Source: Nitrospirota bacterium
GTDB lineage: Bacteria; Nitrospirota; Nitrospiria; Nitrospirales; Nitrospiraceae
Length of the DNA stretch: 64,000 bases
Assembly: GCA_963701855.1 (NCBI GenBank)
Contig: CAVPBK010000003.1
Location: forward strand, 32,001-96,000
Direction of reading: 5' to 3'
Part shown: positions 1 through 64,000 of the stretch, in pieces
How the letters are laid out: every line of letters starts with the position of its first letter
Position numbering within the stretch: the stretch's first letter is position 1
The notes under the pieces: generated by a model
Told to the model about the DNA's origin: nothing
Seen by the model: the letters and a program-made list of their open reading frames with translations, nothing else
Database searches by the model: none
Program-made: the position numbers and the translations under genes

Positions 1-194
1 TCGTGCTTGGTGGAGCAGAGTTGACAGACCTCTCCAGTCATACGATCGCCTACCCCGGTGGAAATGGTGCGTTGATCGCGGTCATGCACGGATTGAATGT
101 GCCGGGGCAGGATGGGTATATCTATGTGGCAAATGGCAACTATGGCGAATCTAACCACCGCATCTTCAGAGTCATCCTCAATCCTAGTCCCTAA
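1..194 (+). CDS. 3' end of a second (inverted) copy of the PQQ-type sugar dehydrogenase lipoprotein gene, partial
   Basis: Translation matches the C-terminus of 4461..7193 except ELTD/ELTA and NVPG/NVLG. Confidence 0.85.
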   Translation, partial: VLGGAELTDLSSHTIAYPGGNGALIAVMHGLNVPGQDGYIYVANGNYGESNHRIFRVILNPSP

Positions 195-278
195 CGTCGT
201 TCCCCGTCTTTTTCGGTTTTTTCTTCAGAGTACCCCTCCGATCGTAAGCTCCCCCGTCAAGCCCGCGGAGTTTGTCCG

Positions 279-2015
279 CTACTGAATCGCCACCGGTATG
301 CGGTCATCATGATGAATACCTTGAACTGGCATCGGAAGTACTGATTGCCCTTCTACTTCCGCGTAATACAATTTCCCTTTGCACCATTGCCTAATTGGTT
401 CCAGGATTGGTATAGAATTTTGGCTGACTACAATTGCATTGATGGCCTTTATTTCCCAGCCACTTGAAGTACGTATTAATGATGCATTGACGAAATTGGT
501 TAATGCATTACGCAATGCATTAAAAGGTAACGTAACTAACTCCCTTTGACTTTGCTTTTCCGAGATATTCTTAACAGCTTCAATAAATTCCGGAATCAGT
601 GATAGCTTATTGCCATCGTTAACAAAACAGTTCATTGTCCCATATCTATTTCTTTGATGACCAAAGTAACAATGGGCCACTAACAAGCCATTCTGCTGGC
701 ATAGTAAATCAATATTCGCAGGCCTCAGTTGAAACGCTAAATGATTGAGCAGGACTGTATCAAAAACCTATATGCTCTGATCGCTCATGAGACTAGATTG
801 TCCGCTTAAATCATAAAGAACCATTGGATTTTCATGATAATACTTTAGGCGGCGATTATGCTCAGCAACAAGTTTCCATGCACCCATTCTCCACGGCTCT
901 TTTATATGATGTAAATGGTTAGGGCTTAACAAGTTCTTATATACAGAACTGCCATAGTAAGCCATCAGCGGGGCGCTCACGCGCTCTGTGTCCCACAAGA
1001 ACGACAAGAAATTTGAGAAGGCGCTGAATACTTTTCTATGCTCCCAAACATCTAAATGCCGTACCGGATTTTCCCAAACATCGGTATAGGACCAGTAGTT
1101 TTCAATTCCGGCTTTACTTAATATGTCCAACAAGCCGTCCCCTTCTTTAAAAACAGCATCTCTTGAAAATAGGTACGCTCCACACCCGTGATCAATCCAT
1201 GTTTTTGGAGAATATATGCTCATCATTTGAATTCTACGCAAACACTCCGAGAGTGAGGGAAGATTTTTCCGTGGACTTAGACCATGGTAGGCTATTTCAG
1301 AGCCGCTTTCATACATCTTGTCAATGTAGTTTTTATATTCAGGGACATCTAAACCAGGCTCCATTTTACCTGACCCATAATCACTGCTAGGGAATACCCC
1401 CTTTGTAATACGAAGACTGTTTTCAGAAAAAAGCTCGTGTTGTAGGCGAAGTTTTGGAACGGTATCAAAATCTGGGTGGTCAGTTAAACAAATAACGGAA
1501 CGCGCACCGTTCGGATATGGTTCAAGCCAAGCAGCTTCCTGAAGTGATCTGAGCCTGTTTGCCCTAATGTGGATTTGTTTCTTAATAATAGGAGGTTTTC
1601 TAATCTTAGAGTCGCCCCAGAGAATAAGCCCTGAACCCAATCTATCTTGAATTACAAACGTAGCAGTGACCTGGTTTCCTTGTTTGCACAGCCTCAAATG
1701 TGGATATTTAGGCAAATCAATTTGGCACAGCATATCCCCTTCCTGTAACCAAAGAATACAACCTACAGGAAAAGGAGGTGATGCCTTAGAAGATAAAGGA
1801 AGTATTTGCCGATCATGGCTAAGGAAGTATGCTTCTTCAGCACAGAACAAGCAGGTGACCTGAATACGATTCGTGTCTTCATTAGGCGTTGGGATACTAA
1901 GATGAAATTGTGTGGACCAGACACTCTCTTGAACTATTGAAATTAGAACTTCTTTTTTGGTTACTTTGAAGTCCGATGTGCTCTCGGAGTAGGCTTTTAC
2001 CGTAACGATTGCCAT
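279..2015 (-). pseudogene. Inverted copy of the 578-aa AT-rich gene, interrupted by a TGG>TAG nonsense change at 768-770
   Basis: ORFs 768..2015 and 279..686 are in the same frame; ATA-TAG-GTT here versus ATA-TGG-GTT in the intact copy. Confidence 0.85.
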
Positions 2016-2092
2016 GCCAAAATTTCTCCTTGCACATTACACATATTCATAAGTGGAACCTTGCGATGGTCTGTAGCGGTGGCCTCGTAAGT

Positions 2093-2133
2093 CCCCGTCA
2101 AGGAGACATTTTGAAAGTGTCTCCTTGACGGGG
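2093..2133. repeat. Local hairpin CCCCGTCAAGGAGACA-n9-TGTCTCCTTGACGGGG (mirror copy at 2520-2560)
   Basis: Perfect 16-bp stem read from the sequence. Confidence 0.9.
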
Positions 2134-2639
2134 GGAGCTTGCAAAGGGAGGATGTCAGGGTAACAATGTTCCTCAACACACAGTCAAGCAATACCCCGTT
2201 GGGGGGGCCGCCACTCCAGCCTCACCTATTCTGTCACCCCTTCCCTGCTTCCCAGGCCAATAGGGCAAAGAACACATTGCGTGCTCTATTAAAACAAGAT
2301 ATTCTCACCAAATTCTCGATACGTACGTGTATGTATCGAGAATTTGGTGAGAATATCTTGTTTTAAGAGAGCACGCAATGTGTTCTTTGCCCTATTGGCC
2401 TGGGAAGCAGGGAAGGGGTGACAGAATAGGTGAGGCTGGAGTGGCGGCCCCCCAACGGGGCATTGCTTGACTGTGTGTTGAGGAAAAGTGTTACCCTGAC
2501 ATCCTCCCTTTGCAAGCTCCCCCGTCAAGGAGACACTTTCAAAATGTCTCCTTGACGGGGGAACTTACCAGGCCACCCCTACAGACCATCGCAGGGTTCC
2601 ACTTATGAATAAGTGTAATGTGCAAGGAGAAATTTTGGC

Positions 2640-4376
2640 ATGGCAATCGTTACAGTAAAAGCCTACTCCGAGAACACATCAGACTTCAAAATAACCAGAA
2701 ATGAAATCCTGATTTCCATAGTTCAAGAGAATGTTTGGTCCACACAATTTGATCTTCGTATCCCAACGCCTAATGAAGACACGAATCGTATTCAGGTCAC
2801 CTGCTTGTTTTGTGCTGAAGAAGCATACTTCCTTAGCCATGATCGCCAAATACTTCCTTTATCTTCTAAGGCATCACCTCCCTTTCCTGTAGGTTGTATT
2901 CTTTGGTTACAAGAAGGGGATATGCTGTGCCAAATTGATTTGCCTAAATATCCATATTTGAGGCTGTGCAAACAAGGAAACCAGGTCACTGCTACGTTTG
3001 TAATTCAAGATAGATTGGGTTCAGGGCTTATTCTCTGGGGCGACTCTAAGATTAGAAAACCTCCTATTATTAAGAAACAAATCCACATTAGGGCAAACAG
3101 ACTCAGATCACTTCAGGAAGCTGCTTGGCTTGAACCATATCCGAACGGTGCGCGTTCTGTTATTTGTTTAACTGACCACCCAGATTTTGATACCGTTCCA
3201 AAACTTCGCCTACAACACGAGCTTTTTTCTGAAAACAGTTTTCGTATTACAAAGGGGGTATTCCCTAGCAGTGATTATGGGTCAGGTAAAATGGAGCCTG
3301 GTTTAGATGTCCCTGAATATAAAAACTACATTGACAAGATGTATGAAAGCGGCTCTGAAATAGCCTACCATGGTCTAAGTCCACGGAAAAATCTTCCCTC
3401 ACTCTCGGAGTGTTTGCGTAGAATTCAAATGATGAGCATGTATTCTCCAAAAACATGGATTGATCACGGGTGTGGAGCGTACCTATTTTCAAGAGATGCT
3501 GTTTTTAAAGAAGGGGACGGCTTGTTGGACATATTAAGTAAAGCCGGAATTGAAAACTACTGGTCCTATACCGATGTTTGGGAAAATCCGGTACGGCATT
3601 TAGATGTTTGGGAGCATAGAAAAGTATTCAGCGCCTTCTCAAATTTCTTGTCGTTCTTGTGGGACACAGAGCGCGTGAGCGCCCCGCTGATGGCTTACTA
3701 TGGCAGTTCTGTATATAAGAACTTGTTAAGCCCTAACCATTTACATCATATAAAAGAGCCGTGGAGAATGGGTGCATGGAAACTTGTTGCTGAGCATAAT
3801 CGCCGCCTAAAGTATTATCATGAAAATCCAATGGTTCTTTATGATTTAAGCGGACAATCTAGTCTCATGAGCGATCAGAGCATATGGGTTTTTGATACAG
3901 TGCTGCTCAATCATTTAGCGTTTCAACTGAGGCCTGCGAATATTGATTTACTATGCCAGCAGAATGGCTTGTTAGTGGCCCATTGTTACTTTGGTCATCA
4001 AAGAAATAGATATGGGACAATGAACTGTTTTGTTAACGATGGCAATCAGCTATCACTGATTCCGGAATTTATTGAAGCTGTTAAGAATATCTCGGAAAAG
4101 CAAAGTCAAAGGGAGTTAGTTACGTTACCTTTTAATGCATTGCGTAATGCATTAACCAATTTCGTCAATGCATCATTAATACGTACTTCAAGTGGCTGGG
4201 AAATAAAGGCCATCAATGCAATTGTAGTCAGCCAAAATTCTATACCAATCCTGGAACCAATTAGGCAATGGTGCAAAGGGAAATTGTATTACGCGGAAGT
4301 AGAAGGGCAATCAGTACTTCCGATGCCAGTTCAAGGTATTCATCATGATGACCGCATACCGGTGGCGATTCAGTAG
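2640..4376 (+). CDS. Hypothetical protein, AT-rich; central region resembles a polysaccharide deacetylase/GH57-like barrel
   Basis: 578-aa ORF with AAGGAG RBS; motifs PYPNG...LTDHPD, EIAYHG, TWIDHG; visibly lower GC than the rest of the window. Confidence 0.75.
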   Translation: MAIVTVKAYSENTSDFKITRNEILISIVQENVWSTQFDLRIPTPNEDTNRIQVTCLFCAEEAYFLSHDRQILPLSSKASPPFPVGCILWLQEGDMLCQIDLPKYPYLRLCKQGNQVTATFVIQDRLGSGLILWGDSKIRKPPIIKKQIHIRANRLRSLQEAAWLEPYPNGARSVICLTDHPDFDTVPKLRLQHELFSENSFRITKGVFPSSDYGSGKMEPGLDVPEYKNYIDKMYESGSEIAYHGLSPRKNLPSLSECLRRIQMMSMYSPKTWIDHGCGAYLFSRDAVFKEGDGLLDILSKAGIENYWSYTDVWENPVRHLDVWEHRKVFSAFSNFLSFLWDTERVSAPLMAYYGSSVYKNLLSPNHLHHIKEPWRMGAWKLVAEHNRRLKYYHENPMVLYDLSGQSSLMSDQSIWVFDTVLLNHLAFQLRPANIDLLCQQNGLLVAHCYFGHQRNRYGTMNCFVNDGNQLSLIPEFIEAVKNISEKQSQRELVTLPFNALRNALTNFVNASLIRTSSGWEIKAINAIVVSQNSIPILEPIRQWCKGKLYYAEVEGQSVLPMPVQGIHHDDRIPVAIQ

Positions 4377-4460
4377 CGGACAAACTCCGCGGGCTTGACG
4401 GGGGAGCTTACGATCGGAGGGGTACTCTGAAGAAAAAACCGAAAAAGACGGGGAACGACG

Positions 4461-7193
4461 TTAGGGACTAGGATTGAGGATGACTCTGAAGATGCGGTGG
4501 TTAGATTCGCCATAGTTGCCATTTGCCACATAGATATACCCATCCTGCCCCAGCACATTCAATCCGTGCATGACCGCGATCAACGCACCATTTCCACCGG
4601 GGTAGGCGATCGTATGACTGGAGAGGGCTGTCAACTCTGCTCCACCAAGCACGATTCGATGAAGTTGGCCGAAGTTGTAATCGGCGAACAGTAAGTTGTT
4701 GTAATATTGCGCCGGATAGGCGGAATCTTCTCTGATTGTGACGATCCCGGTTGGCGCAATGGTGGGGGTGGTGGAGGTGCCGAAGGTGATGATAGGATCA
4801 ATCCACCGTGGATCATTGCAAATTCCTAGACAAAGAGGGTATCCATAATTCCCGCCGGCAATGATCCTATTAATCTGATCATCAGTGGTATCACCGTTCT
4901 CGGTCTGCCACAAGTCATTCGTATGGGGATGGAACGTGAACCCGAAGCTATTGCGATGGCCATAACTGTAGATCGCGGAGAAAGGATACAGAAGATTATT
5001 CGGAGGATTAATGAAGGGATTGTCGGACGGAATTCCTCCATTCGGATTGATCCGCAACATTTTTCCTCTAAGCGTACTCAAGCTCTGTGAATCCCTTACT
5101 TCGTTGTCCCCTACAAAAATATAAAGCATTCTGTCCTGGCCGAACTGGAGAATGCCTCCGTTGTGAGGGTTGCCGGCAGGAATGTTGCCAAGAATCACTG
5201 TGGGCGGATCGCTTGTGGCCACAGTATATCCATTCGAATCAGTTGTGGCAGTTAACCGAACCACTCGGTTCTTCGGACCGGATGCGGTGGTGTAGTACAC
5301 ATACACATAGTGGTTATCGCTGAAACCGGGATCGACTGCGATGCCGAGCAACCCCTTTTCAACCCCGGTCACAAAATCATCCTTAGTGGAGGTGAAAGTG
5401 TAAAACGGTACAGATTGCAACTTCCACGGAGGCGTGGCGGTCGGCGTGACCACCTGGATATTACCGGTAATTAGTTCAGTCACAAAGATCCGTCCGTCCG
5501 GAGCCGTGGCCATCGCGACCGGGAAATTCAAGCCGCTCGCAACTTCTAGGAGGGAAAAATTTCCGCTCGTCTCAGTCGCGATGGTAAAATTAAGAGTTTT
5601 CTGCGTTGTTGGCAACTCTATATCCGATTGATCCACCAGCACGAATTTGACCTGATGAGAACCGGATGCTAAGGCATTGAGTTGAATTGAACTGCCGGAC
5701 TTCCAATGCACGGCGTGGGTATGACCGTACTGCTGGGTATTGGGGTCCGGATAACGAACCCCGCTCGTATCGCCAATTTCGGTGATCACTGGTCCATCGT
5801 AGAATTTGTAGATGGCGCGGTCATCGTCGACGTAGAAATGCATCCGTGGCTGAGTGGCCGAGTGCGGTACTGGAGAATTCTGAATATTGAACGAGACCGG
5901 CACAGGCCCGGGCGGCAAGGGAGCCCCTTGGGCAGGACTATTGATGGTCAATGTTGGAGGAGCAGGTTGAGCCTGAATGCTGATGTTCAGGATGGGCGGG
6001 TTGGCCTCCGCGTTCTGCAGGTCAATGTGACTAGAAGTGGCAAGAACAAGTCGAATCGAATGGCAACCGCTTGGGAGGTCGGTAATCTCGAACGAACTGT
6101 TGCTCAGCCAGGTGATGTTGGTAACAGGCTGTCCGCTGTTATCAAGTACCTTTTTGGTGTCTCCGTTGAAGAAGTGGTTCGTGGTGGTTCCGCCGTCCAG
6201 ATAGATATGGAGATGAGGGGCCCCCTGACCTCCGATCGTAGAATCCTGGGCTGTAAACGACACGTCGACAGGGTCCAATGGCAATGAAGCTCCCTGTGAT
6301 GGGCTCGTGATGGTCAACGGCGGAAAGGGAAACGAGGAGGCGAGGATCGTGATCGGCACCGAGTCGGGCGTGGCCTCCTTGTTAACAAATTCGTTATCTG
6401 AGGCAGTGGCTAACCTCACAGTGACTTGATGTGTGCCAGGAGACAATCCGTTCAGTCGAAACGAAGTGGGACTTTGCCATTGAACATCGGGGGTGGGTTG
6501 TCTGTTGTCGTCTACCACCTTGTTGGATTGTCCGTTGTTGCATTGTCCGTTGAAGAAATGGCGAGTTGCTCCCCCATCCACCGTGATGTGGAGGTGCTGC
6601 TGCCCCTGTCCTCCGACGACGAAGTGCTGAACAGCGAACTCTACGATAACCGAAAACGATCCGAGATCCGGATCGGTGGGAGTCGTGACCGTGAGGGTGG
6701 CCGGCGGCGGCTCGCTTCCTAAAAGCGAAACTAAAAGATCTTCAACGCCCAAGATCACATTAAGAAGCGGGTTCTGGGGCGTCGCTCTCCCGCTACTCAT
6801 CGTGACGGCTCCCAAATCAAGAGATCCCGCCGTCTGCATAGTGAACACGTTTGTCGGTGGATTCCCACCATAGAGAGGGAACGTCTGGCCTGCGCTAAAG
6901 AAGACAATCTCGACCGGAAGCCCGACCGGAATATTTGAGAGAGCAAATGGGAACGGAGGAGGGCCGGGTAGAGGCGCGGTATCAAATTGAGAAATGAGGG
7001 CCTTCGTGTCGGCCCGTAACACCTTGATGACGGTCCCGGAGACCGTCCCGGTGACGGTTGTGGAACCAGTAGCTGGCGCAAGGGGAGTGGGGGTACTTCC
7101 TCCACTAGACCCGCCGCCGCTGCATGAACTCAGAGCAAGCAGGAGTGTGGCGCAGGTCAAGAGCTTACTGAACAAGTTGGTCAATACCTTCAT
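4461..7193 (-). CDS. Lipoprotein with three Ig-like His-containing repeats and a C-terminal PQQ-dependent glucose/sorbosone dehydrogenase (GSDH) beta-propeller
   Basis: Lipobox LALSSC; GSDH motifs EKGLLGIAVDP, HNGG, GKMLRINPNG, YSYGHRNSFG, GGNYGYP. Confidence 0.9.
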   Translation of the reverse strand: MKVLTNLFSKLLTCATLLLALSSCSGGGSSGGSTPTPLAPATGSTTVTGTVSGTVIKVLRADTKALISQFDTAPLPGPPPFPFALSNIPVGLPVEIVFFSAGQTFPLYGGNPPTNVFTMQTAGSLDLGAVTMSSGRATPQNPLLNVILGVEDLLVSLLGSEPPPATLTVTTPTDPDLGSFSVIVEFAVQHFVVGGQGQQHLHITVDGGATRHFFNGQCNNGQSNKVVDDNRQPTPDVQWQSPTSFRLNGLSPGTHQVTVRLATASDNEFVNKEATPDSVPITILASSFPFPPLTITSPSQGASLPLDPVDVSFTAQDSTIGGQGAPHLHIYLDGGTTTNHFFNGDTKKVLDNSGQPVTNITWLSNSSFEITDLPSGCHSIRLVLATSSHIDLQNAEANPPILNISIQAQPAPPTLTINSPAQGAPLPPGPVPVSFNIQNSPVPHSATQPRMHFYVDDDRAIYKFYDGPVITEIGDTSGVRYPDPNTQQYGHTHAVHWKSGSSIQLNALASGSHQVKFVLVDQSDIELPTTQKTLNFTIATETSGNFSLLEVASGLNFPVAMATAPDGRIFVTELITGNIQVVTPTATPPWKLQSVPFYTFTSTKDDFVTGVEKGLLGIAVDPGFSDNHYVYVYYTTASGPKNRVVRLTATTDSNGYTVATSDPPTVILGNIPAGNPHNGGILQFGQDRMLYIFVGDNEVRDSQSLSTLRGKMLRINPNGGIPSDNPFINPPNNLLYPFSAIYSYGHRNSFGFTFHPHTNDLWQTENGDTTDDQINRIIAGGNYGYPLCLGICNDPRWIDPIITFGTSTTPTIAPTGIVTIREDSAYPAQYYNNLLFADYNFGQLHRIVLGGAELTALSSHTIAYPGGNGALIAVMHGLNVLGQDGYIYVANGNYGESNHRIFRVILNPSP

Positions 7194-7420
7194 AGGCTAT
7201 GAGTGAGGTTCTTTCTGGTTCGCGGCGAGCCGACACTCTGAGGCCTCCGCCCCTTTCCTCATGCGATTTTGACGGCGATGATGCCCTATTGTGCTCTAGC
7301 AAAACAACCCCGCATAAGCGGGACGGATACCTCATACAGGGGGAGTGGTATCTCATAAGTGCATGGGATATCTATCATATTATTTATTCTTGGTGCATCA
7401 GAGGGGGCTGTTGGAGGGAA

Positions 7421-7613
7421 CTAGGAGCCTGTCCGACAGTGACCGTTCTACTGTGGCAAATGATCTGTGACCATCTGCGTCGTTCTCGCCAGAAAAAATC
7501 CTCAACGCATCGTATTCCAGCGAATACACTTCCTGTTTTTCCTGGCCTTGCACCGCTCATATGGCCGCACCTCCTTTTCCTCGTCACGATGGCAATGTAG
7601 GACAGGCTCCTAG
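7421..7613. mobile_element. MITE-like element with terminal inverted repeats and CTAG at both ends
   Basis: CTAGGAGCCTGTCCGACAGTG ... CAATGTAGGACAGGCTCCTAG; no transposase inside. Confidence 0.75.
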
Positions 7614-8176
7614 GGCAGTTTCAAGTGCCGCATGCAACTGATGGTCTCCGCCGATAGCTGTGTCTGCCCTGCGTCGTATTCCGGGCAGCCTCGCGGCCAC
7701 AATGCTGAGGGCTCGTCCCGATACCGCGGCTATCGTTCAGAACGCATCGCCGTGGGCCAGCTCCAGGCTCAGGGTCTTGCGTGCTTCGACGTTCAAGTGC
7801 CTGTCGTATTTTTTGGCATGGCAACACCAGAGCTTACTAAGCCCTGCAGTATTGCGCGTGGAGTTAGAGCTTAAGCCTCCTAAGCCTCGTACACTCCCTC
7901 TAAAGAGGGGCTGGTCGATGGAACCGATGAAGGGTACTCTAGTGACATGTGATCCTGGAAAGGCCCGGGATGTGCTCTCCGAACCGAACCTTCTCGTATT
8001 ATTATTAAGGAGCGTCAACCATATTCTCGAATCCTTAGTCAACACTTTTGCTGCTCCTCCGGTGGCGCCAGGGAGGAATGTGCGAAAACCTTTCGTGAAT
8101 GTGTCTGGTTGTATGAGAATTCCTGGTTCGTCCGATCGTACATAGCTCTCATTAAGAGTATTGGACTGGCATACGC

Positions 8177-8572
8177 ATGAGTGACAGAGTTGCACAAGCA
8201 GTCGAACGTTGGACCGAGGAGGACAGACCCATGTCGGACCCACTGCAGGTAGCTCCACCCCCGATTGCCTCCGAGCCTGTCGTCGACATCACGATGCTGG
8301 ATCGGACCATCCTATGGCCCAGCCCTGATGTGCAGGGCACAAGCATGGAGGGCGAGACGGTGCTGTTGGATCTCAGTACCGGGCGGTACTACACCCTGAA
8401 CCGGTTGGGGAGCGTCATATGGGACCACTGTACCGGCCACAACACCGTCAGTGACATTCATGCGGTCCTGTGCGACCGCTTTGAGGTCTCTCCTGATCGG
8501 GCCCTGGACGATCTCATTGCCCTGATCAACCAATTGGTCAAGGAGGGGCTACTTCAACAGGAAAGGAGGTGA
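8177..8572 (+). CDS. PqqD-family RiPP recognition element (lasso B1-like); start may be 8231
   Basis: ETVLLDLSTGRYYTLNRLGSVIW...LCDRFEV...DLIALINQLVKEGLL is the typical PqqD/RRE pattern. Confidence 0.92.
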   Translation: MSDRVAQAVERWTEEDRPMSDPLQVAPPPIASEPVVDITMLDRTILWPSPDVQGTSMEGETVLLDLSTGRYYTLNRLGSVIWDHCTGHNTVSDIHAVLCDRFEVSPDRALDDLIALINQLVKEGLLQQERR

Positions 8573-8578
8573 GAAAGA

Positions 8579-8722
8579 GTGAATGAAAAGAAAGAGGTGT
8601 ATGTCCAGCCAGTGCTCGTAACGCATGAGTTGCTGCGGGACATCACTGCGAAGGCTTCTGGCGGTCATCATGGGAACTTCTCGTTTGGCCGTTTGTTTGG
8701 TTTTTTCCATGGCCATCGCTAG
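8579..8722 (+). CDS. RiPP precursor peptide with lasso-type leader, 47 aa: MNEKKEVYVQPVLVTHELLRDITA-KASGGHHGNFSFGRLFGFFHGHR
   Basis: GTG start 8 nt after AGGAGGT; YxxPxL leader motif and LRDIT motif; directly follows the RRE gene; too short for the supplied ORF track. Confidence 0.88.
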   Translation: MNEKKEVYVQPVLVTHELLRDITAKASGGHHGNFSFGRLFGFFHGHR

Positions 8723-8735
8723 ATAAGTCAGCATG

Positions 8736-8771
8736 GGCTGGTCGATTCATAAGAATCGGCCAGCCGTTTTT
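8736..8771 (+). terminator. Hairpin plus T-tract after the precursor gene (leaky terminator or stabilising stem)
   Basis: GGCTGGTCGATTC-ATAA-GAATCGGCCAGCC followed by GTTTTT. Confidence 0.75.
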
Positions 8772-8819
8772 CTCACGAGACGTGACGGCGTAGGTGACAA
8801 TCATCAGTGGGGGAACAGT

Positions 8820-9857
8820 ATGACGATGACCGTGGTCGAAAAGCCTATGGCCGAGTCTCTATTTTCCCTCTACGGCACGGCGGTGAGATATGCCACGGCG
8901 TCGCCCTTGTTGGCCGCACCGGTGAATGAGTTTCTGAGGCATTTTCGGCGGGACTCCCTTGAGGAGTCAGCCTCTTTCACCTTGTGCTTCCAGGCTGTGC
9001 AGGAACGAGCGGACATTCCGCTGACGATATCTTCATCGGCGCGTCAATTATCTTCCGGAACGGGTGCAGCGGTCGGGGATCGGCGGGAGACCGGGTTGCC
9101 CTACGAGGTGATTCAAGATGGTGGGCGGTTGATTGCGGACTTTTTCGATGCCGGAGTCCTGGTGATGGATGGCGAGCAGGGCAAGGCTGACGGCTATCTG
9201 ATCAAGCCGGAGACCATGCACGCGAGCTTGATCGAATATTTCTTTCACCTCGCCTTGATCGAACTCTTACGACGCCGTGGGCTCTATACGATTCATGCGA
9301 CTGCGCTGGAGAAACATGGCCGTGGAGTCTTGATTCCAGGGAATAGCGGCCGCGGCAAGACGACGTCCTTTATCTCGCTACTCCGCTCGGGCTATCGATA
9401 TCTCTCGGATGATCTTCCGTTGATTCGAGATGCCGGGAGGCATGTGGAGGTGCTCCCCTTTCCCACCAAGATTAACGTCACCGAAGCGACGATCGCCTTT
9501 TTCCCGGAACTCCTGGATGCGCCTGATCACGTGCTTCATCCCGGTTCGCCCAAGCGGTCTTTTCATGCCGAGGATCTGTATCCGACCTCGGTGGGCGACC
9601 GCTGTCAGCCGGCCATCATGCTGTTCCCCCATGTCGTCGATGCCCCTCACAGTCACCTTGAGCTCCTCCCCAAGAGCCGGGCCCTGGAAGTCCTCCTCCC
9701 ACAGGCATTGCTGGTCTATGATCCAGAGGTGGCTAGACGAGAATTTCAAGTCTTAGCGAGCCTGGTGCAGCAGGTGGACTGTTACCGCTTGCATTTTGGC
9801 CACGATATCCTCGACTTGCCGAAGTTGATCACGCCGCTGCTAGAGCAACGAAGATGA
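8820..9857 (+). CDS. HPr-kinase-like peptide kinase (lasso-cluster type)
   Basis: HATAL...GVLIPGNSGRGKTT...GYRYLSDD (His, Walker A, SDD); ATG at 8820 preferred because 8733 overlaps the hairpin. Confidence 0.85.
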   Translation: MTMTVVEKPMAESLFSLYGTAVRYATASPLLAAPVNEFLRHFRRDSLEESASFTLCFQAVQERADIPLTISSSARQLSSGTGAAVGDRRETGLPYEVIQDGGRLIADFFDAGVLVMDGEQGKADGYLIKPETMHASLIEYFFHLALIELLRRRGLYTIHATALEKHGRGVLIPGNSGRGKTTSFISLLRSGYRYLSDDLPLIRDAGRHVEVLPFPTKINVTEATIAFFPELLDAPDHVLHPGSPKRSFHAEDLYPTSVGDRCQPAIMLFPHVVDAPHSHLELLPKSRALEVLLPQALLVYDPEVARREFQVLASLVQQVDCYRLHFGHDILDLPKLITPLLEQRR

Positions 9858-11077
9858 TAGCGACCAGGCAGTTCTCATTGCGACCGGAATCGGAGCTCTT
9901 GGTCTGGTGTGCCCGTACGGTCGTGACCGATGAGCTCAAGGTCCGTATCCAGCAGAGAGTGCAAGAGCCGCTTGACTGGGAATATGTCCTCAACCTGGCT
10001 CAATATCATGGTGTGGGCCCCCTGTTGTATCGGAATCTGTCCACACTTTGTTCCGATCTCGTGCCTGCCGAATCGTTGACTCAGTTACGCCAGAGGACAC
10101 AAGCCGGTGCCTTGCTCAACCGGTTGCTCGTCCAGGAACTCGTCGTCTTATGCGACGCGTTTGTCGCGCAGGGAGTGCCGGTCATGCCCATTAAAGGGGC
10201 GACCCTGGCGTCCTCAGTCTATGGCGATCTGACGCTTCGCGACTTTAGCGACATGGACCTGCTCATTCCCAAAGGCTCCATTGCAGAAGCGCACGCCATC
10301 TTGTTGGCGCGGGGCTATGAGAGGAAAGACCCTTCTTCTGATCCTGGTGAGAGGGACCATGAGGATGGGCCTTACCATGTGTTTATCAAGAAGCGCACGC
10401 TCTTTCGTGTCGATCTCCAGTGGGTGATGGCAGGTGAGCACTTTGCGTTTCAGTTGGATCGTCCCGAGTTCTGGCAGCGCCGAACGGCTGTTCCGCTTGC
10501 GAACAAGACGGTACAAGGACTGACCCCGGAAGATCTATTGATCGTCCTGTGTGTCCATGGGTCGAAGCATGCATGGGACTCGCTCAAATGGGTATGCGAT
10601 GTCGCCGAGCTGCTTCGTGCACACAACCAACTGGACTGGGATCGGATCTCCTCGAGCGCATCGAGGTGGCGCTGCCGACGCCTGCTGTCTATGGGGTTGT
10701 CGCTCGCACATCTGGTGTTGGATGCCCCACTACCCAAGACGGTTCGCGCGCGGCTCTCCGCCGACTCAGATGTGCAGATGCTGTCCCACCGTATGCCATT
10801 CACTCTCCTGGCAGATCGTCGTGCCGGCGTGAATGAGGCACAGGCAGTTGCGCTCTATTTCACGTTGAAAGATTCGTGGTGGGAGCGTTGGCGGTTTGGC
10901 CTGATGCTGTGTCGTGACCAGAGTCCTATGGTCACAACCCCTCCAGCCTGGTTTCGCTGGCGCATCTCCCTTCCGCGTCTTGCTCGGCTCGTTCTCCCCC
11001 TTCACCGGACCATGAGGAGTCTGTTTCCCTCCACGATTCGGGGCGCTATCAATCGTTGGGTCGAGCACGGTGGTTAG
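9854..11077 (+). CDS. Nucleotidyltransferase family protein (NTP_transf_5-like)
   Basis: PIKGATLASSVYGDLTLRDFSDMDLLI motif; CVHGSKHAW...LKWVCD; ATGA overlap with the kinase. Confidence 0.88.
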   Translation: MIATRQFSLRPESELLVWCARTVVTDELKVRIQQRVQEPLDWEYVLNLAQYHGVGPLLYRNLSTLCSDLVPAESLTQLRQRTQAGALLNRLLVQELVVLCDAFVAQGVPVMPIKGATLASSVYGDLTLRDFSDMDLLIPKGSIAEAHAILLARGYERKDPSSDPGERDHEDGPYHVFIKKRTLFRVDLQWVMAGEHFAFQLDRPEFWQRRTAVPLANKTVQGLTPEDLLIVLCVHGSKHAWDSLKWVCDVAELLRAHNQLDWDRISSSASRWRCRRLLSMGLSLAHLVLDAPLPKTVRARLSADSDVQMLSHRMPFTLLADRRAGVNEAQAVALYFTLKDSWWERWRFGLMLCRDQSPMVTTPPAWFRWRISLPRLARLVLPLHRTMRSLFPSTIRGAINRWVEHGG

Positions 11078-11353
11078 TCATCTTCTGGTTTGAACCTTCT
11101 GGGAAGCCCATCTGTCGAGTCCCACACAGAAAATGGTTCGGATCTGCTGCGTCACTCGCTATGGTCTGCATTGTCTTTAATTGCTCTGCCGAAGAAATTG
11201 GAAATACATCACGGCCGACAGCCATGCCTCGTGGGTCGCGACGGGAGGTTGGGCGCCTCCCATGGCGCACCAGGATTATCAGAGCGCGTGGTCTTGGATT
11301 TGGAAACGGCGGATGCTGGAATTCTCATTGAGGCTTGCTACACTGAACGCACT

Positions 11354-11824
11354 ATGATCCGATTCGTAAAAAAGTATTGGACCCTGCTGCGCGCAGGCCT
11401 GGTAGTGTCGTGGATTCGTCTCTTGTTGCGGGTCAAGAGTTTGCCACTGGTGCTGGACCGATTAAATCCTCGCTCGACAATGGAAAGACCCGACGAGGCA
11501 GTGATGGGGGATCTGGTCTGCTATGTAGATCGCTGGCTTCAACTGTTTCCCTATAACAAAAAGGGGAATTGCTTCCCACGGTCGCTGGCTCTCTATTGGT
11601 TCGCCAGGCGATTGGGGTATCCGGTTCTCTTTCATTGTGGTGTAAGAAAAGAAGCCTCGAATCTCGATGGCCATGCGTGGCTCACATTGGATGGCCAGCC
11701 TTTTCACGAGACGGGCCAGCATTGGCAACGGTTCACCGTTACCTTTTCGCATCCTCAGGATCCGACAGTTGGGACGCAGGCCTCTGCCCTCCGGCGTCAG
11801 AACAACAGGACGACGATGTCCTGA
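11354..11824 (+). CDS. Lasso peptide B2-type leader protease (transglutaminase-like)
   Basis: NCFPRSLAL...GVRK...GHAWL Cys/His motifs; ATG 11354 chosen over TTG 11090. Confidence 0.9.
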   Translation: MIRFVKKYWTLLRAGLVVSWIRLLLRVKSLPLVLDRLNPRSTMERPDEAVMGDLVCYVDRWLQLFPYNKKGNCFPRSLALYWFARRLGYPVLFHCGVRKEASNLDGHAWLTLDGQPFHETGQHWQRFTVTFSHPQDPTVGTQASALRRQNNRTTMS

Positions 11825-11839
11825 CGAGGCATTCATCAC

Positions 11840-13666
11840 GTGTTCCCGTCACCGATGAACATCATTCTGAATCGCATCCGCCCCTTCCTCCTGACGCTTC
11901 GCCACGCTCTCTTGTTTGTGTGGCAGAGCAGCCCGAGTCTGGCAATCGGCAGTATCGTGGTGCGCGTGATCCAAGGCCTTCTTCCGCTGGTGGCGCTGTA
12001 TCTGACGAAGTTGTTGATCGATGCCGTTGCCGAAGGGCTCAAGGCTCCATCAGCCGAAGGCTCCTTGAGCGGGATGGCCATGATTCTTGCTGGGTTGGCA
12101 GGTGTCGCGGTGGCCAGTGCCATGCTCACCGGCGTGGCCTCTCTGATTTCAAGGATTCATGCTCAAGTCGTCACGGATCATATGCACGCACTCCTTCAGG
12201 CAAAGTCCGTCGAGGTCGATCTTGAGTACTACGAGAATGCGCGCTATCAAGATACGCTCCATCGCGCACAAGAAGAAGCGCCTTATCGTCCGACGGCGAT
12301 TCTCAACGCCTTGCTCCAATTTGGCCAGGATGCCATTTCACTGTTTGCGATGGCAGCCATACTCTGGTGGTTGCATTGGGGGGTGATCCCGATCTTGATG
12401 CTGACGGCCATCCCGTACTTTTTCGTCCGTCTGCAGCAATCCAATCGACTGTTTGCCTGGGAGCGCGAGCGGACGCCGCTTGAGCGGAAAGCCTGGTACG
12501 TCAATATGCTGCTGACCCAAGCGATTGCAGCGAAAGAAATCCGGCTGTTCGACCTCGGCCCTCGGTTGCGGCAATGGTTCCAAGACGCGCGATCAGTGCT
12601 GCGTCGAGAACGGATCGCGTTAGAGCGCCGATGGGCGCTCGCGGGTTTTGCCGCGCAGATCATCGGCGTGGCCGGTGTGTTCGGGGTCTACAGTTTTGTG
12701 GCGTTCCGAACGTTTCAGGGGCTGCTCACCGTGGGCGACCTCGTCATGTTTTTCCAGGCGGTGCAGCGGGCCTCCGGATTCCTGGAGAGTTTGGGACAGA
12801 GTGTGTCCAGCCTCTATGAGAGCAATTTGTTCCTAACCACGTTGGATGAGTTTCTGGGTATTCAGTCTCGTTTGCCGAAGTCGGCACATCCGAAGTTGTT
12901 TCCCCAACCGATCGCGCAGGGGATTACATTCGATCATGTGTCCTTCCAATACCCGCATGAAGAACGTGTGGCGATCCAGGAGTTCACCTTTACGATCAGA
13001 CCCGGCGAACATGTCGCGTTTGTCGGAGCCAATGGGGCGGGGAAGACGACGCTGGTGAAGCTCCTATGCCGTCTGTACGATCCGTCGGGGGGGCGCATCA
13101 CGGTCGATGGTGAAGATCTTCGGAACTATCCCCTTGCCGATGTCCGTGGCGCCGTCAGCGGAATTTTTCAGGACTTTGTGAAGTTCCAGTTTTCGGCCAA
13201 GGACAACATCTCGTTGGGCCTGAGATCCCCCGACATCGACCTTTCCGCCGTCACGCAGGCGGCCAAACAGGCTGGGATCCATGAGGCCATCGAGCGTTTG
13301 CCGAAGGGGTACGAGTCATTGCTCGGCAAGCTGTTCGACGGCGGGCATGAACTGAGCATCGGGGAATGGCAAAAAGTGGCGCTCGCCAGGGCCATCCTTC
13401 GCGATTCTCAGATCCTGATTCTCGACGAGCCTACCAGCGCGATGGATGCCAAGGCCGAAGCGGAATTGTTCGAGCGGTTTCACGAACTCACTCAAGGGCG
13501 TATGGCGATTTTGATCAGTCATCGACTGGCTACTGTCAAAATGGCCGACTGTATTTTTGTCCTCGATCACGGCCAAATTGTGGAACGGGGAACCCATGAT
13601 GAGTTGATGCGACGGCAGGGGCTCTACGCCACGCTTTTCCTCACCCAAGCCCAGCATTATCAGTAG
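11840..13666 (+). CDS. ABC exporter, fused permease/ATPase
   Basis: TM helices, Walker A GANGAGKTT, signature LSIGEWQK, ILDEPT, ISHR. Confidence 0.95.
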   Translation: MFPSPMNIILNRIRPFLLTLRHALLFVWQSSPSLAIGSIVVRVIQGLLPLVALYLTKLLIDAVAEGLKAPSAEGSLSGMAMILAGLAGVAVASAMLTGVASLISRIHAQVVTDHMHALLQAKSVEVDLEYYENARYQDTLHRAQEEAPYRPTAILNALLQFGQDAISLFAMAAILWWLHWGVIPILMLTAIPYFFVRLQQSNRLFAWERERTPLERKAWYVNMLLTQAIAAKEIRLFDLGPRLRQWFQDARSVLRRERIALERRWALAGFAAQIIGVAGVFGVYSFVAFRTFQGLLTVGDLVMFFQAVQRASGFLESLGQSVSSLYESNLFLTTLDEFLGIQSRLPKSAHPKLFPQPIAQGITFDHVSFQYPHEERVAIQEFTFTIRPGEHVAFVGANGAGKTTLVKLLCRLYDPSGGRITVDGEDLRNYPLADVRGAVSGIFQDFVKFQFSAKDNISLGLRSPDIDLSAVTQAAKQAGIHEAIERLPKGYESLLGKLFDGGHELSIGEWQKVALARAILRDSQILILDEPTSAMDAKAEAELFERFHELTQGRMAILISHRLATVKMADCIFVLDHGQIVERGTHDELMRRQGLYATLFLTQAQHYQ

Positions 13667-13876
13667 TCGAGGTCTTGTGAATAGCTGGGCGCATTCACAA
13701 ACCATGTGTAACATTTATGGGAGAAAATGCTGCATGGGAAAAATCTACACACAGTTGAGTTTTCAAGAACCGACGATCATCCATAGGCAAATGGAGGTAT
13801 GCCTCGAATTCACTCAACTCCGTTGACGGAAACGCGACATTCTGCCATTCTAATCGAAACTTAACGGAGAGGCTTT

Positions 13877-15178
13877 ATGGCTCAAAAGAAAGAGACCGGA
13901 CGAAAGGTTGCGCTTGTTGGACTTGGTTATGTGGGGCTTCCTATCGCCGTTGCCTTCGGCAAGCGGGGAAAGGTCATCGGGTTCGATATCAACAAAGCAA
14001 AGATTGCAGAACTGCAGAGGGGCGTTGACCGAACGGGGGAAGTGTCGGCGGCCGACCTCAAAGTCGCTGATGTACAGTATACTTCGGAGCCTACCGACCT
14101 CAAGGCCGCCGACTTTATCATTGTGGCTGTTCCAACTCCGATCAATGAAGCGCTCCAGCCGGATCTCAAGGCGCTACGAATTGTCTCGGAATTGATCGGT
14201 AAAAACATGTCCCCTGGTACGATCGTTGTCTATGAGTCTACGGTGTACCCTGGAGTGACAGAGGATGTTTGTCTCCCTATTCTGGAAAAGACTTCCGGCC
14301 TCAAATCAGGCATTGACTTCAAGGTTGGATATTCACCGGAGCGCATCAATCCAGGGGACAAGGAGCATACTCTCGAGAAGATCGTCAAAGTCGTTTCGGC
14401 TCAAGATGCAGAGTCGCTTGAAGTCGTCGCGAATACCTATTCACTCGTCGTGAAGGCCGGGGTCCATCGGGCTTCAAGCATTAAGGTTGCGGAAGCAGCC
14501 AAGGTGATTGAGAACACGCAGCGCGATCTGAACATTGCATTGATGAACGAGCTGGCTCTCATTTTCCATCGTCTCGGAATCGATACCAAGTCGGTCTTAG
14601 ACGCTGCCGGGACGAAGTGGAACTTTCTGAAGTTTTTCCCAGGATTAGTCGGCGGACATTGTATTGGTGTGGACCCATATTATCTGACCGCTAAGGCTGA
14701 ATCGGTCGGCTATCACCCGCAAGTGATTCTGGCTGGTCGGCGCATCAATAACGGGATGGGAAAGTTCGTTGCAGAGCAAACGATAAAGCTGCTCGGTCAA
14801 CTTCCCCGGCCAGCCAACGAACTCAAGGTGGCAGTCTTAGGACTCACGTTTAAGGAAAATGTGCCGGATCTGCGCAACAGCAAAGTGCTCGATATTATCC
14901 AGGAGTTGCGTGAGTATGGGGTTCAAGTGTTGGTGCATGATCCGATCGCAGAACCGGAAGAGGCGGTCGCTGAATACGGAATTCATCTGCAGCAGTGGAA
15001 CGATCTGAAGAACGTCGATGGGATGGTTATTGCGGTGGCCCACCGCTCGTATGCGGAGATGGGCCTGCAGGAATTGCTCAAACCTCTCCGCAGTCAGCGG
15101 GAGGGCGTGGTTATTGATGTGAAATGTCTGCTTGATCAGGCGAAACTGCCCAAGACGCTCAAGTACTGGCGTTTATAA
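13877..15178 (+). CDS. Nucleotide-sugar dehydrogenase (UDP-GlcNAc/GalNAc 6-dehydrogenase, WbpO/TviB-like)
   Basis: GLGYVGLP, YESTVYPG, SPERINPGD, GLVGGHCIGVDPYYL, GLTFKENVPDLRNS. Confidence 0.95.
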   Translation: MAQKKETGRKVALVGLGYVGLPIAVAFGKRGKVIGFDINKAKIAELQRGVDRTGEVSAADLKVADVQYTSEPTDLKAADFIIVAVPTPINEALQPDLKALRIVSELIGKNMSPGTIVVYESTVYPGVTEDVCLPILEKTSGLKSGIDFKVGYSPERINPGDKEHTLEKIVKVVSAQDAESLEVVANTYSLVVKAGVHRASSIKVAEAAKVIENTQRDLNIALMNELALIFHRLGIDTKSVLDAAGTKWNFLKFFPGLVGGHCIGVDPYYLTAKAESVGYHPQVILAGRRINNGMGKFVAEQTIKLLGQLPRPANELKVAVLGLTFKENVPDLRNSKVLDIIQELREYGVQVLVHDPIAEPEEAVAEYGIHLQQWNDLKNVDGMVIAVAHRSYAEMGLQELLKPLRSQREGVVIDVKCLLDQAKLPKTLKYWRL

Positions 15179-15446
15179 GAGGCAGCAAGCCGCTGTGTTC
15201 TTCATTCTGCACCAGCACCTTTCCACGTAGTCTAATACGTATGGAGTGGCGGGAAGCCGGCATGCTCACACCGGGAACTTCCCTGTAGTACGTAGCAGAC
15301 AGATCACCCATCTTTCACTGTCAGCAGAGTTTTTGATTCTCATTGCCCCACTCTAAAGAGGCTGCTATAGATTGCTTGTGGCACGGAAATTCCAGGTAGT
15401 TTCCCTGGTTTCCTTTTTTGGCGTTGGCCTTCTTATTGTGTGACCA

Positions 15447-17804
15447 ATGAATAGTCCGGGCAATAGCATCGTAAGACATACCGCAGCGGGGGCGTGCTGT
15501 GCCATTGTGGCAATGGCATTTCTCGCCGGCTGCGCGTATTTCAATTCACCTGACATCAAGCGTGGGGATCAACATCTCGCAGCGGGTAATTGGGAGGAGG
15601 CGAGTCTCGCCTATAAGAACGCACTGAAGGATGATCCCTTCAGCCCAACATTACAGAGCAAATACACCATGGCTCGAGAACGAGCTGCGGCGTCGTATGA
15701 GGAGCGAGGACGGGCGTATCTCAAAGAACGTCAGCCGGACCTCGCAGCGGAACAGTTTAAGCGGGCACTCACCATCGAACCGTCCAGTCTCGATCATCAA
15801 TCGGGGTTGCTTGAAGCGCTTCGCTTGACTGATGCGCGCGGCCGGAATCGAGAGGCAGCCCGCCTCGCCCAGCTCGGTCGGATCGACGAGGCCATGGAAG
15901 CCTATGCCAGAGCGGCTGAGCTGGATCCTTCATTCAAAGAACCCCTTGAGAGTATCTCCAAACTCACTGAGGAGCAGCAGGCGTTCAACCGTGACGATCG
16001 GCGGAAGCAGCCGGTGACACTTAAGTTCCGTAATGCCGGACTCAAAGAAGTCTTGGAAGGGATTGGAAAGGCCGGAGGGATCAACCTCATATTCGACAAG
16101 GACGTCAGAAATGACCCCGTGACCATCAGCGTTCAGGACACGCCATTCCAAGAAGCCTTCAATCTCATTCTCAACAGCAATAGCCTGTTCGCCCAAACCG
16201 TATCTCCGGACGTCATGATCGTCAGCCCTAATACCAAGCAGAAGCAGGAGCAATATCAAGATCTGATGATTCGGACGTTCTACTTGTCCAATGCCAAAGC
16301 GAAGGACATGCTGGTATTGCTGAAGAGCATGCTCGATTCAAAGCGGATGCATGCCAATGAACAACTGAACACGATTATCATCCGGGACCAACCGGAAAAA
16401 CTGGAGATGGCTGAAAAGATCATCTTGGCCAATGACCGCCTGGACTCCGAAGTTCTTTTTGATGTTGAGGTTCTCGAAGTCGATCGCACGACCAACCAGA
16501 CCTATGGTCTGACCTATCCTAAGCAAATCGCAGCCGCCATGGTACCTCCGGGGTTTACGGCACCAATCAGCGGAGATTTCTCACCGACGTTCACGCTTCG
16601 TCAGCTCACCAGCCTCGGTCAGGACAGTTATCTCTTTAAACTTCCAACCAACATCCAGCTGGATTTCTTTAAAACGATCACCGATGCCAAGACCCTTGCC
16701 AACCCGAAAGTTCGCGTGGTGAACAACAAGAAAGCGGAGATTAACGTCGGGGACAAGCAGCCGATCCTGCTTTCCACAACGAATGTCTTGCCAGGTCAAG
16801 CGGCAACAGGGGCAGTTCCGACGACCTCGACGGTAACCTCGATCGAATTCCGCGACACCGGAGTCAAATTAACCGTTGAGCCTTCCATCCATCTGGGGAA
16901 TGAACTGTCTCTGAAGATGAAGATTGAAGTCATTAGTCTTGGCGATCGAGTTGTGCTCCAAGCCAGTCCCCTCATTTCCCAGTTTAAGTTCGGCAATCGG
17001 TCGGCGGAAACCCAGCTCAATGTTAGAGATGGTGAAACCATTGTGTTGGGAGGGCTGATCCAGGAAGAGGATCGCAAAACCCGCACCACCATCCCCTGGA
17101 TCGGTGATCTTCCTTTTATTGGCAATCTATTAAGTTCCTTTATAACCAGCAGGGTCACTACTGAGGTGATCCTGACGATCACGCCACACATCATTCCAGA
17201 TAGGACTCCTCCCGGGCTCAGTAAGCAGGTGTTCTGGTCCGGGACGGATTCAACCTATGCCACGAGCCCGCTGTTTACGCCACAGGGGAAGAAGGCTTCC
17301 TTGATGGGAAGTGGACCCGTTTCAGGGTTCTCATTGTTGGGCGAAACGGCAAAAGGGGGACTGGCAGGGAAGCCAGCTGCAGCGTCACTCACTCCCTTGA
17401 ATTCGGTAGGCGCGGTCGCCTCGATCAGGCCAAACGAGTCGGTGATCCAAATGGGAAAAGAATTTAAGCTTGCCATCAATGACGAACGTCTTCGTCCCAC
17501 GGCGGAAGGCGTATTTCAACTTCAGTATGATCCACAGGTGCTGGAACTCAGAACACTCCTGAATGGTGAGGTTATCCAAGACGGCACAGGCGATCAGACG
17601 TCTCGCAGTCCAGAGACGCAAGCGGGGACGGTTGCTTTTAAAGTCGCACCATCAGCAAGACAGGCAGGCGGGCGGACCGTCACGGCCACCTTCTATGCCA
17701 AGGCGTCCGGTGTGTCTCCTGTGCGTGTGGCGTTGGTGGATTCCGCCGCGGGATCATCCACGGCACTGTCCCAAGAAGGAAAAGGTATCGTGAGGGTCCG
17801 GTGA
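15447..17804 (+). CDS. gspD: Secretin (GspD/PilQ family) lipoprotein with N-terminal TPRs and a C-terminal cohesin-like domain
   Basis: Lipobox LAGC; AKTLANPKVRV, DTGVKLTVEP, GETIVLGGLI, IPWIGDLPFIGNL, LTITPHII. Confidence 0.9.
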   Translation: MNSPGNSIVRHTAAGACCAIVAMAFLAGCAYFNSPDIKRGDQHLAAGNWEEASLAYKNALKDDPFSPTLQSKYTMARERAAASYEERGRAYLKERQPDLAAEQFKRALTIEPSSLDHQSGLLEALRLTDARGRNREAARLAQLGRIDEAMEAYARAAELDPSFKEPLESISKLTEEQQAFNRDDRRKQPVTLKFRNAGLKEVLEGIGKAGGINLIFDKDVRNDPVTISVQDTPFQEAFNLILNSNSLFAQTVSPDVMIVSPNTKQKQEQYQDLMIRTFYLSNAKAKDMLVLLKSMLDSKRMHANEQLNTIIIRDQPEKLEMAEKIILANDRLDSEVLFDVEVLEVDRTTNQTYGLTYPKQIAAAMVPPGFTAPISGDFSPTFTLRQLTSLGQDSYLFKLPTNIQLDFFKTITDAKTLANPKVRVVNNKKAEINVGDKQPILLSTTNVLPGQAATGAVPTTSTVTSIEFRDTGVKLTVEPSIHLGNELSLKMKIEVISLGDRVVLQASPLISQFKFGNRSAETQLNVRDGETIVLGGLIQEEDRKTRTTIPWIGDLPFIGNLLSSFITSRVTTEVILTITPHIIPDRTPPGLSKQVFWSGTDSTYATSPLFTPQGKKASLMGSGPVSGFSLLGETAKGGLAGKPAAASLTPLNSVGAVASIRPNESVIQMGKEFKLAINDERLRPTAEGVFQLQYDPQVLELRTLLNGEVIQDGTGDQTSRSPETQAGTVAFKVAPSARQAGGRTVTATFYAKASGVSPVRVALVDSAAGSSTALSQEGKGIVRVR

Positions 17805-18307
17805 AAGAATCGGGCGTGACTCTTTTGGAACTCCTGATCACGCTGACCATTGTGATGGTGCTCGCCTCTGTGGCTATGCCGCTCAGCCGTCTGTCAGTGA
17901 AACGGACTCACGAAATAGAACTGCGGCAGCATTTGAGGATCATGAGGGCTGCCATCGACACCTTTAAGCTGGAGTGGAACCGTGATGGCGACGTCTTATT
18001 GGGGGCGGCATGTGTAAAAAATAAGCTCACGTGCAAAGACGTGACGAGTGTGTACGGATATCCGAAGTCGCTGGATAGACTGTTGGGGATCAAGCTCACC
18101 AGTGAAGAGGCGACGATTAGGGGCACGACGACGAAGCGCTATTTAAGAAATCTTCCCCTCGATCCCTTGACCGGCAAGGCCGATTGGTTGTTCCGATGTT
18201 ATAAAGATGCGCCGAACGCATCGAGTTGGTGTGGGGACGACGTGTACGACGTGATGACTCAAAGTCAGGACATAGCACTAGATGGCACAAAGTATCGAGA
18301 TTGGTAA
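17801..18307 (+). CDS. Pseudopilin (type II secretion protein G-like)
   Basis: Prepilin motif GVTLLELLI; YPKSLD, YLRNLPLDP. Confidence 0.9.
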   Translation: MKESGVTLLELLITLTIVMVLASVAMPLSRLSVKRTHEIELRQHLRIMRAAIDTFKLEWNRDGDVLLGAACVKNKLTCKDVTSVYGYPKSLDRLLGIKLTSEEATIRGTTTKRYLRNLPLDPLTGKADWLFRCYKDAPNASSWCGDDVYDVMTQSQDIALDGTKYRDW

Positions 18308-18683
18308 GAGTGGAGTACGGGGCACAAATGGTTTCACCTTGCTGGAACTGATGATCGTCGTGTCGATCATCGGTATTCTCGCCACCCTGGCGGTGCCCTC
18401 GTACCAATCATCGGTTGTGAAGGCCAAAGAGGCTGCCTTGCGTCAGGATCTCTCCACACTGCGCGATGTGCTGGATCAGCACAAGGCAGACCAGGGAAAG
18501 TATCCTCCGTCTCTATCGGCATTGGTGGGCACCGGGTATCTGCGGGGGATCCCAAAAGATCCCTTCACCGGTACAACGACCACGTGGCAAGAGATTACTG
18601 ATCCTGTTGAGAAAGGCGTGGTCGACGTCTTTTCAGGGGCCGAGTTTGTTGGGACGGATGGCACTCCGTATAATCGTTGGTAA
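18282..18683 (+). CDS. Pseudopilin (GspG-like)
   Basis: GFTLLELMIV; GKYPPSL...YLRGIPKDP. Confidence 0.92.
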   Translation: MAQSIEIGKSGVRGTNGFTLLELMIVVSIIGILATLAVPSYQSSVVKAKEAALRQDLSTLRDVLDQHKADQGKYPPSLSALVGTGYLRGIPKDPFTGTTTTWQEITDPVEKGVVDVFSGAEFVGTDGTPYNRW

Positions 18684-19558
18684 GAATGCCCATGCTCAAT
18701 CGTCATTGCAGATTGCTCCAGGCTTCAGTTGAAACAATACGTGCCTGTTATCCGACTGTGCGAGTTGGAGTTCTCTGTGCGGTCGGCTTCGCCTCAGCCT
18801 TGTTTGCGGGATGTGGCGAACTTGAGCCGATGCGTGAGCCGGAGGTCGTGGATCTTGAGTTGACTACAGACACGTTAAAAGCGTCAGTGCGCGATGCTCA
18901 GCGGACAGTGGTGGAGTTGCGGGCTGATCTTGAGACGCGGCGCATGGAATTGGGAGAAGCTCAGGTCGCTCGGGCGCAGCTTGAAGGACGGGTTAGAGAG
19001 GCGGAACGGCGGGTTATCGAAGCACGGCAGGTGATCGAACTGCAACGGGAAGAATTGGCCGCGGCTCGGACAGAACGGGAGCGTGTGTCCCGAAGTAGTC
19101 TTCAATTGCAGGGCCAGATGAAGCGGCTCCAGAAGCAGCTTGCAAAAGCGGGGATATCGGTCCCTGCTCATGACGGGCAGGAGGCGGCTCCACTATCTTC
19201 CAGCGGAGCGATGCACAAGGGCCAGAAGGCGATGCCGGTTTCCACACAGCGAAATGAGCCCTCAGAGCTTCCGGAGCCGTCTCAGACGGTGGCGACCCAG
19301 GCAGCTAAGAAGCCGGTGCCGGCCAACAGCGAGCCCTCGCCAGAGGTTGAGCAGCAGAGGACTCCAACAAAATATGTTTCCGTGAAACCCGGTGATACGC
19401 TCTGGAGGATTGCGCAGAAATATCGCGTCGATGTGGAAGATCTTCGGACACTCAATCTATTGACCGACAACAGGATTGTCATTGGCCAGGCCCTGTGGTT
19501 ACCAGATGATCGGACCGTGTCCAGAGTCGGTGCCGACAAGGGCGCGTCGATTCCGTAA
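18677..19558 (+). CDS. Coiled-coil lipoprotein with a C-terminal LysM domain
   Basis: LFAGC lipobox, heptad-rich middle, VKPGDTLWRIAQKY...LNLL...IVIGQAL. Confidence 0.88.
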   Translation: MVRMPMLNRHCRLLQASVETIRACYPTVRVGVLCAVGFASALFAGCGELEPMREPEVVDLELTTDTLKASVRDAQRTVVELRADLETRRMELGEAQVARAQLEGRVREAERRVIEARQVIELQREELAAARTERERVSRSSLQLQGQMKRLQKQLAKAGISVPAHDGQEAAPLSSSGAMHKGQKAMPVSTQRNEPSELPEPSQTVATQAAKKPVPANSEPSPEVEQQRTPTKYVSVKPGDTLWRIAQKYRVDVEDLRTLNLLTDNRIVIGQALWLPDDRTVSRVGADKGASIP

Positions 19559-19595
19559 GATTCCTGTTATCCGTCTGAAATTCCGTGCACGTCTG

Positions 19596-19774
19596 TAACT
19601 ACTCAGGTGGATAGGCTGAAGACTGAAGGCTTTTAGTATTCAGCCTTCAGCCTGCTATTGAAGGATTCATCTCTGCTTGAACCCAAGGTCGTAGAAACCG
19701 AGAAGGCTTTGAATGGCTTGATTCGTGCCTTGCGAGATAATTTATAGCCTTCAGCCTGAACACCTGAGTAGTTA
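19596..19774. mobile_element. MITE-like element with 14-bp perfect TIR and (G/A)CTGAAG heptamer repeats; carries the 3' end of a four-helix-bundle gene
   Basis: TAACTACTCAGGTG...CACCTGAGTAGTTA; interior reads DSSLLEPKVVETEKALNGLIRALRDNL*. Confidence 0.75.
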
Positions 19775-19776
19775 TC

Positions 19777-20988
19777 ATGCCTGTATTTGCGTACAGAGTG
19801 GCCCGTCCTGATGGGTCGACCCTTGATGGACAGATTGAGGGAGAGGAAGAACACCTAGTCCGGGCCAAACTTGAGGGCCAGGGCTTTCTCGTCTTTCGGT
19901 TGCAGCGACGGGGTGCGGCCACAACCGGTTTGAGTCTGGGGTGGCACGCGTTTGGAAAGCTTCCACTTCAGGAATTCTTGGTGTTCAATCAAGAGCTGCT
20001 CGCCCTCGTGAAAGCCGGCCTTCCCGTGTTGCGGGTGTGGGATCTCTTGATCGAACGAGCCAACCATTCAGGGTTTCAGCAAGTCTTGAGGACCATTCGG
20101 CAAGATATTCGAGGAGGGGCGTCGGCTTCGGAAGCGCTGGCAAAACATCCGATCCATTTTTCAGAATTGTATATTGCGACAATCAAAGCCGGAGAACAAT
20201 CAGGAAATTTGGCCGAGGTGTTGCAGCGTTTCATTGCGTATTTAAAGTTGATGATCGGGCTGCGCCAGAAGGTCTCGAAAGCGCTTGCGTATCCCGGCTT
20301 TCTTGTGCTCGTCGGGATTGCCGTCATTGGGTTTCTGTTGAGTTACGTCGTGCCGACATTCGTGTCGGTCTATGCGGAGACGTCAAAATCGTTACCGGTT
20401 GCCACGCAGCTGTTGCTTGACTTGGTGACGGGGGGCCAAACGTACGTTGTGCCTGGACTCATAGGGCTGGCCGCTTTGGGACTCGCAGGTCGTGCGTACT
20501 ATACGACGCCGGCTGGGCGGCTTGTGGTGGATCGGCTGTCATTGAGCCTGCCCATCATGGGGTCGATTTTCGTAAAACATTATACGGTTCAACTTACGCG
20601 TACCCTTGCGACGATCCTTGCCGGGGGCACTCCGCTGGTGGACGCATTGTCTATCGCACGGGGCGCCATCTCCAATCGGTATGTAGCGGTCGGAATCGCC
20701 GGTGCGGTCGAGGAAATTCGTGAAGGGATAACCCTGGCTGCCGCACTGGATCGCCCAAAAGTATTTCCCAAATTGGCGGTGGAGATGCTGTCGGTCGGGG
20801 AGGAAACCGGATCGTTGCCCGCGATGTTGCATGATGTGGCTGAATTCTATGAAGGAGACCTGGATCTCCGTCTCACGCAATTGACGACGTGGATTGAACC
20901 GGTACTACTTCTGGTCATGGGGGTTTTAGTGGGTGCGATCGTCATTATCATGTATCTGCCGGTGTTTCAAATGGCAGGGGCTGTGTAG
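19777..20988 (+). CDS. gspF: GspF/PilC inner-membrane platform protein
   Basis: ELLALVKAGLP, AGEQSGNL, ALAYP, VGEETGSL, IEP...MYLPVF. Confidence 0.93.
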   Translation: MPVFAYRVARPDGSTLDGQIEGEEEHLVRAKLEGQGFLVFRLQRRGAATTGLSLGWHAFGKLPLQEFLVFNQELLALVKAGLPVLRVWDLLIERANHSGFQQVLRTIRQDIRGGASASEALAKHPIHFSELYIATIKAGEQSGNLAEVLQRFIAYLKLMIGLRQKVSKALAYPGFLVLVGIAVIGFLLSYVVPTFVSVYAETSKSLPVATQLLLDLVTGGQTYVVPGLIGLAALGLAGRAYYTTPAGRLVVDRLSLSLPIMGSIFVKHYTVQLTRTLATILAGGTPLVDALSIARGAISNRYVAVGIAGAVEEIREGITLAAALDRPKVFPKLAVEMLSVGEETGSLPAMLHDVAEFYEGDLDLRLTQLTTWIEPVLLLVMGVLVGAIVIIMYLPVFQMAGAV

Positions 20989-21051
20989 CGATGGATGCTG
21001 TGATCATGTGGTTCGGCTTGCGTTCATGTGTTGAAGAATGAGTAGAAATCT

Positions 21052-22779
21052 ATGGCACGGACTGTGACACGGCCAACATTGACGGATATTCTCGTGCGGC
21101 AGGGGACTCTGCCGCAACAGACTCTCGACCAAGTGCTCAGCCGACTGGGTGGCGTGATGGCAGCTCTCGGCCAGACCTTGGTGAGCGAGGGAATTCTCTC
21201 TGAGGAGCAGCTAGCGCGTGCGTTGGCAGCCCAGTTTGATTTGCCATTTGATGCTCTGACGGAGTTCCGGGTCGACCAGTCGTTCTATGACTCTATGTCG
21301 GTGAAACTTATGCAACGGCATCCATTTATACCGATTGTAGAGCAACAAGGCCGCCTGTCCATTGCCATCCCTGATCCGCAGAATCTCCTAGCATTGGATG
21401 AGCTGGAGCTGCTTTTGGGGCGTCCGTTGGACCTGGTGGTGAGCCCGCGAAGTGCGATTCTGGCGGCCTTGGAACACAGTGAAGGCTCCAGCCAGGCTCT
21501 TCGTGAACTCGAGGCTGAGTATCGATCCGTGTTGGTGAAGGAGGATGAGCGGGGAGAGGAAGTCCTCACGATCAATCAAGCGGGAGAGGATCAAAGTCCT
21601 GCCGTCAAACTCTTAGACTCGATACTCCTGAGCGCGATGCAGCGCCGGGCCAGCGATATTCACATTGAAGCTGCTGACCGTGCCACCAAGGTGAAATTGA
21701 GGGTTGATGGGATTCTGGTTCCGGCAATGGAGCCGCTCGATATCCGTCTCCATGCGCCGTTGGTCTCGCGGCTGAAAGTCATGTCGGATCTGGACATCGC
21801 CGAGCGGCGGGTTCCGCAAGATGGAAGCTTTCGGATGCGACTGGAACGAAAGACCGTCGATTTCCGTGTCTCAATCCTTCCAAGTGTGTTCGGTGAATCG
21901 GTCGTTATTCGTATTCTCGACCGCGAGGCCATCACCACAGGTGTGTCGACGTTGCGGTTGGAACGACTTGGATTCAATGAGGAAGATCTCAAGCGATTTC
22001 GGCGCGCGATCACGCGGCCCTACGGCATGGTGCTGGTGACCGGTCCGACCGGAAGTGGAAAGACAACGACGCTGTACGCGGCGATTACGGAGATGAATAT
22101 CAAGGAAGACAAGCTGATTACGATCGAAGATCCGGTCGAATATCAGCTGTCGGGCGTCGTCCAAATTCCCGTGAATGAGAAGAAAGGCTTAACCTTTGCG
22201 CGAGGGCTTCGATCCATCTTGCGGCATGATCCTGACAAGATCATGGTCGGAGAAATCCGCGATGCAGAGACCGCACAAATTGCCATCCAATCGTCGCTCA
22301 CCGGCCACCTGGTTTTGACGACGGTGCACGCCAACAACGTGTTCGATGTCATCGGACGATTTGCCTCAATGGGAATCGATGCCTACAACTTCTTGGCTGC
22401 GTTGAACTGTGTGCTGGCTCAGCGGCTTGTTCGAATGGTGTGTCTTGCCTGTCGTGCGGCGGTCAAGCTCGACAACGTGCTGGCGGAAGAGTCCGGTCTC
22501 GACTTCGAGGAATACAAGGATAGGACATTTTATGAAGGCAAGGGATGCCAGGAGTGTCATGGGACTGGGTATCGCGGGCGAAAATGCATCACGGAATTTC
22601 TGGATCTCAACGATGAAATCAAAGAAATGATTCTTGCCGAGCGTCCCCTGTCAGAGGTTCGCTATCGCGCGGTGACCAGCGGGATGATCACGTTGCGGCA
22701 GTCCGCGCTCAGAAAGGTGCTGGAAGGTTCCACCACTTTGCATGAGATCAATCGAGTGACGTTTAGCGAGGAAGGATAA
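21052..22779 (+). CDS. gspE: GspE/PilB secretion ATPase
   Basis: RASDIHIE, ERRVPQDG, GPTGSGKTT, IEDPVE, LRHDPDKIMVGEIRD, CxxC pairs. Confidence 0.95.
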   Translation: MARTVTRPTLTDILVRQGTLPQQTLDQVLSRLGGVMAALGQTLVSEGILSEEQLARALAAQFDLPFDALTEFRVDQSFYDSMSVKLMQRHPFIPIVEQQGRLSIAIPDPQNLLALDELELLLGRPLDLVVSPRSAILAALEHSEGSSQALRELEAEYRSVLVKEDERGEEVLTINQAGEDQSPAVKLLDSILLSAMQRRASDIHIEAADRATKVKLRVDGILVPAMEPLDIRLHAPLVSRLKVMSDLDIAERRVPQDGSFRMRLERKTVDFRVSILPSVFGESVVIRILDREAITTGVSTLRLERLGFNEEDLKRFRRAITRPYGMVLVTGPTGSGKTTTLYAAITEMNIKEDKLITIEDPVEYQLSGVVQIPVNEKKGLTFARGLRSILRHDPDKIMVGEIRDAETAQIAIQSSLTGHLVLTTVHANNVFDVIGRFASMGIDAYNFLAALNCVLAQRLVRMVCLACRAAVKLDNVLAEESGLDFEEYKDRTFYEGKGCQECHGTGYRGRKCITEFLDLNDEIKEMILAERPLSEVRYRAVTSGMITLRQSALRKVLEGSTTLHEINRVTFSEEG

Positions 22780-22782
22780 GCG

Positions 22783-23784
22783 ATGTGGGGGTTGACCACT
22801 AGTCGTCCACGGCACTGTTTGAAAATTGGAGCGCAGAGCTTCACCTGGGGAGAAGCCGTTCGTACCTGGCGGGGGCGGTATCGCTATCGGTGTGCCGTCT
22901 CGCCGGCGCCGGCCGGGACTATCAAGCTGTCCCCTGTGGACCTGAATCTGACAGGCATGCCTGCGGTAGAAAGTTGCCTTCGGTCGCTGGCGGGCCCAAG
23001 TCGAGATATTCGGTTCGCAGGGGGTGTATGGCTGTCTGATATCCCATGCCCGATTGTATTGTTGTTGTCGGATCTGTCGGTGCGCGCGACTGTTTTGCAG
23101 ATGGAACAGCTCCCGGCACAGGTGGAGGAACAAGAAGCGCTGATTCGCTGGCGCCTGGGGCAGGAACAGCTGTTGCCCCTAACCGGGGCCAAGATTGTCT
23201 GGCAAGGGTTCCCCTCACATGGGGCAAGAGACGAGCGTTCCCATGTCATTCTTGCCGTGGCGATTCAAGAAGCCATCTTGAAGCAATACGAGTCCCTCTG
23301 TGAATCGGTCGGGTTGCTTCCGCAGGAAGTCGGTGTGACCAGCTTTCGTCTATTTAATCTCTGGCTGAAAGCGGCAGGTAGCCGGAAACGGTTGGGCCGT
23401 GATTTGCTCTGGATCAGTGTATCGGACGGCGGGTTGACTTGCTTCGTTCTGCAGGGAGGCCGATTGGTTTTTGTTCGGACCAAACGGTTAAACGCCGAAG
23501 GCCCACAGGATGAAAAAGATACTGATGGGGACCTGGTCGACAATATTGTCGAGGAATGTGCCGCATCCCTTCGTGCGTGCAGCGAGCAGCATCCCAGCCT
23601 GAACGTTACCGAGATTATTCTCGCAAGCGATAGTCCGTTCACGACGCTTGAACAGGCGCTGAACAGCGAACTCGGCCTCTCGACTGATCGGCTGGATTGG
23701 AAAGCAGTTGAACGGATGGGATGGACCCATAATGGTGGAAGCAGGTCATGGGCGACGCTCCCTGTCGTGGCGGGGGTGATGTAG
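22783..23784 (+). CDS. PilM/GspL-like cytoplasmic assembly protein
   Basis: Follows the ATPase; ALIRWRL, ILKQYESLCESVGL; paralog of 45658..46668. Confidence 0.7.
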   Translation: MWGLTTSRPRHCLKIGAQSFTWGEAVRTWRGRYRYRCAVSPAPAGTIKLSPVDLNLTGMPAVESCLRSLAGPSRDIRFAGGVWLSDIPCPIVLLLSDLSVRATVLQMEQLPAQVEEQEALIRWRLGQEQLLPLTGAKIVWQGFPSHGARDERSHVILAVAIQEAILKQYESLCESVGLLPQEVGVTSFRLFNLWLKAAGSRKRLGRDLLWISVSDGGLTCFVLQGGRLVFVRTKRLNAEGPQDEKDTDGDLVDNIVEECAASLRACSEQHPSLNVTEIILASDSPFTTLEQALNSELGLSTDRLDWKAVERMGWTHNGGSRSWATLPVVAGVM

Positions 23785-23787
23785 ACG

Positions 23788-24417
23788 ATGGCACCTGGAC
23801 GGACATTGCTTCGTGTGCTTGCCGACAGGGCGAACAGTTTTCTATCGACGCCTGGAGGGACGCGGTATTTCCACATCGAGCTGAGTAGCCGATACCGATG
23901 GTATGTTGCACCCACTCGCCTGGTGCTGGTTGCACTAAGCGGGATCATTGGGGTCTCAATCCTCTGGAGTGTGACTCAGACCGTGGTGACTATGCGTGAC
24001 CGGCACGACATACAAGCACGCCTCGATCATGTTCGCATGCAAGATCAGCAACTCCTTGCCGAAGCCCAACAGGAAGGCATTGATCTTTCCGGGCCTTCAT
24101 TGCAACAGCTACCGGGCGAAGTGAGTTTGGCGAACCAGTTGATGACGAAGCGGCACTTTTCCTGGACGCAGTTTTTGTCCGCTCTTGAATCGGCCATCCC
24201 TCGGTATGTGTCGATAAAGAGTATACGCCTGGATCCGGGCAGTGCGGTCGTGCACATGACAGGGTTGGCTGTGACGGTCGAAGATGTGACGGCATTGACG
24301 GTCACATTGCAAGATCATGCCGTCTTTCGCGATCCTGTGCTGGGCCAGTATCGGGTGGGGCCAAATGACTTGATTGAGTTTGACCTTACGCTGCGCTATC
24401 GGCAACCAGGCATGTAG
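23788..24417 (+). CDS. PilN-like assembly protein
   Basis: Single TM, FSWTQFLSALESAIP..VSIKSI, C-terminal FDLTLRY. Confidence 0.8.
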   Translation: MAPGRTLLRVLADRANSFLSTPGGTRYFHIELSSRYRWYVAPTRLVLVALSGIIGVSILWSVTQTVVTMRDRHDIQARLDHVRMQDQQLLAEAQQEGIDLSGPSLQQLPGEVSLANQLMTKRHFSWTQFLSALESAIPRYVSIKSIRLDPGSAVVHMTGLAVTVEDVTALTVTLQDHAVFRDPVLGQYRVGPNDLIEFDLTLRYRQPGM

Positions 24418-24525
24418 CAGGATGCTGAAAAAGGCCACCAGCATAAGCAGGCCGTTGTTTGTTCTGTCTGGTTTGTCTTGTTTATTTGGTTGAACAAGCC
24501 CAACCAGATGAACCAGATCAACCAG
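24418..24525. repeat. REP/MITE end (CAGGATGCTGAAAAAGG) followed by inverted 9-mer tandem repeats (AACCAGATN)
   Basis: Shared end with 27634 and 32199; TCTGGTTTG-type units mirrored by AACCAGATG-type units. Confidence 0.7.
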
Positions 24526-24571
24526 TTTCGCGTGTCAAAATAGTCGTATTGGGCAGATTTGATAGAACAAC

Positions 24572-25123
24572 ATGATGGATTTCATCCTCCAACAGTTGCG
24601 AAAACCCTATGGGGTCTTGATCCCATGGCTTGTGCTGCTGTTGCTGTTGGCCGGAGTCTTGTGGGTGGTCCGCACCGTTGGGGTTGATGGGGCCGAGCAG
24701 AGTCGGGCGAAATTGGAGTTGGAATGGAGTCAAGTTCGTCAAGAATTTACACACCATAAGGAGGCTCAGAAAGCGCGGAAGGATCTTGCTCAGGTGTGGT
24801 CGGTCTTGCCGGTTGAACGGGATTTTGCTCCCTTGGCACTGGGTATTACTGAGGAGGCGAAGCGGGATCGTGTGATCCTCCCCGCGCTTTCCTATAAGAC
24901 TGAGCCTGCAATGGTGGCCAATATAAGTAAGGGGGTGCTTCAAGGTACGATGACCGGTCGTTACGAGGATCTGCGACGGTTTCTCTATAACGTGGAGACG
25001 GCCGAGGAATTGGTCTATATCGAGGACTTAGAACTTGTGCGCTCTGACGCTCAGCAGGACCAGACGTTGACTTTTAATATTAAGATTGCCACGTACCTTC
25101 GAGGCGAGCCTGATAAACTGTAG
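24572..25123 (+). CDS. PilO-like assembly protein
   Basis: Single TM; TGRYEDLRRFLYNVET...VYIEDL. Confidence 0.8.
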   Translation: MMDFILQQLRKPYGVLIPWLVLLLLLAGVLWVVRTVGVDGAEQSRAKLELEWSQVRQEFTHHKEAQKARKDLAQVWSVLPVERDFAPLALGITEEAKRDRVILPALSYKTEPAMVANISKGVLQGTMTGRYEDLRRFLYNVETAEELVYIEDLELVRSDAQQDQTLTFNIKIATYLRGEPDKL

Positions 25124-25132
25124 CGCCGAGAT

Positions 25133-25717
25133 ATGATGACGACCAATCAAAAGAAAATGGCGGCATTGGCTGCGCTTGGCCTGCTCTGGGGTGGGATTGT
25201 TGCCAGCGAATGGCCGATCATGGAAGAGCCCGTGCATGTGCCGCTGACCAATGTGAGCGGTCCTGCTGCGACGCCTCGGGCAACCCGTGGAGTAGTCGAT
25301 GGGTTGCATGTTCAGCTCGATCTCCTCGCGACCGCGAGGACTCAACGGGAGATGACCTTTACCCTTCCGCGTAATATCTTTGCCCCACCCCACTCTGATG
25401 ACACGGAGGTTGCTCGTGCAAACAGGTCAGTGTCCGATCCTGGGTTAGAGCAGGCACAGCACCAACAGGTGGCCCTTGACGGTTTGGCACAATTCCACTA
25501 TCTCGGGTTTGTGCGCATGGAGGAGGGGTGGCGGAAGAAGGGCGAACTGGCTGTGCTCACGAAGAACGACGACGTCCATGTCGTCAGGACCGGAGAAGCG
25601 TTAGAAGACCACGTCGTCGTGAAAGCGATCACGCAGGAGAGCGTGACATTGCAAGACCGCCAGGCACGAGTAGAACACACTGTATTGCTGTCCGAAGAAG
25701 CTCCCGTACAGCCATAG
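25133..25717 (+). CDS. Secretion-system accessory protein (PilP/GspC-like)
   Basis: N-terminal TM, RNIF, FHYLGFV, VVRTGE...VKAITQESVTL; paralog of 43717..44370. Confidence 0.6.
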   Translation: MMTTNQKKMAALAALGLLWGGIVASEWPIMEEPVHVPLTNVSGPAATPRATRGVVDGLHVQLDLLATARTQREMTFTLPRNIFAPPHSDDTEVARANRSVSDPGLEQAQHQQVALDGLAQFHYLGFVRMEEGWRKKGELAVLTKNDDVHVVRTGEALEDHVVVKAITQESVTLQDRQARVEHTVLLSEEAPVQP

Positions 25718-25844
25718 CAAAAGGCTGAAAATGTCCGCCAGCCTGTCTTGTTCATTTGGTCTATCTCGTCTGTCTCGTTTATTTGGTTTCTCTGGGTCAA
25801 GCAACAAAACAAACCAGATAGACCAGATGAACCAGACAAACCAA
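25718..25844. repeat. REP/MITE end plus inverted 9-mer tandem repeats
   Basis: GCTGAAAATGTCCGCCAGC, then TTTGGTCTA-type units mirrored by AACCAGATA/GACCAGATG/AACCAGACA. Confidence 0.7.
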
Positions 25845-25874
25845 CATAGTTCTTTACAGTCTGCCAACAGCTCA

Positions 25875-26480
25875 ATGGTCATCAGCCGCCAGCAACGTGT
25901 CATCAATGAGCGAGGGGTGACCTACCTCATGCTTATGTTCGTGATCGTCCTCATCGGTATTGCCACGACTGCTGCGGCGAAACAATGGAAGGTTATCGTG
26001 CAACGGGAGCGTGAAGCGGACCTTTTGGCCAAAGGGATCGAGATCCAAAATGCCCTCGCATTGTATTCCGAGACGATCAAGGCAGGTCGCGTGATGCCTG
26101 GAGAGGTCTACCCCAAGACATTGGCTGAACTCACGAGATTACCCAAACCCTTCTTGCGCAAGGTCTATCTTGACCCAATGGGGTCTGATGAATGGGAATA
26201 TCTTCAGGCGCCGACAGGCGGCATCATGGGGGTCCGGAGCAAGAGCCGCGCAAGGCCATTTCGACAGAAAGATTTTCCTCTTATCGTCCGGCATTTCGAG
26301 GGACGCGCTACCTATCGTGATTGGGTCTTCCAACATCCAAATCCCTCATCGGGTACGATCTTGCCGCAAGGGACTGTGCCCAGTTCCGGGGTATCCCCGG
26401 TGCCGGGATCGACGATCACTCCTGGTGGAAGTGCTCCAGTTATCCAGCCAACTCAGGGGCAGCCGCCCCTGAATCCTTAA
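25875..26480 (+). CDS. Minor pseudopilin-like type II secretion protein
   Basis: RGVTYLMLMF prepilin-like motif, REREADLL, YPKTLAEL, FLRKVYLDPM; upstream part of the called ORF is translated repeat. Confidence 0.8.
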   Translation: MVISRQQRVINERGVTYLMLMFVIVLIGIATTAAAKQWKVIVQREREADLLAKGIEIQNALALYSETIKAGRVMPGEVYPKTLAELTRLPKPFLRKVYLDPMGSDEWEYLQAPTGGIMGVRSKSRARPFRQKDFPLIVRHFEGRATYRDWVFQHPNPSSGTILPQGTVPSSGVSPVPGSTITPGGSAPVIQPTQGQPPLNP

Positions 26481-26517
26481 TCCTAGACATCTTTCCCATC
26501 GATTCTGTTATATTTCG

Positions 26518-26574
26518 TAACTCTCAGGTAGATAGGCTGAAGGCTTTTAGTCTTCAGCCTGAACACCTGACTAG
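26518..26574. repeat. Minimal copy of the CTCAGGT...CACCTGA heptamer element
   Basis: CTCAGGTAGATAGGCTGAAGGCTTTTAGTCTTCAGCCTGAACACCTGA matches both ends of 19596-19774. Confidence 0.75.
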
Positions 26575-26628
26575 GCGCTATATTTCATGGCATTCCCGAT
26601 GAGAGGGGCGTAAAAGAAGAATCATCGT

Positions 26629-27633
26629 ATGCGTATTCTTATTACAGGTGGAGCCGGGTTTCTCGGGAGTCATCTCTCCGAGGTACTGCTGCAGGCCGGG
26701 CATTCAGTAATCTGCATGGACAACCTCCTCACCGGACGCGTTGAGAATATTGCCCATCTGCTCGGGCACGAGCAATTTTCCTTTGTCAAATACAATGTGT
26801 GCGACTATGTGCACGTCGATGGTCCACTGGATGCGGTCATGCATTTCGCATCACCCGCGAGCCCGCAAGACTACCTTGAATTTCCTATTGCCACGCTGAA
26901 GGTCGGTGCGTTAGGTACGCACAAAGTCCTTGGACTTGCCAAGGCCAAGGGCGCAAGGTTCCTTTTGGCCAGCACATCGGAGGTCTATGGAGATCCACTG
27001 GTGAACCCTCAGCCTGAATCTTACTGGGGCAACGTCAACCCTCTCAGCCCCCGTGGCGTATACGACGAGGCCAAGCGTTTTGCAGAAGCCCTCACGATGG
27101 CCTACCACCGTTACCATGCGGTCGATACCAGGATTGTGCGCATCTTCAACACATTCGGGCCACGCATGCGGCCAAATGACGGACGTGTCGTGTCGACGTT
27201 CATCGTCCAGGCGCTCCAGGGAAAACCGTTGAGTGTGTTTGGCGAGGGATCTCAAACCAGGAGTTTTTGCTACGTTGACGACCTAGTCAGCGGTATTACC
27301 GGATTGCTTCTGCTGGACTCGGACAAGAATGTCGAACAACGGACAGATCGCAAGTTCCTCGTCACGCAAAATAAAGATACCGATGGATACAGCATGCATG
27401 ACCCCGTGAATATTGGGAATCCGCGTGAGCTGACTGTCTTGGAGATCGCGAAATTGGTATTGGAACTCACTCATTCATCGAGCCAAATCACCCACCACCC
27501 GCTGCCAGCCGATGATCCAAAAGTCAGACGGCCCGACATCAGTCGGGCGCGTACTCTCCTGAAATGGGAACCTCAAGTACAGCTCGAAGATGCCCTTCTT
27601 CGCACAATCGAATACTTTAGAAAAGTCATCTAG
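26629..27633 (+). CDS. uxs: UDP-glucuronic acid decarboxylase (UDP-xylose synthase) family SDR
   Basis: [55 protein letters not shown]. Confidence 0.92.
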
Positions 27634-27731
27634 CAGGATGCTGAAAAAGGCCGCCAGACGAAGAATATTGAGGCTCAGGCTAAGGTTGAGAGAACGAGAG
27701 TCTGATCTTCGCTCGCTGCGGCCTGAGCATC
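27634..27731. repeat. Degenerate REP/MITE copy
   Basis: CAGGATGCTGAAAAAGGCCGCCAG ... TCTTCGCTCGCTGCGGCCTGAGCATC. Confidence 0.65.
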
Positions 27732-27847
27732 TTTGATATGGCTCTTCTTGTCCACCTTTTCTGGTGGTTCTCTCCTGCGAATAGCCGCCTTGACCGCGTT
27801 GAAACTCCCGCTGTATCCTGTTCAAACATCATGGGGTAAGAGTTTGT

Positions 27848-29182
27848 ATGCTATCTGACCGAAATAACCAGGCGGAAGCGTCAGTCGAGCCCATCGAATC
27901 GGTTGGCGTGGAAGTGGTTGCGCCCATACCGCTTCCAGAATATGTCGCTGAATTGGTCATGCGAGCCAAAGGGGCCGCAGGCCGACTGGCTACGCTTTCG
28001 AGCGCGATCAAGAACCGGGCCCTTCTCGCGATGGCGGAGGCGCTGGAAGCGCAGAAGGATGCGCTGTTGGTTGCGAACGAACTGGATCTGGAAGCCTTCG
28101 GGACTGCGCCGGAAAAGAAGGCGATGGCAGATCGGCTGCGTCTGACGGCCAAGAGGATCGTCGAAATGGCGGCAGGCCTGCGTGAGGTGGCTGCCCTCCC
28201 CGATCCACTTGGGGAGATGCCGAAGATGTGGACCAGGCCGAACGGGATGCAGGTGGGACGCGTGCGGGTTCCAATCGGTGTTATTGGCATTGTGTATGAA
28301 TCCCGCCCGAACGTTACGGCGGATTCCGCCGCGCTTTGTTTGAAATCCGGAAACGCCTGCGTACTGCGGGGAGGAAGCGAGGCGATCCATTCGAATACAG
28401 CGATTGCGACGGTTCTGTCGGAGGCGGCAGAGAAAGCCGGTGTCCCAGCCGGAGCGATCAGTTTTGTCGCCAGGCCAGATCGTGAGCTGGTTCCTCTACT
28501 GCTGAAGCAAGATCGTTACATCGACCTGATTATCCCGCGCGGCGGAGAATCGCTGATGCGCGTCGTCACCGAACATGCCACGATCCCCGTCGTCAGGCAC
28601 GATGCCGGCGTCTGTCACATCTATGTCGATGTCGATGCCGATCCAGTTATGGCGGAGCGAATCTGTTTCAATGCCAAGGTGCAGCGGCCGTCGACTTGTA
28701 ATGCGATGGAGACGCTCCTAGTGCATCAAGGCATTGCGCGTCATTGGCTTGCCCCATTCATTGAGAAATTGGCGGCGGCCGGGGTCGAGGTCCGCGGCTG
28801 CCAGAAAACCTGTCAGCTGTCATCCTCGGCCAAGCCCGCGAGCGACGAGGATTTCGGAAAAGAATTCCTCGATCTCACCGTAGCAGTGAAAGTAGTCAAG
28901 CACGTCGATGAGGCGATGGAGCATATTGCCAAGTATGGATCACGCCACACGGAAGCCATCGTGACCTCCGACTATCCGAAAGCCATGCGGTTTCTGCGGG
29001 AGGTCGATGCCGGCGCGGTATTGGTAAACGCCTCGACCAGGTTGAACGATGGCTATCAGTTCGGGCTTGGAGCAGAAATCGGGATCAGCACGTCCCGCAT
29101 CCATGCCCGCGGTCCGATGGGGCTGGAAGAATTGACCTGCTTCAAGTTTATCGTCATGGGGAGCGGGCAAGTCCGCGAGTAA
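27848..29182 (+). CDS. proA: Glutamate-5-semialdehyde dehydrogenase
   Basis: VPIGVIGIVYESRPNVT, LRGGSEA, PRGG, CNAMETLLV, NASTR, GAEIGISTS..HARGPMGL. Confidence 0.97.
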   Translation: MLSDRNNQAEASVEPIESVGVEVVAPIPLPEYVAELVMRAKGAAGRLATLSSAIKNRALLAMAEALEAQKDALLVANELDLEAFGTAPEKKAMADRLRLTAKRIVEMAAGLREVAALPDPLGEMPKMWTRPNGMQVGRVRVPIGVIGIVYESRPNVTADSAALCLKSGNACVLRGGSEAIHSNTAIATVLSEAAEKAGVPAGAISFVARPDRELVPLLLKQDRYIDLIIPRGGESLMRVVTEHATIPVVRHDAGVCHIYVDVDADPVMAERICFNAKVQRPSTCNAMETLLVHQGIARHWLAPFIEKLAAAGVEVRGCQKTCQLSSSAKPASDEDFGKEFLDLTVAVKVVKHVDEAMEHIAKYGSRHTEAIVTSDYPKAMRFLREVDAGAVLVNASTRLNDGYQFGLGAEIGISTSRIHARGPMGLEELTCFKFIVMGSGQVRE

Positions 29183-29183
29183 T

Positions 29184-29379
29184 CAGGCTGCTGAAACAGG
29201 CTCCCAACTTCGTTCTCAGTCGTTCGAACCCCTCAACGTACCGATGTAAGGATACTTGAGGCAAAGTGACTATCCGCCCGCATTTGATCGAAGCGAGCGG
29301 GTCAAGCGAAGCTTGGTATGTACCTCTTCGGGGTTCTCTCTCCTTGTGGCCTCGTTGGCCGGCTTGTTTGAGCAGCCCG
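29184..29379. repeat. REP/MITE-like palindromic element
   Basis: CAGGCTGCTGAAACAGG ... CTTGTTTGAGCAGCCCG imperfect TIR; internal CCTCAACGTACC core shared with 32199. Confidence 0.75.
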
Positions 29380-29387
29380 CAGCATAA

Positions 29388-31172
29388 TTGAGATCATTTC
29401 TTGTGAATCCCTCAGCGCTCGCCAACCCCGGTAACATTAGCTTCTCCGGAAATCATGTATTTGCTCGCGATCTTGCCGCAGCTGGCGGCCGTTGCGTCGA
29501 ACAGTCAACAGGGCATCTCGTCTTCTATCGCGCGGACGGTCGCCGGTTTCTTGCAACCGATCCAGCAGGAAACCCGTTGCACGAATGCGAGTGGGGGACT
29601 GATGCCACAGGCAATGTGGCCCTCCTCCGTGCGCGGATACGATTGGATTGGGGGCAATGGGTCGGGTTGAAGCCGGCTGGTTTGGTGAATGAAACCAGCC
29701 TCAATCTCGCCAGGAAACCTGGTTGGCAACGGCTCAAGGCCGACGATTTACGGATGATAGCGGCTCAGGCGCTTCGGGTTCCGCTCGAGGAAGTGCGATG
29801 GTTTTATCGGGATGAGGATCTCCTGATCGAGTCGGCCGGCAACGCGACAATCCGCCAGAGGAAAGACGCCTTCTATGTGCTGGAGGACGGGAACTTCGAG
29901 CGGGCCTGCTTCATGTCCTGCATGGGGGCGATGAATTGGTCTTCTATCGATTTCCTGCCGGTGGTCGAACTTTTTCAGTCGCTGTTACCGGGAACCGGGT
30001 CTGCGGTCTTTGAATTGATTCGCGGACTCTACGACGATCAGAATGAGGGAAAACCGACTCCGCAACCTTTGCGATACCGAGGTATTCCCACCTATCCATC
30101 CGAAGCCGCCTTCCGTTTGTTTAGTAGCTTCTTTACCCCGCAAGCGCCTGAGGGAAATGATCCCTTCACGGTCTTCATGAGTCCGGAACGGTCCAATCAA
30201 GTAATTTGGCTACCGATTGCAACGCCGCCGATTCGATACTTCGATCAACACTCGGAGGCTTGCCTGACCTTCCACGGTGGCTTGTTGCACAAGGTGACGG
30301 TGGCGTCAGACTCATCCGGGCTGTCCTATCTGAGCCAGAAAGGCCGTCGATTTGTCCCCTACGATCGCAGTGCAAAGATAGTCGGAGCGCATGTCATTCT
30401 GAAGGATCGTGATCGTGAGATGACGTTGGCTGTGACCCTGCCGCCAGGGAGCCTGGAACAGTCTGGTGAGTTGGTGGCCATGAGCCCAGTTGACTGGCGG
30501 TCGGTTTTTGTCCAGGGCGTTCCGGCGATCCTTCCTGCCGAGGCCTACGGAGCGACGTTGCTCTATCCGGAAGACGAATCTGAAATCGGTGAGTGTTCGG
30601 CGCAACCGTTCGTGGCCGATTATCTGGAGGATCTTGGCGAGCAGGACCGAGAAATCGGTGCGGTCCTTTCGCGGGCCCAGCGCGTGCTCATTGACAATGG
30701 CGATGCCGTGGTGGCGACCTGCATCACGTTCGATCGGCCGAGAGACTATACCGTGCTGGTACGGTGTCCAGCCGTTGCACAAAAACAGGCGCAACGACTC
30801 TGGAACATCTGTGCCGAGATTCAGCGGTGGGATTGGCTCTCGCGAATTCGATTCGTGCCGGACGAAGGGCTGTCCGATCAGGAAGCGCCGCACTCCTATG
30901 ACGTGGTCTATCACTGGGCGCCTTATGACAGCAGAGATCTACCGGCGAGCCTAGCCGAACGCATGAAGGGGATCAGCCTGATGCTTCGGGGAGGAGGCAC
31001 TGCGTTCGTCATCGGCCCAGCCCAGTTGGGTCAGTGTGGCACATCCCACGGACTCCGCATCTGCTGGGAAGAACCGGTCGAACAGCTTCCCACATTTCGA
31101 ATGCATCGCACCATTCTGCCGAAAGCGAAGCTGAGGGCAGGGCTGACACTATTTTATTTCAAAAGGATCTAA
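29388..31172 (+). CDS. Hypothetical protein (594 aa)
   Basis: Long ORF, no family recognised; start uncertain. Confidence 0.75.
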   Translation: MRSFLVNPSALANPGNISFSGNHVFARDLAAAGGRCVEQSTGHLVFYRADGRRFLATDPAGNPLHECEWGTDATGNVALLRARIRLDWGQWVGLKPAGLVNETSLNLARKPGWQRLKADDLRMIAAQALRVPLEEVRWFYRDEDLLIESAGNATIRQRKDAFYVLEDGNFERACFMSCMGAMNWSSIDFLPVVELFQSLLPGTGSAVFELIRGLYDDQNEGKPTPQPLRYRGIPTYPSEAAFRLFSSFFTPQAPEGNDPFTVFMSPERSNQVIWLPIATPPIRYFDQHSEACLTFHGGLLHKVTVASDSSGLSYLSQKGRRFVPYDRSAKIVGAHVILKDRDREMTLAVTLPPGSLEQSGELVAMSPVDWRSVFVQGVPAILPAEAYGATLLYPEDESEIGECSAQPFVADYLEDLGEQDREIGAVLSRAQRVLIDNGDAVVATCITFDRPRDYTVLVRCPAVAQKQAQRLWNICAEIQRWDWLSRIRFVPDEGLSDQEAPHSYDVVYHWAPYDSRDLPASLAERMKGISLMLRGGGTAFVIGPAQLGQCGTSHGLRICWEEPVEQLPTFRMHRTILPKAKLRAGLTLFYFKRI

Positions 31173-31214
31173 CGTGCTTGCACCGGGTATTCCAGATGAA
31201 CTACGGTTGGCGAG

Positions 31215-31910
31215 ATGAGTGACGCGACTCCAGAACAGATTGCCGGCGAGGAGCCTGACGACAAGGTCATCGTCTATTGGGAACGGGAGTATTCGACGGC
31301 CATTGCGCCGGAGCGGTTGAAGCTCGACTTCACACCGCATCGGCCGTTATTGTCCGGGATGTCGCTGGATGAGCAACGGACGGTGGCGGTCGAGGGCTAC
31401 AAAGTGATCCCCGACGACTGTGGACCGGTGCGAACAGTGGGCCAGTACGGCTGGCTCATTCGGTCTCCGGCGGACTGCAAAATTCGACGAACGGCCGATG
31501 GGATCAAATGGCAAGCCCCGCCGATCCTGCCGGAAGAGCGGATTCTTGGCTACAAGTCGTTTTCAGGGACCTATGTCGATTTGATCTTAAACAGCGGGTA
31601 CCCCAAGCTCTGCTGTGGTATTCGCTTCTACTATCCCAAGCAGGTGGGGTTGATAATGAAGGACGTGCCGAACCACTTTTACCATTACCCCGATCGGACT
31701 TTTTTTGTGTGGGAGGGGATGAAGACCCAAGAGTATAAACGCACGCCAAATATGTACGACTGGCTTCCGGACTACGACGCGTTCACCGCCAACTTTCTAT
31801 TGCACCTTACCAAGCCGACGACGATCAAACGTGGTGATCCCATCGGCATTGTGGTGCCGGTGATGCTGCCCAAGCAGTTCACATTAGAAGAACTCACACC
31901 GCGCGGGTGA
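31215..31910 (+). CDS. Hypothetical protein, DUF6065-like
   Basis: CGP...GWLIRSP and FTANF...IKRGDPI motifs; weak recognition. Confidence 0.6.
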   Translation: MSDATPEQIAGEEPDDKVIVYWEREYSTAIAPERLKLDFTPHRPLLSGMSLDEQRTVAVEGYKVIPDDCGPVRTVGQYGWLIRSPADCKIRRTADGIKWQAPPILPEERILGYKSFSGTYVDLILNSGYPKLCCGIRFYYPKQVGLIMKDVPNHFYHYPDRTFFVWEGMKTQEYKRTPNMYDWLPDYDAFTANFLLHLTKPTTIKRGDPIGIVVPVMLPKQFTLEELTPRG

Positions 31911-31963
31911 GTCCTTCGCAGGGGATGGCGTCACTCCGATCGTCCACACTCAAGCGAAACGGG

Positions 31964-32024
31964 CAGGGAAGTTATAGGTTCGAAGTTCCGAACACTTCAG
32001 CCTTCAGCCTGAACACCTGAGTAG
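31964..32024. repeat. Partial copy of the heptamer element
   Basis: CTTCAGCCTTCAGCCTGAACACCTGAGTAG. Confidence 0.7.
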
Positions 32025-32037
32025 GCTGTCTTGTAGC

Positions 32038-32067
32038 TTGACAGCATTCCTCCTGCTTCCGTAAGAT
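32038..32067 (+). promoter_or_regulatory. Sigma70-type promoter of the pyr operon
   Basis: TTGACA-18 nt-TAAGAT immediately before the PyrR site. Confidence 0.7.
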
Positions 32068-32074
32068 GCAGAAG

Positions 32075-32106
32075 CCTTTAATGCTCATCCTGCGAGGTGA
32101 GCAAGG
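32075..32106 (+). promoter_or_regulatory. PyrR-binding RNA element
   Basis: CCTTTAA-TGCTCA-TCCTGCGAGG-TGAGCA-AGG fits the UUUAA / UCCnGnGAGG consensus upstream of pyrR. Confidence 0.85.
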
Positions 32107-32151
32107 AGTGGCCATGAGTTTCAATCAGGTTTGTGTCTGCAGGCATACCTC

Positions 32152-32187
32152 AACCTTCTCGTCGGATATCGATGGGAGGGTTTTTTT
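32152..32187 (+). terminator. Attenuator terminator of the pyr leader
   Basis: AACCTTCTCGTCG...CGATGGGAGGGTT stem (with G-U pairs) running into a T7 tract. Confidence 0.8.
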
Positions 32188-32198
32188 ATGCCAGCCCC

Positions 32199-32323
32199 CA
32201 GGATGCTGAAAAAGTCCGCCAGCGGCGGTTTCGGTTCATCGAAATCCTCAACGTACCCCTGAGGGTACGCCGCCGGTTTCGATTCGCCTGTGGCCTTGCC
32301 GGACAGCCTTTTTGAGCATCCTG
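32199..32323. repeat. Full REP/MITE-like palindromic element in the pyrR leader
   Basis: CAGGATGCTGAAAAAG ... CTTTTTGAGCATCCTG TIR; central CGTACCCCTGAGGGTACG hairpin. Confidence 0.85.
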
Positions 32324-32363
32324 CTTAATGTGAAACGTTTGCAATGTGGTGCGTTGCGGATGA

Positions 32364-32921
<558 letters not shown>

Positions 32922-32934
32922 GGAGGAGGGAACG

Positions 32935-33855
32935 ATGAGTCTCAAACGCAAAGACCTCTTAAGCCTCGCCCCTCTGTCGGTGGATGAGATCCGATTGATT
33001 TTAGAAACGGCCGATTCGTTCAAGGAAGTGACCGGCCGGGAAATCAAGAAAGTTCCGGCTCTCCGTGGTCGTACCGTGGTGAATCTGTTCTTTGAGCCCA
33101 GTACCAGGACTCGTACCTCGTTTGAGTTGGCGGCGAAACGGCTGAGTGCTGATGTGATCAATTTCTCACCGTCGTCGAGCAGCATCGTGAAAGGGGAAAC
33201 GTTACTCGACACTGCGCGTAATATCGAGGCGATGCAGGCGGATATTATCGTCTTGCGTCACCCCTCTGCCGGTGCCGCAGAGTCCCTGGCCCGCGGTGTG
33301 AAGTCTTCCGTGATCAATGCTGGAGATGGGTGGCATGAGCATCCGACGCAAGCACTCTTGGATCTGTATACGATTCGCGAGCGTGGGTTGTCGTTCGAGG
33401 GGCTGCGGGTGGCGATCGTCGGGGATGTCGCCCATAGCCGTGTCGCGCGTTCGAACATTCACGCGCTCGTGAAGTTGGGAGCAGAGGTTCGACTGGTAGG
33501 GCCGCCGACAATGATGCCCTGTGGCGTAGAGAAATTGGGCGTGCGCGTCTACTATGATTTCGACGAGGCGTTGCGCGGCGTGCAGGTCATCATGATGTTG
33601 CGATTGCAGCTCGAACGGCAGGGGATTGCGCTATTTCCGACCATTCGAGAATATGCGCGGCTGTATGGGTTGACGACCGAGCGGGTCGAACTGGCCGATC
33701 CTGGGGCGATTGTGATGCATCCGGGTCCGATCAACCGCGGGGTCGAGATCGCTCCGGAGGTGGCCGATAGTTTGTCGTCGGTAATTCTAGAGCAGGTCGC
33801 GAACGGTGTGGCGGTTCGCATGGGGATTCTCTATCTCATGTCGGGCAGCAATTGA
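32935..33855 (+). CDS. pyrB: Aspartate carbamoyltransferase catalytic subunit
   Basis: [29 protein letters not shown]. Confidence 0.98.
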
Positions 33856-33863
33856 ATGATCAT

Positions 33864-34024
33864 GAGGCAGGTCGATAGGCTGAAGGTGTTTAGGGGTCGG
33901 GTTTCCTGCGCAACGAAGACGTATCGTTACTTGAACCCAAGGTCGTAGAAACTGAGAAGGTTTTGAATGGCTTGATTCGTGCTCTGCGAGATAATGTATA
34001 GCCTTCAGCCTGAACCCCTGAGTC
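33864..34024. mobile_element. Second heptamer element with a four-helix-bundle gene 3' remnant
   Basis: Same ends as 19596; interior reads GFLRNEDVSLLEPKVVETEKVLNGLIRALRDNV*. Confidence 0.75.
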
Positions 34025-34062
34025 GTGACACGCATTGAATCATTGAAGGAAGCAGCGAACCT

Positions 34063-35367
34063 ATGAAGCCATCGTCCAATCAGCCTATTCTTATTGCAGG
34101 CGGGCACGTGATCAATCCTGGGCGGTTCAACGGCGTGGCCGACGTGCTGATCGATGAAGGTCGAGTGGTCGCGGTGGGGCCTCACCTCAAGGTTCCCGCA
34201 GGAGCCACGAAAATCGATGCCAGGGGACGATTAGTTCTTCCCGGTTTTGTCGATCTCCACGTTCATTTTCGTGAACCGGGCTTTGAATACAAAGAGTCGA
34301 TCCAGAGCGGAGCGGCGGCGGCGGTGGCCGGCGGCTTCACCTCGGTCTGTTGTATGCCCAATACGAATCCTGTCAATGACAACCAAGCGATTACGGAGTT
34401 TATGCTCGATCGCGCAAGGGCTGCTGGGCTGGCGAATGTGTTTCCGATCGGTGCGATTACGAAAGGTTCGGAAGGGAAAGAGCTGGCGGAGATTGGCGAT
34501 TTGCGGCGTGCAGGCTGTGTGGCGATTTCGGATGACGGAAAGCCGGTGATGAATAGCCTGGTCATGCGCCGAGCGATGGAGTATGCCTTGGCCTTCGACG
34601 TGCCGGTAGTTGATCATTGCGAAGATCTGCATCTTGCCGAGGGGGGCTGTATGAACGAAGGGGCCGTCTCGACCGAGTTGGGGCTCCCCGGGATGCCGGC
34701 AGCAGCGGAAGATGTGATGGTGGCGCGTAATGTTGCCTTGGCGGAACTGACCGGGGCTCGGCTGCACCTGGCCCATATCAGCACCGAGGGATCGGTTCGG
34801 ATGGTGCGGGAGGCCAAGTCACGCGGGCTGAAAGTCACAGCCGAAGCTTGTCCCCATCACTTTACGATTACGGAAGAAACCGTCCGAGGCTATAATACCT
34901 ATGCCAAAATGAATCCTCCGCTTCGGACATGGAAGGATGTGCAAGCGATCAAGGAAGGTCTTCGCGACGGCACGATCGATGTCATTGCGACGGATCATGC
35001 TCCGCATGCTTCCCAGGAAAAACAGCTGGGATTTACCGAAGCGCCGTTCGGGATCGTCGGACTGGAGACTGCGCTGCCATTAACCCTTGCGCTGGTCGAT
35101 GAAGGGGTCATATCGTTGGAGTCGGCTGTCGATAAGTTGAGCACGGCTCCGGCGAAGGCATTTGGATTAGCCAAAGGCACGCTGGCGGTCGGTGCCGATG
35201 CCGATGTGGCGATCGTCGATCAGCAGGAACAGTGGGAGGTCGATCCAGCCAAGTTTCGCTCAAAGAGCCGGAATACCCCGTTTGCCGGATGGAAGGTGAA
35301 GGGCCGGGTTACGATGACGATCGTGGGTGGCCGGGTCGTATTCGAGGCCGGTCGGGAAGAGTCATAG
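34063..35367 (+). CDS. pyrC: Dihydroorotase
   Basis: PGFVDLHVHFREPG, MPNT, KMNPPLR, ATDHAPH. Confidence 0.97.
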   Translation: MKPSSNQPILIAGGHVINPGRFNGVADVLIDEGRVVAVGPHLKVPAGATKIDARGRLVLPGFVDLHVHFREPGFEYKESIQSGAAAAVAGGFTSVCCMPNTNPVNDNQAITEFMLDRARAAGLANVFPIGAITKGSEGKELAEIGDLRRAGCVAISDDGKPVMNSLVMRRAMEYALAFDVPVVDHCEDLHLAEGGCMNEGAVSTELGLPGMPAAAEDVMVARNVALAELTGARLHLAHISTEGSVRMVREAKSRGLKVTAEACPHHFTITEETVRGYNTYAKMNPPLRTWKDVQAIKEGLRDGTIDVIATDHAPHASQEKQLGFTEAPFGIVGLETALPLTLALVDEGVISLESAVDKLSTAPAKAFGLAKGTLAVGADADVAIVDQQEQWEVDPAKFRSKSRNTPFAGWKVKGRVTMTIVGGRVVFEAGREES

Positions 35368-35893
35368 CACTGTGCTACGTCTGTCCCGTTGGGGGATGAT
35401 CGGTTGCCTCACGCTTGAATGGCTGGCACTGGGAGTTTGGGTTGGCGGCGGACTGGTGCTCATTGGAGCGGTCATTCCTGCGGTCTTCAATACGTTCGGC
35501 GGGCAGGACTCAGGCGGACTGTTTCTGACGAAGGCGTTTGAGGGCTATCATCGCTTTATGGTCGGAGCGCTGGCGATCATGGGTGCCGCATTGTGGTATC
35601 GCTGGTGGAGTGGAAATCCGGTGGTCGGCGTCGGTCGGGGCGAGATGATGGTGTTGGCCGGGATGCTAGTGATCACAGGCATCATTATTGTGTGGCTGCA
35701 TCCCTCTGCTGCGGCGCTTCAAGCTCAGGCCTTCGCAGTGCAAGAGGAGGCGGCGAAGAAGGCGGCCTTCGAAGCCTTGTTTCGTATGCTGAAGCCAATC
35801 CGCTGGATCTACATGGTTGACCTTGTACTGGGCATTCTCTTGGTCGGTATCAAGGCGAAACGGTCCCTCTGTCGGGACGGAGTGTTCTCGTGA
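35327..35893 (+). CDS. DUF4149-like membrane protein (start uncertain)
   Basis: Four hydrophobic segments, WVGG...AVIPAVF; GTGA overlap with carA. Confidence 0.7.
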
Positions 35894-37065
35894 AAACGGC
35901 ATTGTTGGCACTGGCAGATGGCACAATTTTCGAGGGCCGTGCCCTTGGATACGAAGGGGAGACGGTGGGAGAAGTCGTGTTTAATACGGCCATGACCGGC
36001 TATCAGGAGGTTTTGACCGATCCTTCATATAAGGGGCAAATCATCACGATGACCTCTCCCCATATCGGAAACTATGGGATGACAACGGAGGATGCCGAGT
36101 CACGGCGGGTTTGGGCTGAAGGATTCATTGTGAAAGAGGCAAGCCGACTCGCCAGTAACTGGCGCAGTCGGCAGCAGTTACACGATTATATGCATGAGGC
36201 GAAGATCGTCGGCATCGAAGGCTTGGATACGAGGGCTCTGACCCGCCACTTGCGCGAACATGGTTCGCAGCAGGGCCTTATCACTCATGTCGACGAGGAT
36301 CCACGGCGGGCCGTTGAGAAGGCACAGGCAGCTCCGAGTATCGTTGGGCGCGATCTGGCGGCAACTGTTACCTGTGGGAAGGCTTATCGGTGGACTGAAG
36401 GATCAGGCGAGTGGCTACCTTCGCTCGGCGACAAGCCACGGGCTAATGCGACCAGGCGGTGGCATGTCGTCGCCTACGATTTCGGCGTGAAACGGAACAT
36501 TCTTCGCCGGCTTGTGGATGTGGGATGTGACGTAACCGTCGTTCCGGCTTCGGCCACCGCAACGCAGGTTGAAGCCCTCAAGCCTGACGGGATCTTTCTG
36601 TCGAACGGTCCGGGGGATCCGGAGGGAGTGCCTTACGCGGTTGAGGCGGTGCGGCAATTGATCGGACGCCATCCGGTCTTCGGCATTTGCTTGGGGCATC
36701 AGATTCTTGGTCTCGCGCTGGGGCTCAGCACCTATAAATTGAAGTTCGGCCATCATGGGGCGAATCATCCGGTCATGGATCTCCGCACAAGACGAGTCGA
36801 GATCACGTCGCAAAACCACAATTTCGCGGTAGAGGTGGCCAGCCCGATCAGCGTGATGCCGGAACGACCGCCAGTGGTGGAGACATCGTTCGGTCAAGTT
36901 CTGGTCACACATCTGAGCCTAAACGATCACTCGGTTGAAGGATTGGCCTGTGTTGATCGCCCGGTGTTTTCGGTACAGTATCATCCAGAGGCGTCTCCTG
37001 GTCCCCATGACTCCGCCTACTTATTCACCGAGTTTACACAATTGTTGGAGAATCAGCATGAATAG
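35890..37065 (+). CDS. carA: Carbamoyl-phosphate synthase small subunit
   Basis: [41 protein letters not shown]. Confidence 0.98.
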
Positions 37066-38026
37066 AGTGTACCCAATGCTTGGTCGGTTCTGCCTCCTCG
37101 CAGCTATCTCTCTGCAAGCCGGTTGCATCACGGTCAATCTTATCGAGCCATCGGGGCCAGTGAAGGAAGTGCAGCTTAGCGGTACGGGCGATGGAAAAGT
37201 GCTGCTGCTCGATTTGTCAGGGGTCATCAGCTCACAAGATAAAGAGGGCCTCGTTCCACAGCCCAACATGTTGGCTACGTTCAAGGAAGAGCTGACGAGA
37301 GCCTCGAAAGACGACAAGGTCAAGGCTGTGGTTGTCCGCATCAACAGTCCGGGCGGAACCGTAACCGCGTCGGATATCCTGTATCACGAGTTGCGGGAGT
37401 TCAAAACTAAAAGGAAGATTCCTGTGATTGCCTCGATGATGGACGTGGCGGCATCAGGGGGCTACTACCTGGCCATGGCAGCGGACAGCATTTTAGTCCA
37501 TCCCTCGACGGTGACAGGCAGTATCGGCGTCATTATGTTGACCGTCAACGCCAGGGGATTGCTCGAAAAAGTGGGTGTCGAGGCCAACGCTATTACGTCT
37601 GGCCCCCGTAAAGATATGGGCTCGCCCTTTCGAGTCATGACGGCTGAGGAGCGGGGGATCTTTCAAAGCGTGATCGATTCGTTCTATCAGCGGTTTCTGG
37701 GAGTTGTGCAGGAGGGGCGCCCTAATCTGTCGGCTGAGCAAATCAAGAAACTGGCCGATGGACGGATCTATTCCGGAGATCAGGCCAAGGCGGCAGGCTT
37801 GATCGACGAGATCGGGTATCTCGATGACGCGGTCGAAATGGCTAAAAAGAAAGCGGGTCTCACAGAAGCCCGGGTCGTGACTTATGGGAGGCGTGGCGAA
37901 TATCAGAATAATATCTACTCGCGCCTGTTCGGGACGAGTTCAGGCATCACTGGGTTGGCCAATCTAGATTTGTTGTCGATGGTGCGGGGTGGAACGCCCC
38001 AGTTTATGTATCTCTGGATGCCGTAA
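37058..38026 (+). CDS. sppA: Signal peptide peptidase SppA (S49), lipoprotein
   Basis: LQAGC lipobox, RINSPGG, AASGGYY, TGSIGV. Confidence 0.92.
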
Positions 38027-38069
38027 TCCAGGAGTTGATGAGAGCACCATTGAATCATTGCATTGAGGA

Positions 38070-39047
38070 GTGAAACCTCCAATGGCTCAGCCCTCACATG
38101 ACACGATGCGTCAATTCCTCAACGCGCCGATCGGACGCCGGGGAATGCTGGCTCTGGGCGCTCATGGGGTGATGGGCCTTTGCACAGCCCTTGGGGCTGG
38201 AGCGGCCGTGAGTCTGTTCGGCAGCCTGAGCGGTTGTTATCGGGCGCCGGGCACGGCTCGCGACCAGGTGATCTTTTTCTCCGAAGAGAAGGAGTTGCAA
38301 CTCGGAGTGAGCGCGTTCCGCGAGGTGTTGCGATCCGCGCCGCTCAGTGACGATCCGGAAGTGAATGAGTTGGTGCACCGCGTGGGACGAAAAATCGCTG
38401 CAGCCGCCAACAAGCCGGAGTATCAGTGGGAATTTGCGGTCATTCAAGACGACAAGATGGTCAATGCCTTCGCGCTGCCAGGTGGGAAGGTCGCCATCTT
38501 CACCGGGATTCTCAAACATACAAAAGACGATGCTGGATTGGCGACAGTGATGGGGCATGAGGTCGCGCATGCGTTGCAGCGCCACGGGGTAGAGCGGATG
38601 AGCCGGAGTATCCTGGACCAAATTGCGCAATTGGGCGCATTGGGTGCTGCGGCAACTGGACGTGTCAACTCCGGTGCGATCCAGGGCTTGTTGGGGGCCT
38701 ATGGGGTCAATGTGTCGTTGCCCTTCAATCGGACACAAGAGTCGGAAGCCGACCACATCGGGCTTCGATTGATGGCGCAGGCGGGGTATAATCCGCGGGA
38801 AGCCGTGCCGTTTTGGGAGCGCATGAGCGGTTGTCCGAGGCTGATGATCGGGAAGCTCTGTTTTCGGTCGCAGCAAGCGGTACCTGAATTTCTTTCCACC
38901 CATCCGTCCGATTTGACACGCATCAATCAGATCGAGGCCTGGTTGCCCGAGGCGCTCCAGTATTATCATGGGCCTGGGGGGGGTATAGCGCCACCATCGC
39001 TGGCGCCATACAAGCCGACGATCGGGCCGATGCCAGAAGCTAGCTGA
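38070..39047 (+). CDS. M48 family zinc metallopeptidase, probable Tat-exported lipoprotein
   Basis: IGRRGML, LSGC, NAFALPGG, GHEVAH, ESEAD, FLSTHP. Confidence 0.92.
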   Translation: MKPPMAQPSHDTMRQFLNAPIGRRGMLALGAHGVMGLCTALGAGAAVSLFGSLSGCYRAPGTARDQVIFFSEEKELQLGVSAFREVLRSAPLSDDPEVNELVHRVGRKIAAAANKPEYQWEFAVIQDDKMVNAFALPGGKVAIFTGILKHTKDDAGLATVMGHEVAHALQRHGVERMSRSILDQIAQLGALGAAATGRVNSGAIQGLLGAYGVNVSLPFNRTQESEADHIGLRLMAQAGYNPREAVPFWERMSGCPRLMIGKLCFRSQQAVPEFLSTHPSDLTRINQIEAWLPEALQYYHGPGGGIAPPSLAPYKPTIGPMPEAS

Positions 39048-39065
39048 CTCTGAAACGAGGTCTCT

Positions 39066-42326
<3,261 letters not shown>

Positions 42327-42335
42327 AGGACGTCG

Positions 42336-42818
42336 TTGATTATGCCGACACCGATTACGAGAAAGGGGCACGAGGCGCTCCAAGCAGAGCTTGATCGTCT
42401 TCGCAAAGTCGAGCGTGCTAAAAACATCGAAGCCATTGCTGAAGCGCGTGCCCATGGGGATTTGAGCGAGAATGCGGAGTACGATGCTGCAAAAGAACGC
42501 CAGGGATTCATTGAATCGCGGATCGTGGAACTGCAGTCGAAGCTGGCCGATGCCCGCATCATCGAAACGTCAGGGCGAGTCTCCGACACCATTGTGTTCG
42601 GTGCCACGGTACTTGTGATTGAGCAGGAGTCGCAGTCAAAGCGGGAGTATACGCTGGTGGGACAGGATGAAGCCGACATGAAAGTGAACCGCATCTCGAT
42701 TCAGTCTCCGGTCGGCAAGGCGCTGATCGGAAAGCGTGTCGGCGATTTTGTGGAAGTGAAGACTCCGGTGAAAATAGTCGAGTACGAGGTGCTGGAGATC
42801 CGTTTCGAGGAGTTGTAA
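42336..42818 (+). CDS. greA: Transcription elongation factor GreA
   Basis: ARAHGDLSENAEY, ISIQSPVGKALIGK. Confidence 0.97.
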   Translation: MIMPTPITRKGHEALQAELDRLRKVERAKNIEAIAEARAHGDLSENAEYDAAKERQGFIESRIVELQSKLADARIIETSGRVSDTIVFGATVLVIEQESQSKREYTLVGQDEADMKVNRISIQSPVGKALIGKRVGDFVEVKTPVKIVEYEVLEIRFEEL

Positions 42819-42819
42819 G

Positions 42820-43617
42820 GTGCCGCCGACACGTCTCCTGATTACCCTCCTGACGGATTTCGGCGACCGTGATTGGTTCGTGGCAAGCATGAAAGGGGCG
42901 ATCCTCACCATCAATCCCCACGCCACCATCGTCGATCTCTCACATCATGTGCCGCCCCATTCGATTGAAGACGCCGCCTATTTCCTGAAATCCTGCTATC
43001 GATATTTTCCGGAGGGCACGGTGCATGTGGCCGTCGTCGATCCTGGCGTCGGAACCAGGCGACGACCGCTGGTTGTCAAAGCGGCCCGGCACTATTTTCT
43101 CGGTCCTGACAACGGATTGTTCTCGTATATTTTTAGCGAAAAACATGAAGTGGAAGTCAGGGAGATCGAGAATCAACAATATCGTATCGAGTCTATCGGG
43201 CACACTTTCGACGGTCGAGATATTTTTGCGCCTGCTGCTGCCTGGCTGACGACTAATCAGCCCTTTGAATCATTTGGTCGAAGGATCGAGGAGCGGGTGG
43301 CATTTCCGATCGTCGAACCGAAAGGGGGAGCGAATGGCTTTGTCGGGGAGGTTGTCTATGTCGACCATTTTGGGAACCTGATTACCAATCTTATGCTCAA
43401 ACACGTTAATATAGTACGAAGTATGGCCCCAAACGAGGGCCTAGCATTGCAGATTGCCGGGCATAGGGCTGGACTTGTCGCCAACTATGCTGAAGGGTCA
43501 AAGGTCAAGCCGTCTGCGTTGATCAACAGCAATGGGGCAATAGAAGTGTTCATCAAGGAAGGCAATGCCGCACAACGGCTCAAGGCGGGGCGTGGAGTGG
43601 AAATAACTCTTTCATAG
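42820..43617 (+). CDS. SAM hydrolase / SAM-dependent halogenase family protein (DUF62)
   Basis: ITLLTDFG, VAVVDPGVGT.RR, GPDNG, TFDGRDIFAP, DHFGNLITN. Confidence 0.93.
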   Translation: MPPTRLLITLLTDFGDRDWFVASMKGAILTINPHATIVDLSHHVPPHSIEDAAYFLKSCYRYFPEGTVHVAVVDPGVGTRRRPLVVKAARHYFLGPDNGLFSYIFSEKHEVEVREIENQQYRIESIGHTFDGRDIFAPAAAWLTTNQPFESFGRRIEERVAFPIVEPKGGANGFVGEVVYVDHFGNLITNLMLKHVNIVRSMAPNEGLALQIAGHRAGLVANYAEGSKVKPSALINSNGAIEVFIKEGNAAQRLKAGRGVEITLS

Positions 43618-43716
43618 ATCCTGAAAAATAATTTGGAACTGCGTCACAGTTCTAGCGGCGTAATGAGCAGCGGGAGTCGCGCCGGTGGGCTAATGGTCGT
43701 GCCACGATGAAGGCAA

Positions 43717-44370
43717 CTATGGTGTCGACTCTCGATCGGACTTGCCGATAGTTGTCTCTACTCCCGTAGTCGTGGCGCGAATCTTGACGGACGATGTGTC
43801 GAGGGCAGTGATCACATACCTGCCGTCTACAGAGTCGCCGTTCGCTACGACATAGAGTTCATTCCCCCGCGCAAGAAAGGCTTGCGCGACCCCGTTCTGA
43901 TCAAGAAATCCCAAGAATCGAAACGCCCCCAATTCACGCATCGTCTCCAGTCGGGCCATCTCTGTCTGCTGGGCGGCTCTTTGGGCGGCGATTTCTTGTT
44001 CCGATGGTGATGCGGGCGGTTCTGCAACGATCGGCGCAGGACTGGGTGATTGAGAAGGTTTCGCCTGACCTGAAACCGTGTGTATATTCATCTGACGGAT
44101 GGTGGCTTCCGGCGAGGGAGTATCAATGGGCGCAAATATATTGTGCGACGGTAAGTGAGGCAACTCATGTGTTTTGGCTCTGGCGAGTCGCACGGTGAAG
44201 GGATTATCGGATTCATGCGCGTGCTTTTCGGCGATGTCTTGAACCGGGCCGGACTTGAACTTCAGCGGCACACGCTCTGGAGAGGGTTGACTCATGACTT
44301 CGAAGATCACCAGCGCCGACCATGTCGCGCAGAGGAAAACGGCAAGCCATCCCTTGGTTCTCTTCGTCAT
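43717..44370 (-). CDS. Secretion-system accessory protein (PilP/GspC-like), second cluster
   Basis: HNIFAP, FRFLGFL, YVVANGD; paralog of 25133..25717. Confidence 0.6.
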   Translation of the reverse strand: MTKRTKGWLAVFLCATWSALVIFEVMSQPSPERVPLKFKSGPVQDIAEKHAHESDNPFTVRLARAKTHELPHLPSHNIFAPIDTPSPEATIRQMNIHTVSGQAKPSQSPSPAPIVAEPPASPSEQEIAAQRAAQQTEMARLETMRELGAFRFLGFLDQNGVAQAFLARGNELYVVANGDSVDGRYVITALDTSSVKIRATTTGVETTIGKSDRESTP

Positions 44371-44966
44371 GATTCCCTCTGTGTTGTGGGGTCTGGCCGT
44401 AAGAAGGTGACTATACGAACATTGAGTTCGACCAAAGACTTGCCCGCGGCGGTACGTCCTCTGGAACTGGTCACGTCGAGGCTTTCGATGACCAGATACG
44501 ACTGTGCCGTCTCAAGCCGATGAATGAATCGATAAATGTCGGCATACTCACCGATCGCGCTAAACCGAAGCGAACCTTCAACAGCAAGCCCGGTTTTTGA
44601 AGGTTGGATTGAGTATGTCATCCCAGGAATGGAGACTCGTAGCTGTTTGCCAAACTCTGAAATTGCGACAGCAAGTGCAGGGAATTGACGCTGGGTCGGT
44701 AACGTCTGCCATAATTTTTCGAGGTCGCGCTGACTGTCTCGAACCAGTCCCTGGACCCGTTTGGCCGCGACGCGTTTCCCCTGGGCCTGTTTGGCCTCCT
44801 CATAGGCCGCTTGCAATGTTTCGACGCGCGATCGGGATGGTTCGAGGAGCAGCCAATAACTGCCGAGAACGCAACCGATTCCTACGGCAACAAAGGCCAT
44901 GAGCGGGACGAGCCCATAGAGTGCGGGATATGGAATCTGCGAGAGTGGTGATTTGACGAGCGCCAT
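44367..44966 (-). CDS. PilO-like protein
   Basis: TM; GEYADIYRFIHRLET...LVIESL. Confidence 0.8.
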   Translation of the reverse strand: MALVKSPLSQIPYPALYGLVPLMAFVAVGIGCVLGSYWLLLEPSRSRVETLQAAYEEAKQAQGKRVAAKRVQGLVRDSQRDLEKLWQTLPTQRQFPALAVAISEFGKQLRVSIPGMTYSIQPSKTGLAVEGSLRFSAIGEYADIYRFIHRLETAQSYLVIESLDVTSSRGRTAAGKSLVELNVRIVTFLRPDPTTQRES

Positions 44967-44977
44967 GCTGCAGACAC

Positions 44978-45640
44978 CTACAATGTTTGGTGGTATGTCA
45001 CGGTGAGCGTAAAGTCGATGACATCGGTCGATCGCTGATTCGGCCGGTCCTCTGCAACCGCTTCAGTCGATCTGCGGGCTGGCCCGACATTCGTATGGAT
45101 GTTGTGCTCAGTCAGGCCCACTCTCGAGAATGTTCCTGCCTCGTTGAGCTTCGTTACCAACGCGTCCAGGTCTTGTATCGTTTTCACCGTGCCTTGCAAC
45201 CGTATCGTCGAATCCTGAAAATTGAGACGGACTGAATTGATCGATACGCGGGGAGGCATTCCCTCCTCAAGGTTGTGGAGCATTTCGGTCCAAGAGAAGT
45301 CGCGCTTTTCCGTTAATTGGTTCGCGAACGCGATTTCTTTGCGCACCGCATTGATCTGTTCGTCCGTCAGCGTGAGCCCCGCACGTGCCATATCTTCTGC
45401 AAACAGCTGCGTGACTCGGTGCTGGCGGGTCAATGCGTGTTCGTAATAATCTGACTGCTCGTCGAGGAACCGGCTTTCCTGCATGAACGAAACGGCGAAT
45501 CCAAGACTCGTTAGGACAATGAGGGAGAGGGTCCACTGTATCCGTCTTACAACGGCGATGGCAGGAGACCGGAAGGACAGATGCATGGTCGGGACCCATT
45601 GCTGCCGGCTGAATATGGGGTAATCTTTCATGATTCTCAT
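44978..45640 (-). CDS. PilN-like protein
   Basis: ANQLTEKRDFSWTEMLHNLEEGMPPRVSINSV, FTLTVTY; start uncertain. Confidence 0.8.
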   Translation of the reverse strand: MRIMKDYPIFSRQQWVPTMHLSFRSPAIAVVRRIQWTLSLIVLTSLGFAVSFMQESRFLDEQSDYYEHALTRQHRVTQLFAEDMARAGLTLTDEQINAVRKEIAFANQLTEKRDFSWTEMLHNLEEGMPPRVSINSVRLNFQDSTIRLQGTVKTIQDLDALVTKLNEAGTFSRVGLTEHNIHTNVGPARRSTEAVAEDRPNQRSTDVIDFTLTVTYHQTL

Positions 45641-45657
45641 CACAGAGCGTCTATTCG

Positions 45658-46668
45658 TTACTGCATGGTAAGAGATGCCAGTGCCGATAATCCTGAAGTC
45701 CAGTGAATGTCCGAAGCAGGCCAGGCAATCGGCAATAAATCTTTCTTGAGTGAGCACATGTTGATGCGTAAGGAATCAGTCATGGTCATTTCCAGAGCGG
45801 CAGGGGAGGCGTCTCCAATCGTGGCGTCCAGGCGTTCTGATGGATGGACAGAGTCGTTTCCCAAGATATAGAGAGACCTTGGTGAGGATTGAGGCTTGGC
45901 GCCCATTGAGGCACAAAGTTCATCGTAGTATTGAATCGAAGCCATCAATTCAAGTTGTCGATGGGCTGGAGCCTTTGGCAAGGGCTTACTTCGCAGCAGG
46001 AACGGACAGGCATGGCGGATTGCCACAAAGAAAAATTGATCGTCCAGAAAACTTGCAAAGAACCACTCGTCATCTTGACGAATCATCGCTCGACTGAGGT
46101 CGAAAAGCTGAAGCCCCTGAATCCCCACCGCCACAGGCAGCAGACCAGCCTGTTCGCATGCCTGTTCGTATTGAGTGAGCACGTTGTTCCGAATGGCGGC
46201 CGCAAGGATGCGATGTTTCGAGCAGTCTAAAAGTTTGTCTCCAGCAGGCAGTCCAAATGCACGGTAGGCAACCCGGCAATCGGCGGCGGGGATCTGCAGA
46301 TCCTTTTCGAGCTTCCAACGGACAAGGGATGCGCACTCAGTTGGGTTCTCTGGAAGCACGTCGAAGTCCAACAAGGCTATGTGGGCACATTGATTCGGGA
46401 GGCTCAGGGCTACGGACGCACAACGGCGTGATCCAATCAACGTGGTGAGATCCCTGGCGAAGGCGGCGACCTCGGAGATATTGTTTTCTTCTGTGGATAG
46501 GCGGACGAGTTGGGTTGCGAGATGATGCCGCTTCAGTGCCCGGATGCGACGGCGTCGCAACGGCCAGAGTGAAGGGGAAAGCTCTACAGAGGTGACTGTC
46601 TGGGCGGTCAGACTTAAGCCGATGGAGGGTTTTTGCGCAGGGAATAATTGCATCATGTTACCCAACAA
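45658..46668 (-). CDS. PilM/GspL-like protein
   Basis: VALSLP, LVRWKL, VLTQYEQACEQAGL. Confidence 0.7.
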   Translation of the reverse strand: MLGNMMQLFPAQKPSIGLSLTAQTVTSVELSPSLWPLRRRRIRALKRHHLATQLVRLSTEENNISEVAAFARDLTTLIGSRRCASVALSLPNQCAHIALLDFDVLPENPTECASLVRWKLEKDLQIPAADCRVAYRAFGLPAGDKLLDCSKHRILAAAIRNNVLTQYEQACEQAGLLPVAVGIQGLQLFDLSRAMIRQDDEWFFASFLDDQFFFVAIRHACPFLLRSKPLPKAPAHRQLELMASIQYYDELCASMGAKPQSSPRSLYILGNDSVHPSERLDATIGDASPAALEMTMTDSLRINMCSLKKDLLPIAWPASDIHWTSGLSALASLTMQ

Positions 46669-48379
46669 ATGTGATTCGATTCATCTCTCGCAAGGTCGTC
46701 TGACCTTTCAGGACTTTCTCCAGACCCGCCTCACGAAGTGTGGTCATGCCGTCTGCAAGAGCGGCTTTGCGAATCTCGGCGGTCGGTTTCCGATCCAGGA
46801 TCAGAGCTTTGATGGGATCACTCAGAGCAAGAAACTCCGTAATGGCCTGCCGTCCCAGATACCCGAGACCATGGCATTCCACGCATCCCTTTCCCTCATA
46901 AATCGGCTGATCCTTGAGGCCGTCGTAATCCAGATCGAACTCCTCGCATTGAAGACGAGTCACTGATACCAGCGTCTTGCAGGAAGGGCAGATCGTTCGA
47001 ATCAGTCGCTGGGCCATAATACAGTTGAGTGACGACACAAAGTTATACGGCTCGATCCCCATATTAACGAATCGGCCGATGACATCGAAGGCATTGTTGG
47101 CGTGAACGGTTGTAAAGACCAGATGACCGGTCAAGGCTGAAGCGATCGCGATCTGGGCCGTTTCTGCATCTCGAATTTCCCCCACCATAATCTTGTCCGG
47201 ATCGTGGCGCAGGATGGAACGAAGTCCCCGCGCAAATGTGAGGCCTTTTTTCTCGTTCACCGGAATTTGTATGACCCCCTTGAGAAGATACTCGACCGGA
47301 TCCTCGATGGTGATAAACTTATCTTCCTTGGTGTTGACCTCGCTGATGGCGGCGTACAACGTCGTCGTCTTCCCGCTCCCTGTCGGGCCTGTCACCAGGA
47401 TCATGCCGTAGGAGGCAGTGATCGCCCGCCTGAATCGGCGAAGGTTCTCCGGTTTCATACCGAGTGAGTCGAGGTGCAGGCCTTTCGGACTCGTGGTGAA
47501 CTCTTCCTTGGCCAGAATGCGAATCACTGCAGATTCTCCGAACGCACTCGGCAGGATTGAGACCCGGAAGTCCACGAGGCGTTTATCCAGCCGCAACTTG
47601 AATCGCCCGTCCTGCGGCACGCGGCGCTCGGCGATGTCTAATTCCGACATGACCTTGAGGCGAGAGATGAGCGAGTTGTGGAACTTGCTGTCGAGAGGTT
47701 CCATGGCCAGGTAGAGAATTCCGTCGATCCGATATTTCACCTCGGTCAAGCCGTCGGTCGGCTCAATGTGAATATCGCTCGCCCGTTTCCGCAGGGCATT
47801 GAGGATGATGGTGTCCAGCAGACGGACGACGGGGCTTTGATCATTGTTGATCCGCTCGATGGAAAGAACTTCGTCGCCTTCTTCGCTCTCCTGCACGAGG
47901 ACTGGGCGAAACTCATCCTGGACCCGCGCGACCATCTTGCTGTTCCGCTCGTTTTTCTTGATTGCCTCGAGAATCGCCGAACGAGGCGCCACGACAAGGG
48001 ACAACTCCTTCTTGAGCAGATGTTCGAGATGGTCGAAGGTTGCCAGGTCGTGGGGGGTCGGCACGGCGATGGTCAGAACCTCTTCATGGAGATGAAGGGG
48101 AGCGAAGCAGTAGCGTGTCATCCATTCCGGCAAGATGTCTGAATAGGCCTCAAAATCCACTTGGAAATCCTGAAGCGCAGTATATTCAAGACCATATTGC
48201 TCCGCGAGTGCTGCAGCTAAGTCCGACTCGGAGAGCAGGCCTTCGGCCATCAACATGTCCGCAAGGAGACGTTCCGAGCGGTTGGCCGATTGAAAACGAT
48301 CCTCGAACTGGTCGCGGTCGATCAGGTTCCTGCGGATCAGGATGTCGGCGAGCCGTGAGTGTTTGACGGTGCTTGGCAT
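46658..48379 (-). CDS. gspE: GspE/PilB ATPase, second copy
   Basis: RASDIHIEP, GPTGSGKTT, LRHDPDKIMVGEIRD; closely similar to 21052..22779. Confidence 0.95.
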   Translation of the reverse strand: MPSTVKHSRLADILIRRNLIDRDQFEDRFQSANRSERLLADMLMAEGLLSESDLAAALAEQYGLEYTALQDFQVDFEAYSDILPEWMTRYCFAPLHLHEEVLTIAVPTPHDLATFDHLEHLLKKELSLVVAPRSAILEAIKKNERNSKMVARVQDEFRPVLVQESEEGDEVLSIERINNDQSPVVRLLDTIILNALRKRASDIHIEPTDGLTEVKYRIDGILYLAMEPLDSKFHNSLISRLKVMSELDIAERRVPQDGRFKLRLDKRLVDFRVSILPSAFGESAVIRILAKEEFTTSPKGLHLDSLGMKPENLRRFRRAITASYGMILVTGPTGSGKTTTLYAAISEVNTKEDKFITIEDPVEYLLKGVIQIPVNEKKGLTFARGLRSILRHDPDKIMVGEIRDAETAQIAIASALTGHLVFTTVHANNAFDVIGRFVNMGIEPYNFVSSLNCIMAQRLIRTICPSCKTLVSVTRLQCEEFDLDYDGLKDQPIYEGKGCVECHGLGYLGRQAITEFLALSDPIKALILDRKPTAEIRKAALADGMTTLREAGLEKVLKGQTTLREMNRITFVG

Positions 48380-48428
48380 TGTGTCTATACCTAAATTAAT
48401 ACATCTGTACACGTCGGTGATGGGAGGA

Positions 48429-48913
48429 TCAGCCTCCGTCCAGCCTGTATATATCGGTGGTCAGCCCATTGATCCGTTTCAGCTCTTTTATATTTATGGC
48501 GTGTTCGTGAGCCAGCTTCCAGAGAGTCGTCGGCTTGGATTGAATGAGGCACTGTTGGGGCGATCGGTCCGATGTGTGGCCTGGTCGGGGCGTCGGCTTT
48601 GGCGAGGCCAAGAGCACCGCACGCGGGACAATCTGTGATTGCGTGGTTTCGTTTTGGGCCACAAGCACTGGACAAGCCTCCGTAGCGTGTCCAGACGATT
48701 CGTGACTAGGTCTCACAAAAGTTGCCCGGACTTTGTTCGAGATCTCCTTTTTCATTTTCGCCACTTCCATCTTATGGACCGTGAACGACTGCTACAGCAA
48801 GCATTCAGCGAGAGGCGGACCAAGAAGACCATGCTGAATCCGATGGTCCTGTTTATCGATGTGCTGCTCATGAGACTCCCGTTCAATTGTCGGCGTGCGT
48901 TTCTGATCCTCAT
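48429..48913 (-). pseudogene. Decayed copy of the LysM coiled-coil lipoprotein gene (internal deletion and frameshifts)
   Basis: Starts MRIRNARRQLNGSLMSSTSINRTIGFS like 54233..55168; coiled coil missing; ends in LWKLAHEHAINIKELKRINGLTTD. Confidence 0.85.
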
Positions 48914-51900
48914 GTTCCGATCGGCGTTGCCATGTCAGCCTGAATCTCGGCTACGGACAAGGCGCGGTTGTAAATCCGCACCTCGTCGATGATCCCTTGG
49001 AAATAATAGCCGGCGGGGCGGCGCCCGATATTCACGTTTTGGGGGGAATTCACCAGGGCAGCCGGCACGGTGCCACTTAAGACCCCGTTGTCTAAGACGC
49101 CGTTCACATAGATGTCCAGTGTTTGGGCCGTGGCGTTGTACACCCCCGCCACGTGATACCAGGTATTGAGGGCCCGGGTGGTGGTGCTGTAGCGCTGGAC
49201 GTTGGTGGACCCGTTGGGAGAGACCGCCACGGCAAACCTGTGGGGCCCCGTATCGGGGCTCGTCTTCAATTGCCAGCCGTCGGGGCCGGCCGACTTGGCG
49301 ATAATCTGTCCGTCATTGGGCGGATTGCCGGTGGCGAAGACCCAGGCGCTCCAGGTCATGCTGCCGGTGAGTTGGAGTGGGATCGGATTGCCGAGATCCA
49401 CATAACTGGTCATCCCGTCGAAGGCGAGGGCATTTCCGTATTTGCCCGCCGGGGTCCAGGTCGCGCCAGCCAGCGTGCCGGTGAGACCATTGCCGGAGGC
49501 ATCCGCGGTGGTCGTGCCGGTCCCCGCGTCGAAGGCATAGGCGGCCACCCGGCCGGTGGCGGCCGTGGTGGCGCTGGCAATATTGGAGTACCCGCTGAAG
49601 TTGCCTGCCGCATCGGTGGCGCGCACCTGATAGCGGTACGTGCTGGCAGGCAGCAGGCCGGTGTCACTGTAAGTTGTGCCGGTGGGGGTCGCGATCTGCA
49701 CAAAGGTGGTGCAGGTCGTGCCTTGACACCGTTCGACCGCATAGCCGGTGACGCCGATGTTGTCCGTGGCGGCGGTCCAACCCAGAGTGATTTGGCTGGT
49801 GCCAGCCGCGGTCGCGGTGACGCCGCTCGGGGCCGTGGGCGGAGTGGTATCCGACGCTTGAGTTGTGGCCCCGGCAATTGCGGAATAAGGCCCCAGATTG
49901 CCCACCGCATCGGTGGCGCGCACCTGATAGCGGTAGGTGGAGGAGGAGGTGAGGCCCGTATCGCCAAAGCTGGTGCCGGTCGGCTGTCCCACTTCGACGA
50001 AGTTGACACAGGCGACGCCTTGGCAGCGCTCCACGCGATAGCCCGTGACACCCACATTATCCGTAGCCGCGGTCCAGGTGAGATTGATCTGCGTCGCGCT
50101 CGCCACCGTCGCGGTGACGCCAGCCGGGGCGGTGGGCGGGGTCATATCTGAGCCCTGCGAGCCCACCGGCGTATTCATATCCGTCGCAACTTCGGCTGCG
50201 GACAAGGCGCGGTTGTAAATCCGCACCTCGTCGATGATCCCTTGGAAATAATAGCCGGCGGGGCGGCGCCCGATATTCACGTTTTGGGGGGAATTCACCA
50301 GGGCAGCCGGCACGGTGCCACTTAAGACCCCGTTGTCTAAGACGCCGTTCACATAGATGTCCAGTGTTTGGGCCGTAGCGTTGTACACCCCCGCCACGTG
50401 ATACCAGGTATTGAGGACCCGGGTGGTGGTGCTGTAGCGCTGGACGATGGTGGACCCGTTGGGAGAGACCGCCACGCCAAACGTGTGGGGCCCCGTATCG
50501 GGGTTGTTTTCAATTGCCAGCCGTCGGGGCCGGCCGACTTGGCGATAATCTGTCCGTCATTGGGCGGATTGCCGGTGGCGAAGACCCAGGCGCTCCAGGT
50601 CATGCTGCCGGTGAGTTGGAGTGGGATCGGATTGCCGAGATCCACATAACTGGTCATCCCGTCGAAGGCGAGGGCATTTCCGTATTTGCCCGCCGGGGTC
50701 CAGGTCGCGCCAGCCAGCGTGCCGGTGAGACCATTGCCGGAGGCATCCGCGGTGGTCGTGCCGGTCCCCGCGTCGAAGGCATAGGCGGCCACCCGGCCGG
50801 TGGCGGCCGTGGTGGCGCTGGCAATATTGGAGTACCCGCTGAAGTTGCCCGCCGCATCGGTGGCGCGCACCTGATAGCGGTACGTGCTGGCAGGCAGCAG
50901 GCCGGTGTCACTGTAAGTTGTGCCGGTGGGGGTCGCGATCTGCACAAAGGTGGTGCAGGTCGTGCCTTGACACCGTTCGACCGCATAGCCGGTGACGCCG
51001 ATGTTGTCCGTGGCGGCGGTCCAGCCCAGAGTGATTTGGCTGGTGCCAGCCGCGGTCGCGGTGACGCCGCTCGGGGCCGTGGGCGGAGTGGTATCCGACG
51101 CTTGAGTTGTGGCCCCGGCAATTGCGGAATAAGGCCCCAGATTGCCCACCGCATCGGTGGCGCGCACCTGATAGCGGTAGGTGGAGGAGGAGGTGAGGCC
51201 CGTATCGCCAAAGCTGGTGCCGGTCGGCTGTCCCACTTCGACGAAGTTGACACAGGCGACGCCTTGGCAGCGCTCCACGCGATAGCCCGTGACACCCACA
51301 TTATCCGTAGCCGCGGTCCAGGTGAGATTGATCTGCGTCGCGCTCGCCACCGTCGCGGTGACGCCAGCCGGGGCGGTGGGCGGGGTCATATCTGAGCCCT
51401 GCGAGCCCACCGGCGTATTCATATCCGTCGCAACTTCGGCTGCGGACAAGGCGCGGTTGTAAATCCGCACCTCGTCGATCAAGCCCTGAAAGAACTCGGT
51501 GGGATAGGTGTTCCCGCCGATACGCAGTGAGGTCGTGGTCGTCTGGATCAGTCCCGTGGCCGGCATGCTGCTCACCAGCCCGCCGTTGATGTAGAGCTGA
51601 ATCAGCGTGCCGTTATAAGTGGCGGCGACGTGGGTCCAGGTATTGGGCACCAGGGCCGCGGTAGCATAGACGTTCGTACAGCAGGTGGTGCCAAAGGTGG
51701 CGCCGCTGGCCGGCCGATTCTGCTGACTCGAGCTGGCGGTTAGGAAGTAGGCGTCCGCTTCTTTTTGGAGAATGGCCTTCCAGCCCGAGAGGGTCGCCGT
51801 GGGGTTTACCCAGGCTTCCAAGGTCATGGCCGTGCTGAGATTCAACGAGGCACTGGCGGGGACGAGAATAAGGTCATTGACCCCATCGAAACTGACTGCG

Positions 51901-54170
51901 GCACCGAATTTTCCTGTGGCATTCCAGGTGGGGCCGTTGGTCAAGGTGCCGGTGTTGGCGTTGCCTGAAGTATCGCCGGTGGTGGTGCCGGCCCCTTCAT
52001 TGAAGGCGTAGGCGGCAACCAAGTCCGTGGTGGGGGCGGCGGTCGTGGTACTGGCCACATTGGAGTAATTTACACTTAGATTCCCGGAGACGTCGAGGGC
52101 TCGGACGCGGTAGCTATAGCTGGTCCTGGCTGTCAGGCCTGGATCGCTATAACTGTTCGTGGTCGGGGTCGCGATCTGCACAAAGGTGCTGCAGCCGGCC
52201 CCTTGGCAGCGCTCCACCTGATAGGTCACGCCCCCGCCTCCCGGATCGGTGGAGGCGGTCCAGTTGAGGTTGACCTGAACAGGACCAGCAGCGGTGGAGA
52301 CCAGTACAACTGGATCGGTTGGTGGAGTCGTGTCGGTATGACTGGCAGGTTAACGCTCGTTGTATGGGTTAAGCCGCTCGAATCCGTCGCGGTCAATCGA
52401 ATCTCATAGGAGTAGGTGCCGATGATGCCATGATTTTGAATGGTGACTGATCCCGTTGGCCCGATGGTGAACAGTTGCGTATGGGTGTGGTCGTTATGGT
52501 GCAAGAGAATGATCCAACTGAGGCCCGTCGACGGATGGCGCCGTCCTCTGGGTCGATTGCGGAGCCTTGATAGGTGATGATCTGTCCGGGTGTGACGTTA
52601 GTCCCGTTGAGAGGGGCCTGGATGGTGGCGGTCGGAGGCAGGCTGCCGACCGTGACCTTGACGGTCGCAGAGGCGCGCTGACTTGTATTATTGGTGACGG
52701 TCAAAGTGGCGGCAAAGGTTTGGACCGTGGTCGATGCATAGGCATGAATTGGATTTGCCGCGGTTGAGGTCTGCCCGTCCCTGAAATCCCAGAGGTAGGT
52801 CAAGGGACTAGCGTTCGGATCGCTCGACCCGGCACTGGAGAAATTCACTGAGAGCGGAGAATAACCGGAGGAGGGGGTGGCAGTGGCCACAGCCGAGGGG
52901 CCGTTATAGCGAATCCTTTTGACCTCTCCTGTGAGGATCGAAACATAGTACAGCATGCCGTCCGGTCCTAATTCCATATGGACCGGGCCGGAGAGTCCAG
53001 TGGCAAAGGGCACGGTGCTTGTGAGGTTGCCGGCCCCGTCGAAGACCATCCGCATGATCCAACCCTGGCTATAGTCCATAATGAACCAATTGCCTCGATA
53101 CACTTCCGGGTATAGGGTTGCGGTATAAAAGGGCCCCCCAATGATGCACACGCCGACAATCGGTGCGCCTTGCGCTGGGGAATTCCAGTGTGGGGGTACG
53201 AGAGGAGTGGTGCCGTCACCACACTGGGTGTCAGGGGGGCGCATTGAGCAGGGAAGGTGGCTTGGTAGGATGGTTGAGGATCGACCCCTTCATAGCAAGG
53301 CCAGCCGAAGTTCTTGCCACGTCCGCGGCCGAGTTCTTCCCAGGTATTCCACCCCACGTCTGCAAAATAGGGTTCTCCGGAGATCGGGTGGAGGGTGAAT
53401 CGATAGGGATTGCGGAGTCCATAGGAGTAGACTTTCGACTTGATCGAATTGGTGCCATCGTCGAAGGGATTGTCTCCAGGGGCGGTGCCGTCCTCATTGA
53501 GACGCAGGATTTTTCCACGCAGATCATTGAGGTCTTGCGCGACAAATGAGTGGACATCGACAAAGCCTGCATTGGAGTCATCTCCGTACCCCATAAAGAG
53601 TTTGCCGTCGGGCCAACAGCAGGGTGCCGACCGAATGATTATGAGCGTCATTGGGAATGCTCAACAGAATCGTTTCGCTGTTGGCCAGGGCGACATCGGG
53701 GGTTTGGGGATTAACCGTAAATCGGGAGAGCCGGGCAACTTTTGGGCTTGAGTCGTTGGGATTGCCGCCATCTTCGCGGATATAGCTGACATACACATAC
53801 CCGTTCGCAAGGAAGTTGGGGTGAACGCGAAGCCCAACATGCCACGATCGTCAAACCCGTTGACGTAAGCGCTGATGTCCAAGAACGGGGTGGCGAGCAG
53901 TTGGCCGTTCTTATAAATTCGAATCACGCCATTGCGCTGCCAGATGAACATACGTCCGTCGCTCGCCCACGTGACTCCGACCGGCAAGAATGGAGGGAGG
54001 GTCGTGACGACTTCCGAAGTAAAGCCCGGGTCGCTAAACGTTTGGGCCTGTGCTAGAGGAGGGAATGATTGTCCGACTGCACCACAGACGATCGTGAGAA
54101 TGAGGGCAGCCATCAGCGCCGAGAACTTTCTCAGAGAACCCCGAAATCTGTTGTTATTCACGATGGTCAT
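48910..54170 (-). pseudogene. Giant secreted protein A: GSDH propeller-PKD-Ig-FN3-LamG-(FN3-FN3-LamG)x2, split by multiple frameshifts (real or assembly error)
   Basis: Collinear fragments 53661-54188, 53578-53796, 52968-53651, 52393-53244, 52226-52504, 50349-52229 and 48910-50475 parallel gene B domain by domain. Confidence 0.8.
48952..51480. repeat. Two near-identical ~1244-bp tandem units (FN3-FN3-LamG)
   Basis: Near-identical shadow ORFs at 49410 and 50654, offset 1244. Confidence 0.93.
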
Positions 54171-54232
54171 TTTCCCTAGAGAACGCACTTTCTTTCTTCA
54201 GATCCTGTCCGCCCCCACAGGGGACAGGTTGT

Positions 54233-55168
54233 TCAGTTGACAGAATCGTTGCACGACGAAGCGAGAGAGCACTGACGATCGCCGGGCCCGCCACTTGATG
54301 GCAGGATCAGCCGTTGTCCAACCTGAACCACGTCGGTGGTCAGCCCATTGACCCGTTTCAACTCGTTTATGGTTGTAGCGTGATCGTTGGCCAGCTTCCA
54401 GAGAGAGTCGCCGGGGCGGACTCGAATGAGCCTCTGCTGGGGAGATAGATCCGATGTGTGGTCTGGAGAGGGCGTCTGTTCTGTTGGGGCTAGGAACAAC
54501 GCACTCGGGACGATCCGTGGTTGCGCAGGTTTGTCTCGAACCACACGCTCACGAGAAGCCTCCGCATTATGTCCAGACGATTCGCGACTAGTTCTCACAG
54601 CAGTCTCTCGGACTGTGTTCGCGAAACGCTGTTTTATCTGCGCCAGCTCATCGGTCAATATCACCATGCGAGCATTGAGTTCCTTCATGTCCGTTTGAAC
54701 GTCGGCCCCATCGAGCTTCGTCGAGGCGCTCGAATCCTGGCGTCCGAGGCTCAGGGTCTGAGTCTGCGCCAGAGCCTGTTTCAGTTCATCCCGTTCGATT
54801 TGTAGCGCGTTCACGGCGGAGTGGGCCTGCTCCAGCATTTTCCGAAGTTCCCCCCGATCAGCTTCTAGGACAGTGGCTTTACGACTCAACTCCGCGGCTT
54901 CTCCTTCCTGTTTGGATGTCGCAATGCGAGCTGCTGCAAGGTCTCGACGGAGTGCAGCAACCTCTGCTTGGGCGTTGTGAACCAATGCGTCCGCCTGAGC
55001 GCGGCCGGTCGTGGTCTCGAGAAGCCCGGAAGCCGATCGTTCACTGCTACAGCCGACAGTCAATGGGAGACAGGCCAAGAAGACTATGCTGAATCCGATG
55101 GCCCTGTTCATTGATGTGCTGCTCATTAGACTCCCGGGCAACTGGTGGCGTCCGTTTCTGATCCTCAT
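54233..55168 (-). CDS. Coiled-coil lipoprotein with a C-terminal LysM domain
   Basis: LTVGC lipobox, VRPGDSLWKLANDH...NGL...VQVGQRL; ATGA overlap with gene B stop. Confidence 0.88.
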   Translation of the reverse strand: MRIRNGRHQLPGSLMSSTSMNRAIGFSIVFLACLPLTVGCSSERSASGLLETTTGRAQADALVHNAQAEVAALRRDLAAARIATSKQEGEAAELSRKATVLEADRGELRKMLEQAHSAVNALQIERDELKQALAQTQTLSLGRQDSSASTKLDGADVQTDMKELNARMVILTDELAQIKQRFANTVRETAVRTSRESSGHNAEASRERVVRDKPAQPRIVPSALFLAPTEQTPSPDHTSDLSPQQRLIRVRPGDSLWKLANDHATTINELKRVNGLTTDVVQVGQRLILPSSGGPGDRQCSLASSCNDSVN

Positions 55169-58100
55169 GGGCCCACCGGGGTATTCATATCCGTCACGAC
55201 CTCGGCGGCCGACAAGACGCGCGTGTAGATCCGCACGTCGTCGAGCGTGCCTGAGAAGGTGTTGTTTTTAGCCGCGACTCGAGCGTGCCGAACTTGACGA
55301 GATGATCGGCGCCGTCTGCTGTGAGACTGAGCGTCGCCGTCGTCGTCAGCACGCCGTCGATGTAGATCTTGAGCGCGTTCGTCGTGGCGCGTGCGTGACC
55401 GCGTAGTGATGCCAGTTGAGATCCGTGATCGTGCTCGACAGGACGTCGGTGTTGTTCGCGCCGAAGGCCAGCACGTTGTTGGCCTTGAAGTAGAACTCTT
55501 TGTAGCCCGCCGTTGAGGTGGCATTGTTGAACTTGCTGAAGAGGTGCTGCTGATGCCCGTCCAGGACGTTGCGTTGCGCCCAGAGCTTGAGCGTAAAGTC
55601 TTGCGTGCCGAAGTTGAAGGTGCTCGGATTGGTGACCGCCAGCTCGTCGTCAACGCCGTCGAACGACAGCGCGGTGCCGTGGGAGGCCTGGCCCGCGACC
55701 CAGGCCGGGCCGTTAATCAGCGTGCCGGCGTGGCCGTTGCCGGACAGATCCGCGGTGGTGATGCTGGTCCCTTCAGTAAAGGCGTAGGCGTCCACCAGGC
55801 CGGTGGCGGCGGCGGTGGTGGCGCTGGCAATATTGGAGTACCCGCTGAAGTTACCCGCCGCATCGGTGGCGCGCACCTGATACTGGTACGTGGTTGAGGG
55901 CAGCAGACCAGTGTCGTTGTAGGTCGTGCCGCTCGGGGTCGCGATCTGCGCAAAGGTGGTGCAGGTCGTCCCCTGACACCGTTCGAGCCCATAGCCCGTC
56001 ACCCCGACGTTGTCGGTGGCGGCGGTCCAGTTCAGCGTGATTTGGCTGCTGCCGGAGGCGGTGGCCCCTAGCCCCGTTGGGGCCGTGGGCGGGGTCGTAT
56101 CGAGCGCTGGCGTGGTGGCACTGGCAATCGTGGAATAAGGTCCCAGATTGCTCGCCGCATCGATGGCTCGTACCTGATAGCGGTAGGTGGTCAAGGGGGT
56201 GAGGCCCGTGTCGCCGAAGCTGGTGCCGATCGGTTGCCCCACTTCGAGAAAGTTGACACAGCCGGCGTCGGCGCACCGTTCGACGCGATAGCCGGTGACG
56301 CCGACGTTATCGGTCGCGGTCGTCCAGGTGAGATTGATCTGCGTCGCATTCACCGCCGTCGCGGTCGGCGTTCCCGGCGCGGTGGGCGGCGTCGTGTCCG
56401 GGCCCGGCGGACTCACCGGGGTATTCATATCCGTCACGACCTCGGCGGCCGACAAGATGCGCGTGTAGATTCGCATGTCGTCGAGCGTGCCTGAGAAAGT
56501 GTTGTTTTGAGCCCCGGACTTGAGCGTGCCGAACTTGACGAGATGATCGGCGCCGTCTGCTGTGAGACTGAGCGTCGCCGTCGTCGTCAGCACGCCGTCG
56601 ATGTAGATCTTGAGCGCGTTCGTCGTGGCGCTGTGCGTGACCGCGTAGTGATGCCAGTTGAGATCCGTGATCGTGCTCGACAGGAACGTCGGTGTTGTTC
56701 GCGCCGAAGGCCAGCACGTTGTTGGCCTTGAAGTAGAACTCTTTGTAGCCCGCCGTTGAGGTGGCATTGTTGAACTTGCTGAAGAGGTGCTGCTGATGCC
56801 CGTCCAGGACGTTGCGTTGCGCCCAGAGCTCGAGCGTAAAGTCTTGCGTGCCGAAGTTGAAGGTGCTCGGATTGGTGACCGCCAGCTCGTCGTCAACGCC
56901 GTCGAACGACAGCGCGGTGCCGTGGGAGGCCTGGCCCGCGACCCAGGCCGGGCCGTTAATCAGCGTGCCGGCGTGGCCGTTGCCGGACAGATCCGCGGTG
57001 GTGATGCTGGTCCCTTCAGTAAAGGCGTAGGCGTCCACCAGGCCGGTGGCGGCGGCGGTGGTGGCGCTGGCAATATTGGAGTACCCGCTGAAGTTACCCG
57101 CCGCATCGGTGGCGCGCACCTGATACTGGTACGTGGTTGAGGGCAGCAGACCAGTGTCGTTGTAGGTCGTGCCGCTCGGGGTCGCGATCTGCGCAAAGGT
57201 GGTGCAGGTCGTCCCCTGACACCGTTCGAGCCCATAGCCCGTCACCCCGACGTTGTCGGTGGCGGCGGTCCAGTTCAGCGTGATTTGGCTGCTGCCGGAG
57301 GCGGTGGCCCCTAGCCCCGTTGGGGCCGTGGGCGGGGTCGTATCGAGCGCTGGCGTGGTGGCACTGGCAATCGTGGAATAAGGTCCCAGATTGCTCGCCG
57401 CATCGATGGCTCGTACCTGATAGCGGTAGGTGGTCAAGGGGGTGAGGCCCGTGTCGCCGAAGCTGGTGCCGATCGGTTGCCCCACTTCGAGAAAGTTGAC
57501 ACAGCCGGCGTCGGCGCACCGTTCGACGCGATAGCCGGTGACGCCGACGTTATCGGTCGCGGTCGTCCAGGTGAGATTGATCTGCGTCGCATTCACCGCC
57601 GTCGCGGTCGGCGTTCCCGGCGCGGTGGGCGGCGTCGTGTCCGGGCCCGGCGGACTCACCGGGGTATTCATATCCGTCACGACCTCGGCGGCCGACAAGA
57701 TGCGCGTGTAGATTCGCACGTCGTCGAGCGTGCCTGAGAAAGTGTTGTTTTGAGCCCCGGACTTGAGCGTGCCGAACTTGACGAGATGATCGGCGCCGTC
57801 TGCTGTGAGACTGAGTGTCGCCGTCGTCGTCAGCACGCCGTCGATGTAGATCTTGAGCGCGTTCGTCGTGGCGCTATGCGTGACCGCGTAGTGATGCCAG
57901 TTGAGATCCGTGATCGTGCTCGACAGGACGTCGGTGTTGTTCGCGCCGAAGGCCAGCACGTTGTTGGCCTTGAAGTAGAACTCTTTGTAGCCCGCCGTTG
58001 AGGTGGCATTGTTGAACTTGCTGAAGAGGTGCTGCTGATGCCCGTCCAGGACGTTGCGTTGCGCCCAGAGCTCGAGCGTAAAGTCTTGCGTGCCGAAGTT

Positions 58101-61100
58101 GAAGGTGCTCGGATTGGTGACCGCCAGCTCGTCGTCAACGCCGTCGAACGACAGCGCGGTGCCGTGGGAGGCCTGGCCCGCGACCCAGGCCGGGCCGTTA
58201 ATCAGCGTGCCGGCGTGGCCGTTGCCGGACAGATCCGCGGTGGTGATGCTGGTCCCTTCAGTAAAAGCGTAGGCGTCCACCAGGCCGGTGGCGGCGGCGG
58301 TGGTGGCGCTGGCAATATTGGAGTACCCGCTGAAGTTACCCGCCGCATCGGTGGCGCGCACCTGATACTGGTACGTGGTTGAGGGCAGCAGACCAGTGTC
58401 GTTGTAGGTCGTGCCGCTCGGGGTCGCGATCTGCGCAAAGGTGGTGCAGGTCGTCCCCTGACACCGTTCGAGCCCATAGCCCGTCACCCCGACGTTGTCG
58501 GTGGCGGCGGTCCAGTTCAGCGTGATTTGGCTGCTGCCGGAGGCGGTGGCCCCTAGCCCCGTTGGGGCCGTGGGCGGGGTCGTATCGAGCGCTGGCGTGG
58601 TGGCACTGGCAATCGTGGAATAAGGTCCCAGATTGCTCGCCGCATCGATGGCTCGTACCTGATAGCGGTAGGTGGTCAAGGGGGTGAGGCCCGTGTCGCC
58701 GAAGCTGGTGCCGATCGGTTGCCCCACTTCGAGAAAGTTGACACAGCCGGCGTCGGCGCACCGTTCGACGCGATAGCCGGTGACGCCGACGTTATCGGTC
58801 GCGGTCGTCCAGGTGAGATTGATCTGCGTCGCATTCACCGCCGTCGCGGTCGGCGTTCCCGGCGCGGTGGGCGGGGTCGTGTCCGGGCCCGGCGGACTCA
58901 CCGGGGTATTCATATCCGTCACGACCTCGGCGGCCGACAAGATGCGCGTGTAGATTCGCACGTCGTCGAGCGTGCCTGAGAAGGTGTTGTTTTGAGCCCC
59001 GGACTTGAGCGTGCCGAACTTGACGAGATGATCGGCGCCGTCTGCTGTGAGACTGAATGTCGCCGTCGTCGTCAGCACGCCGTCGATGTAGATCTTGAGC
59101 GCGTTCGTCGTGGCGCTGTGCGTGACCGTGTAGTGATGCCAGTTGAGATCCGTGATCGTGCTCGACAGGACGTCGGTGTTGTTCGCGCCGAAGGCCAGCA
59201 CGTTGTTGGCCTTGAAGTAGAACTCTTTGTAGCCCGCCGTTGAGGTGGCATTGTTGAACTTGCTGAAGAGGTGCTGCTGATGCCCGTCCAGGACGTTGCG
59301 TTGCGCCCAGAGCTCGAGCGTAAAGTCTTGCGTGCCGAAGTTGAAGGTGCTCGGATTGGTGACCGCCAGCTCGTCGTTGACGCCGTCGAACGACAGCGCG
59401 GTGCCGTGGGAGGCCTGGCCCGCGACCCAGGCCGGGCCGTTAATCAGTGTGCCGGCGTGGCCGTTGCCGGACAGATCCGCGGTGGTGGTGCTGGTCCCCT
59501 CGTTCATCCCGTACAACAACACCGGGGCGGCGGGGGGTGGAGGATTCACGGGAGTCGTGATCGATTTCGTGTCGGTCAGTCCAGAACTATCGGTCGCCGT
59601 GAGAATAAATTCATAGGCCCAGGTCCCTAAAGGATCGTGGTTATCGACGGGAAAGCTGCCGCCACTGCCGGTGGTGTCGATAAACGGATGGATGTGCGTG
59701 TTGTGGTGGAGCAGGACCGTCCAGTGCAACGCAGTACTGGGCAACGGCCCGACGACATCGGGGTCGGTGGCTGCCCCGTGGTAGGTGGCCGTCTGGCCCA
59801 CCGTAAATTGGGCCCCTGTGGTCGGCAGGTCAATGGTGGCGACTGGGGGTGTGCTACCCACCACGACCGTGAGCGAGGCTGTGGACTTCGCGCCGAGGGG
59901 GTCCGTCACGGTCAAGCGCACCGGGAACGTCGCGACGCCACCGGCGGTATAGGTATGAACCGGATTCGGATCCGTATCGGTGGCGCCATCCCCAAACTCC
60001 CATAGATAGGTCAGCGCGCCGCCTTCCGGGTCGGACGACGCGGCGCTGGAGAAGCCGACCTGGAGCGGCGAATACCCAGCGGCAGGCGTCGTCGTCGCGG
60101 CGGCGGCAAACGGCGGGAAATTCGATCCGGTGCCACTGGTATTCCGAATGCGGGCGATTTCCCCCGTCGTGAACACCACGTAATAGAGTAACCCGTCCGG
60201 TCCCAATTCGATCGCCACGACCCCCCCATTGACATTCCCAATGGCCGAGGCGAAATCCAGCACACTCTGCACATTGCCGCTGCCATCAAACACCATCCGC
60301 TTCATCCACCCCTTGGGGTAATCCGCAAAGAAGAAGTTGCCCCGATAGGCGACCGGATATTGCGCACCGGTAAAAAACGCACCGCCGATCGCCGCACTCC
60401 CCACCGAGTGATCATAGGTGTAGCTGGGACTCGTCACGACCGCCGACGTGACCGGCTGACATTGGGCGGGAAAGGCGGCCTGATACCCCGGCTGTTGCCC
60501 GTTGCCCTCCCAGCAGGGCCACCCATAATTCGCCCCGGGCGTCCCTATATTGATTTCCTCCCAATTGTTCCACCCGACATCCCCGATATACGGCAGGCCG
60601 GTGGTTGGGTGCACGCCAAACCGAAAGGGATTCCGGAGCCCATAGGCCCAGACCTTGGACCGAATGCTATTGGTCCCGTCATTAAACGGATTTACGGTCA
60701 GCGGCGCTTGGGGCGCACTGCCATCGGGTTTAATGCGCAGAATCTTCCCGGCATAGCTATCGAGACTTTGGGACCGCAGGGCCAGCACATCGGCAAAGCT
60801 CGCCGACGCGCCGTCCCCGTGACTGGCAAAGAGCGTCCCGTCCTGGAGGAAACGGAGACTCCCGACGGAGTGCGTATAGCTATCTGTTGGAATACAGTCC
60901 GTCCCCACGGGATACTGGCTACAGGGGGGCACATCGACCGTGCCTAAGAGAATCACCTCGCTATTCGCCAGCATCACGTCGGGATTGTTGGGATCGGCGG
61001 TCACCCGACTCAGGTGGTCGGTCTTGGGGGTCGTATCGTTGGGATTGCCCCCGGCCTCGTACGTGTAGAACAGGTACACCCAGCCATTGGCCGCAAAGTT

Positions 61101-61424
61101 CGGGTCCAACGCCACGCCCAAAAATCCATGATCGGTATAGGTGTTGACCTTGCTGGAAAAATCCAAGAACGGAGTGGGCAGGAGGACGCCATTCTTGACA
61201 ATCCGAATGACTCCGTCCCGCTGCCAAATAAACAGTCTCCCGTCCGGCGTGAAGGTGAGCCCCACCGGCTTAAAGGGCGCAAGGGTAACGACCGGCTCCG
61301 AGAAAAACCCCGCACCAGCATCCGTGAAGGTGATGGCCGCGAGGGGCGGCGGCGCTAGCGTGATCAGGAAGAGCAGTATGAGGCCCTGCAGCAGCACCGT
61401 TATGTGTCCACGTTTCGTGCCCAT
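55165..61424 (-). CDS. Giant secreted protein B: GSDH propeller-PKD-Ig-LamG-(FN3-FN3-LamG)x3; frameshifts near 56686, 55390 and 55270
   Basis: Signal peptide; GFLGVALDPNF, GKILRI, WAYGLRNPFR, GANYGWP; PKD YLWEFGDG; FN3 DTTPPTAP...TDNVGVTGY; LamG ALSFDG...WHH...LDDVRIY. Confidence 0.85.
55175..59500. repeat. About 3.5 near-identical 1242-bp tandem units (LamG-FN3-FN3)
   Basis: Shadow ORFs recur at 56234, 57477 and 58719 (offsets 1243 and 1242). Confidence 0.95.
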
Positions 61425-61619
61425 CGCGCGTTTCCTTCTTCTTAGAGAACATGGTGGGGTCCGCGTCTGGGCGGGCTCCCACCTAGGGAGTCCGCCGGGT
61501 TTGTTACCTAACCGGGTGGCGAGGTTCGTGCGACGATGAGCATGCACCGACTCCTCGATAGCTTGGAGGGAATGGCCGTGTCGGCGAGGACCGGCACGGG
61601 GTGAACTCTTACGAGCAAT

Positions 61620-64000
61620 TTACCGGACATGGATGGTTACCTCCTGGTCCGGCGCGGCTGGAAGGGATTGCCCGGCTGGGGTGCGTTGCCGAAGATGAAT
61701 CGTATGCGTGCCTGGAGTCACGGCTTGAAAAATGAGGCTGGCGACCGTATTGCCCTGGTTGTTCGCGGCTTGGATCGCGAGGTCGATTTGTCCGGTCGTC
61801 GCGCTCGTCGCGACTTGGGCTGCTCCAGACACCACGCGCTGAAACTGGAGCCCGGCGCTGTCATAGGTTATGCGGGCGATAGATCCGACCAGGTTGTTCA
61901 ACAGGGTTCCGTCGATGTCGAGCCGGAGTTCCTGACCCATGGTGGCTGAAAGTTCTCCCGGCGCAATCCTAAGTTGGTTTTCAATGCGGGCCACTTTATC
62001 CGGACCTTCTCCGGACTGCTGCGGCGAGAGAACTGGTCCGGATTCTCGTGGTGCCGGAGTAACCTTGGCCGTCGACCGTCCCTGGTCCTGTGAGCCGAGT
62101 GCATCAGTTGGTCGCGATGAGGCCTGGGCTATCGCCGAGGGGTGTCCCGGTTCTGTTGAGAGCGGCGTCGATTTATATGTGGTCGGAACGACGTACGGTG
62201 CAAAGAGAGGCGTGGTGGAGTAGTTTGTTTCCGTGCCGGACCAGAAGGCCTGAGCTTCCAGTCCCGGTGTGTCCAGTTTACGGACAATATGCGGCGTGAT
62301 CGTCAACACAATCTCGGTGGCAACTGTGTCTACCTGCGTGGTTGAAAAGAGCTGCCCGATCAATGGAATGTCGCCCAGGATGGGGACCGACTGACGAGTC
62401 TTTTTCACGTCGTCTTGAATCAGTCCTCCAAGGACAATGGTTTCATCGTCCCTGAGCATGAGGACTGTTTCTGCTGTGCGGGTGCCGAATCTGAACTGTT
62501 GGATTAAGGGACTGGTCTGAAGCGTCACCTGGTCTCCCAGTCTCGTGACCTCCACTTTGATCTTGAGAGTGAGCTGGTCGTCGAGATGGATAACCGGTTC
62601 GACGGTGAGCTTTACGCCGGTGTCCTTAAATTCGATGGAGGTGACCGTCAACGTCGTCGGAACGGCTCCGGTTGCGGCCTGACCCGGCAAGACGTTGGTG
62701 GTCGAGAGGAGGATCGGTTGTTTGTCTCCGATCTGGATCGAAGCCGGTTTGTTATTCAAGACTCTCAATTTCGGTGCCGCCAACGTTTTGGCGTTGGTAT
62801 CATTTCGGAAGAAGTCGACCAGCACGCTTCCGGGAATTGTAAAGAGATAGCTCCCGCTTCCGAGGCTCGTTAGTTGTTGGAACGTGAATTGGCTGGTGAT
62901 GGGAGATGTGGTTGAGACCGTGCCGTTGAAGCCGGGAGGGACGACTGCGGCGCCGGCCACCTTGGCGAAGTTGACTCCGTACTTCAGGCTCTTGTTACGA
63001 TCCACTTCGAGGATTTCCACGTCAAGCAGGACTTCGGGGTCCGGACGGTCCACCGCATTCAAGGCTCGTTCAGCCAGCTGGAGCTTGGCCGGCTCATCCC
63101 GAATGACGAGTGCATTGATCTTCTCGTCCACGTAGACCCGTTTGCCATCAATCATCAATCGAACAAGATTCGCGACATCCTTGGCTTTGGCATGTGAAAG
63201 ATAAAAAGTGCGGATCATGAGGTCCTGGTATTGCGCCTGTTTCGGTTTGGTGTTCGGCAAGATCAACAGGGTATTGCGGTTGAGGCGTTGGGCCGTAACG
63301 TTATTGGTATTCAGGATGAGGTTGAGGGCCTCATCAAACGACATGTCTTTGATAAACACGGTCACAGGGTCGTCGGAGACTTCCTTATCGAAAATCACAT
63401 TCAGGCCCGCGGTCCGCGCGACCACTTGAAATACTTCTTTCAGCTTCGCATTCTGAAACCGGAGCGTAATCGGTTGGCTTGACGTTCCGATGCTCTTGGC
63501 TGAGAGCTGTTGGGCCGTGACCTGAGTAATGCCGGTCAGTGCCTCGGCCAGATCGGGATCCGCCTCTGCAGCCTGTTCATACGCTGTCATCGCCTCGTCA
63601 AGGCGACCAACGCCCTGCAGTTTTTTCCCTGCTTGAACCTGGTCGCGCGCAAACTTCATCCGCATAGCATCGCCAACCGCCGTTTGGTGTAGGCGCCGAG
63701 ACGGATCGAAACCCAGTGCAATCTTGAATTCGCGAAGCGCCCCGAGGATGTTGTCCTCCGAAAGATATTGTTTCCCCTGGGCGTGATGTTGGTCGGCAGC
63801 CTGCGTCTTCGCCTCATCAAGATGACGTTGGATCTCTGCATCAAACGGATTGTCCTTGGAGGCTTGTCTGTAGGCCGCCACCGCCTCCTCCCATTTGCCC
63901 TCCTGTGCCAACCGGTCAGCCCGTTGTAAATTCGAGTTAGCACAGCCCGATGTTAGAAGTGCGGCGAGCAAGAACAGGAGAGATACGCTTGTAAAGTGTT
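61620..64000 (-). CDS. gspD: Secretin (GspD family) with TPRs, second copy; reading frame open to the window edge
   Basis: LTSGC lipobox; GDKQPILLSTTNVLPGQAATGAVPTT identical to first secretin. Confidence 0.92.
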   Translation of the reverse strand, partial: HFTSVSLLFLLAALLTSGCANSNLQRADRLAQEGKWEEAVAAYRQASKDNPFDAEIQRHLDEAKTQAADQHHAQGKQYLSEDNILGALREFKIALGFDPSRRLHQTAVGDAMRMKFARDQVQAGKKLQGVGRLDEAMTAYEQAAEADPDLAEALTGITQVTAQQLSAKSIGTSSQPITLRFQNAKLKEVFQVVARTAGLNVIFDKEVSDDPVTVFIKDMSFDEALNLILNTNNVTAQRLNRNTLLILPNTKPKQAQYQDLMIRTFYLSHAKAKDVANLVRLMIDGKRVYVDEKINALVIRDEPAKLQLAERALNAVDRPDPEVLLDVEILEVDRNKSLKYGVNFAKVAGAAVVPPGFNGTVSTTSPITSQFTFQQLTSLGSGSYLFTIPGSVLVDFFRNDTNAKTLAAPKLRVLNNKPASIQIGDKQPILLSTTNVLPGQAATGAVPTTLTVTSIEFKDTGVKLTVEPVIHLDDQLTLKIKVEVTRLGDQVTLQTSPLIQQFRFGTRTAETVLMLRDDETIVLGGLIQDDVKKTRQSVPILGDIPLIGQLFSTTQVDTVATEIVLTITPHIVRKLDTPGLEAQAFWSGTETNYSTTPLFAPYVVPTTYKSTPLSTEPGHPSAIAQASSRPTDALGSQDQGRSTAKVTPAPRESGPVLSPQQSGEGPDKVARIENQLRIAPGELSATMGQELRLDIDGTLLNNLVGSIARITYDSAGLQFQRVVSGAAQVATSATTGQIDLAIQAANNQGNTVASLIFQAVTPGTHTIHLRQRTPAGQSLPAAPDQEVTIHVR

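Follow-up and report, generated by a model that had tools for sequence, protein, structure and literature searches.

A 68-kb palindrome with diverged arms at a contig start in a soil Nitrospira genome: most likely an error of assembly

The locus described here raises the question of whether a giant palindrome with unequal arms belongs to a bacterial chromosome or was produced during assembly. The window, that is, the whole stretch of DNA analysed, comprises 64,000 nt (G000:C3:32001–96000) and starts 32 kb inside contig C3 of a genome of 15 contigs; coordinates without a contig name are those of the window. The palindrome is most likely an assembly error and not a chromosome structure, with a segment of a second strain attached backwards to the contig start of this soil Nitrospira genome.

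Extent, axis and gene content of the palindrome

The repeat search paired the outer arms, 1–2096 and 2559–4654, with 98% complementarity, and the inner arms, 2195–2326 and 2329–2460, which lie 2 nt apart, with 96%. The giant, nearly spacerless palindrome with diverged arms reported in the initial annotation was thereby confirmed. Gapped alignment from about window position −130 to the centre revealed 44 differences, including 5 indel events. The extent of at least 4.65 kb given in that annotation holds as a lower bound; in the deposited sequence the palindrome spans 68 kb, from C3:1 to C3:68395 (right end at window position 36395), with arms of approximately 34.2 kb each and the axis at 2327/2328. 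The left arm, previously followed to the window edge, reaches the first base of contig C3, where it is cut off by the contig end. This arm (C3:1–34327; its inner end at 1–2327) is a redundant, inverted and frameshift-laden copy, and the right arm (2328–36395; C3:34328–68395) is the intact copy, colinear with the rest of C3 and with relatives. No second inverted duplication of this kind was found among the 15 contigs of the genome.

The central 60 nt form a perfect-stem hairpin (−26.6 kcal/mol, z −13), with none of 200 shuffles folding as well. Centred on the axis is a natural 24-nt quasi-palindrome (2316–2339) in which 10 of 12 positions pair; 21 of its 24 nt, in the minus-strand reading, are identical to a homologous site at the start of another contig, C4. 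In 200,000 positions of C4, 13 axes pair this well or better. Folding of the quasi-palindrome as found in C4 gave −0.2 kcal/mol, a value equalled or bettered by 199 of 200 shuffles, and did not support a stable natural hairpin there; only the 10-of-12 quasi-palindrome is present. A 42-nt GC-rich, self-complementary hairpin (2093–2134, 100% complementary) lies between the start of the gene P0001 and the axis, with a mirror copy at 2519–2560.

As recognised previously, the inner part of the palindrome holds one whole gene (2640–4376) and the 3′ end of a 910-aa gene (4461–7193) in two copies each. The first of these, P0001 (plus strand, 578 aa, approximately 42% GC), is intact in the right arm and matches no Pfam or NCBIfam family. 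Its left-arm copy (279–2015, minus strand) shows 26 substitutions, with a TAG stop (codon at 768–770) in place of Trp416. A homologue with 67% identity was found in a Nitrospiraceae MAG, where it belongs to a different glycan cluster, with glycosyltransferase, aminotransferase and acetyltransferase genes as neighbours, and P0001 probably encodes a glycan-cluster enzyme, as judged from homology and gene neighbourhood. One glycosyltransferase gene near that homologue is 76% identical to C4:15828–17100; the gene order differs, and the match is therefore a functional hint only. P0001 was detected at a meaningful level in none of 40 relatives (single match, 27% identity, E 2.5e-5), and no relatives of it were found in JGI metagenome contigs.

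The second gene encodes a glucose/sorbosone dehydrogenase-type (PQQ) protein on the minus strand and is intact in the right arm; its left-arm copy (C3:29467–32191) contains 8 frameshifting indels and 12 in-frame stops. Both genes are part of an accessory island of approximately 11.5 kb (2328–13860), together with two small ORFs and HPr-kinase-like, nucleotidyltransferase, transglutaminase-like and ABC transporter genes. This island is absent from three relatives, in which C4-type genes directly adjoin the UDP-glucose dehydrogenase gene. The other right-arm genes include pyrR-pyrB-pyrC-carA and a pilus/secretin cluster, which are core chromosomal genes with no mobile element, and ORFs cover 0.83–0.93 of the right-arm length. 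A search for a transposase had been proposed; a Pfam scan of 30 proteins of the right arm and near flank turned up neither transposases nor integrases (9 of these proteins matched no family), and mobile-element arms, like a composite transposon or inverted IS copies, were rejected. The aspartate carbamoyltransferase gene pyrB is present here in two copies, 100% identical to each other, and gave a single match in 72 of the 75 genus genomes with any match (84 searched). Counting both arms as genome content doubles some 29 genes, among them pyrB, pyrC and a portion of carA.

Divergence and ancestry of the two arms

The arms differ by 1459 substitutions (959 transitions and 500 transversions) and 52 indel events. 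Identity is mosaic, ranging from 100% down to approximately 80% per 500 nt, and the left arm contains additional stretches that do not align, among them a copy of an approximately 125-nt repeat that is absent from the right arm. The diverged zone of the left arm is C3:10500–31900. It had been pointed out, correctly, that fold-back of one molecule cannot yield unequal arms; a second haplotype is therefore needed. In the T2SSE/PilB gene, 139 synonymous versus 31 non-synonymous codon differences were counted between the arms, an excess indicating that both copies diverged under purifying selection, like orthologues of two lineages. The 179 substitutions in this gene are accompanied by no indel, and neighbouring genes have several, a pattern that models of uniform error and of uniform decay both fail to predict. 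Sequencing error as the sole source of the divergence between the arms was rejected on the ratio of substitutions to indels (28:1) and the signature of purifying selection.

Frameshifts or stops were found in 13 of 29 genes, all 13 in the left arm, in a test that is asymmetric by design, with the genes chosen on the right arm. In the diverged zone, ORF cover is 0.93 in the right arm versus 0.87 in the left, with a median ORF of 293 versus 194 aa. Many of the one-base indels lie outside long homopolymers; they thus differ from the consensus errors most typical of long reads and may be genuine mutations.

A maximum-likelihood tree was constructed from one 4.65-kb pilus segment with 20 rows. The left arm grouped with G094 and G014 (support 100/99), which are other species of the genus, and not with the right arm. 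Forcing both arms together cost 63.5 log-likelihood units (AU p 0.0012). For this segment, a sister relation between the two arms is therefore rejected.

A search of public runs returned 24 runs, 19 of them with part of the stretch; the best word shares were 0.29, 0.22, 0.20 and 0.18, all from soil metagenomes, and none reached half. Four runs were compared with window positions 2150–9000 at 90% likeness and yielded 94 contig pieces, mostly of 150–860 nt and depth 2–5, with no joints and, among the pieces listed, no bridge across the axis. Loose ends of pieces at 2162 and 2167 are uninformative. Among the 40 variant positions listed (139 further positions lie beyond these), the metagenome base was the left-arm base at 8. 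One contig of 861 nt from one of these runs differs from the right arm at 9 positions, compared with 60 for the left arm.

Sequence beyond the axis in contig C4 and in relatives

The first 72 nt of contig C4 (C4:1–72) are homologous to the inner end of the arm, with an identity of 91.7% when the axis region is read on the minus strand and of 84.7% when it is read on the plus strand. The genome contains only three copies of a 24-nt motif adjacent to the axis, in the two arms and at C4:26–49; allowing up to 3 mismatches, it was found in none of 84 other genomes of the genus, and it had no match in JGI metagenome contigs. Beyond its first 72 nt, C4 runs into unique sequence, with an exopolysaccharide cluster that, read towards the axis, ends in a BACON/fn3 repeat-protein gene.

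In all four relatives with a C4 orthologue on the same contig, the C4-type gene, the secretin gene and pyrB lie in this order on one strand. By tblastx, three of these relatives (G095, G093 and G011) matched C4:10283 down to approximately C4:330 and then, within 0.5–0.7 kb, C3:45865 onwards. The intergenic DNA of G095 contains a 27-nt match to C3:34389–34415, colinear with the right arm, and the relatives carry the locus in the interior of contigs of 0.11–2.9 Mb. Homology and synteny together place the start of C4 as the natural continuation past the axis, where the two contigs can probably be joined. The start of C4 is only 91.7% identical to the right arm, whereas a clean same-strain overlap would be identical; a misjoin has to invoke a third haplotype or poor polishing of the contig end.

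Origin of the palindrome

We consider the palindrome to be a fold-back misjoin at the 24-nt quasi-palindrome in a probably long-read metagenome assembly, with the extra arm derived from a second strain (probability roughly 0.8). The real chromosome order would be the reverse complement of C4, the quasi-palindrome, the right arm (P0001, the dehydrogenase gene and the remainder of the accessory island, the pilus/secretin cluster and pyrR-pyrB-pyrC-carA) and then the rest of C3. The assembly would have folded back at the quasi-palindrome, probably owing to a small number of fold-back (snap-back) molecules or reads, perhaps a single one, so that the contig holds a second inverted copy of 34 kb where C4 belongs. 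The consensus of the left arm would have been drawn from reads of a second Nitrospira strain, present in that sample at lower abundance. At positions of difference between the strains, the left arm would carry the alleles of the second strain together with one-base indel errors that escaped correction; in nearly identical stretches, reads from both strains would have polished the arms until they were 100% identical. That the assembly derives from a long-read metagenome is suggested by its contiguity and by a 10-kb tandem array that was resolved, and the one-base indels would be consensus errors. The genome is 97.14% complete with a contamination of 0.39%, which shows that no second strain was binned elsewhere, and the left arm was retained in the bin only through its physical attachment.

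Fold-back reads are a documented artefact of both Nanopore and PacBio genomic DNA libraries (PMC12870357; PMC13141652). Such a read is the presumed source of the link here, and assemblers would carry reads of this type into contigs. The locus resembles these chimeric reads, also described as a "duplicated inversion", in having one exact axis, an inverted copy running to the contig end, where it is truncated, and a true neighbour left as a separate contig end. It departs from them in that the arms are not identical but differ by 0–20% in a mosaic with insertions, so that the extra arm must have been supplied or polished by a second haplotype, and in that an arm of 34 kb is long for a single chimeric read. 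As in strain-haplotype chimeras and retained haplotigs of MAGs, one locus is present twice with allele-level divergence, which is concentrated in surface-structure genes (pilus, glycan), with housekeeping genes near identical. Retained haplotigs normally form a separate contig or bubble, unlike the head-to-head joining of a segment to its own allele observed here. Of the readings offered in the initial annotation, the join of two strain haplotypes is the one supported, by the mosaic and substitution-dominated differences, the breakage of genes in one arm, the non-sister relation of the arms in the one pilus segment and the synteny with the C4 neighbour.

The fold-back molecule could itself have been biological but rare, a replication or repair intermediate or a rearrangement in a subpopulation that was promoted by the assembler, with the left arm filled from a second strain. 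The evidence for the misjoin applies equally to such a molecule, and an axis placed on a quasi-palindrome is compatible with polymerase template switching, whether in vivo or in vitro; sequence alone cannot separate it from a library artefact, but such artefacts are common enough in long-read libraries to need no biology (PMC12870357), and we regard this origin as unlikely. Somewhat less credit is given to a real 68-kb inverted duplication, formed by in vivo fold-back at the quasi-palindrome as a palindromic or tandem-inversion duplication, after which one arm decayed and was partly replaced by foreign alleles. The axis does sit on a classical site of fold-back priming, frameshifts and stops are many in one arm, as a redundant copy might have, the indels are not mainly of the homopolymer type, and the structure is present as such in a genome of high completeness and low contamination. 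Nevertheless, random decay would split the breakage between the arms, whereas all 13 broken genes are in one; the PilB copies diverged under strong purifying selection; the sister relation fails in the pilus segment; and C4, the ancestral neighbour, keeps the axis sequence at its contig end, so that a third copy would be required. Long spacerless palindromes are, moreover, unstable in bacteria. A real inverted duplication, as proposed in the initial annotation, is thus disfavoured. In its fullest form, a comammox-type Nitrospira chromosome with a genuine 68-kb spacerless palindrome, born by fold-back at the 24-nt quasi-palindrome and with one arm overwritten in patches and decaying to pseudogenes, it appears highly improbable.

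Tandem inversion duplications and palindromic amplification at short quasi-palindromes have been described in Salmonella and yeast. The junction observed here coincides exactly with a short quasi-palindrome of natural origin, in line with template-switch models. Their copies are identical when formed, being sister sequences; here, in contrast, the sister relation is rejected in the pilus segment and decay is confined to one arm. Linear replicons whose hairpin telomeres are resolved by a protelomerase, as in Borrelia (ResT), Agrobacterium (TelA) and phage N15 (TelN), would also show a spacerless palindrome where a telomere has been replicated, and the exact symmetry of the junction and its very stable central stem are as expected for such a telomere. 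However, the ResT/TelK catalytic family PF16684, the single family model searched, had no match in the genome at its completeness of 97.14% (among control genomes, 1 of 14 had matches), the arms consist of core chromosomal genes and are unequal, homologous natural sequence continues through the axis in C4 and in G095, and the locus is contig-internal in relatives. The hairpin-end junction considered in the initial annotation is accordingly disfavoured, and we regard a telomeric origin as extremely improbable.

With the fold-back misjoin as the preferred reading, the first 34.3 kb of C3 should not be counted as genome content, and the 13 "pseudogenes" of the left arm should not be read as real. 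A fold-back join combined with strain heterogeneity can yield a palindrome with diverged arms, and the usual rule that identical arms denote an artefact would let such a palindrome pass as real. As biology, the structure most likely means nothing, and its value is in quality control. A true palindrome at this locus would depart strikingly from the instability that long palindromes show in bacteria, as a long-lived giant palindrome tolerated by a bacterium.

Extent and centre of the palindrome

The genome of the Nitrospirota bacterium comprises 4.30 Mb in 15 contigs, with a GC content of 55–56%. In a repeat search, window positions 1-2096 and 2559-4654 displayed 98% complementarity between the arms, and the inner arms (2195-2326 and 2329-2460) displayed 96%, with 2 nt between them; the central 60 nt formed a perfect-stem hairpin (-26.6 kcal/mol, z -13). 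The initial annotation had described a palindrome of at least 4.65 kb with diverged arms, which was borne out and much enlarged, 4.65 kb being only the part visible in the window. Megablast on contig CAVPBK010000003.1 (C3), of which the window is positions 32001-96000, gave three inverted blocks: C3:1-8621 against 68395-59773 (99.84% identity), C3:8916-16814 against 59657-51773 (92.3%), and C3:17086-51588 against its own reverse complement (94.7%). Since these blocks are mutually colinear, the palindrome spans C3:1-68395. The left arm, the extent of which the annotation had proposed to locate, reaches the first base of C3 and is truncated there by the contig start. Genome-wide repeat comparison revealed no comparable inverted duplication elsewhere.

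A GC-rich, self-complementary hairpin of 42 nt lies in both arms (window 2093-2134 and 2519-2560) between the axis (window 2327/2328) and the start codon of P0001, the gene nearest to the axis in the right arm (window 2640-4376, +); it may serve the divergent genes as a terminator or a regulatory stem.

A 24-nt motif beside the axis was found at three sites in the genome, namely both arms and positions 26-49 of another contig, C4. The latter site falls within C4:1-72, a stretch homologous to the inner end of the arm; its identity is 91.7% for the minus-strand reading (right arm into axis) against 84.7% for the plus-strand one, and this overlap diverges 8% from both arms. C4 and the minus-strand reading share an identical 21-nt stretch spanning the axis, past which C4 consists of unique, AT-rich DNA followed by a gene for a BACON/fn3 repeat protein. 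Because C4 matches across the axis, the two central mismatches (window 2323/2332 and 2327/2328) belong to the natural sequence, a quasi-palindrome pairing at 10 of 12 positions, and do not reflect divergence of the arms. Axes this good occurred 13 times per 200,000 positions, and folding detected no stable hairpin at the site as found in C4. Further genes of C4 encode a Wzz-type tyrosine kinase, a sugar transferase/polysaccharide synthesis protein, and a DegT aminotransferase. Within the region of the BACON/fn3 surface-protein gene, C4:1088-3235 contains tandem repeats of about 306 nt (85–91% identical).

Gene content and gene order in relatives

The right-arm ORFs were scanned with Pfam. Counted outward from the axis, they encode P0001 (578 aa, about 42% GC versus 55% for the genome), a PQQ-type glucose/sorbosone dehydrogenase (910 aa), a four-gene set described below, UDP-glucose dehydrogenase, a pilus cluster (secretin/T2SSF/T2SSE/PilN/PilO), sugar-nucleotide enzymes, and lastly a phosphoribosyltransferase (pyrR position), pyrB, dihydroorotase, and carA. 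The right-arm genes are core chromosomal, and no transposase or integrase family was detected among these ORFs. The two copies of pyrB in the genome were 100% identical; of 84 genus genomes searched, 75 had a pyrB match and 72 of these had exactly one; of the three exceptions, two genomes had the match split into fragments and the third had two complete copies, each on its own contig.

P0001 belongs to neither a Pfam nor an NCBIfam family. In the ESM Atlas, the clusters closest to it are nameless (0.97 and 0.95), and polysaccharide deacetylase clusters, which are a lead only, appear no higher than 0.82; a homologue with 67% identity sits within a cluster for glycan biosynthesis in a Nitrospiraceae MAG. 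The four adjacent genes at window 8733-13666 encode HPr-kinase-C-like, NTP_transf_5 nucleotidyltransferase, transglutaminase-like (Transglut_core3), and ABC transporter proteins, a combination reminiscent of lasso-peptide clusters that include a tailoring kinase.

Together with P0001 and the PQQ dehydrogenase, this four-gene set forms an accessory island that extends over about 11.5 kb (window 2328-13860). The island is missing in three relatives (G095, G093, and G011), in which the BACON/fn3 gene adjoins the UDP-glucose dehydrogenase gene, and is thus strain- or species-specific. Orthologues of the C4 sugar transferase were present in nine genus genomes (77–89% amino-acid identity). The C4-type gene, secretin, and pyrB followed in that order on one strand in all four single-contig cases (G095, G093, G011, and G092); in the other five they lay on separate short contigs, making the order unreadable. 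In tblastx, regions from three relatives matched C4:10283 down to about C4:330 and then, within 0.5–0.7 kb, C3:45865 onwards, which there comprises UDP-glucose dehydrogenase followed by secretin. In G095, 27 nt of the intergenic DNA matched C3:34389-34415 and were colinear with the right arm. These results indicate that the ancestral, expected order is the reverse complement of C4, the axis, and the right arm, and that the island is an insertion in this genome.

Divergence between the arms

The arms differed by 1459 substitutions (959 transitions and 500 transversions) and 52 indel events; the indels were mainly single-base, many of them outside long homopolymers. Identity per 500 nt was 100% in most of the outer 10 kb, 80–93% in C3:10500-22500, 99–100% in C3:23000-25000, 93–98% up to C3:31500, 99.5% in C3:32000-33500, and 96% at the centre. 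Two stretches were wholly unalignable; one of them contains, in the left arm, an additional copy of a roughly 125-nt repeat that is also present elsewhere in the genome. The left-arm copies of 13 of 29 right-arm genes were broken by a frameshifting indel or stop (in-frame stops in 11 of the 13), while the right arm was tiled by intact ORFs; the comparison is asymmetric, the 29 genes having been chosen on the right arm, and ORF cover and median ORF length agree with its outcome. The intact PilB/T2SSE pair showed 139 synonymous and 31 non-synonymous codon differences, indicating that both copies evolved as working genes.

The repeats of about 125 nt are dispersed, MITE-like, and 82–90% identical (C3:4070-4195, 8814-8942, and 64199-64327, and many sites in contigs C5, C6, and C1), the copy at C3:8814-8942 being present in the left arm and absent from the right. 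Sequence is duplicated in tandem, with a repeat unit of about 1.24 kb, at window 48947-51479 (two copies, 99.1% identity) and 55174-59498 (about 3.5 copies, 98.8–99.2%); the two sets are 81–82% identical and weakly similar to C5:1513-4183. An array of about 11 kb (C6:1189068-1200066, 354-nt period, copies 99.9–99.99% identical) probably encodes a giant repeat protein or has been collapsed or expanded. The same 3 kb occurs in opposite orientation at the ends of two contigs (C9:1-2968 and C14:114736-117713, 96.7% identity), with shorter pieces where C8 and C10 begin and in the interior of C2; it represents either a repeat or another strain-level tangle of contig ends.

Origin of the inverted copy

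The diverged pilus zone of the left arm (C3:12001-20000) scored slightly higher to four other species of the genus (6527-6309 bits) than to the right arm (6236). A maximum-likelihood tree (20 rows, 4652 columns) included 18 relatives that matched over the full length (the 15 top-scoring and three with lower scores), those with fragmentary matches being excluded. In this tree, built on one pilus segment in which recombination could distort the topology, the left arm clustered with G094 and G014 (support 100/99) and next with G079 (98/98), the right arm falling outside that group. Constraining the arms together, a grouping specified before the tree was seen, cost 63.5 log-likelihood units (AU p 0.0012).

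Among the explanations proposed in the initial annotation, a join of two strain haplotypes is favoured, since the arms are non-sister in the pilus segment and C4 is the neighbour expected from synteny in relatives. A genuine diverged giant palindrome in the chromosome is improbable. A hairpin end or telomere at the axis is very unlikely and was not upheld: PF16684 (ResT/TelK catalytic domain) had no match in this 97.14% complete genome, the arms are unequal, and the sequence runs on through the axis. The palindrome is most likely not real biology (probability about 0.8), and the observations are consistent with a fold-back join located at the quasi-palindrome.

Such a join would break the proper connection to C4 and put in its place a second, inverted copy of the neighbouring 34 kb, whose consensus (the left arm) would be supplied by a second strain. 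Where the strains are near-identical beyond read length, reads of both would polish both arms, giving 100% identity; elsewhere only reads of the rarer strain would map to the left arm, leaving real allelic substitutions and residual one-base errors there. From its contiguity and a resolved 10-kb tandem array, the assembly appears to be long-read and metagenomic. Fold-back reads are known from Nanopore and PacBio genomic libraries (PMC12870357, PMC13141652), amounting to at most 0.61% of all reads and about 15% of split reads (PMC12870357), and inverted-repeat chimeras to 0.18–7.33% in ligation preparations (PMC13141652).

Among the public sequencing runs listed, none contained half of the sampled sequence words. 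In four soil metagenomes the contigs were short, none bridging the axis, and they carried the left-arm base at 8 of the 40 variant positions listed. This is consistent with the two arms differing by alleles that are segregating in populations in nature.

Follow-up and report, generated by a model that had tools for sequence, protein, structure and literature searches.

What can a lasso-type RiPP cluster make when the macrolactam cyclase is missing from it? The question is raised by six co-oriented ORFs on the + strand, at positions 8177-13666 of the window (the whole stretch of 64,000 nucleotides analysed here), which encode, in this order, an RRE, a precursor, a kinase, a nucleotidyltransferase (NTase), a B2 protease and an exporter. 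A preliminary description of the window had reported six genes in one orientation, and all six ORFs are present on that strand between these positions. The gene content and order, the absence of a cyclase, the conservation of catalytic motifs and the anatomy of the precursor can be read directly from the DNA. The presence of leader recognition and cleavage proteins together with a kinase and an NTase, and the lack of a cyclase, make a linear phosphorylated peptide the most likely product. We put at about three in four the probability that this is a functional RiPP operon, the product of which would be linear and not lasso-threaded, a Nitrospirota counterpart of the linear polyphosphorylated peptides (LPPs) of Bacillota.

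The first gene (8177..8572, + strand, as are all features below) encodes a discrete, lasso B1-like RRE of the PqqD family, 131 aa long (PF05402, E 5e-19; the domain comprises residues 60-126). The precursor of 47 aa, MNEKKEVYVQPVLVTHELLRDITAKASGGHHGNFSFGRLFGFFHGHR, is encoded by a GTG-start ORF without a family match (8579..8722), and it is followed by a terminator/attenuator-like hairpin at 8736..8775 (stem-loop 8736-8765), with a 13-bp stem, a 4-nt loop and then GTTTTTCT. The HprK-like P-loop kinase is annotated at 8733-9857, but the hairpin stem-loop lies inside the annotated 5' end, and the similarity to orthologues sets in only at query residue 19-29 for 12 of 23 type-A loci (those with the gene order of the window and no cyclase), against residue 1-2 for seven; a start at 8820 is therefore more likely (8820..9857). 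Both of its profile matches are below the cut-off: PF07475 (E 6e-6) and the best NCBIfam match, HprK-related kinase A (TIGR04352, E 6e-16), in which it is not a member because it scores 58.3 bits against a cut-off of 200. The NTP_transf_5 nucleotidyltransferase of 407 aa (9854..11077; PF14907, E 5e-63) is LppN/PsmN-like. The lasso-type B2 cysteine protease, with a transglutaminase core (NF033537, 47.3 bits against a cut-off of 33; PF13471, E 6e-18), occupies an ORF at 11090-11824. Its stretch 11090-11353 is weakly conserved and confined to the five closest loci, and the ATG at 11354 is the more likely start (11354..11824). The last gene (11840..13666) encodes a fused permease/ATPase ABC exporter of 608 aa (PF00664 and PF00005), for which MsbA (TIGR02203, 278 bits, below the cut-off) is the best NCBIfam match, with 71-90% identity across the orthologous loci.

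The neighbouring genes do not belong to the cluster: the 910-aa lipoprotein with a PQQ-dehydrogenase domain, and the TviB-like dehydrogenase and the secretin on the flanks of the window, are conserved beside it in 0 of 31 loci. A third PqqD gene of the genome, on contig C4, has no adjoining RiPP enzymes and was rejected as a RiPP locus. What looks like a duplicate cluster upstream on the contig is not a paralogue, as it forms one arm of the 34-kb palindrome without spacer with which the contig starts, probably an assembly artefact; in this left copy the ABC gene is split. The Rfam scan of positions 7000-14000 gave no matches. The sigma-70 scan of 7200-14000 found no site on the + strand, and fewer sites than in the shuffles, and no promoter was therefore assigned. 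Contigs from RNA libraries (metatranscriptomes of two studies) span the precursor gene at >=99% identity (X3, 8278-8798, with 3 mismatches; X16, 8591-8807, with 2; X17, 8504-8758, with 1). They give a weak indication that the cluster is transcribed, as DNA carry-over may be their source, and their depth and coverage over the operon can neither rank the genes nor reveal transcript ends.

The preliminary description had seen no asparagine-synthetase-like ORF in the window, and the profile search agrees, with zero PF00733 matches on contig C3, which holds the window. Across all 15 contigs of the genome, which is 97.1% complete, PF00733 has six matches, only one of which is strong (252 bits, contig C4); the five remaining matches align to stretches of 38-66 of the profile's 354 positions, with 17.7-25.6 bits. 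The strong match, the sole full Asn_synthase of the genome, reaches 420 bits with TIGR01536 (cut-off 267) and only 175 with NF033535 (cut-off 525), and it is a glutamine-hydrolysing AsnB set among glycosyltransferases. The genome-wide HMM search for a lasso cyclase or AsnB homologue, proposed with the preliminary description, thus found no cognate cyclase. The relatives give the same picture: no AsnB tblastn hit falls in any of 25 type-A loci, and the same query recovers the real cyclases of the family (E 1e-24 to 1e-38), which makes it a positive control. Pfam detects no Asn_synthase among 46 flanking proteins of 8 long loci. The tblastn hits in L045-L047, seemingly a cyclase beside B2, are PurF by Pfam (GATase and phosphoribosyltransferase domains). 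None of the six genes of the cluster is an ATP-grasp gene.

The precursor starts with GTG, 9 nt downstream of AAGGAGG. Its leader carries Y8, P11, L13 and T23 (register Y-17, P-14, L-12, T-2), with cleavage predicted after A24, and the resulting core of 23 aa has Ser27-Gly28 at its positions 3-4 and contains no Asp or Glu. Across 23 aligned orthologous precursors K5, E6, Y8, P11, H16, L18-A24, S27 and G28 are invariant, and the YxxPxL motif and the penultimate Thr are invariant or nearly so. All 26 type-A precursors have Ser3, 25 have Gly4 and 21 have Lys or Arg at position 2, and core length varies between 10 and 37 aa. Asp or Glu at core positions 7-9 occurs in only two of them, while 11 have no acidic residue whatever. 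The profile search returned 611 database relatives at E<=0.001, and clustering at 90% identity leaves at least 611 sequence clusters in the family, whose cores are hypervariable, cationic and rich in Gly, His, Asn and Trp. The best 120 of the 611 have cores of 17-41 aa, with Ser3 in 120/120 and Asp or Glu at 7-9 in 6/120, counts that are partly circular because the profile selecting them includes those same columns. A C-terminal Ser is found in none of the 26 type-A precursors and in two of these 120 relatives; the last residue is mostly Arg. A search of the PDB with the 47-aa precursor gave only designer PPR proteins, whose repeat-summed scores are meaningless. The predicted RRE-precursor complex scored 0.57 but one control reached 0.46, and the prediction carries no weight here. 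All 20 loci compared have a similar hairpin (<= -14 kcal/mol) 3' of the last precursor gene, whereas only 5 of 100 control windows of 140 nt, drawn at random from the same loci, contain one; the hairpin probably provides precursor transcript in excess over enzyme transcript.

The enzymes retain their catalytic residues. In a 44-row alignment of kinases, in which certain loci are present twice, every one of the 39 cyclase-less rows reads G-x-SG-x-GKTT, whereas the five cyclase-linked rows have G-x-x-G-x-GKST. The NTase motif KG...D[LMIV]D[LI] is found in 39 of 39 aligned rows. Of 26 cyclase-less B2 rows, 25 retain the Cys of GNCFPR and the His of GHAW, and the remaining one, L047, is degenerate. 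For the AlphaFold2 model of the NTase (pLDDT 89.6), all Foldseek matches are NTase cores of the Pol-beta type (ANT(2'')-Ia, MenT1, FKRP, LnuA), with TM-scores to the query of 0.25-0.33; this is the generic NTase core, and apart from a weak FKRP resemblance it gives no clue to the substrate. A protein with 66% identity to the NTase is assigned to Nitrospira lenta by its source.

In total, 31 NTase-bearing loci were found, 25 of which, in Nitrospira/Nitrospirota, are of type A; in all 25, those genes that are present follow one order: PqqD, one to three precursor copies, kinase, NTase, B2 and ABC. Their ORFs are intact, at 60-90% protein identity over the 25 loci. Sampling 151 Nitrospiraceae genomes gave 47 with a homologue at E<=1e-40, which fall in 9 of 39 genera. 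In a quick tree a single clade (SH-aLRT 99) comprises all 32 cyclase-less NTases and none of the cyclase-linked ones. A PhoD-like phosphatase is located directly upstream of the cluster in one lineage. Other Nitrospirota have a related type-B cluster, which carries two ATP-grasp peptide maturases. Five complete cyclase-bearing clusters also occur in Nitrospiraceae (G016, G018, G073, G142 and G123), with PqqD, B2 and C followed by kinase and NTase, and G142 has a type-A cluster as well, separate from the complete lasso cluster. Precursors were recovered for four of the five (L055, L056, L057 and L059; none for G123), and their cores have Asp at position 7, 8 or 9. The complete clusters have the bacterial family, the kinase, NTP_transf_5 and the Y-to-T leader spacing in common with type A; they differ in the AsnB-like cyclase, in the core Asp, in the low identity to the window proteins (24-38%), and in their NTases, which fall outside the cyclase-less clade. 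The expectation that cyclase absence would accompany Asp/Glu-free cores in orthologous loci is therefore borne out, as the 25 loci have no cyclase and their cores no conserved acidic residue at 7-9, while the four cyclase-bearing clusters have the Asp.

We infer the chemical steps by analogy, and likewise the biological role. The PqqD-type RRE would bind the YxxPxL motif of the leader, and the HprK-like kinase would phosphorylate, possibly several times, core Ser3 (Ser27, motif x-[K/R]-S-G); this invariant residue is the predicted phosphorylation site, not a C-terminal Ser as in paeninodin. The NTP_transf_5 enzyme may then attach a further group to the phosphate, which would be a sugar if the pseudomycoidin enzyme is a valid model for it. 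This step is the least secure, because the NTase of the Bacillota LPP cluster showed no detectable activity in a heterologous host, according to the published account (PMC13381572). With the RRE presenting the peptide, the B2 cysteine protease would cut after Thr(-2)-Ala(-1), and the MsbA-like ABC transporter would export the mostly cationic core, rich in Gly, His, Asn and aromatic residues.

A decaying lasso remnant, which has lost its cyclase and has no defined product, would also lack the cyclase gene, and broken genes do occur: the precursor of L025 has an in-frame stop, the PqqD reading of L021 has two stops, B2 of L047 is degenerate, and the ABC gene is split in the left copy of the assembly. 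Such decay is, however, very improbable given the intact ORFs of the 25 loci, the spread of homologues over Nitrospiraceae, the conserved catalytic motifs and post-precursor hairpin, and the single clade of the cyclase-less NTases; an invariant leader and Ser-Gly with hypervariable cores is the pattern of a working RiPP family. Only slightly better is the prospect that the peptide is macrocyclised anyway, through a cyclase gene at another site or an enzyme that escaped recognition; phosphoserine could, for example, be the leaving group for a cross-link. The coexistence of a type-A and a complete lasso cluster in some genomes, such as G142, and the maturases of the type-B cluster speak for it. 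The genome of the window, though, is 97% complete and has no lasso cyclase, no ATP-grasp enzyme is among the six genes, the cores have no conserved carboxylate, and each complete lasso cluster encodes an RRE and a B2 of its own and, in four of five cases, a precursor too.

Descent is a separate matter. The cluster could derive directly from the Bacillota LPP family by horizontal transfer, with later replacement of the signal-peptidase-like LppS by B2, and would then not be a separate branch of lasso pathways that dispensed with the cyclase. As far as the LPP report describes them, the enzyme set (RRE, HprK-like kinase, NTP-transferase and MsbA-like pump) is identical and the leader pattern similar (Y..P.[LV][VL].H[EQ]......T), with a conserved Ser near the cleavage site. 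We consider such a transfer unlikely. The RRE profile built from 22 orthologues favours three lasso B1 proteins, PbaB1 (9x90_B, 50.6), TbiB1 (42.4) and TfuB1 (32.9), over LppB (9x8z_B, 27.9), a ranking by bit score and not by phylogeny; the peptidase is of the lasso B2 type, and the genome search for a signal peptidase I of archaeal type came back empty (TIGR02228, zero matches at E<=0.01); and cyclase-bearing clusters with kinase and NTase are present in the same bacterial family. A tentative proposal, perhaps somewhat short of even odds, is that Nitrospirota took a second route from lasso to linear phosphopeptide independently of the Bacillota LPPs, keeping B1 and B2 and dropping only the cyclase. 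If true, cyclase loss plus Ser3 phosphorylation would be a recurrent evolutionary outcome.

Under this tentative proposal, the precursor family could serve a particular function in comammox or nitrite-oxidising Nitrospira, e.g. in metal binding or in matrix/biofilm chemistry; alternatively, the product may be an antimicrobial that phosphate masks until it is outside the cell. Under the preferred reading, a functional operon for a linear phosphopeptide, linear phospho-RiPPs would extend from Bacillota to Nitrospirota, a phylum of environmentally important nitrifiers, at variance with their published restriction. The retention of a lasso B2 protease in a predicted pathway without cyclase bears on the dependence of B2 upon its partners. 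The cluster also provides a rule for RiPP mining, applicable to clusters otherwise mis-called or dropped as "incomplete lasso", and the invariant x-[K/R]-S-G start with hypervariable Gly-rich cores offers a natural substrate set for the study of the kinase and of NTP_transf_5.

Among known systems, paeninodin/pseudomycoidin-type lasso clusters combine split B1/B2 with cyclase C, an HprK-like kinase, a nucleotidyltransferase and an ABC exporter, and the lasso-associated kinases known so far, as the review presents them, target the C-terminal Ser (PMC8498205). The window cluster resembles this type, as there described, in B1, B2, kinase, NTase, exporter and leader register with Thr at -2; it differs in that the cyclase and the acceptor Asp/Glu are missing, as is the C-terminal Ser, the residue on which the kinase acts there; a lasso cannot be its product, and the missing C-terminal Ser counts against the preferred reading. 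With lasso clusters in general it has in common the YxxPxL leader with penultimate Thr (for the rule on this Thr see PMC10368454), the RRE (B1) and the B2 cysteine protease, but not the AsnB-like macrolactam cyclase or the core acceptor at 7-9. In the literature we found no cyclase-less lasso-like cluster described for Nitrospira or with B2.

The closest counterpart is the LPP family, published in May 2026 and represented by the lppA-K-B-S-D-N cluster of Paenibacillus alginolyticus (Popov et al., Nat Commun 2026, PMC13381572). According to this report, the LPP cluster combines an RRE with an HprK-like kinase, an NTP-transferase and a pump of the MsbA type without a cyclase, and the experimentally characterised product is a leader-cleaved linear peptide whose core Ser3 bears 1-4 phosphates. 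The family was discovered by its leader peptidase LppS, a signal peptidase I of archaeal type, and it is called restricted to Bacillota (PMC13381572). The preliminary description had proposed that lasso leader-processing machinery is reused for a linear phosphorylated peptide, and this gains support, as the predicted chemistry matches the Bacillota experiments. It had further suggested a distinct RiPP class: a linear phosphopeptide kind does exist, but it is not new, and the novelty is lower than then assumed because the class has been in print since that May. By the paper's description, the two systems have in common the RRE, the HprK-like kinase, the NTP-transferase, the MsbA-like exporter and the lack of a cyclase, as well as clusters with 1-3 precursors each, in which the YxxP leader and a Ser are conserved and the C-terminus is hypervariable. 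When the LPP precursor motif YxxPxVLxHQxIxFETxxS (PMC13381572) is set against the window precursor, Y, P, the hydrophobic pair, H, [Q/E] and T align, whereas the F-E ahead of Thr is D-I in the type-A precursors. The LppA core is reported to be 45 aa long, and the cores here are shorter and Gly-rich. The conserved Ser lies four residues past the Thr here and three in the LPP motif, so that the designation Ser3 is valid only if B2 cuts one residue past the site of the LPP peptidase. Lasso B2 enzymes cut one residue later than the LPP peptidase does. Together with the different host phylum, the RRE that scores nearer to lasso B1 proteins than to LppB, and B2 in the place of LppS, these features describe what is most likely a B2-dependent Nitrospirota variant of LPP-like systems, cut by a different protease.

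Six closely spaced ORFs lie on the + strand at window 8177-13666, and their presence and family assignments by Pfam and NCBIfam confirm the gene set of the preliminary description. They encode a discrete PqqD-family RiPP recognition element (RRE; PF05402, E 5e-19), a 47-aa peptide without a match in Pfam or NCBIfam, an HprK-like P-loop kinase (PF07475 and TIGR04352, below the cut-off in both), an NTP_transf_5 nucleotidyltransferase (NTase; PF14907, E 5e-63), a lasso B2 protease (NF033537, 47.3 bits against a cut-off of 33) and an MsbA-like ABC exporter. The 47-aa ORF starts with GTG, 9 nt 3' of AAGGAGG. It is followed by a 13-bp hairpin with a T-run (8736-8765), which falls within the kinase gene's annotated 5' end, so that the true kinase start is more likely at 8820; for B2, the ATG at 11354 is the more likely true start. 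For the NTase, AlphaFold2 gave a confident model (pLDDT 89.6), which Foldseek matched to generic Pol-beta NTase cores only.

The absence of a cyclase extends from the window to the assembled genome. PF00733 gave six matches over the 15 contigs (97.1% complete), none of them on the contig of the window; just one corresponds to a full Asn-synthase. This protein passes the model of glutamine-hydrolysing asparagine synthase (TIGR01536, 420 bits, cut-off 267) and fails the lasso-cyclase model (NF033535, 175 bits, cut-off 525); its neighbours are glycosyltransferases, a methyltransferase and a polysaccharide-type ABC ATPase. Signal peptidase I of the archaeal type was likewise not found in this genome. 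B2, the NTase and the cluster PqqD each occur twice, the second set being subject to an assembly caveat: positions 1-34327 of the contig are the reverse complement of positions 34328-68395 (window 2328-36395) without a spacer, with the palindrome centre near window 2327, so that window 1-2327 mirrors 2328-4654. The arms are 99.8% identical over the outer 8.6 kb and 98% at the centre; in between, where the cluster lies, identity is 92-94%. The left arm starts precisely where the contig does, and its ABC and dehydrogenase genes are split or frameshifted. The palindrome is probably a fold-back or strain-chimera artefact and not a true duplication, and the 'second copy' should not be counted. A third PqqD (155 aa) is an orphan on another contig (C4:270087-270287; L017:9070-9537, - strand), near an AAA_22/TPR protein and with no recognisable RiPP enzymes beside it.

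The NTase has 491 close relatives at E<=1e-10, and all the named ones are from Nitrospira or Nitrospiraceae. A scan of species-representative genomes gave 31 loci, all in Nitrospira/Nitrospirota MAGs. In 25 of these (type-A; NTase identity 60-83%) the genes present always follow the order of the window, with one to three precursor genes; all six genes are visible in 15 loci, the others being cut by contig ends. A tblastn search with AsnB gave zero matches across the 25 type-A loci, a meaningful null since the same query detects the true cyclases of the family (E 1e-24 to 1e-38), and Pfam found no Asn_synthase among 46 flanking proteins of the eight longest loci. The window's flanking genes are conserved beside the cluster in no locus examined, and the six genes are therefore the unit. 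Directly 3' of the exporter, the window encodes a TviB-like NDP-sugar dehydrogenase (13877-15178; TIGR03026, 382 bits, over the cut-off), followed by a secretin, a pseudopilin-like protein and T2SS F/E-type proteins (15447-23784), a neighbourhood conserved in none of the other 31 loci. Within the family, a homologue at E<=1e-40 is present in 47 of 151 sampled Nitrospiraceae genomes and 9 of 39 genera. Of 17 genomes in the genus of the window, just two have it, this one and another with a weak match, which suggests lateral acquisition. These tallies take in three unpublished genomes (G006, G053 and G076) with zero hits.

The 23 aligned type-A precursors share K5, E6, Y8, P11, H16, the stretch from L18 to A24 (L18-L19-R20-D21-I22-T23-A24), S27 and G28, and are hypervariable C-terminal to G28. 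Given a cut after Ala24, the Tyr, Pro, Leu and Thr residues have lasso-leader spacing (Y-17, P-14, L-12, T-2) and the predicted core starts with x-[K/R]-S-G. Among 26 locus precursors, core Ser3 is present in all, Gly4 in 25 and K/R at position 2 in 21, whereas Asp/Glu at positions 7-9 occurs in two, acidic residues are wholly absent from 11 and none ends in Ser. The cores are 31% Gly, with abundant Arg, Ser, Asn, His and aromatics, and form GNNG[F/W]GNG...DGVPG, GNW-repeat and GH-repeat sub-families. A profile search gave 611 database relatives at E<=0.001, each named one a Nitrospira 'hypothetical protein'; of the best 120, all have Ser3, 119 have Ser-Gly, six have Asp/Glu at 7-9 and two end in Ser, counts that are partly circular because the profile includes those columns.

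Cyclase-bearing siblings supply the comparison. Four of 151 Nitrospiraceae genomes have a match over the cut-off of the lasso-cyclase model; with two sub-cut-off cases, six loci were examined. Five are complete (L055, L056, L057, L059 and L060, from G018, G016, G073, G142 and G123, respectively) and have the order B2, AsnB-like cyclase, kinase, NTP_transf_5, preceded by a PqqD match in four (none scored in G018); the sixth (G080) shows only a cyclase on a stretch ending at a contig end. Precursors, found just 3' of the cyclase gene in four of the five (none was found for G123), keep the Tyr-to-Thr spacing of type-A and have an Asp at position 7, 8 or 9 of the core. The proposed association of cyclase absence with Asp/Glu-free cores was thus borne out: loss of the acceptor residue accompanies cyclase absence. 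None of these lasso cores ends in Ser, so that the paeninodin-type C-terminal Ser is not the target of their kinase either. Identity of their proteins to those of the window is 24-38%. One genome (G142) has a type-A and a complete lasso cluster 1.8 Mb apart, hence both systems occur together, each as a unit of its own. A quick maximum-likelihood tree of 39 NTases (midpoint-rooted for drawing only) places all 32 cyclase-less sequences in one clade (SH-aLRT 99, long branch), with the cyclase-linked ones outside it.

Several relatives show other arrangements. In a further cyclase-less variant between purF and an AhpC-like gene, L045:7257-11197 (also L046 and L047) has B2, PqqD, two precursors with 10-aa cores of a QLSR-type motif, kinase and NTase, without an ABC exporter; B2 of L047 is degenerate, and a six-gene type-A cluster (L024) occupies the same purL-purF/AhpC slot. 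In the lineage with 60-65% NTase identity, a PhoD-like phosphatase gene (PF09423) lies directly upstream on the same strand and is followed by a conserved ~160-aa ORF of no family (111 aa in L036), in all six loci with enough flank (L029:5126-7198, L033:5368-7443, L036:2768-4694, L037:2142-4201, L048:2509-4571, L031:179-1506); these loci are related, and the placement may reflect shared ancestry rather than function. Decay is seen at L025:3479-3589, a precursor reading interrupted by an in-frame stop, its leader degenerate, and at L021:1496-1882, a PqqD reading with two in-frame stops; the adjacent enzymes are intact.

Motif retention bears on whether the cluster works. Of 26 cyclase-less B2 rows, 25 retain the GNCFPR (Cys) and GHAW (His) motifs; the kinase P-loop is present in all 44 aligned rows (some loci appear twice), and the NTase motif KG...DxD in all 39. 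Each of 20 loci has a GC-rich hairpin of -15 to -31 kcal/mol after the last precursor gene, with a stem that varies in sequence while pairing is retained; -14 kcal/mol was reached in only 5 of 100 windows taken at random from these loci. This placement would be expected for excess precursor transcript. RNA-library contigs from two studies cover, at >=99% identity, the precursor gene together with the 3' end of the PqqD gene, weak evidence of transcription given possible DNA carry-over. The cluster is real, conserved and almost certainly functional, and a dead remnant is the least probable of the readings considered. Macrocyclisation by a hidden route is very improbable as well. We favour, at roughly three in four, a B2-dependent pathway like that of the linear polyphosphorylated peptides (LPP) of Bacillota, and the overall reading of the preliminary description was correct.

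In paeninodin and pseudomycoidin, whose clusters share the B1/B2, kinase and NTase layout, the kinase acts on the C-terminal Ser, and the resulting phosphate receives one or two hexoses from the NTase (PMC8498205). The LPPs (Popov et al., Nat Commun 2026; PMC13381572) have the precursor motif YxxPxVLxHQxIxFETxxS and upon heterologous expression yield a linear leader-cleaved peptide with 1-4 phosphates on core Ser3; there, NTase activity was not seen, the function is given as unknown and the family is termed Bacillota-restricted. Elsewhere in Nitrospirota, a cyclase-less 'type-B' cluster (L043:5100-11206; also L042, L018:7342-9134, L020:7146-7980) encodes two ATP-grasp RiPP maturases (TIGR04187-like), PqqD, HprK-like kinase, NTP_transf_5 and an OlsE-like fatty-acid-hydroxylase-family protein; its two precursors have the type-A leader and cores that begin x-K-Y-R-E-K, with Tyr at position 3 and an abundance of Lys, Glu, Ser, Thr and Asp, and it looks like a graspetide/LPP hybrid. 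A peptidase of the type in Bacillota LPP clusters is encoded at L021:11262-13108 (- strand).

The window's system shares with the LPPs the enzyme set, leader pattern and conserved Ser3, and differs in its peptidase (B2), its host phylum (Nitrospirota versus Bacillota) and its Ser, which sits one residue further from Thr, so that a cut one residue later would restore Ser3. Common descent with the Bacillota LPPs followed by a peptidase swap, a rival on origin only and compatible with the B2-dependent LPP-like mechanism, appears rather unlikely. The window-type RRE profile scores higher with the lasso B1 proteins (50.6 bits PbaB1, 42.4 TbiB1, 32.9 TfuB1) than with the LPP RRE (27.9, LppB), which favours, without proving it, an origin in lasso pathways and apart from the LPP clade of Bacillota. 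The published LPP clusters adjoin polysaccharide genes, and in the window an NDP-sugar dehydrogenase adjoins the exporter, but the other loci do not conserve this neighbour. Rather than the distinct RiPP class once suggested, the cluster is a variant of a kind first published in 2026, and what is new here is its B2-type, Nitrospirota form.

Follow-up and report, generated by a model that had tools for sequence, protein, structure and literature searches.

A cyclase-less, B2-dependent operon of Nitrospiraceae that probably directs a linear peptide phosphorylated at Ser3 of its core

The precursor peptide gene considered here lies on contig C3 of a Nitrospirota assembly (4.3 Mb, 97% complete), in a stretch of 64,000 nucleotides hereafter called the window. 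It occupies positions 8579..8722 of the + strand, from a GTG start to a TAG stop, and encodes 47 residues (VNEKKEVYVQPVLVTHELLRDITAKASGGHHGNFSFGRLFGFFHGHR), the leader corresponding to residues 1-24 and the predicted core to residues 25-47. A ribosome-binding site, AGGAGG (8564..8569, + strand), is located 9 nt 5' of the GTG and overlaps the end of the upstream RRE gene, whose TGA is found at 8570-8572. The landmarks of the leader are Tyr8, Pro11, Leu13, Thr23 and Ala24, while Ser27 represents Ser3 of the predicted core. The 23 residues following Thr23-Ala24 comprise six Gly, five Phe, four His, two Ser, two Arg and one each of Lys, Ala, Asn and Leu, with Lys in first and Arg in last position and neither Asp nor Glu. 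The initial annotation of this DNA had reported a 47-residue ORF with a YxxPxL leader, an LRDIT-A stretch, a strong AGGAGG site and a hairpin downstream, as well as a core starting with Lys, devoid of Asp and Glu, containing 4 His, 5 Phe and 2 Ser, and ending in Arg; each of these observations was recovered on the sequence and by residue count. In addition, an identical 47-residue protein is recorded, without a name, in a collection of 5.8 billion proteins (P0002).

In the window, the operon follows the order RRE (B1), precursor (A), HprK-like kinase (K), PF14907 enzyme (N), B2 and MsbA-like exporter (D), all on the + strand. The RRE (8177..8572) is a discrete protein of the PqqD fold (Pfam PqqD, 5.3e-19) scoring 56.8 bits against the NCBIfam model lasso_PqqD_Bac, under the cut-off of 80, and an alternative start of its gene is the ATG at 8231, preceded by GAGGAGG. 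The kinase gene (8820..9857), for which a longer ORF from 8733 would overlap the hairpin, encodes an HprK-like P-loop peptide kinase matching Hpr_kinase_C (Pfam, 6.3e-06; 26.3 bits for a cut-off of 33.3) and HprK_rel_A (NCBIfam, 6.1e-16, likewise under cut-off), whose predicted structure (pLDDT 87) resembles PEP carboxykinase (4.7e-10) and HPrK/P (1.1e-5). Residues H150, G165, K171, T172, D188 and D189 of this kinase (H..G..GKT..DD) are invariant in 39 aligned sequences. The N gene (9854..11077) encodes a nucleotidyltransferase-fold enzyme (Pfam NTP_transf_5, 4.8e-63) with a conserved G..DxD signature; its sequence found no meaningful match among PDB sequences, and its model (pLDDT 85) is closest to ANT(2'')-Ia (5e-4) and FKRP (6.9e-4), and also to MenT-type nucleotidyltransferases, the likeness being confined to the catalytic core. 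It is followed by a lasso-type B2 cysteine leader peptidase (11090..11824; Pfam Transglut_core3, 5.8e-18), which exceeds the cut-off of NCBIfam lasso_biosyn_B2 (47.3 bits for a cut-off of 33), contains conserved GNCFPRSL and DGHAWL motifs, and whose conserved part starts near the ATG at 11354. B2 proteases require Thr at position -2, and a cut after Ala24 would place Thr23 at -2 and Ser27 at core position 3. From their conserved motifs, K, N and B2 look active. Finally, the exporter (11840..13666), matching only Pfam ABC_membrane and ABC_tran and lacking a peptidase domain, has MsbA_lipidA as its top NCBIfam match (278.5 bits, under cut-off) and is the last conserved cluster gene in related loci. 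A leader cut of the double-glycine type was also considered, and rejected on account of this absence of a peptidase domain.

Between the precursor and kinase genes, a stem-loop followed by a T-run (8736..8772, + strand) is composed of a 13-bp stem and a 4-nt loop at 8736-8765 and then GTTTTTCTC. The region 8715-8790 folds at -31 kcal/mol (z -4.21), none of 200 shuffles folding as well, and a 48-nt stretch at -18 kcal/mol or better occurs in 169 of 182 distinct downstream regions of the family versus 23 of 182 shuffles. Besides, a paralogue on contig C4 preserves the stem through one compensatory pair. The hairpin is likely an attenuator or a transcript stabiliser. RNA contigs spanning 8278-8798, 8591-8807, 8504-8758 and 8505-8689 overlie the precursor gene in four metatranscriptome runs from three studies; these runs were picked for holding this stretch, so that the placement of their contigs over the precursor carries no weight, and they indicate presence in RNA libraries only, DNA carry-over being possible and levels not being measurable. 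The kinase, N, B2 and ABC genes are mostly without cover in the four runs, and such contigs cannot rank expression. Three of the four contig ends were counted at 8798-8818 and one falls at 8758, within the 3' arm of the hairpin, which is at most a weak hint of a transcript 3' end.

A search of the 5.8-billion-protein collection returned 41 relatives of the precursor, of 32-56 residues (E 5e-25 to 4e-3), while a profile of the precursor had no hit among PDB sequences. In their alignment, the leader columns K5, Y8, P11, V14, H16, E17, L18, L19, R20, I22 and T23 are invariant and S27 is conserved in at least 90%, free variation setting in after about residue 29. The comparison of leaders with cores that the initial annotation had proposed thus opposes a near-invariant leader (YxxPxL...HELLRDIT-A) to hypervariable cores. 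When 100 related genomes were searched in six frames, 18 of the 60 that belong to the same genus had matches at E<=1e-3, and none of the 40 from other genera did. With 41 relatives, eleven invariant leader columns and such a distribution, the precursor is far beyond chance, and the ORF is a genuine gene. A chance or decayed frame without product, to which a paralogue on contig C12 broken by a TAG in its leader and a few degenerate-looking family members might point, is extremely improbable given the intact frame, the strong ribosome-binding site, the hairpin, the presence of the gene in contigs from RNA libraries, and its retention at the same operon position in many genomes.

In soils, waters and treatment plants, Nitrospira play a key part as oxidisers of nitrite and as complete oxidisers of ammonia; to our knowledge, their peptide natural products have been little explored. 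Species genomes, on scanning, yielded 36 precursor loci, of which 35 are labelled Nitrospira, Nitrospiraceae, Nitrospirales or Nitrospirota and one 'uncultured bacterium'. In the same line, the kinase profile matches strongly in 26 of the 50 genomes sampled from the same family, and gives weak partial matches only, in 4 genomes, among 250 others of the phylum. A metagenome scan with the kinase alignment used highly specific patterns and returned close relatives only, and is uninformative on other phyla. Look-alikes of K and N in the ESM Atlas occur in clusters of Acidobacteriota, Actinomycetota and Chloroflexota, and are leads only.

Of the 36 genome loci, 21 keep the full order RRE-precursor(s)-kinase-N-B2-ABC, as do 20 of the 28 metagenome loci that exceed 9 kb, most of the other metagenome loci being permutations of the same genes or contig run-offs. 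Clusters commonly contain one to three precursor genes, and the RRE gene stands directly 5' of the precursor in related loci. The initial annotation had made its reading depend on conservation beside orthologous RRE genes, and an RRE or kinase gene does adjoin the precursor in 35 of the 36 genome loci, a lone precursor being found in one. The genes flanking the cluster in the window were not found in related loci, several of which lie 3' of purine-biosynthesis genes; since flanks differ between genomes, the conserved unit extends from RRE to ABC, in varied contexts. The upstream ORFs at 7199-7600 and 7660-8145, which match no family and were not found in related loci, are treated on this sequence comparison as lying outside the cluster.

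The cores are best compared through the 153 distinct ones drawn from the family loci, numbered from the residue that follows Thr-x. Ser occupies position 3 in 134 of them and Tyr in 15 (149 of 153 together); among the remaining four, the Tyr is shifted one place later in two, while the two others look degenerate and have neither residue. A previous count that included database proteins had Ser, Thr or Tyr at position 3 in 114 of 117 cores and Gly at position 4 in 86 of 117. Judged from these alignments, Ser or Tyr at position 3 is the sole conserved core feature across the family. Ser11 and the His residues of the window core are not conserved outside its sub-family, and other sub-families display two Cys, an NNGFGNG..DGVPG motif, or Gly/Trp/Asn repeats. 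The His/Phe/Gly richness is therefore the trait of one sub-family among very different cores rather than a defining feature of the system, and a metal-binding or membrane-active role for the window core, like the cationic amphipathic or metal-binding product supposed in the initial annotation, is a guess.

This conservation bears on the site of modification, for which the initial annotation had suggested an internal Ser or a His while leaving Ser3 and Ser11 unseparated. The Ser part of that suggestion stands, with Ser27 (core Ser3) as the likely one, being the only conserved core position and the equivalent of the site proved in the precursors BsfA and LppA introduced below; a His finds no support. 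The same annotation had stated that kinases of this sort act on a C-terminal Ser, which holds for the paeninodin type (PMC8498205) but is out of date for lasso-cluster kinases in general, the kinases BsfK and LppK being described as acting on Ser3. That the kinase would modify another residue of the window core, namely Ser11, a His or the C-terminus, is improbable to a marked degree: apart from the Ser or His named in the initial annotation, it could appeal to paeninodin, ThcoK and PsmK, which target a C-terminal Ser (PMC8498205, PMC6993621), yet the window core ends in Arg, only 4 of the 153 cores have a C-terminal Ser, and neither Ser11 nor the His residues are conserved beyond the sub-family. 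The conserved x-x-Ser-Gly could, for its part, be a determinant for the protease or the RRE instead of a modification site.

With its YxxPxL leader, Thr at -2, discrete RRE and a B2 scoring over cut-off, the cluster has several features of a lasso system, while the cyclase is absent from the cluster and the ring residues from the core. A canonical lasso core has Gly, Ala, Ser or Cys at position 1 and Asp or Glu at positions 7-9. In the window, none of the 28 large ORFs scanned from 279 to 31910 matches Asn_synthase (PF00733), and a search of the whole assembly found none on contig C3, the matches being one full-length gene on contig C4, with neither an RRE nor a B2 next to it, and two short stretches on contigs C1 and C5. 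Homologues of the RRE and B2 occur in this genome only at the loci described here, and K, N and B2 as a single set plus its mirror copy. In five other cluster-bearing genomes no PF00733 match lies near the cluster, and in two of these five the matches are short only (profile positions about 15-83 of 354), no full-length homologue being found; in a complete chromosome, the cluster is near 0.96 Mb and PF00733 matches appear from 1.50 Mb onward. Likewise, none of 81 unassigned flanking ORFs in seven long loci matches Asn_synthase at E<=1e-5.

These data weigh against a lasso precursor cyclised after all by an unrecognised or distant cyclase, perhaps with unusual ring chemistry. The leader, B1 and B2 of lasso type speak for such a peptide, as do the 40 of 153 family cores that combine Gly, Ala, Ser or Cys at position 1 with Asp or Glu at 7-9, and the one full-length asparagine-synthase homologue of the genome. 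Nevertheless, that homologue stands on C4 away from any RRE or B2, PF00733 is absent in and near the cluster in the genomes examined, two of five carriers having no full-length homologue at all, and a core with Lys first and no Asp or Glu, as in the window, offers no canonical ring, 30 of the 153 cores being without any acidic residue; we thus hold this explanation to be very unlikely. Since it has neither cyclase nor ring acceptor, the window system does not belong to the lasso family. The view of the initial annotation that the ORF encodes a RiPP precursor with a lasso-type leader and a core unable to form a lasso ring is accordingly upheld, the stronger reason being a pathway without cyclase.

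Three published systems are relevant for comparison. The first is bsf, the lasso cluster of Bradymonas sediminis (bsfA, K, B1, B2, N, C, D; Duan et al., Front Microbiol 2023, PMC10368454), the second the linear polyphosphorylated peptides, or LPPs, of Bacillota (lppA-K-B-S-D-N; Popov et al., Nat Commun 2026, PMC13381572), and the third the paeninodin and pseudomycoidin type of lasso peptides, which are phosphorylated or phosphoglycosylated (PMC8498205, PMC6993621).

Regarding the RRE, a profile search against the PDB ranks PbaB1 (9x90, 43.5 bits) and TbiB1 (42.7) above TfuB1 (30.4) and LppB (9x8z, 27.8), the chain identities of 9x90 and 9x8z being taken from the LPP paper (PMC13381572). Aligned pairwise with LppB, the RRE has the Asn of its YYTLN and the second Asp of its LDDL opposite an Asn and an Asp of LppB, which would be Asn33 and Asp70 if, as we infer, the crystallised chain carries an 18-residue tag; in the LPP report, these two residues of LppB hold the Pro and the Tyr of the leader (PMC13381572). 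Co-folding of RRE and precursor, from alignments of 49 and 41 rows respectively, reached a score of 0.47 versus 0.13 for the best of three controls, with at least 91% agreement in contacts between runs and a partner pLDDT of at least 52. On calibration, 116 of 157 solved complexes attained the mark, as did 2 of 215 mismatches; passes at <=0.60 are graded weak, as is this one, and as the score may reflect likeness to solved RRE-leader complexes, it is left out of the evidence.

The bsf cluster and the window cluster have K, B1, B2, N and D in common. BsfK phosphorylates Ser3 of the BsfA core in a reaction accelerated by the RRE, BsfB2 removes the leader, and residues H148, G163, K169, S170, D186 and D187 of BsfK matter by mutagenesis (PMC10368454). 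The invariant residues of the window kinase lie at the same spacing as these six, being matched by spacing and not by alignment with BsfK. Moreover, a cut after Ala24 would give Tyr-17, Pro-14, Leu-12 and Ser+3, which is the register of BsfA (PMC10368454). The two systems differ in that bsf includes a cyclase, bsfC, and a precursor meant for a lasso, whereas the Nitrospira cluster is without cyclase and the window core without Asp or Glu, and in that position -2 is Ile in BsfA but Thr in the window peptide.

As to the LPPs, LppA receives one to four phosphates on core Ser3, Ser3Ala abolishes the modification, and neither Ser3Thr nor Ser3Tyr is accepted (PMC13381572). Ser3Tyr is not accepted by BsfK either (PMC10368454), so that known enzymes leave the Tyr3 relatives unexplained. 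LPP and Nitrospira clusters have in common a conserved YxxP...H...T leader, hypervariable C-termini and one to three precursors per cluster. The LPP precursor motif is YxxPxVLxHQxIxFETxxS, with the leader cut after Thr(-1) (PMC13381572). The window peptide agrees with this motif in Y, P, a hydrophobic pair, H and T, all equally spaced. The spacing from Tyr to Thr is 15 residues in both; from Thr to Ser it is four in the window peptide but three in the LPP motif, and Ser3 fits only if the cut follows Thr-Ala. One residue fewer before the Ser in LPP fits with LPP's own peptidase cutting right after Thr and, as read from the window sequence and the published motif, the Ser is at core position 3 under the peptidase rule of each system. 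The surface-polymer and secretion genes next to the window cluster are a further likeness, LPP clusters in Bacilli being often located by polysaccharide loci (PMC13381572): directly 3' of the cluster, the stretch 13877-31172 includes a TviB-like UDP-GlcNAc 6-dehydrogenase (13877-15178), a secretin with TPR repeats, pilin-like proteins, T2SS F and E proteins, PilN- and PilO-like proteins and a sugar epimerase (26629-27633).

A difference concerns the leader peptidase, which is the SpI-like (SipW-type) LppS, the search marker of the LPP family, in Bacillota and a lasso B2 cysteine protease in Nitrospira. No signal-peptidase family was detected in 12 window ORFs scanned from 768 to 15178, nor in 81 flanking ORFs of seven related loci. 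Lacking an SpI peptidase, the window system is not an LPP as defined. LPPs are stated to be restricted to Bacillota, and the string 'Nitrospir' is absent from six supplementary files of the report (PMC13381572). The Nitrospira RRE profile being nearer to lasso B1 proteins (PbaB1 and TbiB1) than to LppB by the PDB scores, a separate origin of the Nitrospira system by loss of the cyclase appears plausible on sequence grounds. In a search of the literature outside subscription journals, neither this Nitrospira family nor a cyclase-less system of the B2 type turned up in any paper.

The paeninodin and pseudomycoidin type, like the window cluster, comprises an HprK-like kinase, which there acts before leader removal, together with B1, B2 and D (PMC8498205, PMC6993621). 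It differs by a cyclase and a C-terminal Ser site, which the window peptide lacks, and its leaders are mostly WxxP (PMC13381572). Within this type, PsmN, an enzyme of the PF14907 type, is needed for the addition of one or two hexoses on the phosphate (PMC8498205, PMC6993621). The LPP supplement assigns lppN and pbaN to PF14907 and pbaB2 to PF13471 (PMC13381572), the families also found for N and B2 in the window, and LppN is described as without effect in a heterologous host (PMC13381572).

K and N might instead act elsewhere, for example on a surface glycan, the peptide being an unmodified cationic one that is only cut and exported, with x-x-Ser-Gly serving protease recognition. Such a scheme would suit the sugar-nucleotide and secretion genes beside the window cluster, among them the TviB-like dehydrogenase (13877-15178) and the epimerase (26629-27633), but it is hard to reconcile with K and N lying between precursor and B2 in a tight operon with variable flanks, and with the homologous BsfK and LppK being proved Ser3 peptide kinases. 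Furthermore, Tyr3 occurs only beside a divergent second kinase type, which adjoins all 13 Tyr3 cores having a kinase within 2.5 kb, and 13 Ser3 cores as well. An unmodified product is for these reasons considered improbable, though less so than the alternatives weighed above.

By analogy with the systems described, we consider it fairly probable that the operon is related to LPP and bsf, depends on B2, works without a cyclase and makes a linear Ser3-phosphorylated peptide. The RRE would bind the precursor leader at Tyr-x-x-Pro-x-Leu, and the HprK-like kinase, aided by the RRE, would phosphorylate Ser27 (core Ser3) once or more, after which the PF14907 enzyme may elaborate the phosphate. The B2 cysteine protease would, with the RRE, cleave after Thr23-Ala24, and the MsbA-like exporter would release a linear 23-residue peptide, K-A-pS-GGHHGNFSFGRLFGFFHGHR. 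The hairpin 3' of the precursor gene probably raises the precursor message relative to those of the enzyme genes.

If this reading is true, Ser3-phosphorylated linear peptides extend beyond Bacillota, including to Gram-negatives, and a lasso B2 protease can serve a non-lasso pathway. The family provides more than 150 natural core variants for one enzyme set and, with its second kinase type, a change from Ser to Tyr that occurs in nature; its operon is small and suited to probing the reaction of the PF14907 enzyme. In genome mining, B1/B2 pairs alone would be no marker of lasso peptides. A more speculative extension, to which we give a low probability, is that the linear phosphopeptides of Nitrospiraceae form a lineage separated from a bsf-like lasso pathway by cyclase loss, in parallel to the LPPs of Bacillota, and that the Ser3-phosphate is only an intermediate. 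The PF14907 enzyme, with a predicted core like those of nucleotidyltransferases and of the CDP-ribitol phosphotransferase FKRP, might then build a phosphodiester conjugate with a sugar or surface polysaccharide, so that the hypervariable tails, here His-rich and possibly metal-binding, would end up on the biofilm matrix or be set free into it, and the sister sub-cluster would extend such chemistry to Tyr3 with its own kinase.

This sister sub-cluster is present 2-4 kb past the exporter in many Nitrospira loci (L034 15366-19211, L045 15057-19479, L048 15524-19599) and is absent from the present genome. It comprises an unknown ORF of 330-415 residues, a RimK-like ATP-grasp gene, an RRE, a precursor, the divergent kinase (54-58% identity) and another precursor, sometimes with a fatty-acid-hydroxylase-like gene, and Lys, Thr, Ser, Asp and Glu abound in its cores. 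It is possibly a graspetide-like hybrid with Tyr3 modification.

Within the present genome, contig C4 (269919-270563, - strand; locus L025 9919-10536) encodes a second RRE (155 residues, PqqD 1.1e-18) and a precursor with the core KASGGHHGNAFGRLFGHSNGHR and the same hairpin. No kinase, N, B2 or exporter gene is found alongside, and this pair would have to use the enzymes of C3 in trans. A decayed precursor copy lies on contig C12 (43578-43721, + strand; locus L026 about 10578-10721), the TAG being within the leader (HE*LRD). A precursor identical to that of the window, at C3:27937-28077 (- strand), is not an independent copy, as it sits in the mirror arm of a foldback covering positions 1-68395 of C3, in which C3:1-32654 matches C3:36001-68395 in reverse complement with 92-99.8% identity. 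In the window, this foldback covers 1-4654 with its centre at 2327-2328, 1-2096 mirroring 2559-4654 at 98% and the innermost arms, 2195-2326 and 2329-2460, lying 2 nt apart. Two strain variants mis-assembled into a palindrome are the probable cause, the alternative being a real inverted duplication. Finally, at the far end of the window, an ORF of 1746 residues (56307-61547, - strand) is accompanied by nested ORFs at 55544-59630 whose sizes of 117 and 141 residues recur about 1242 nt apart, which suggests the gene of a long, internally repeated protein.
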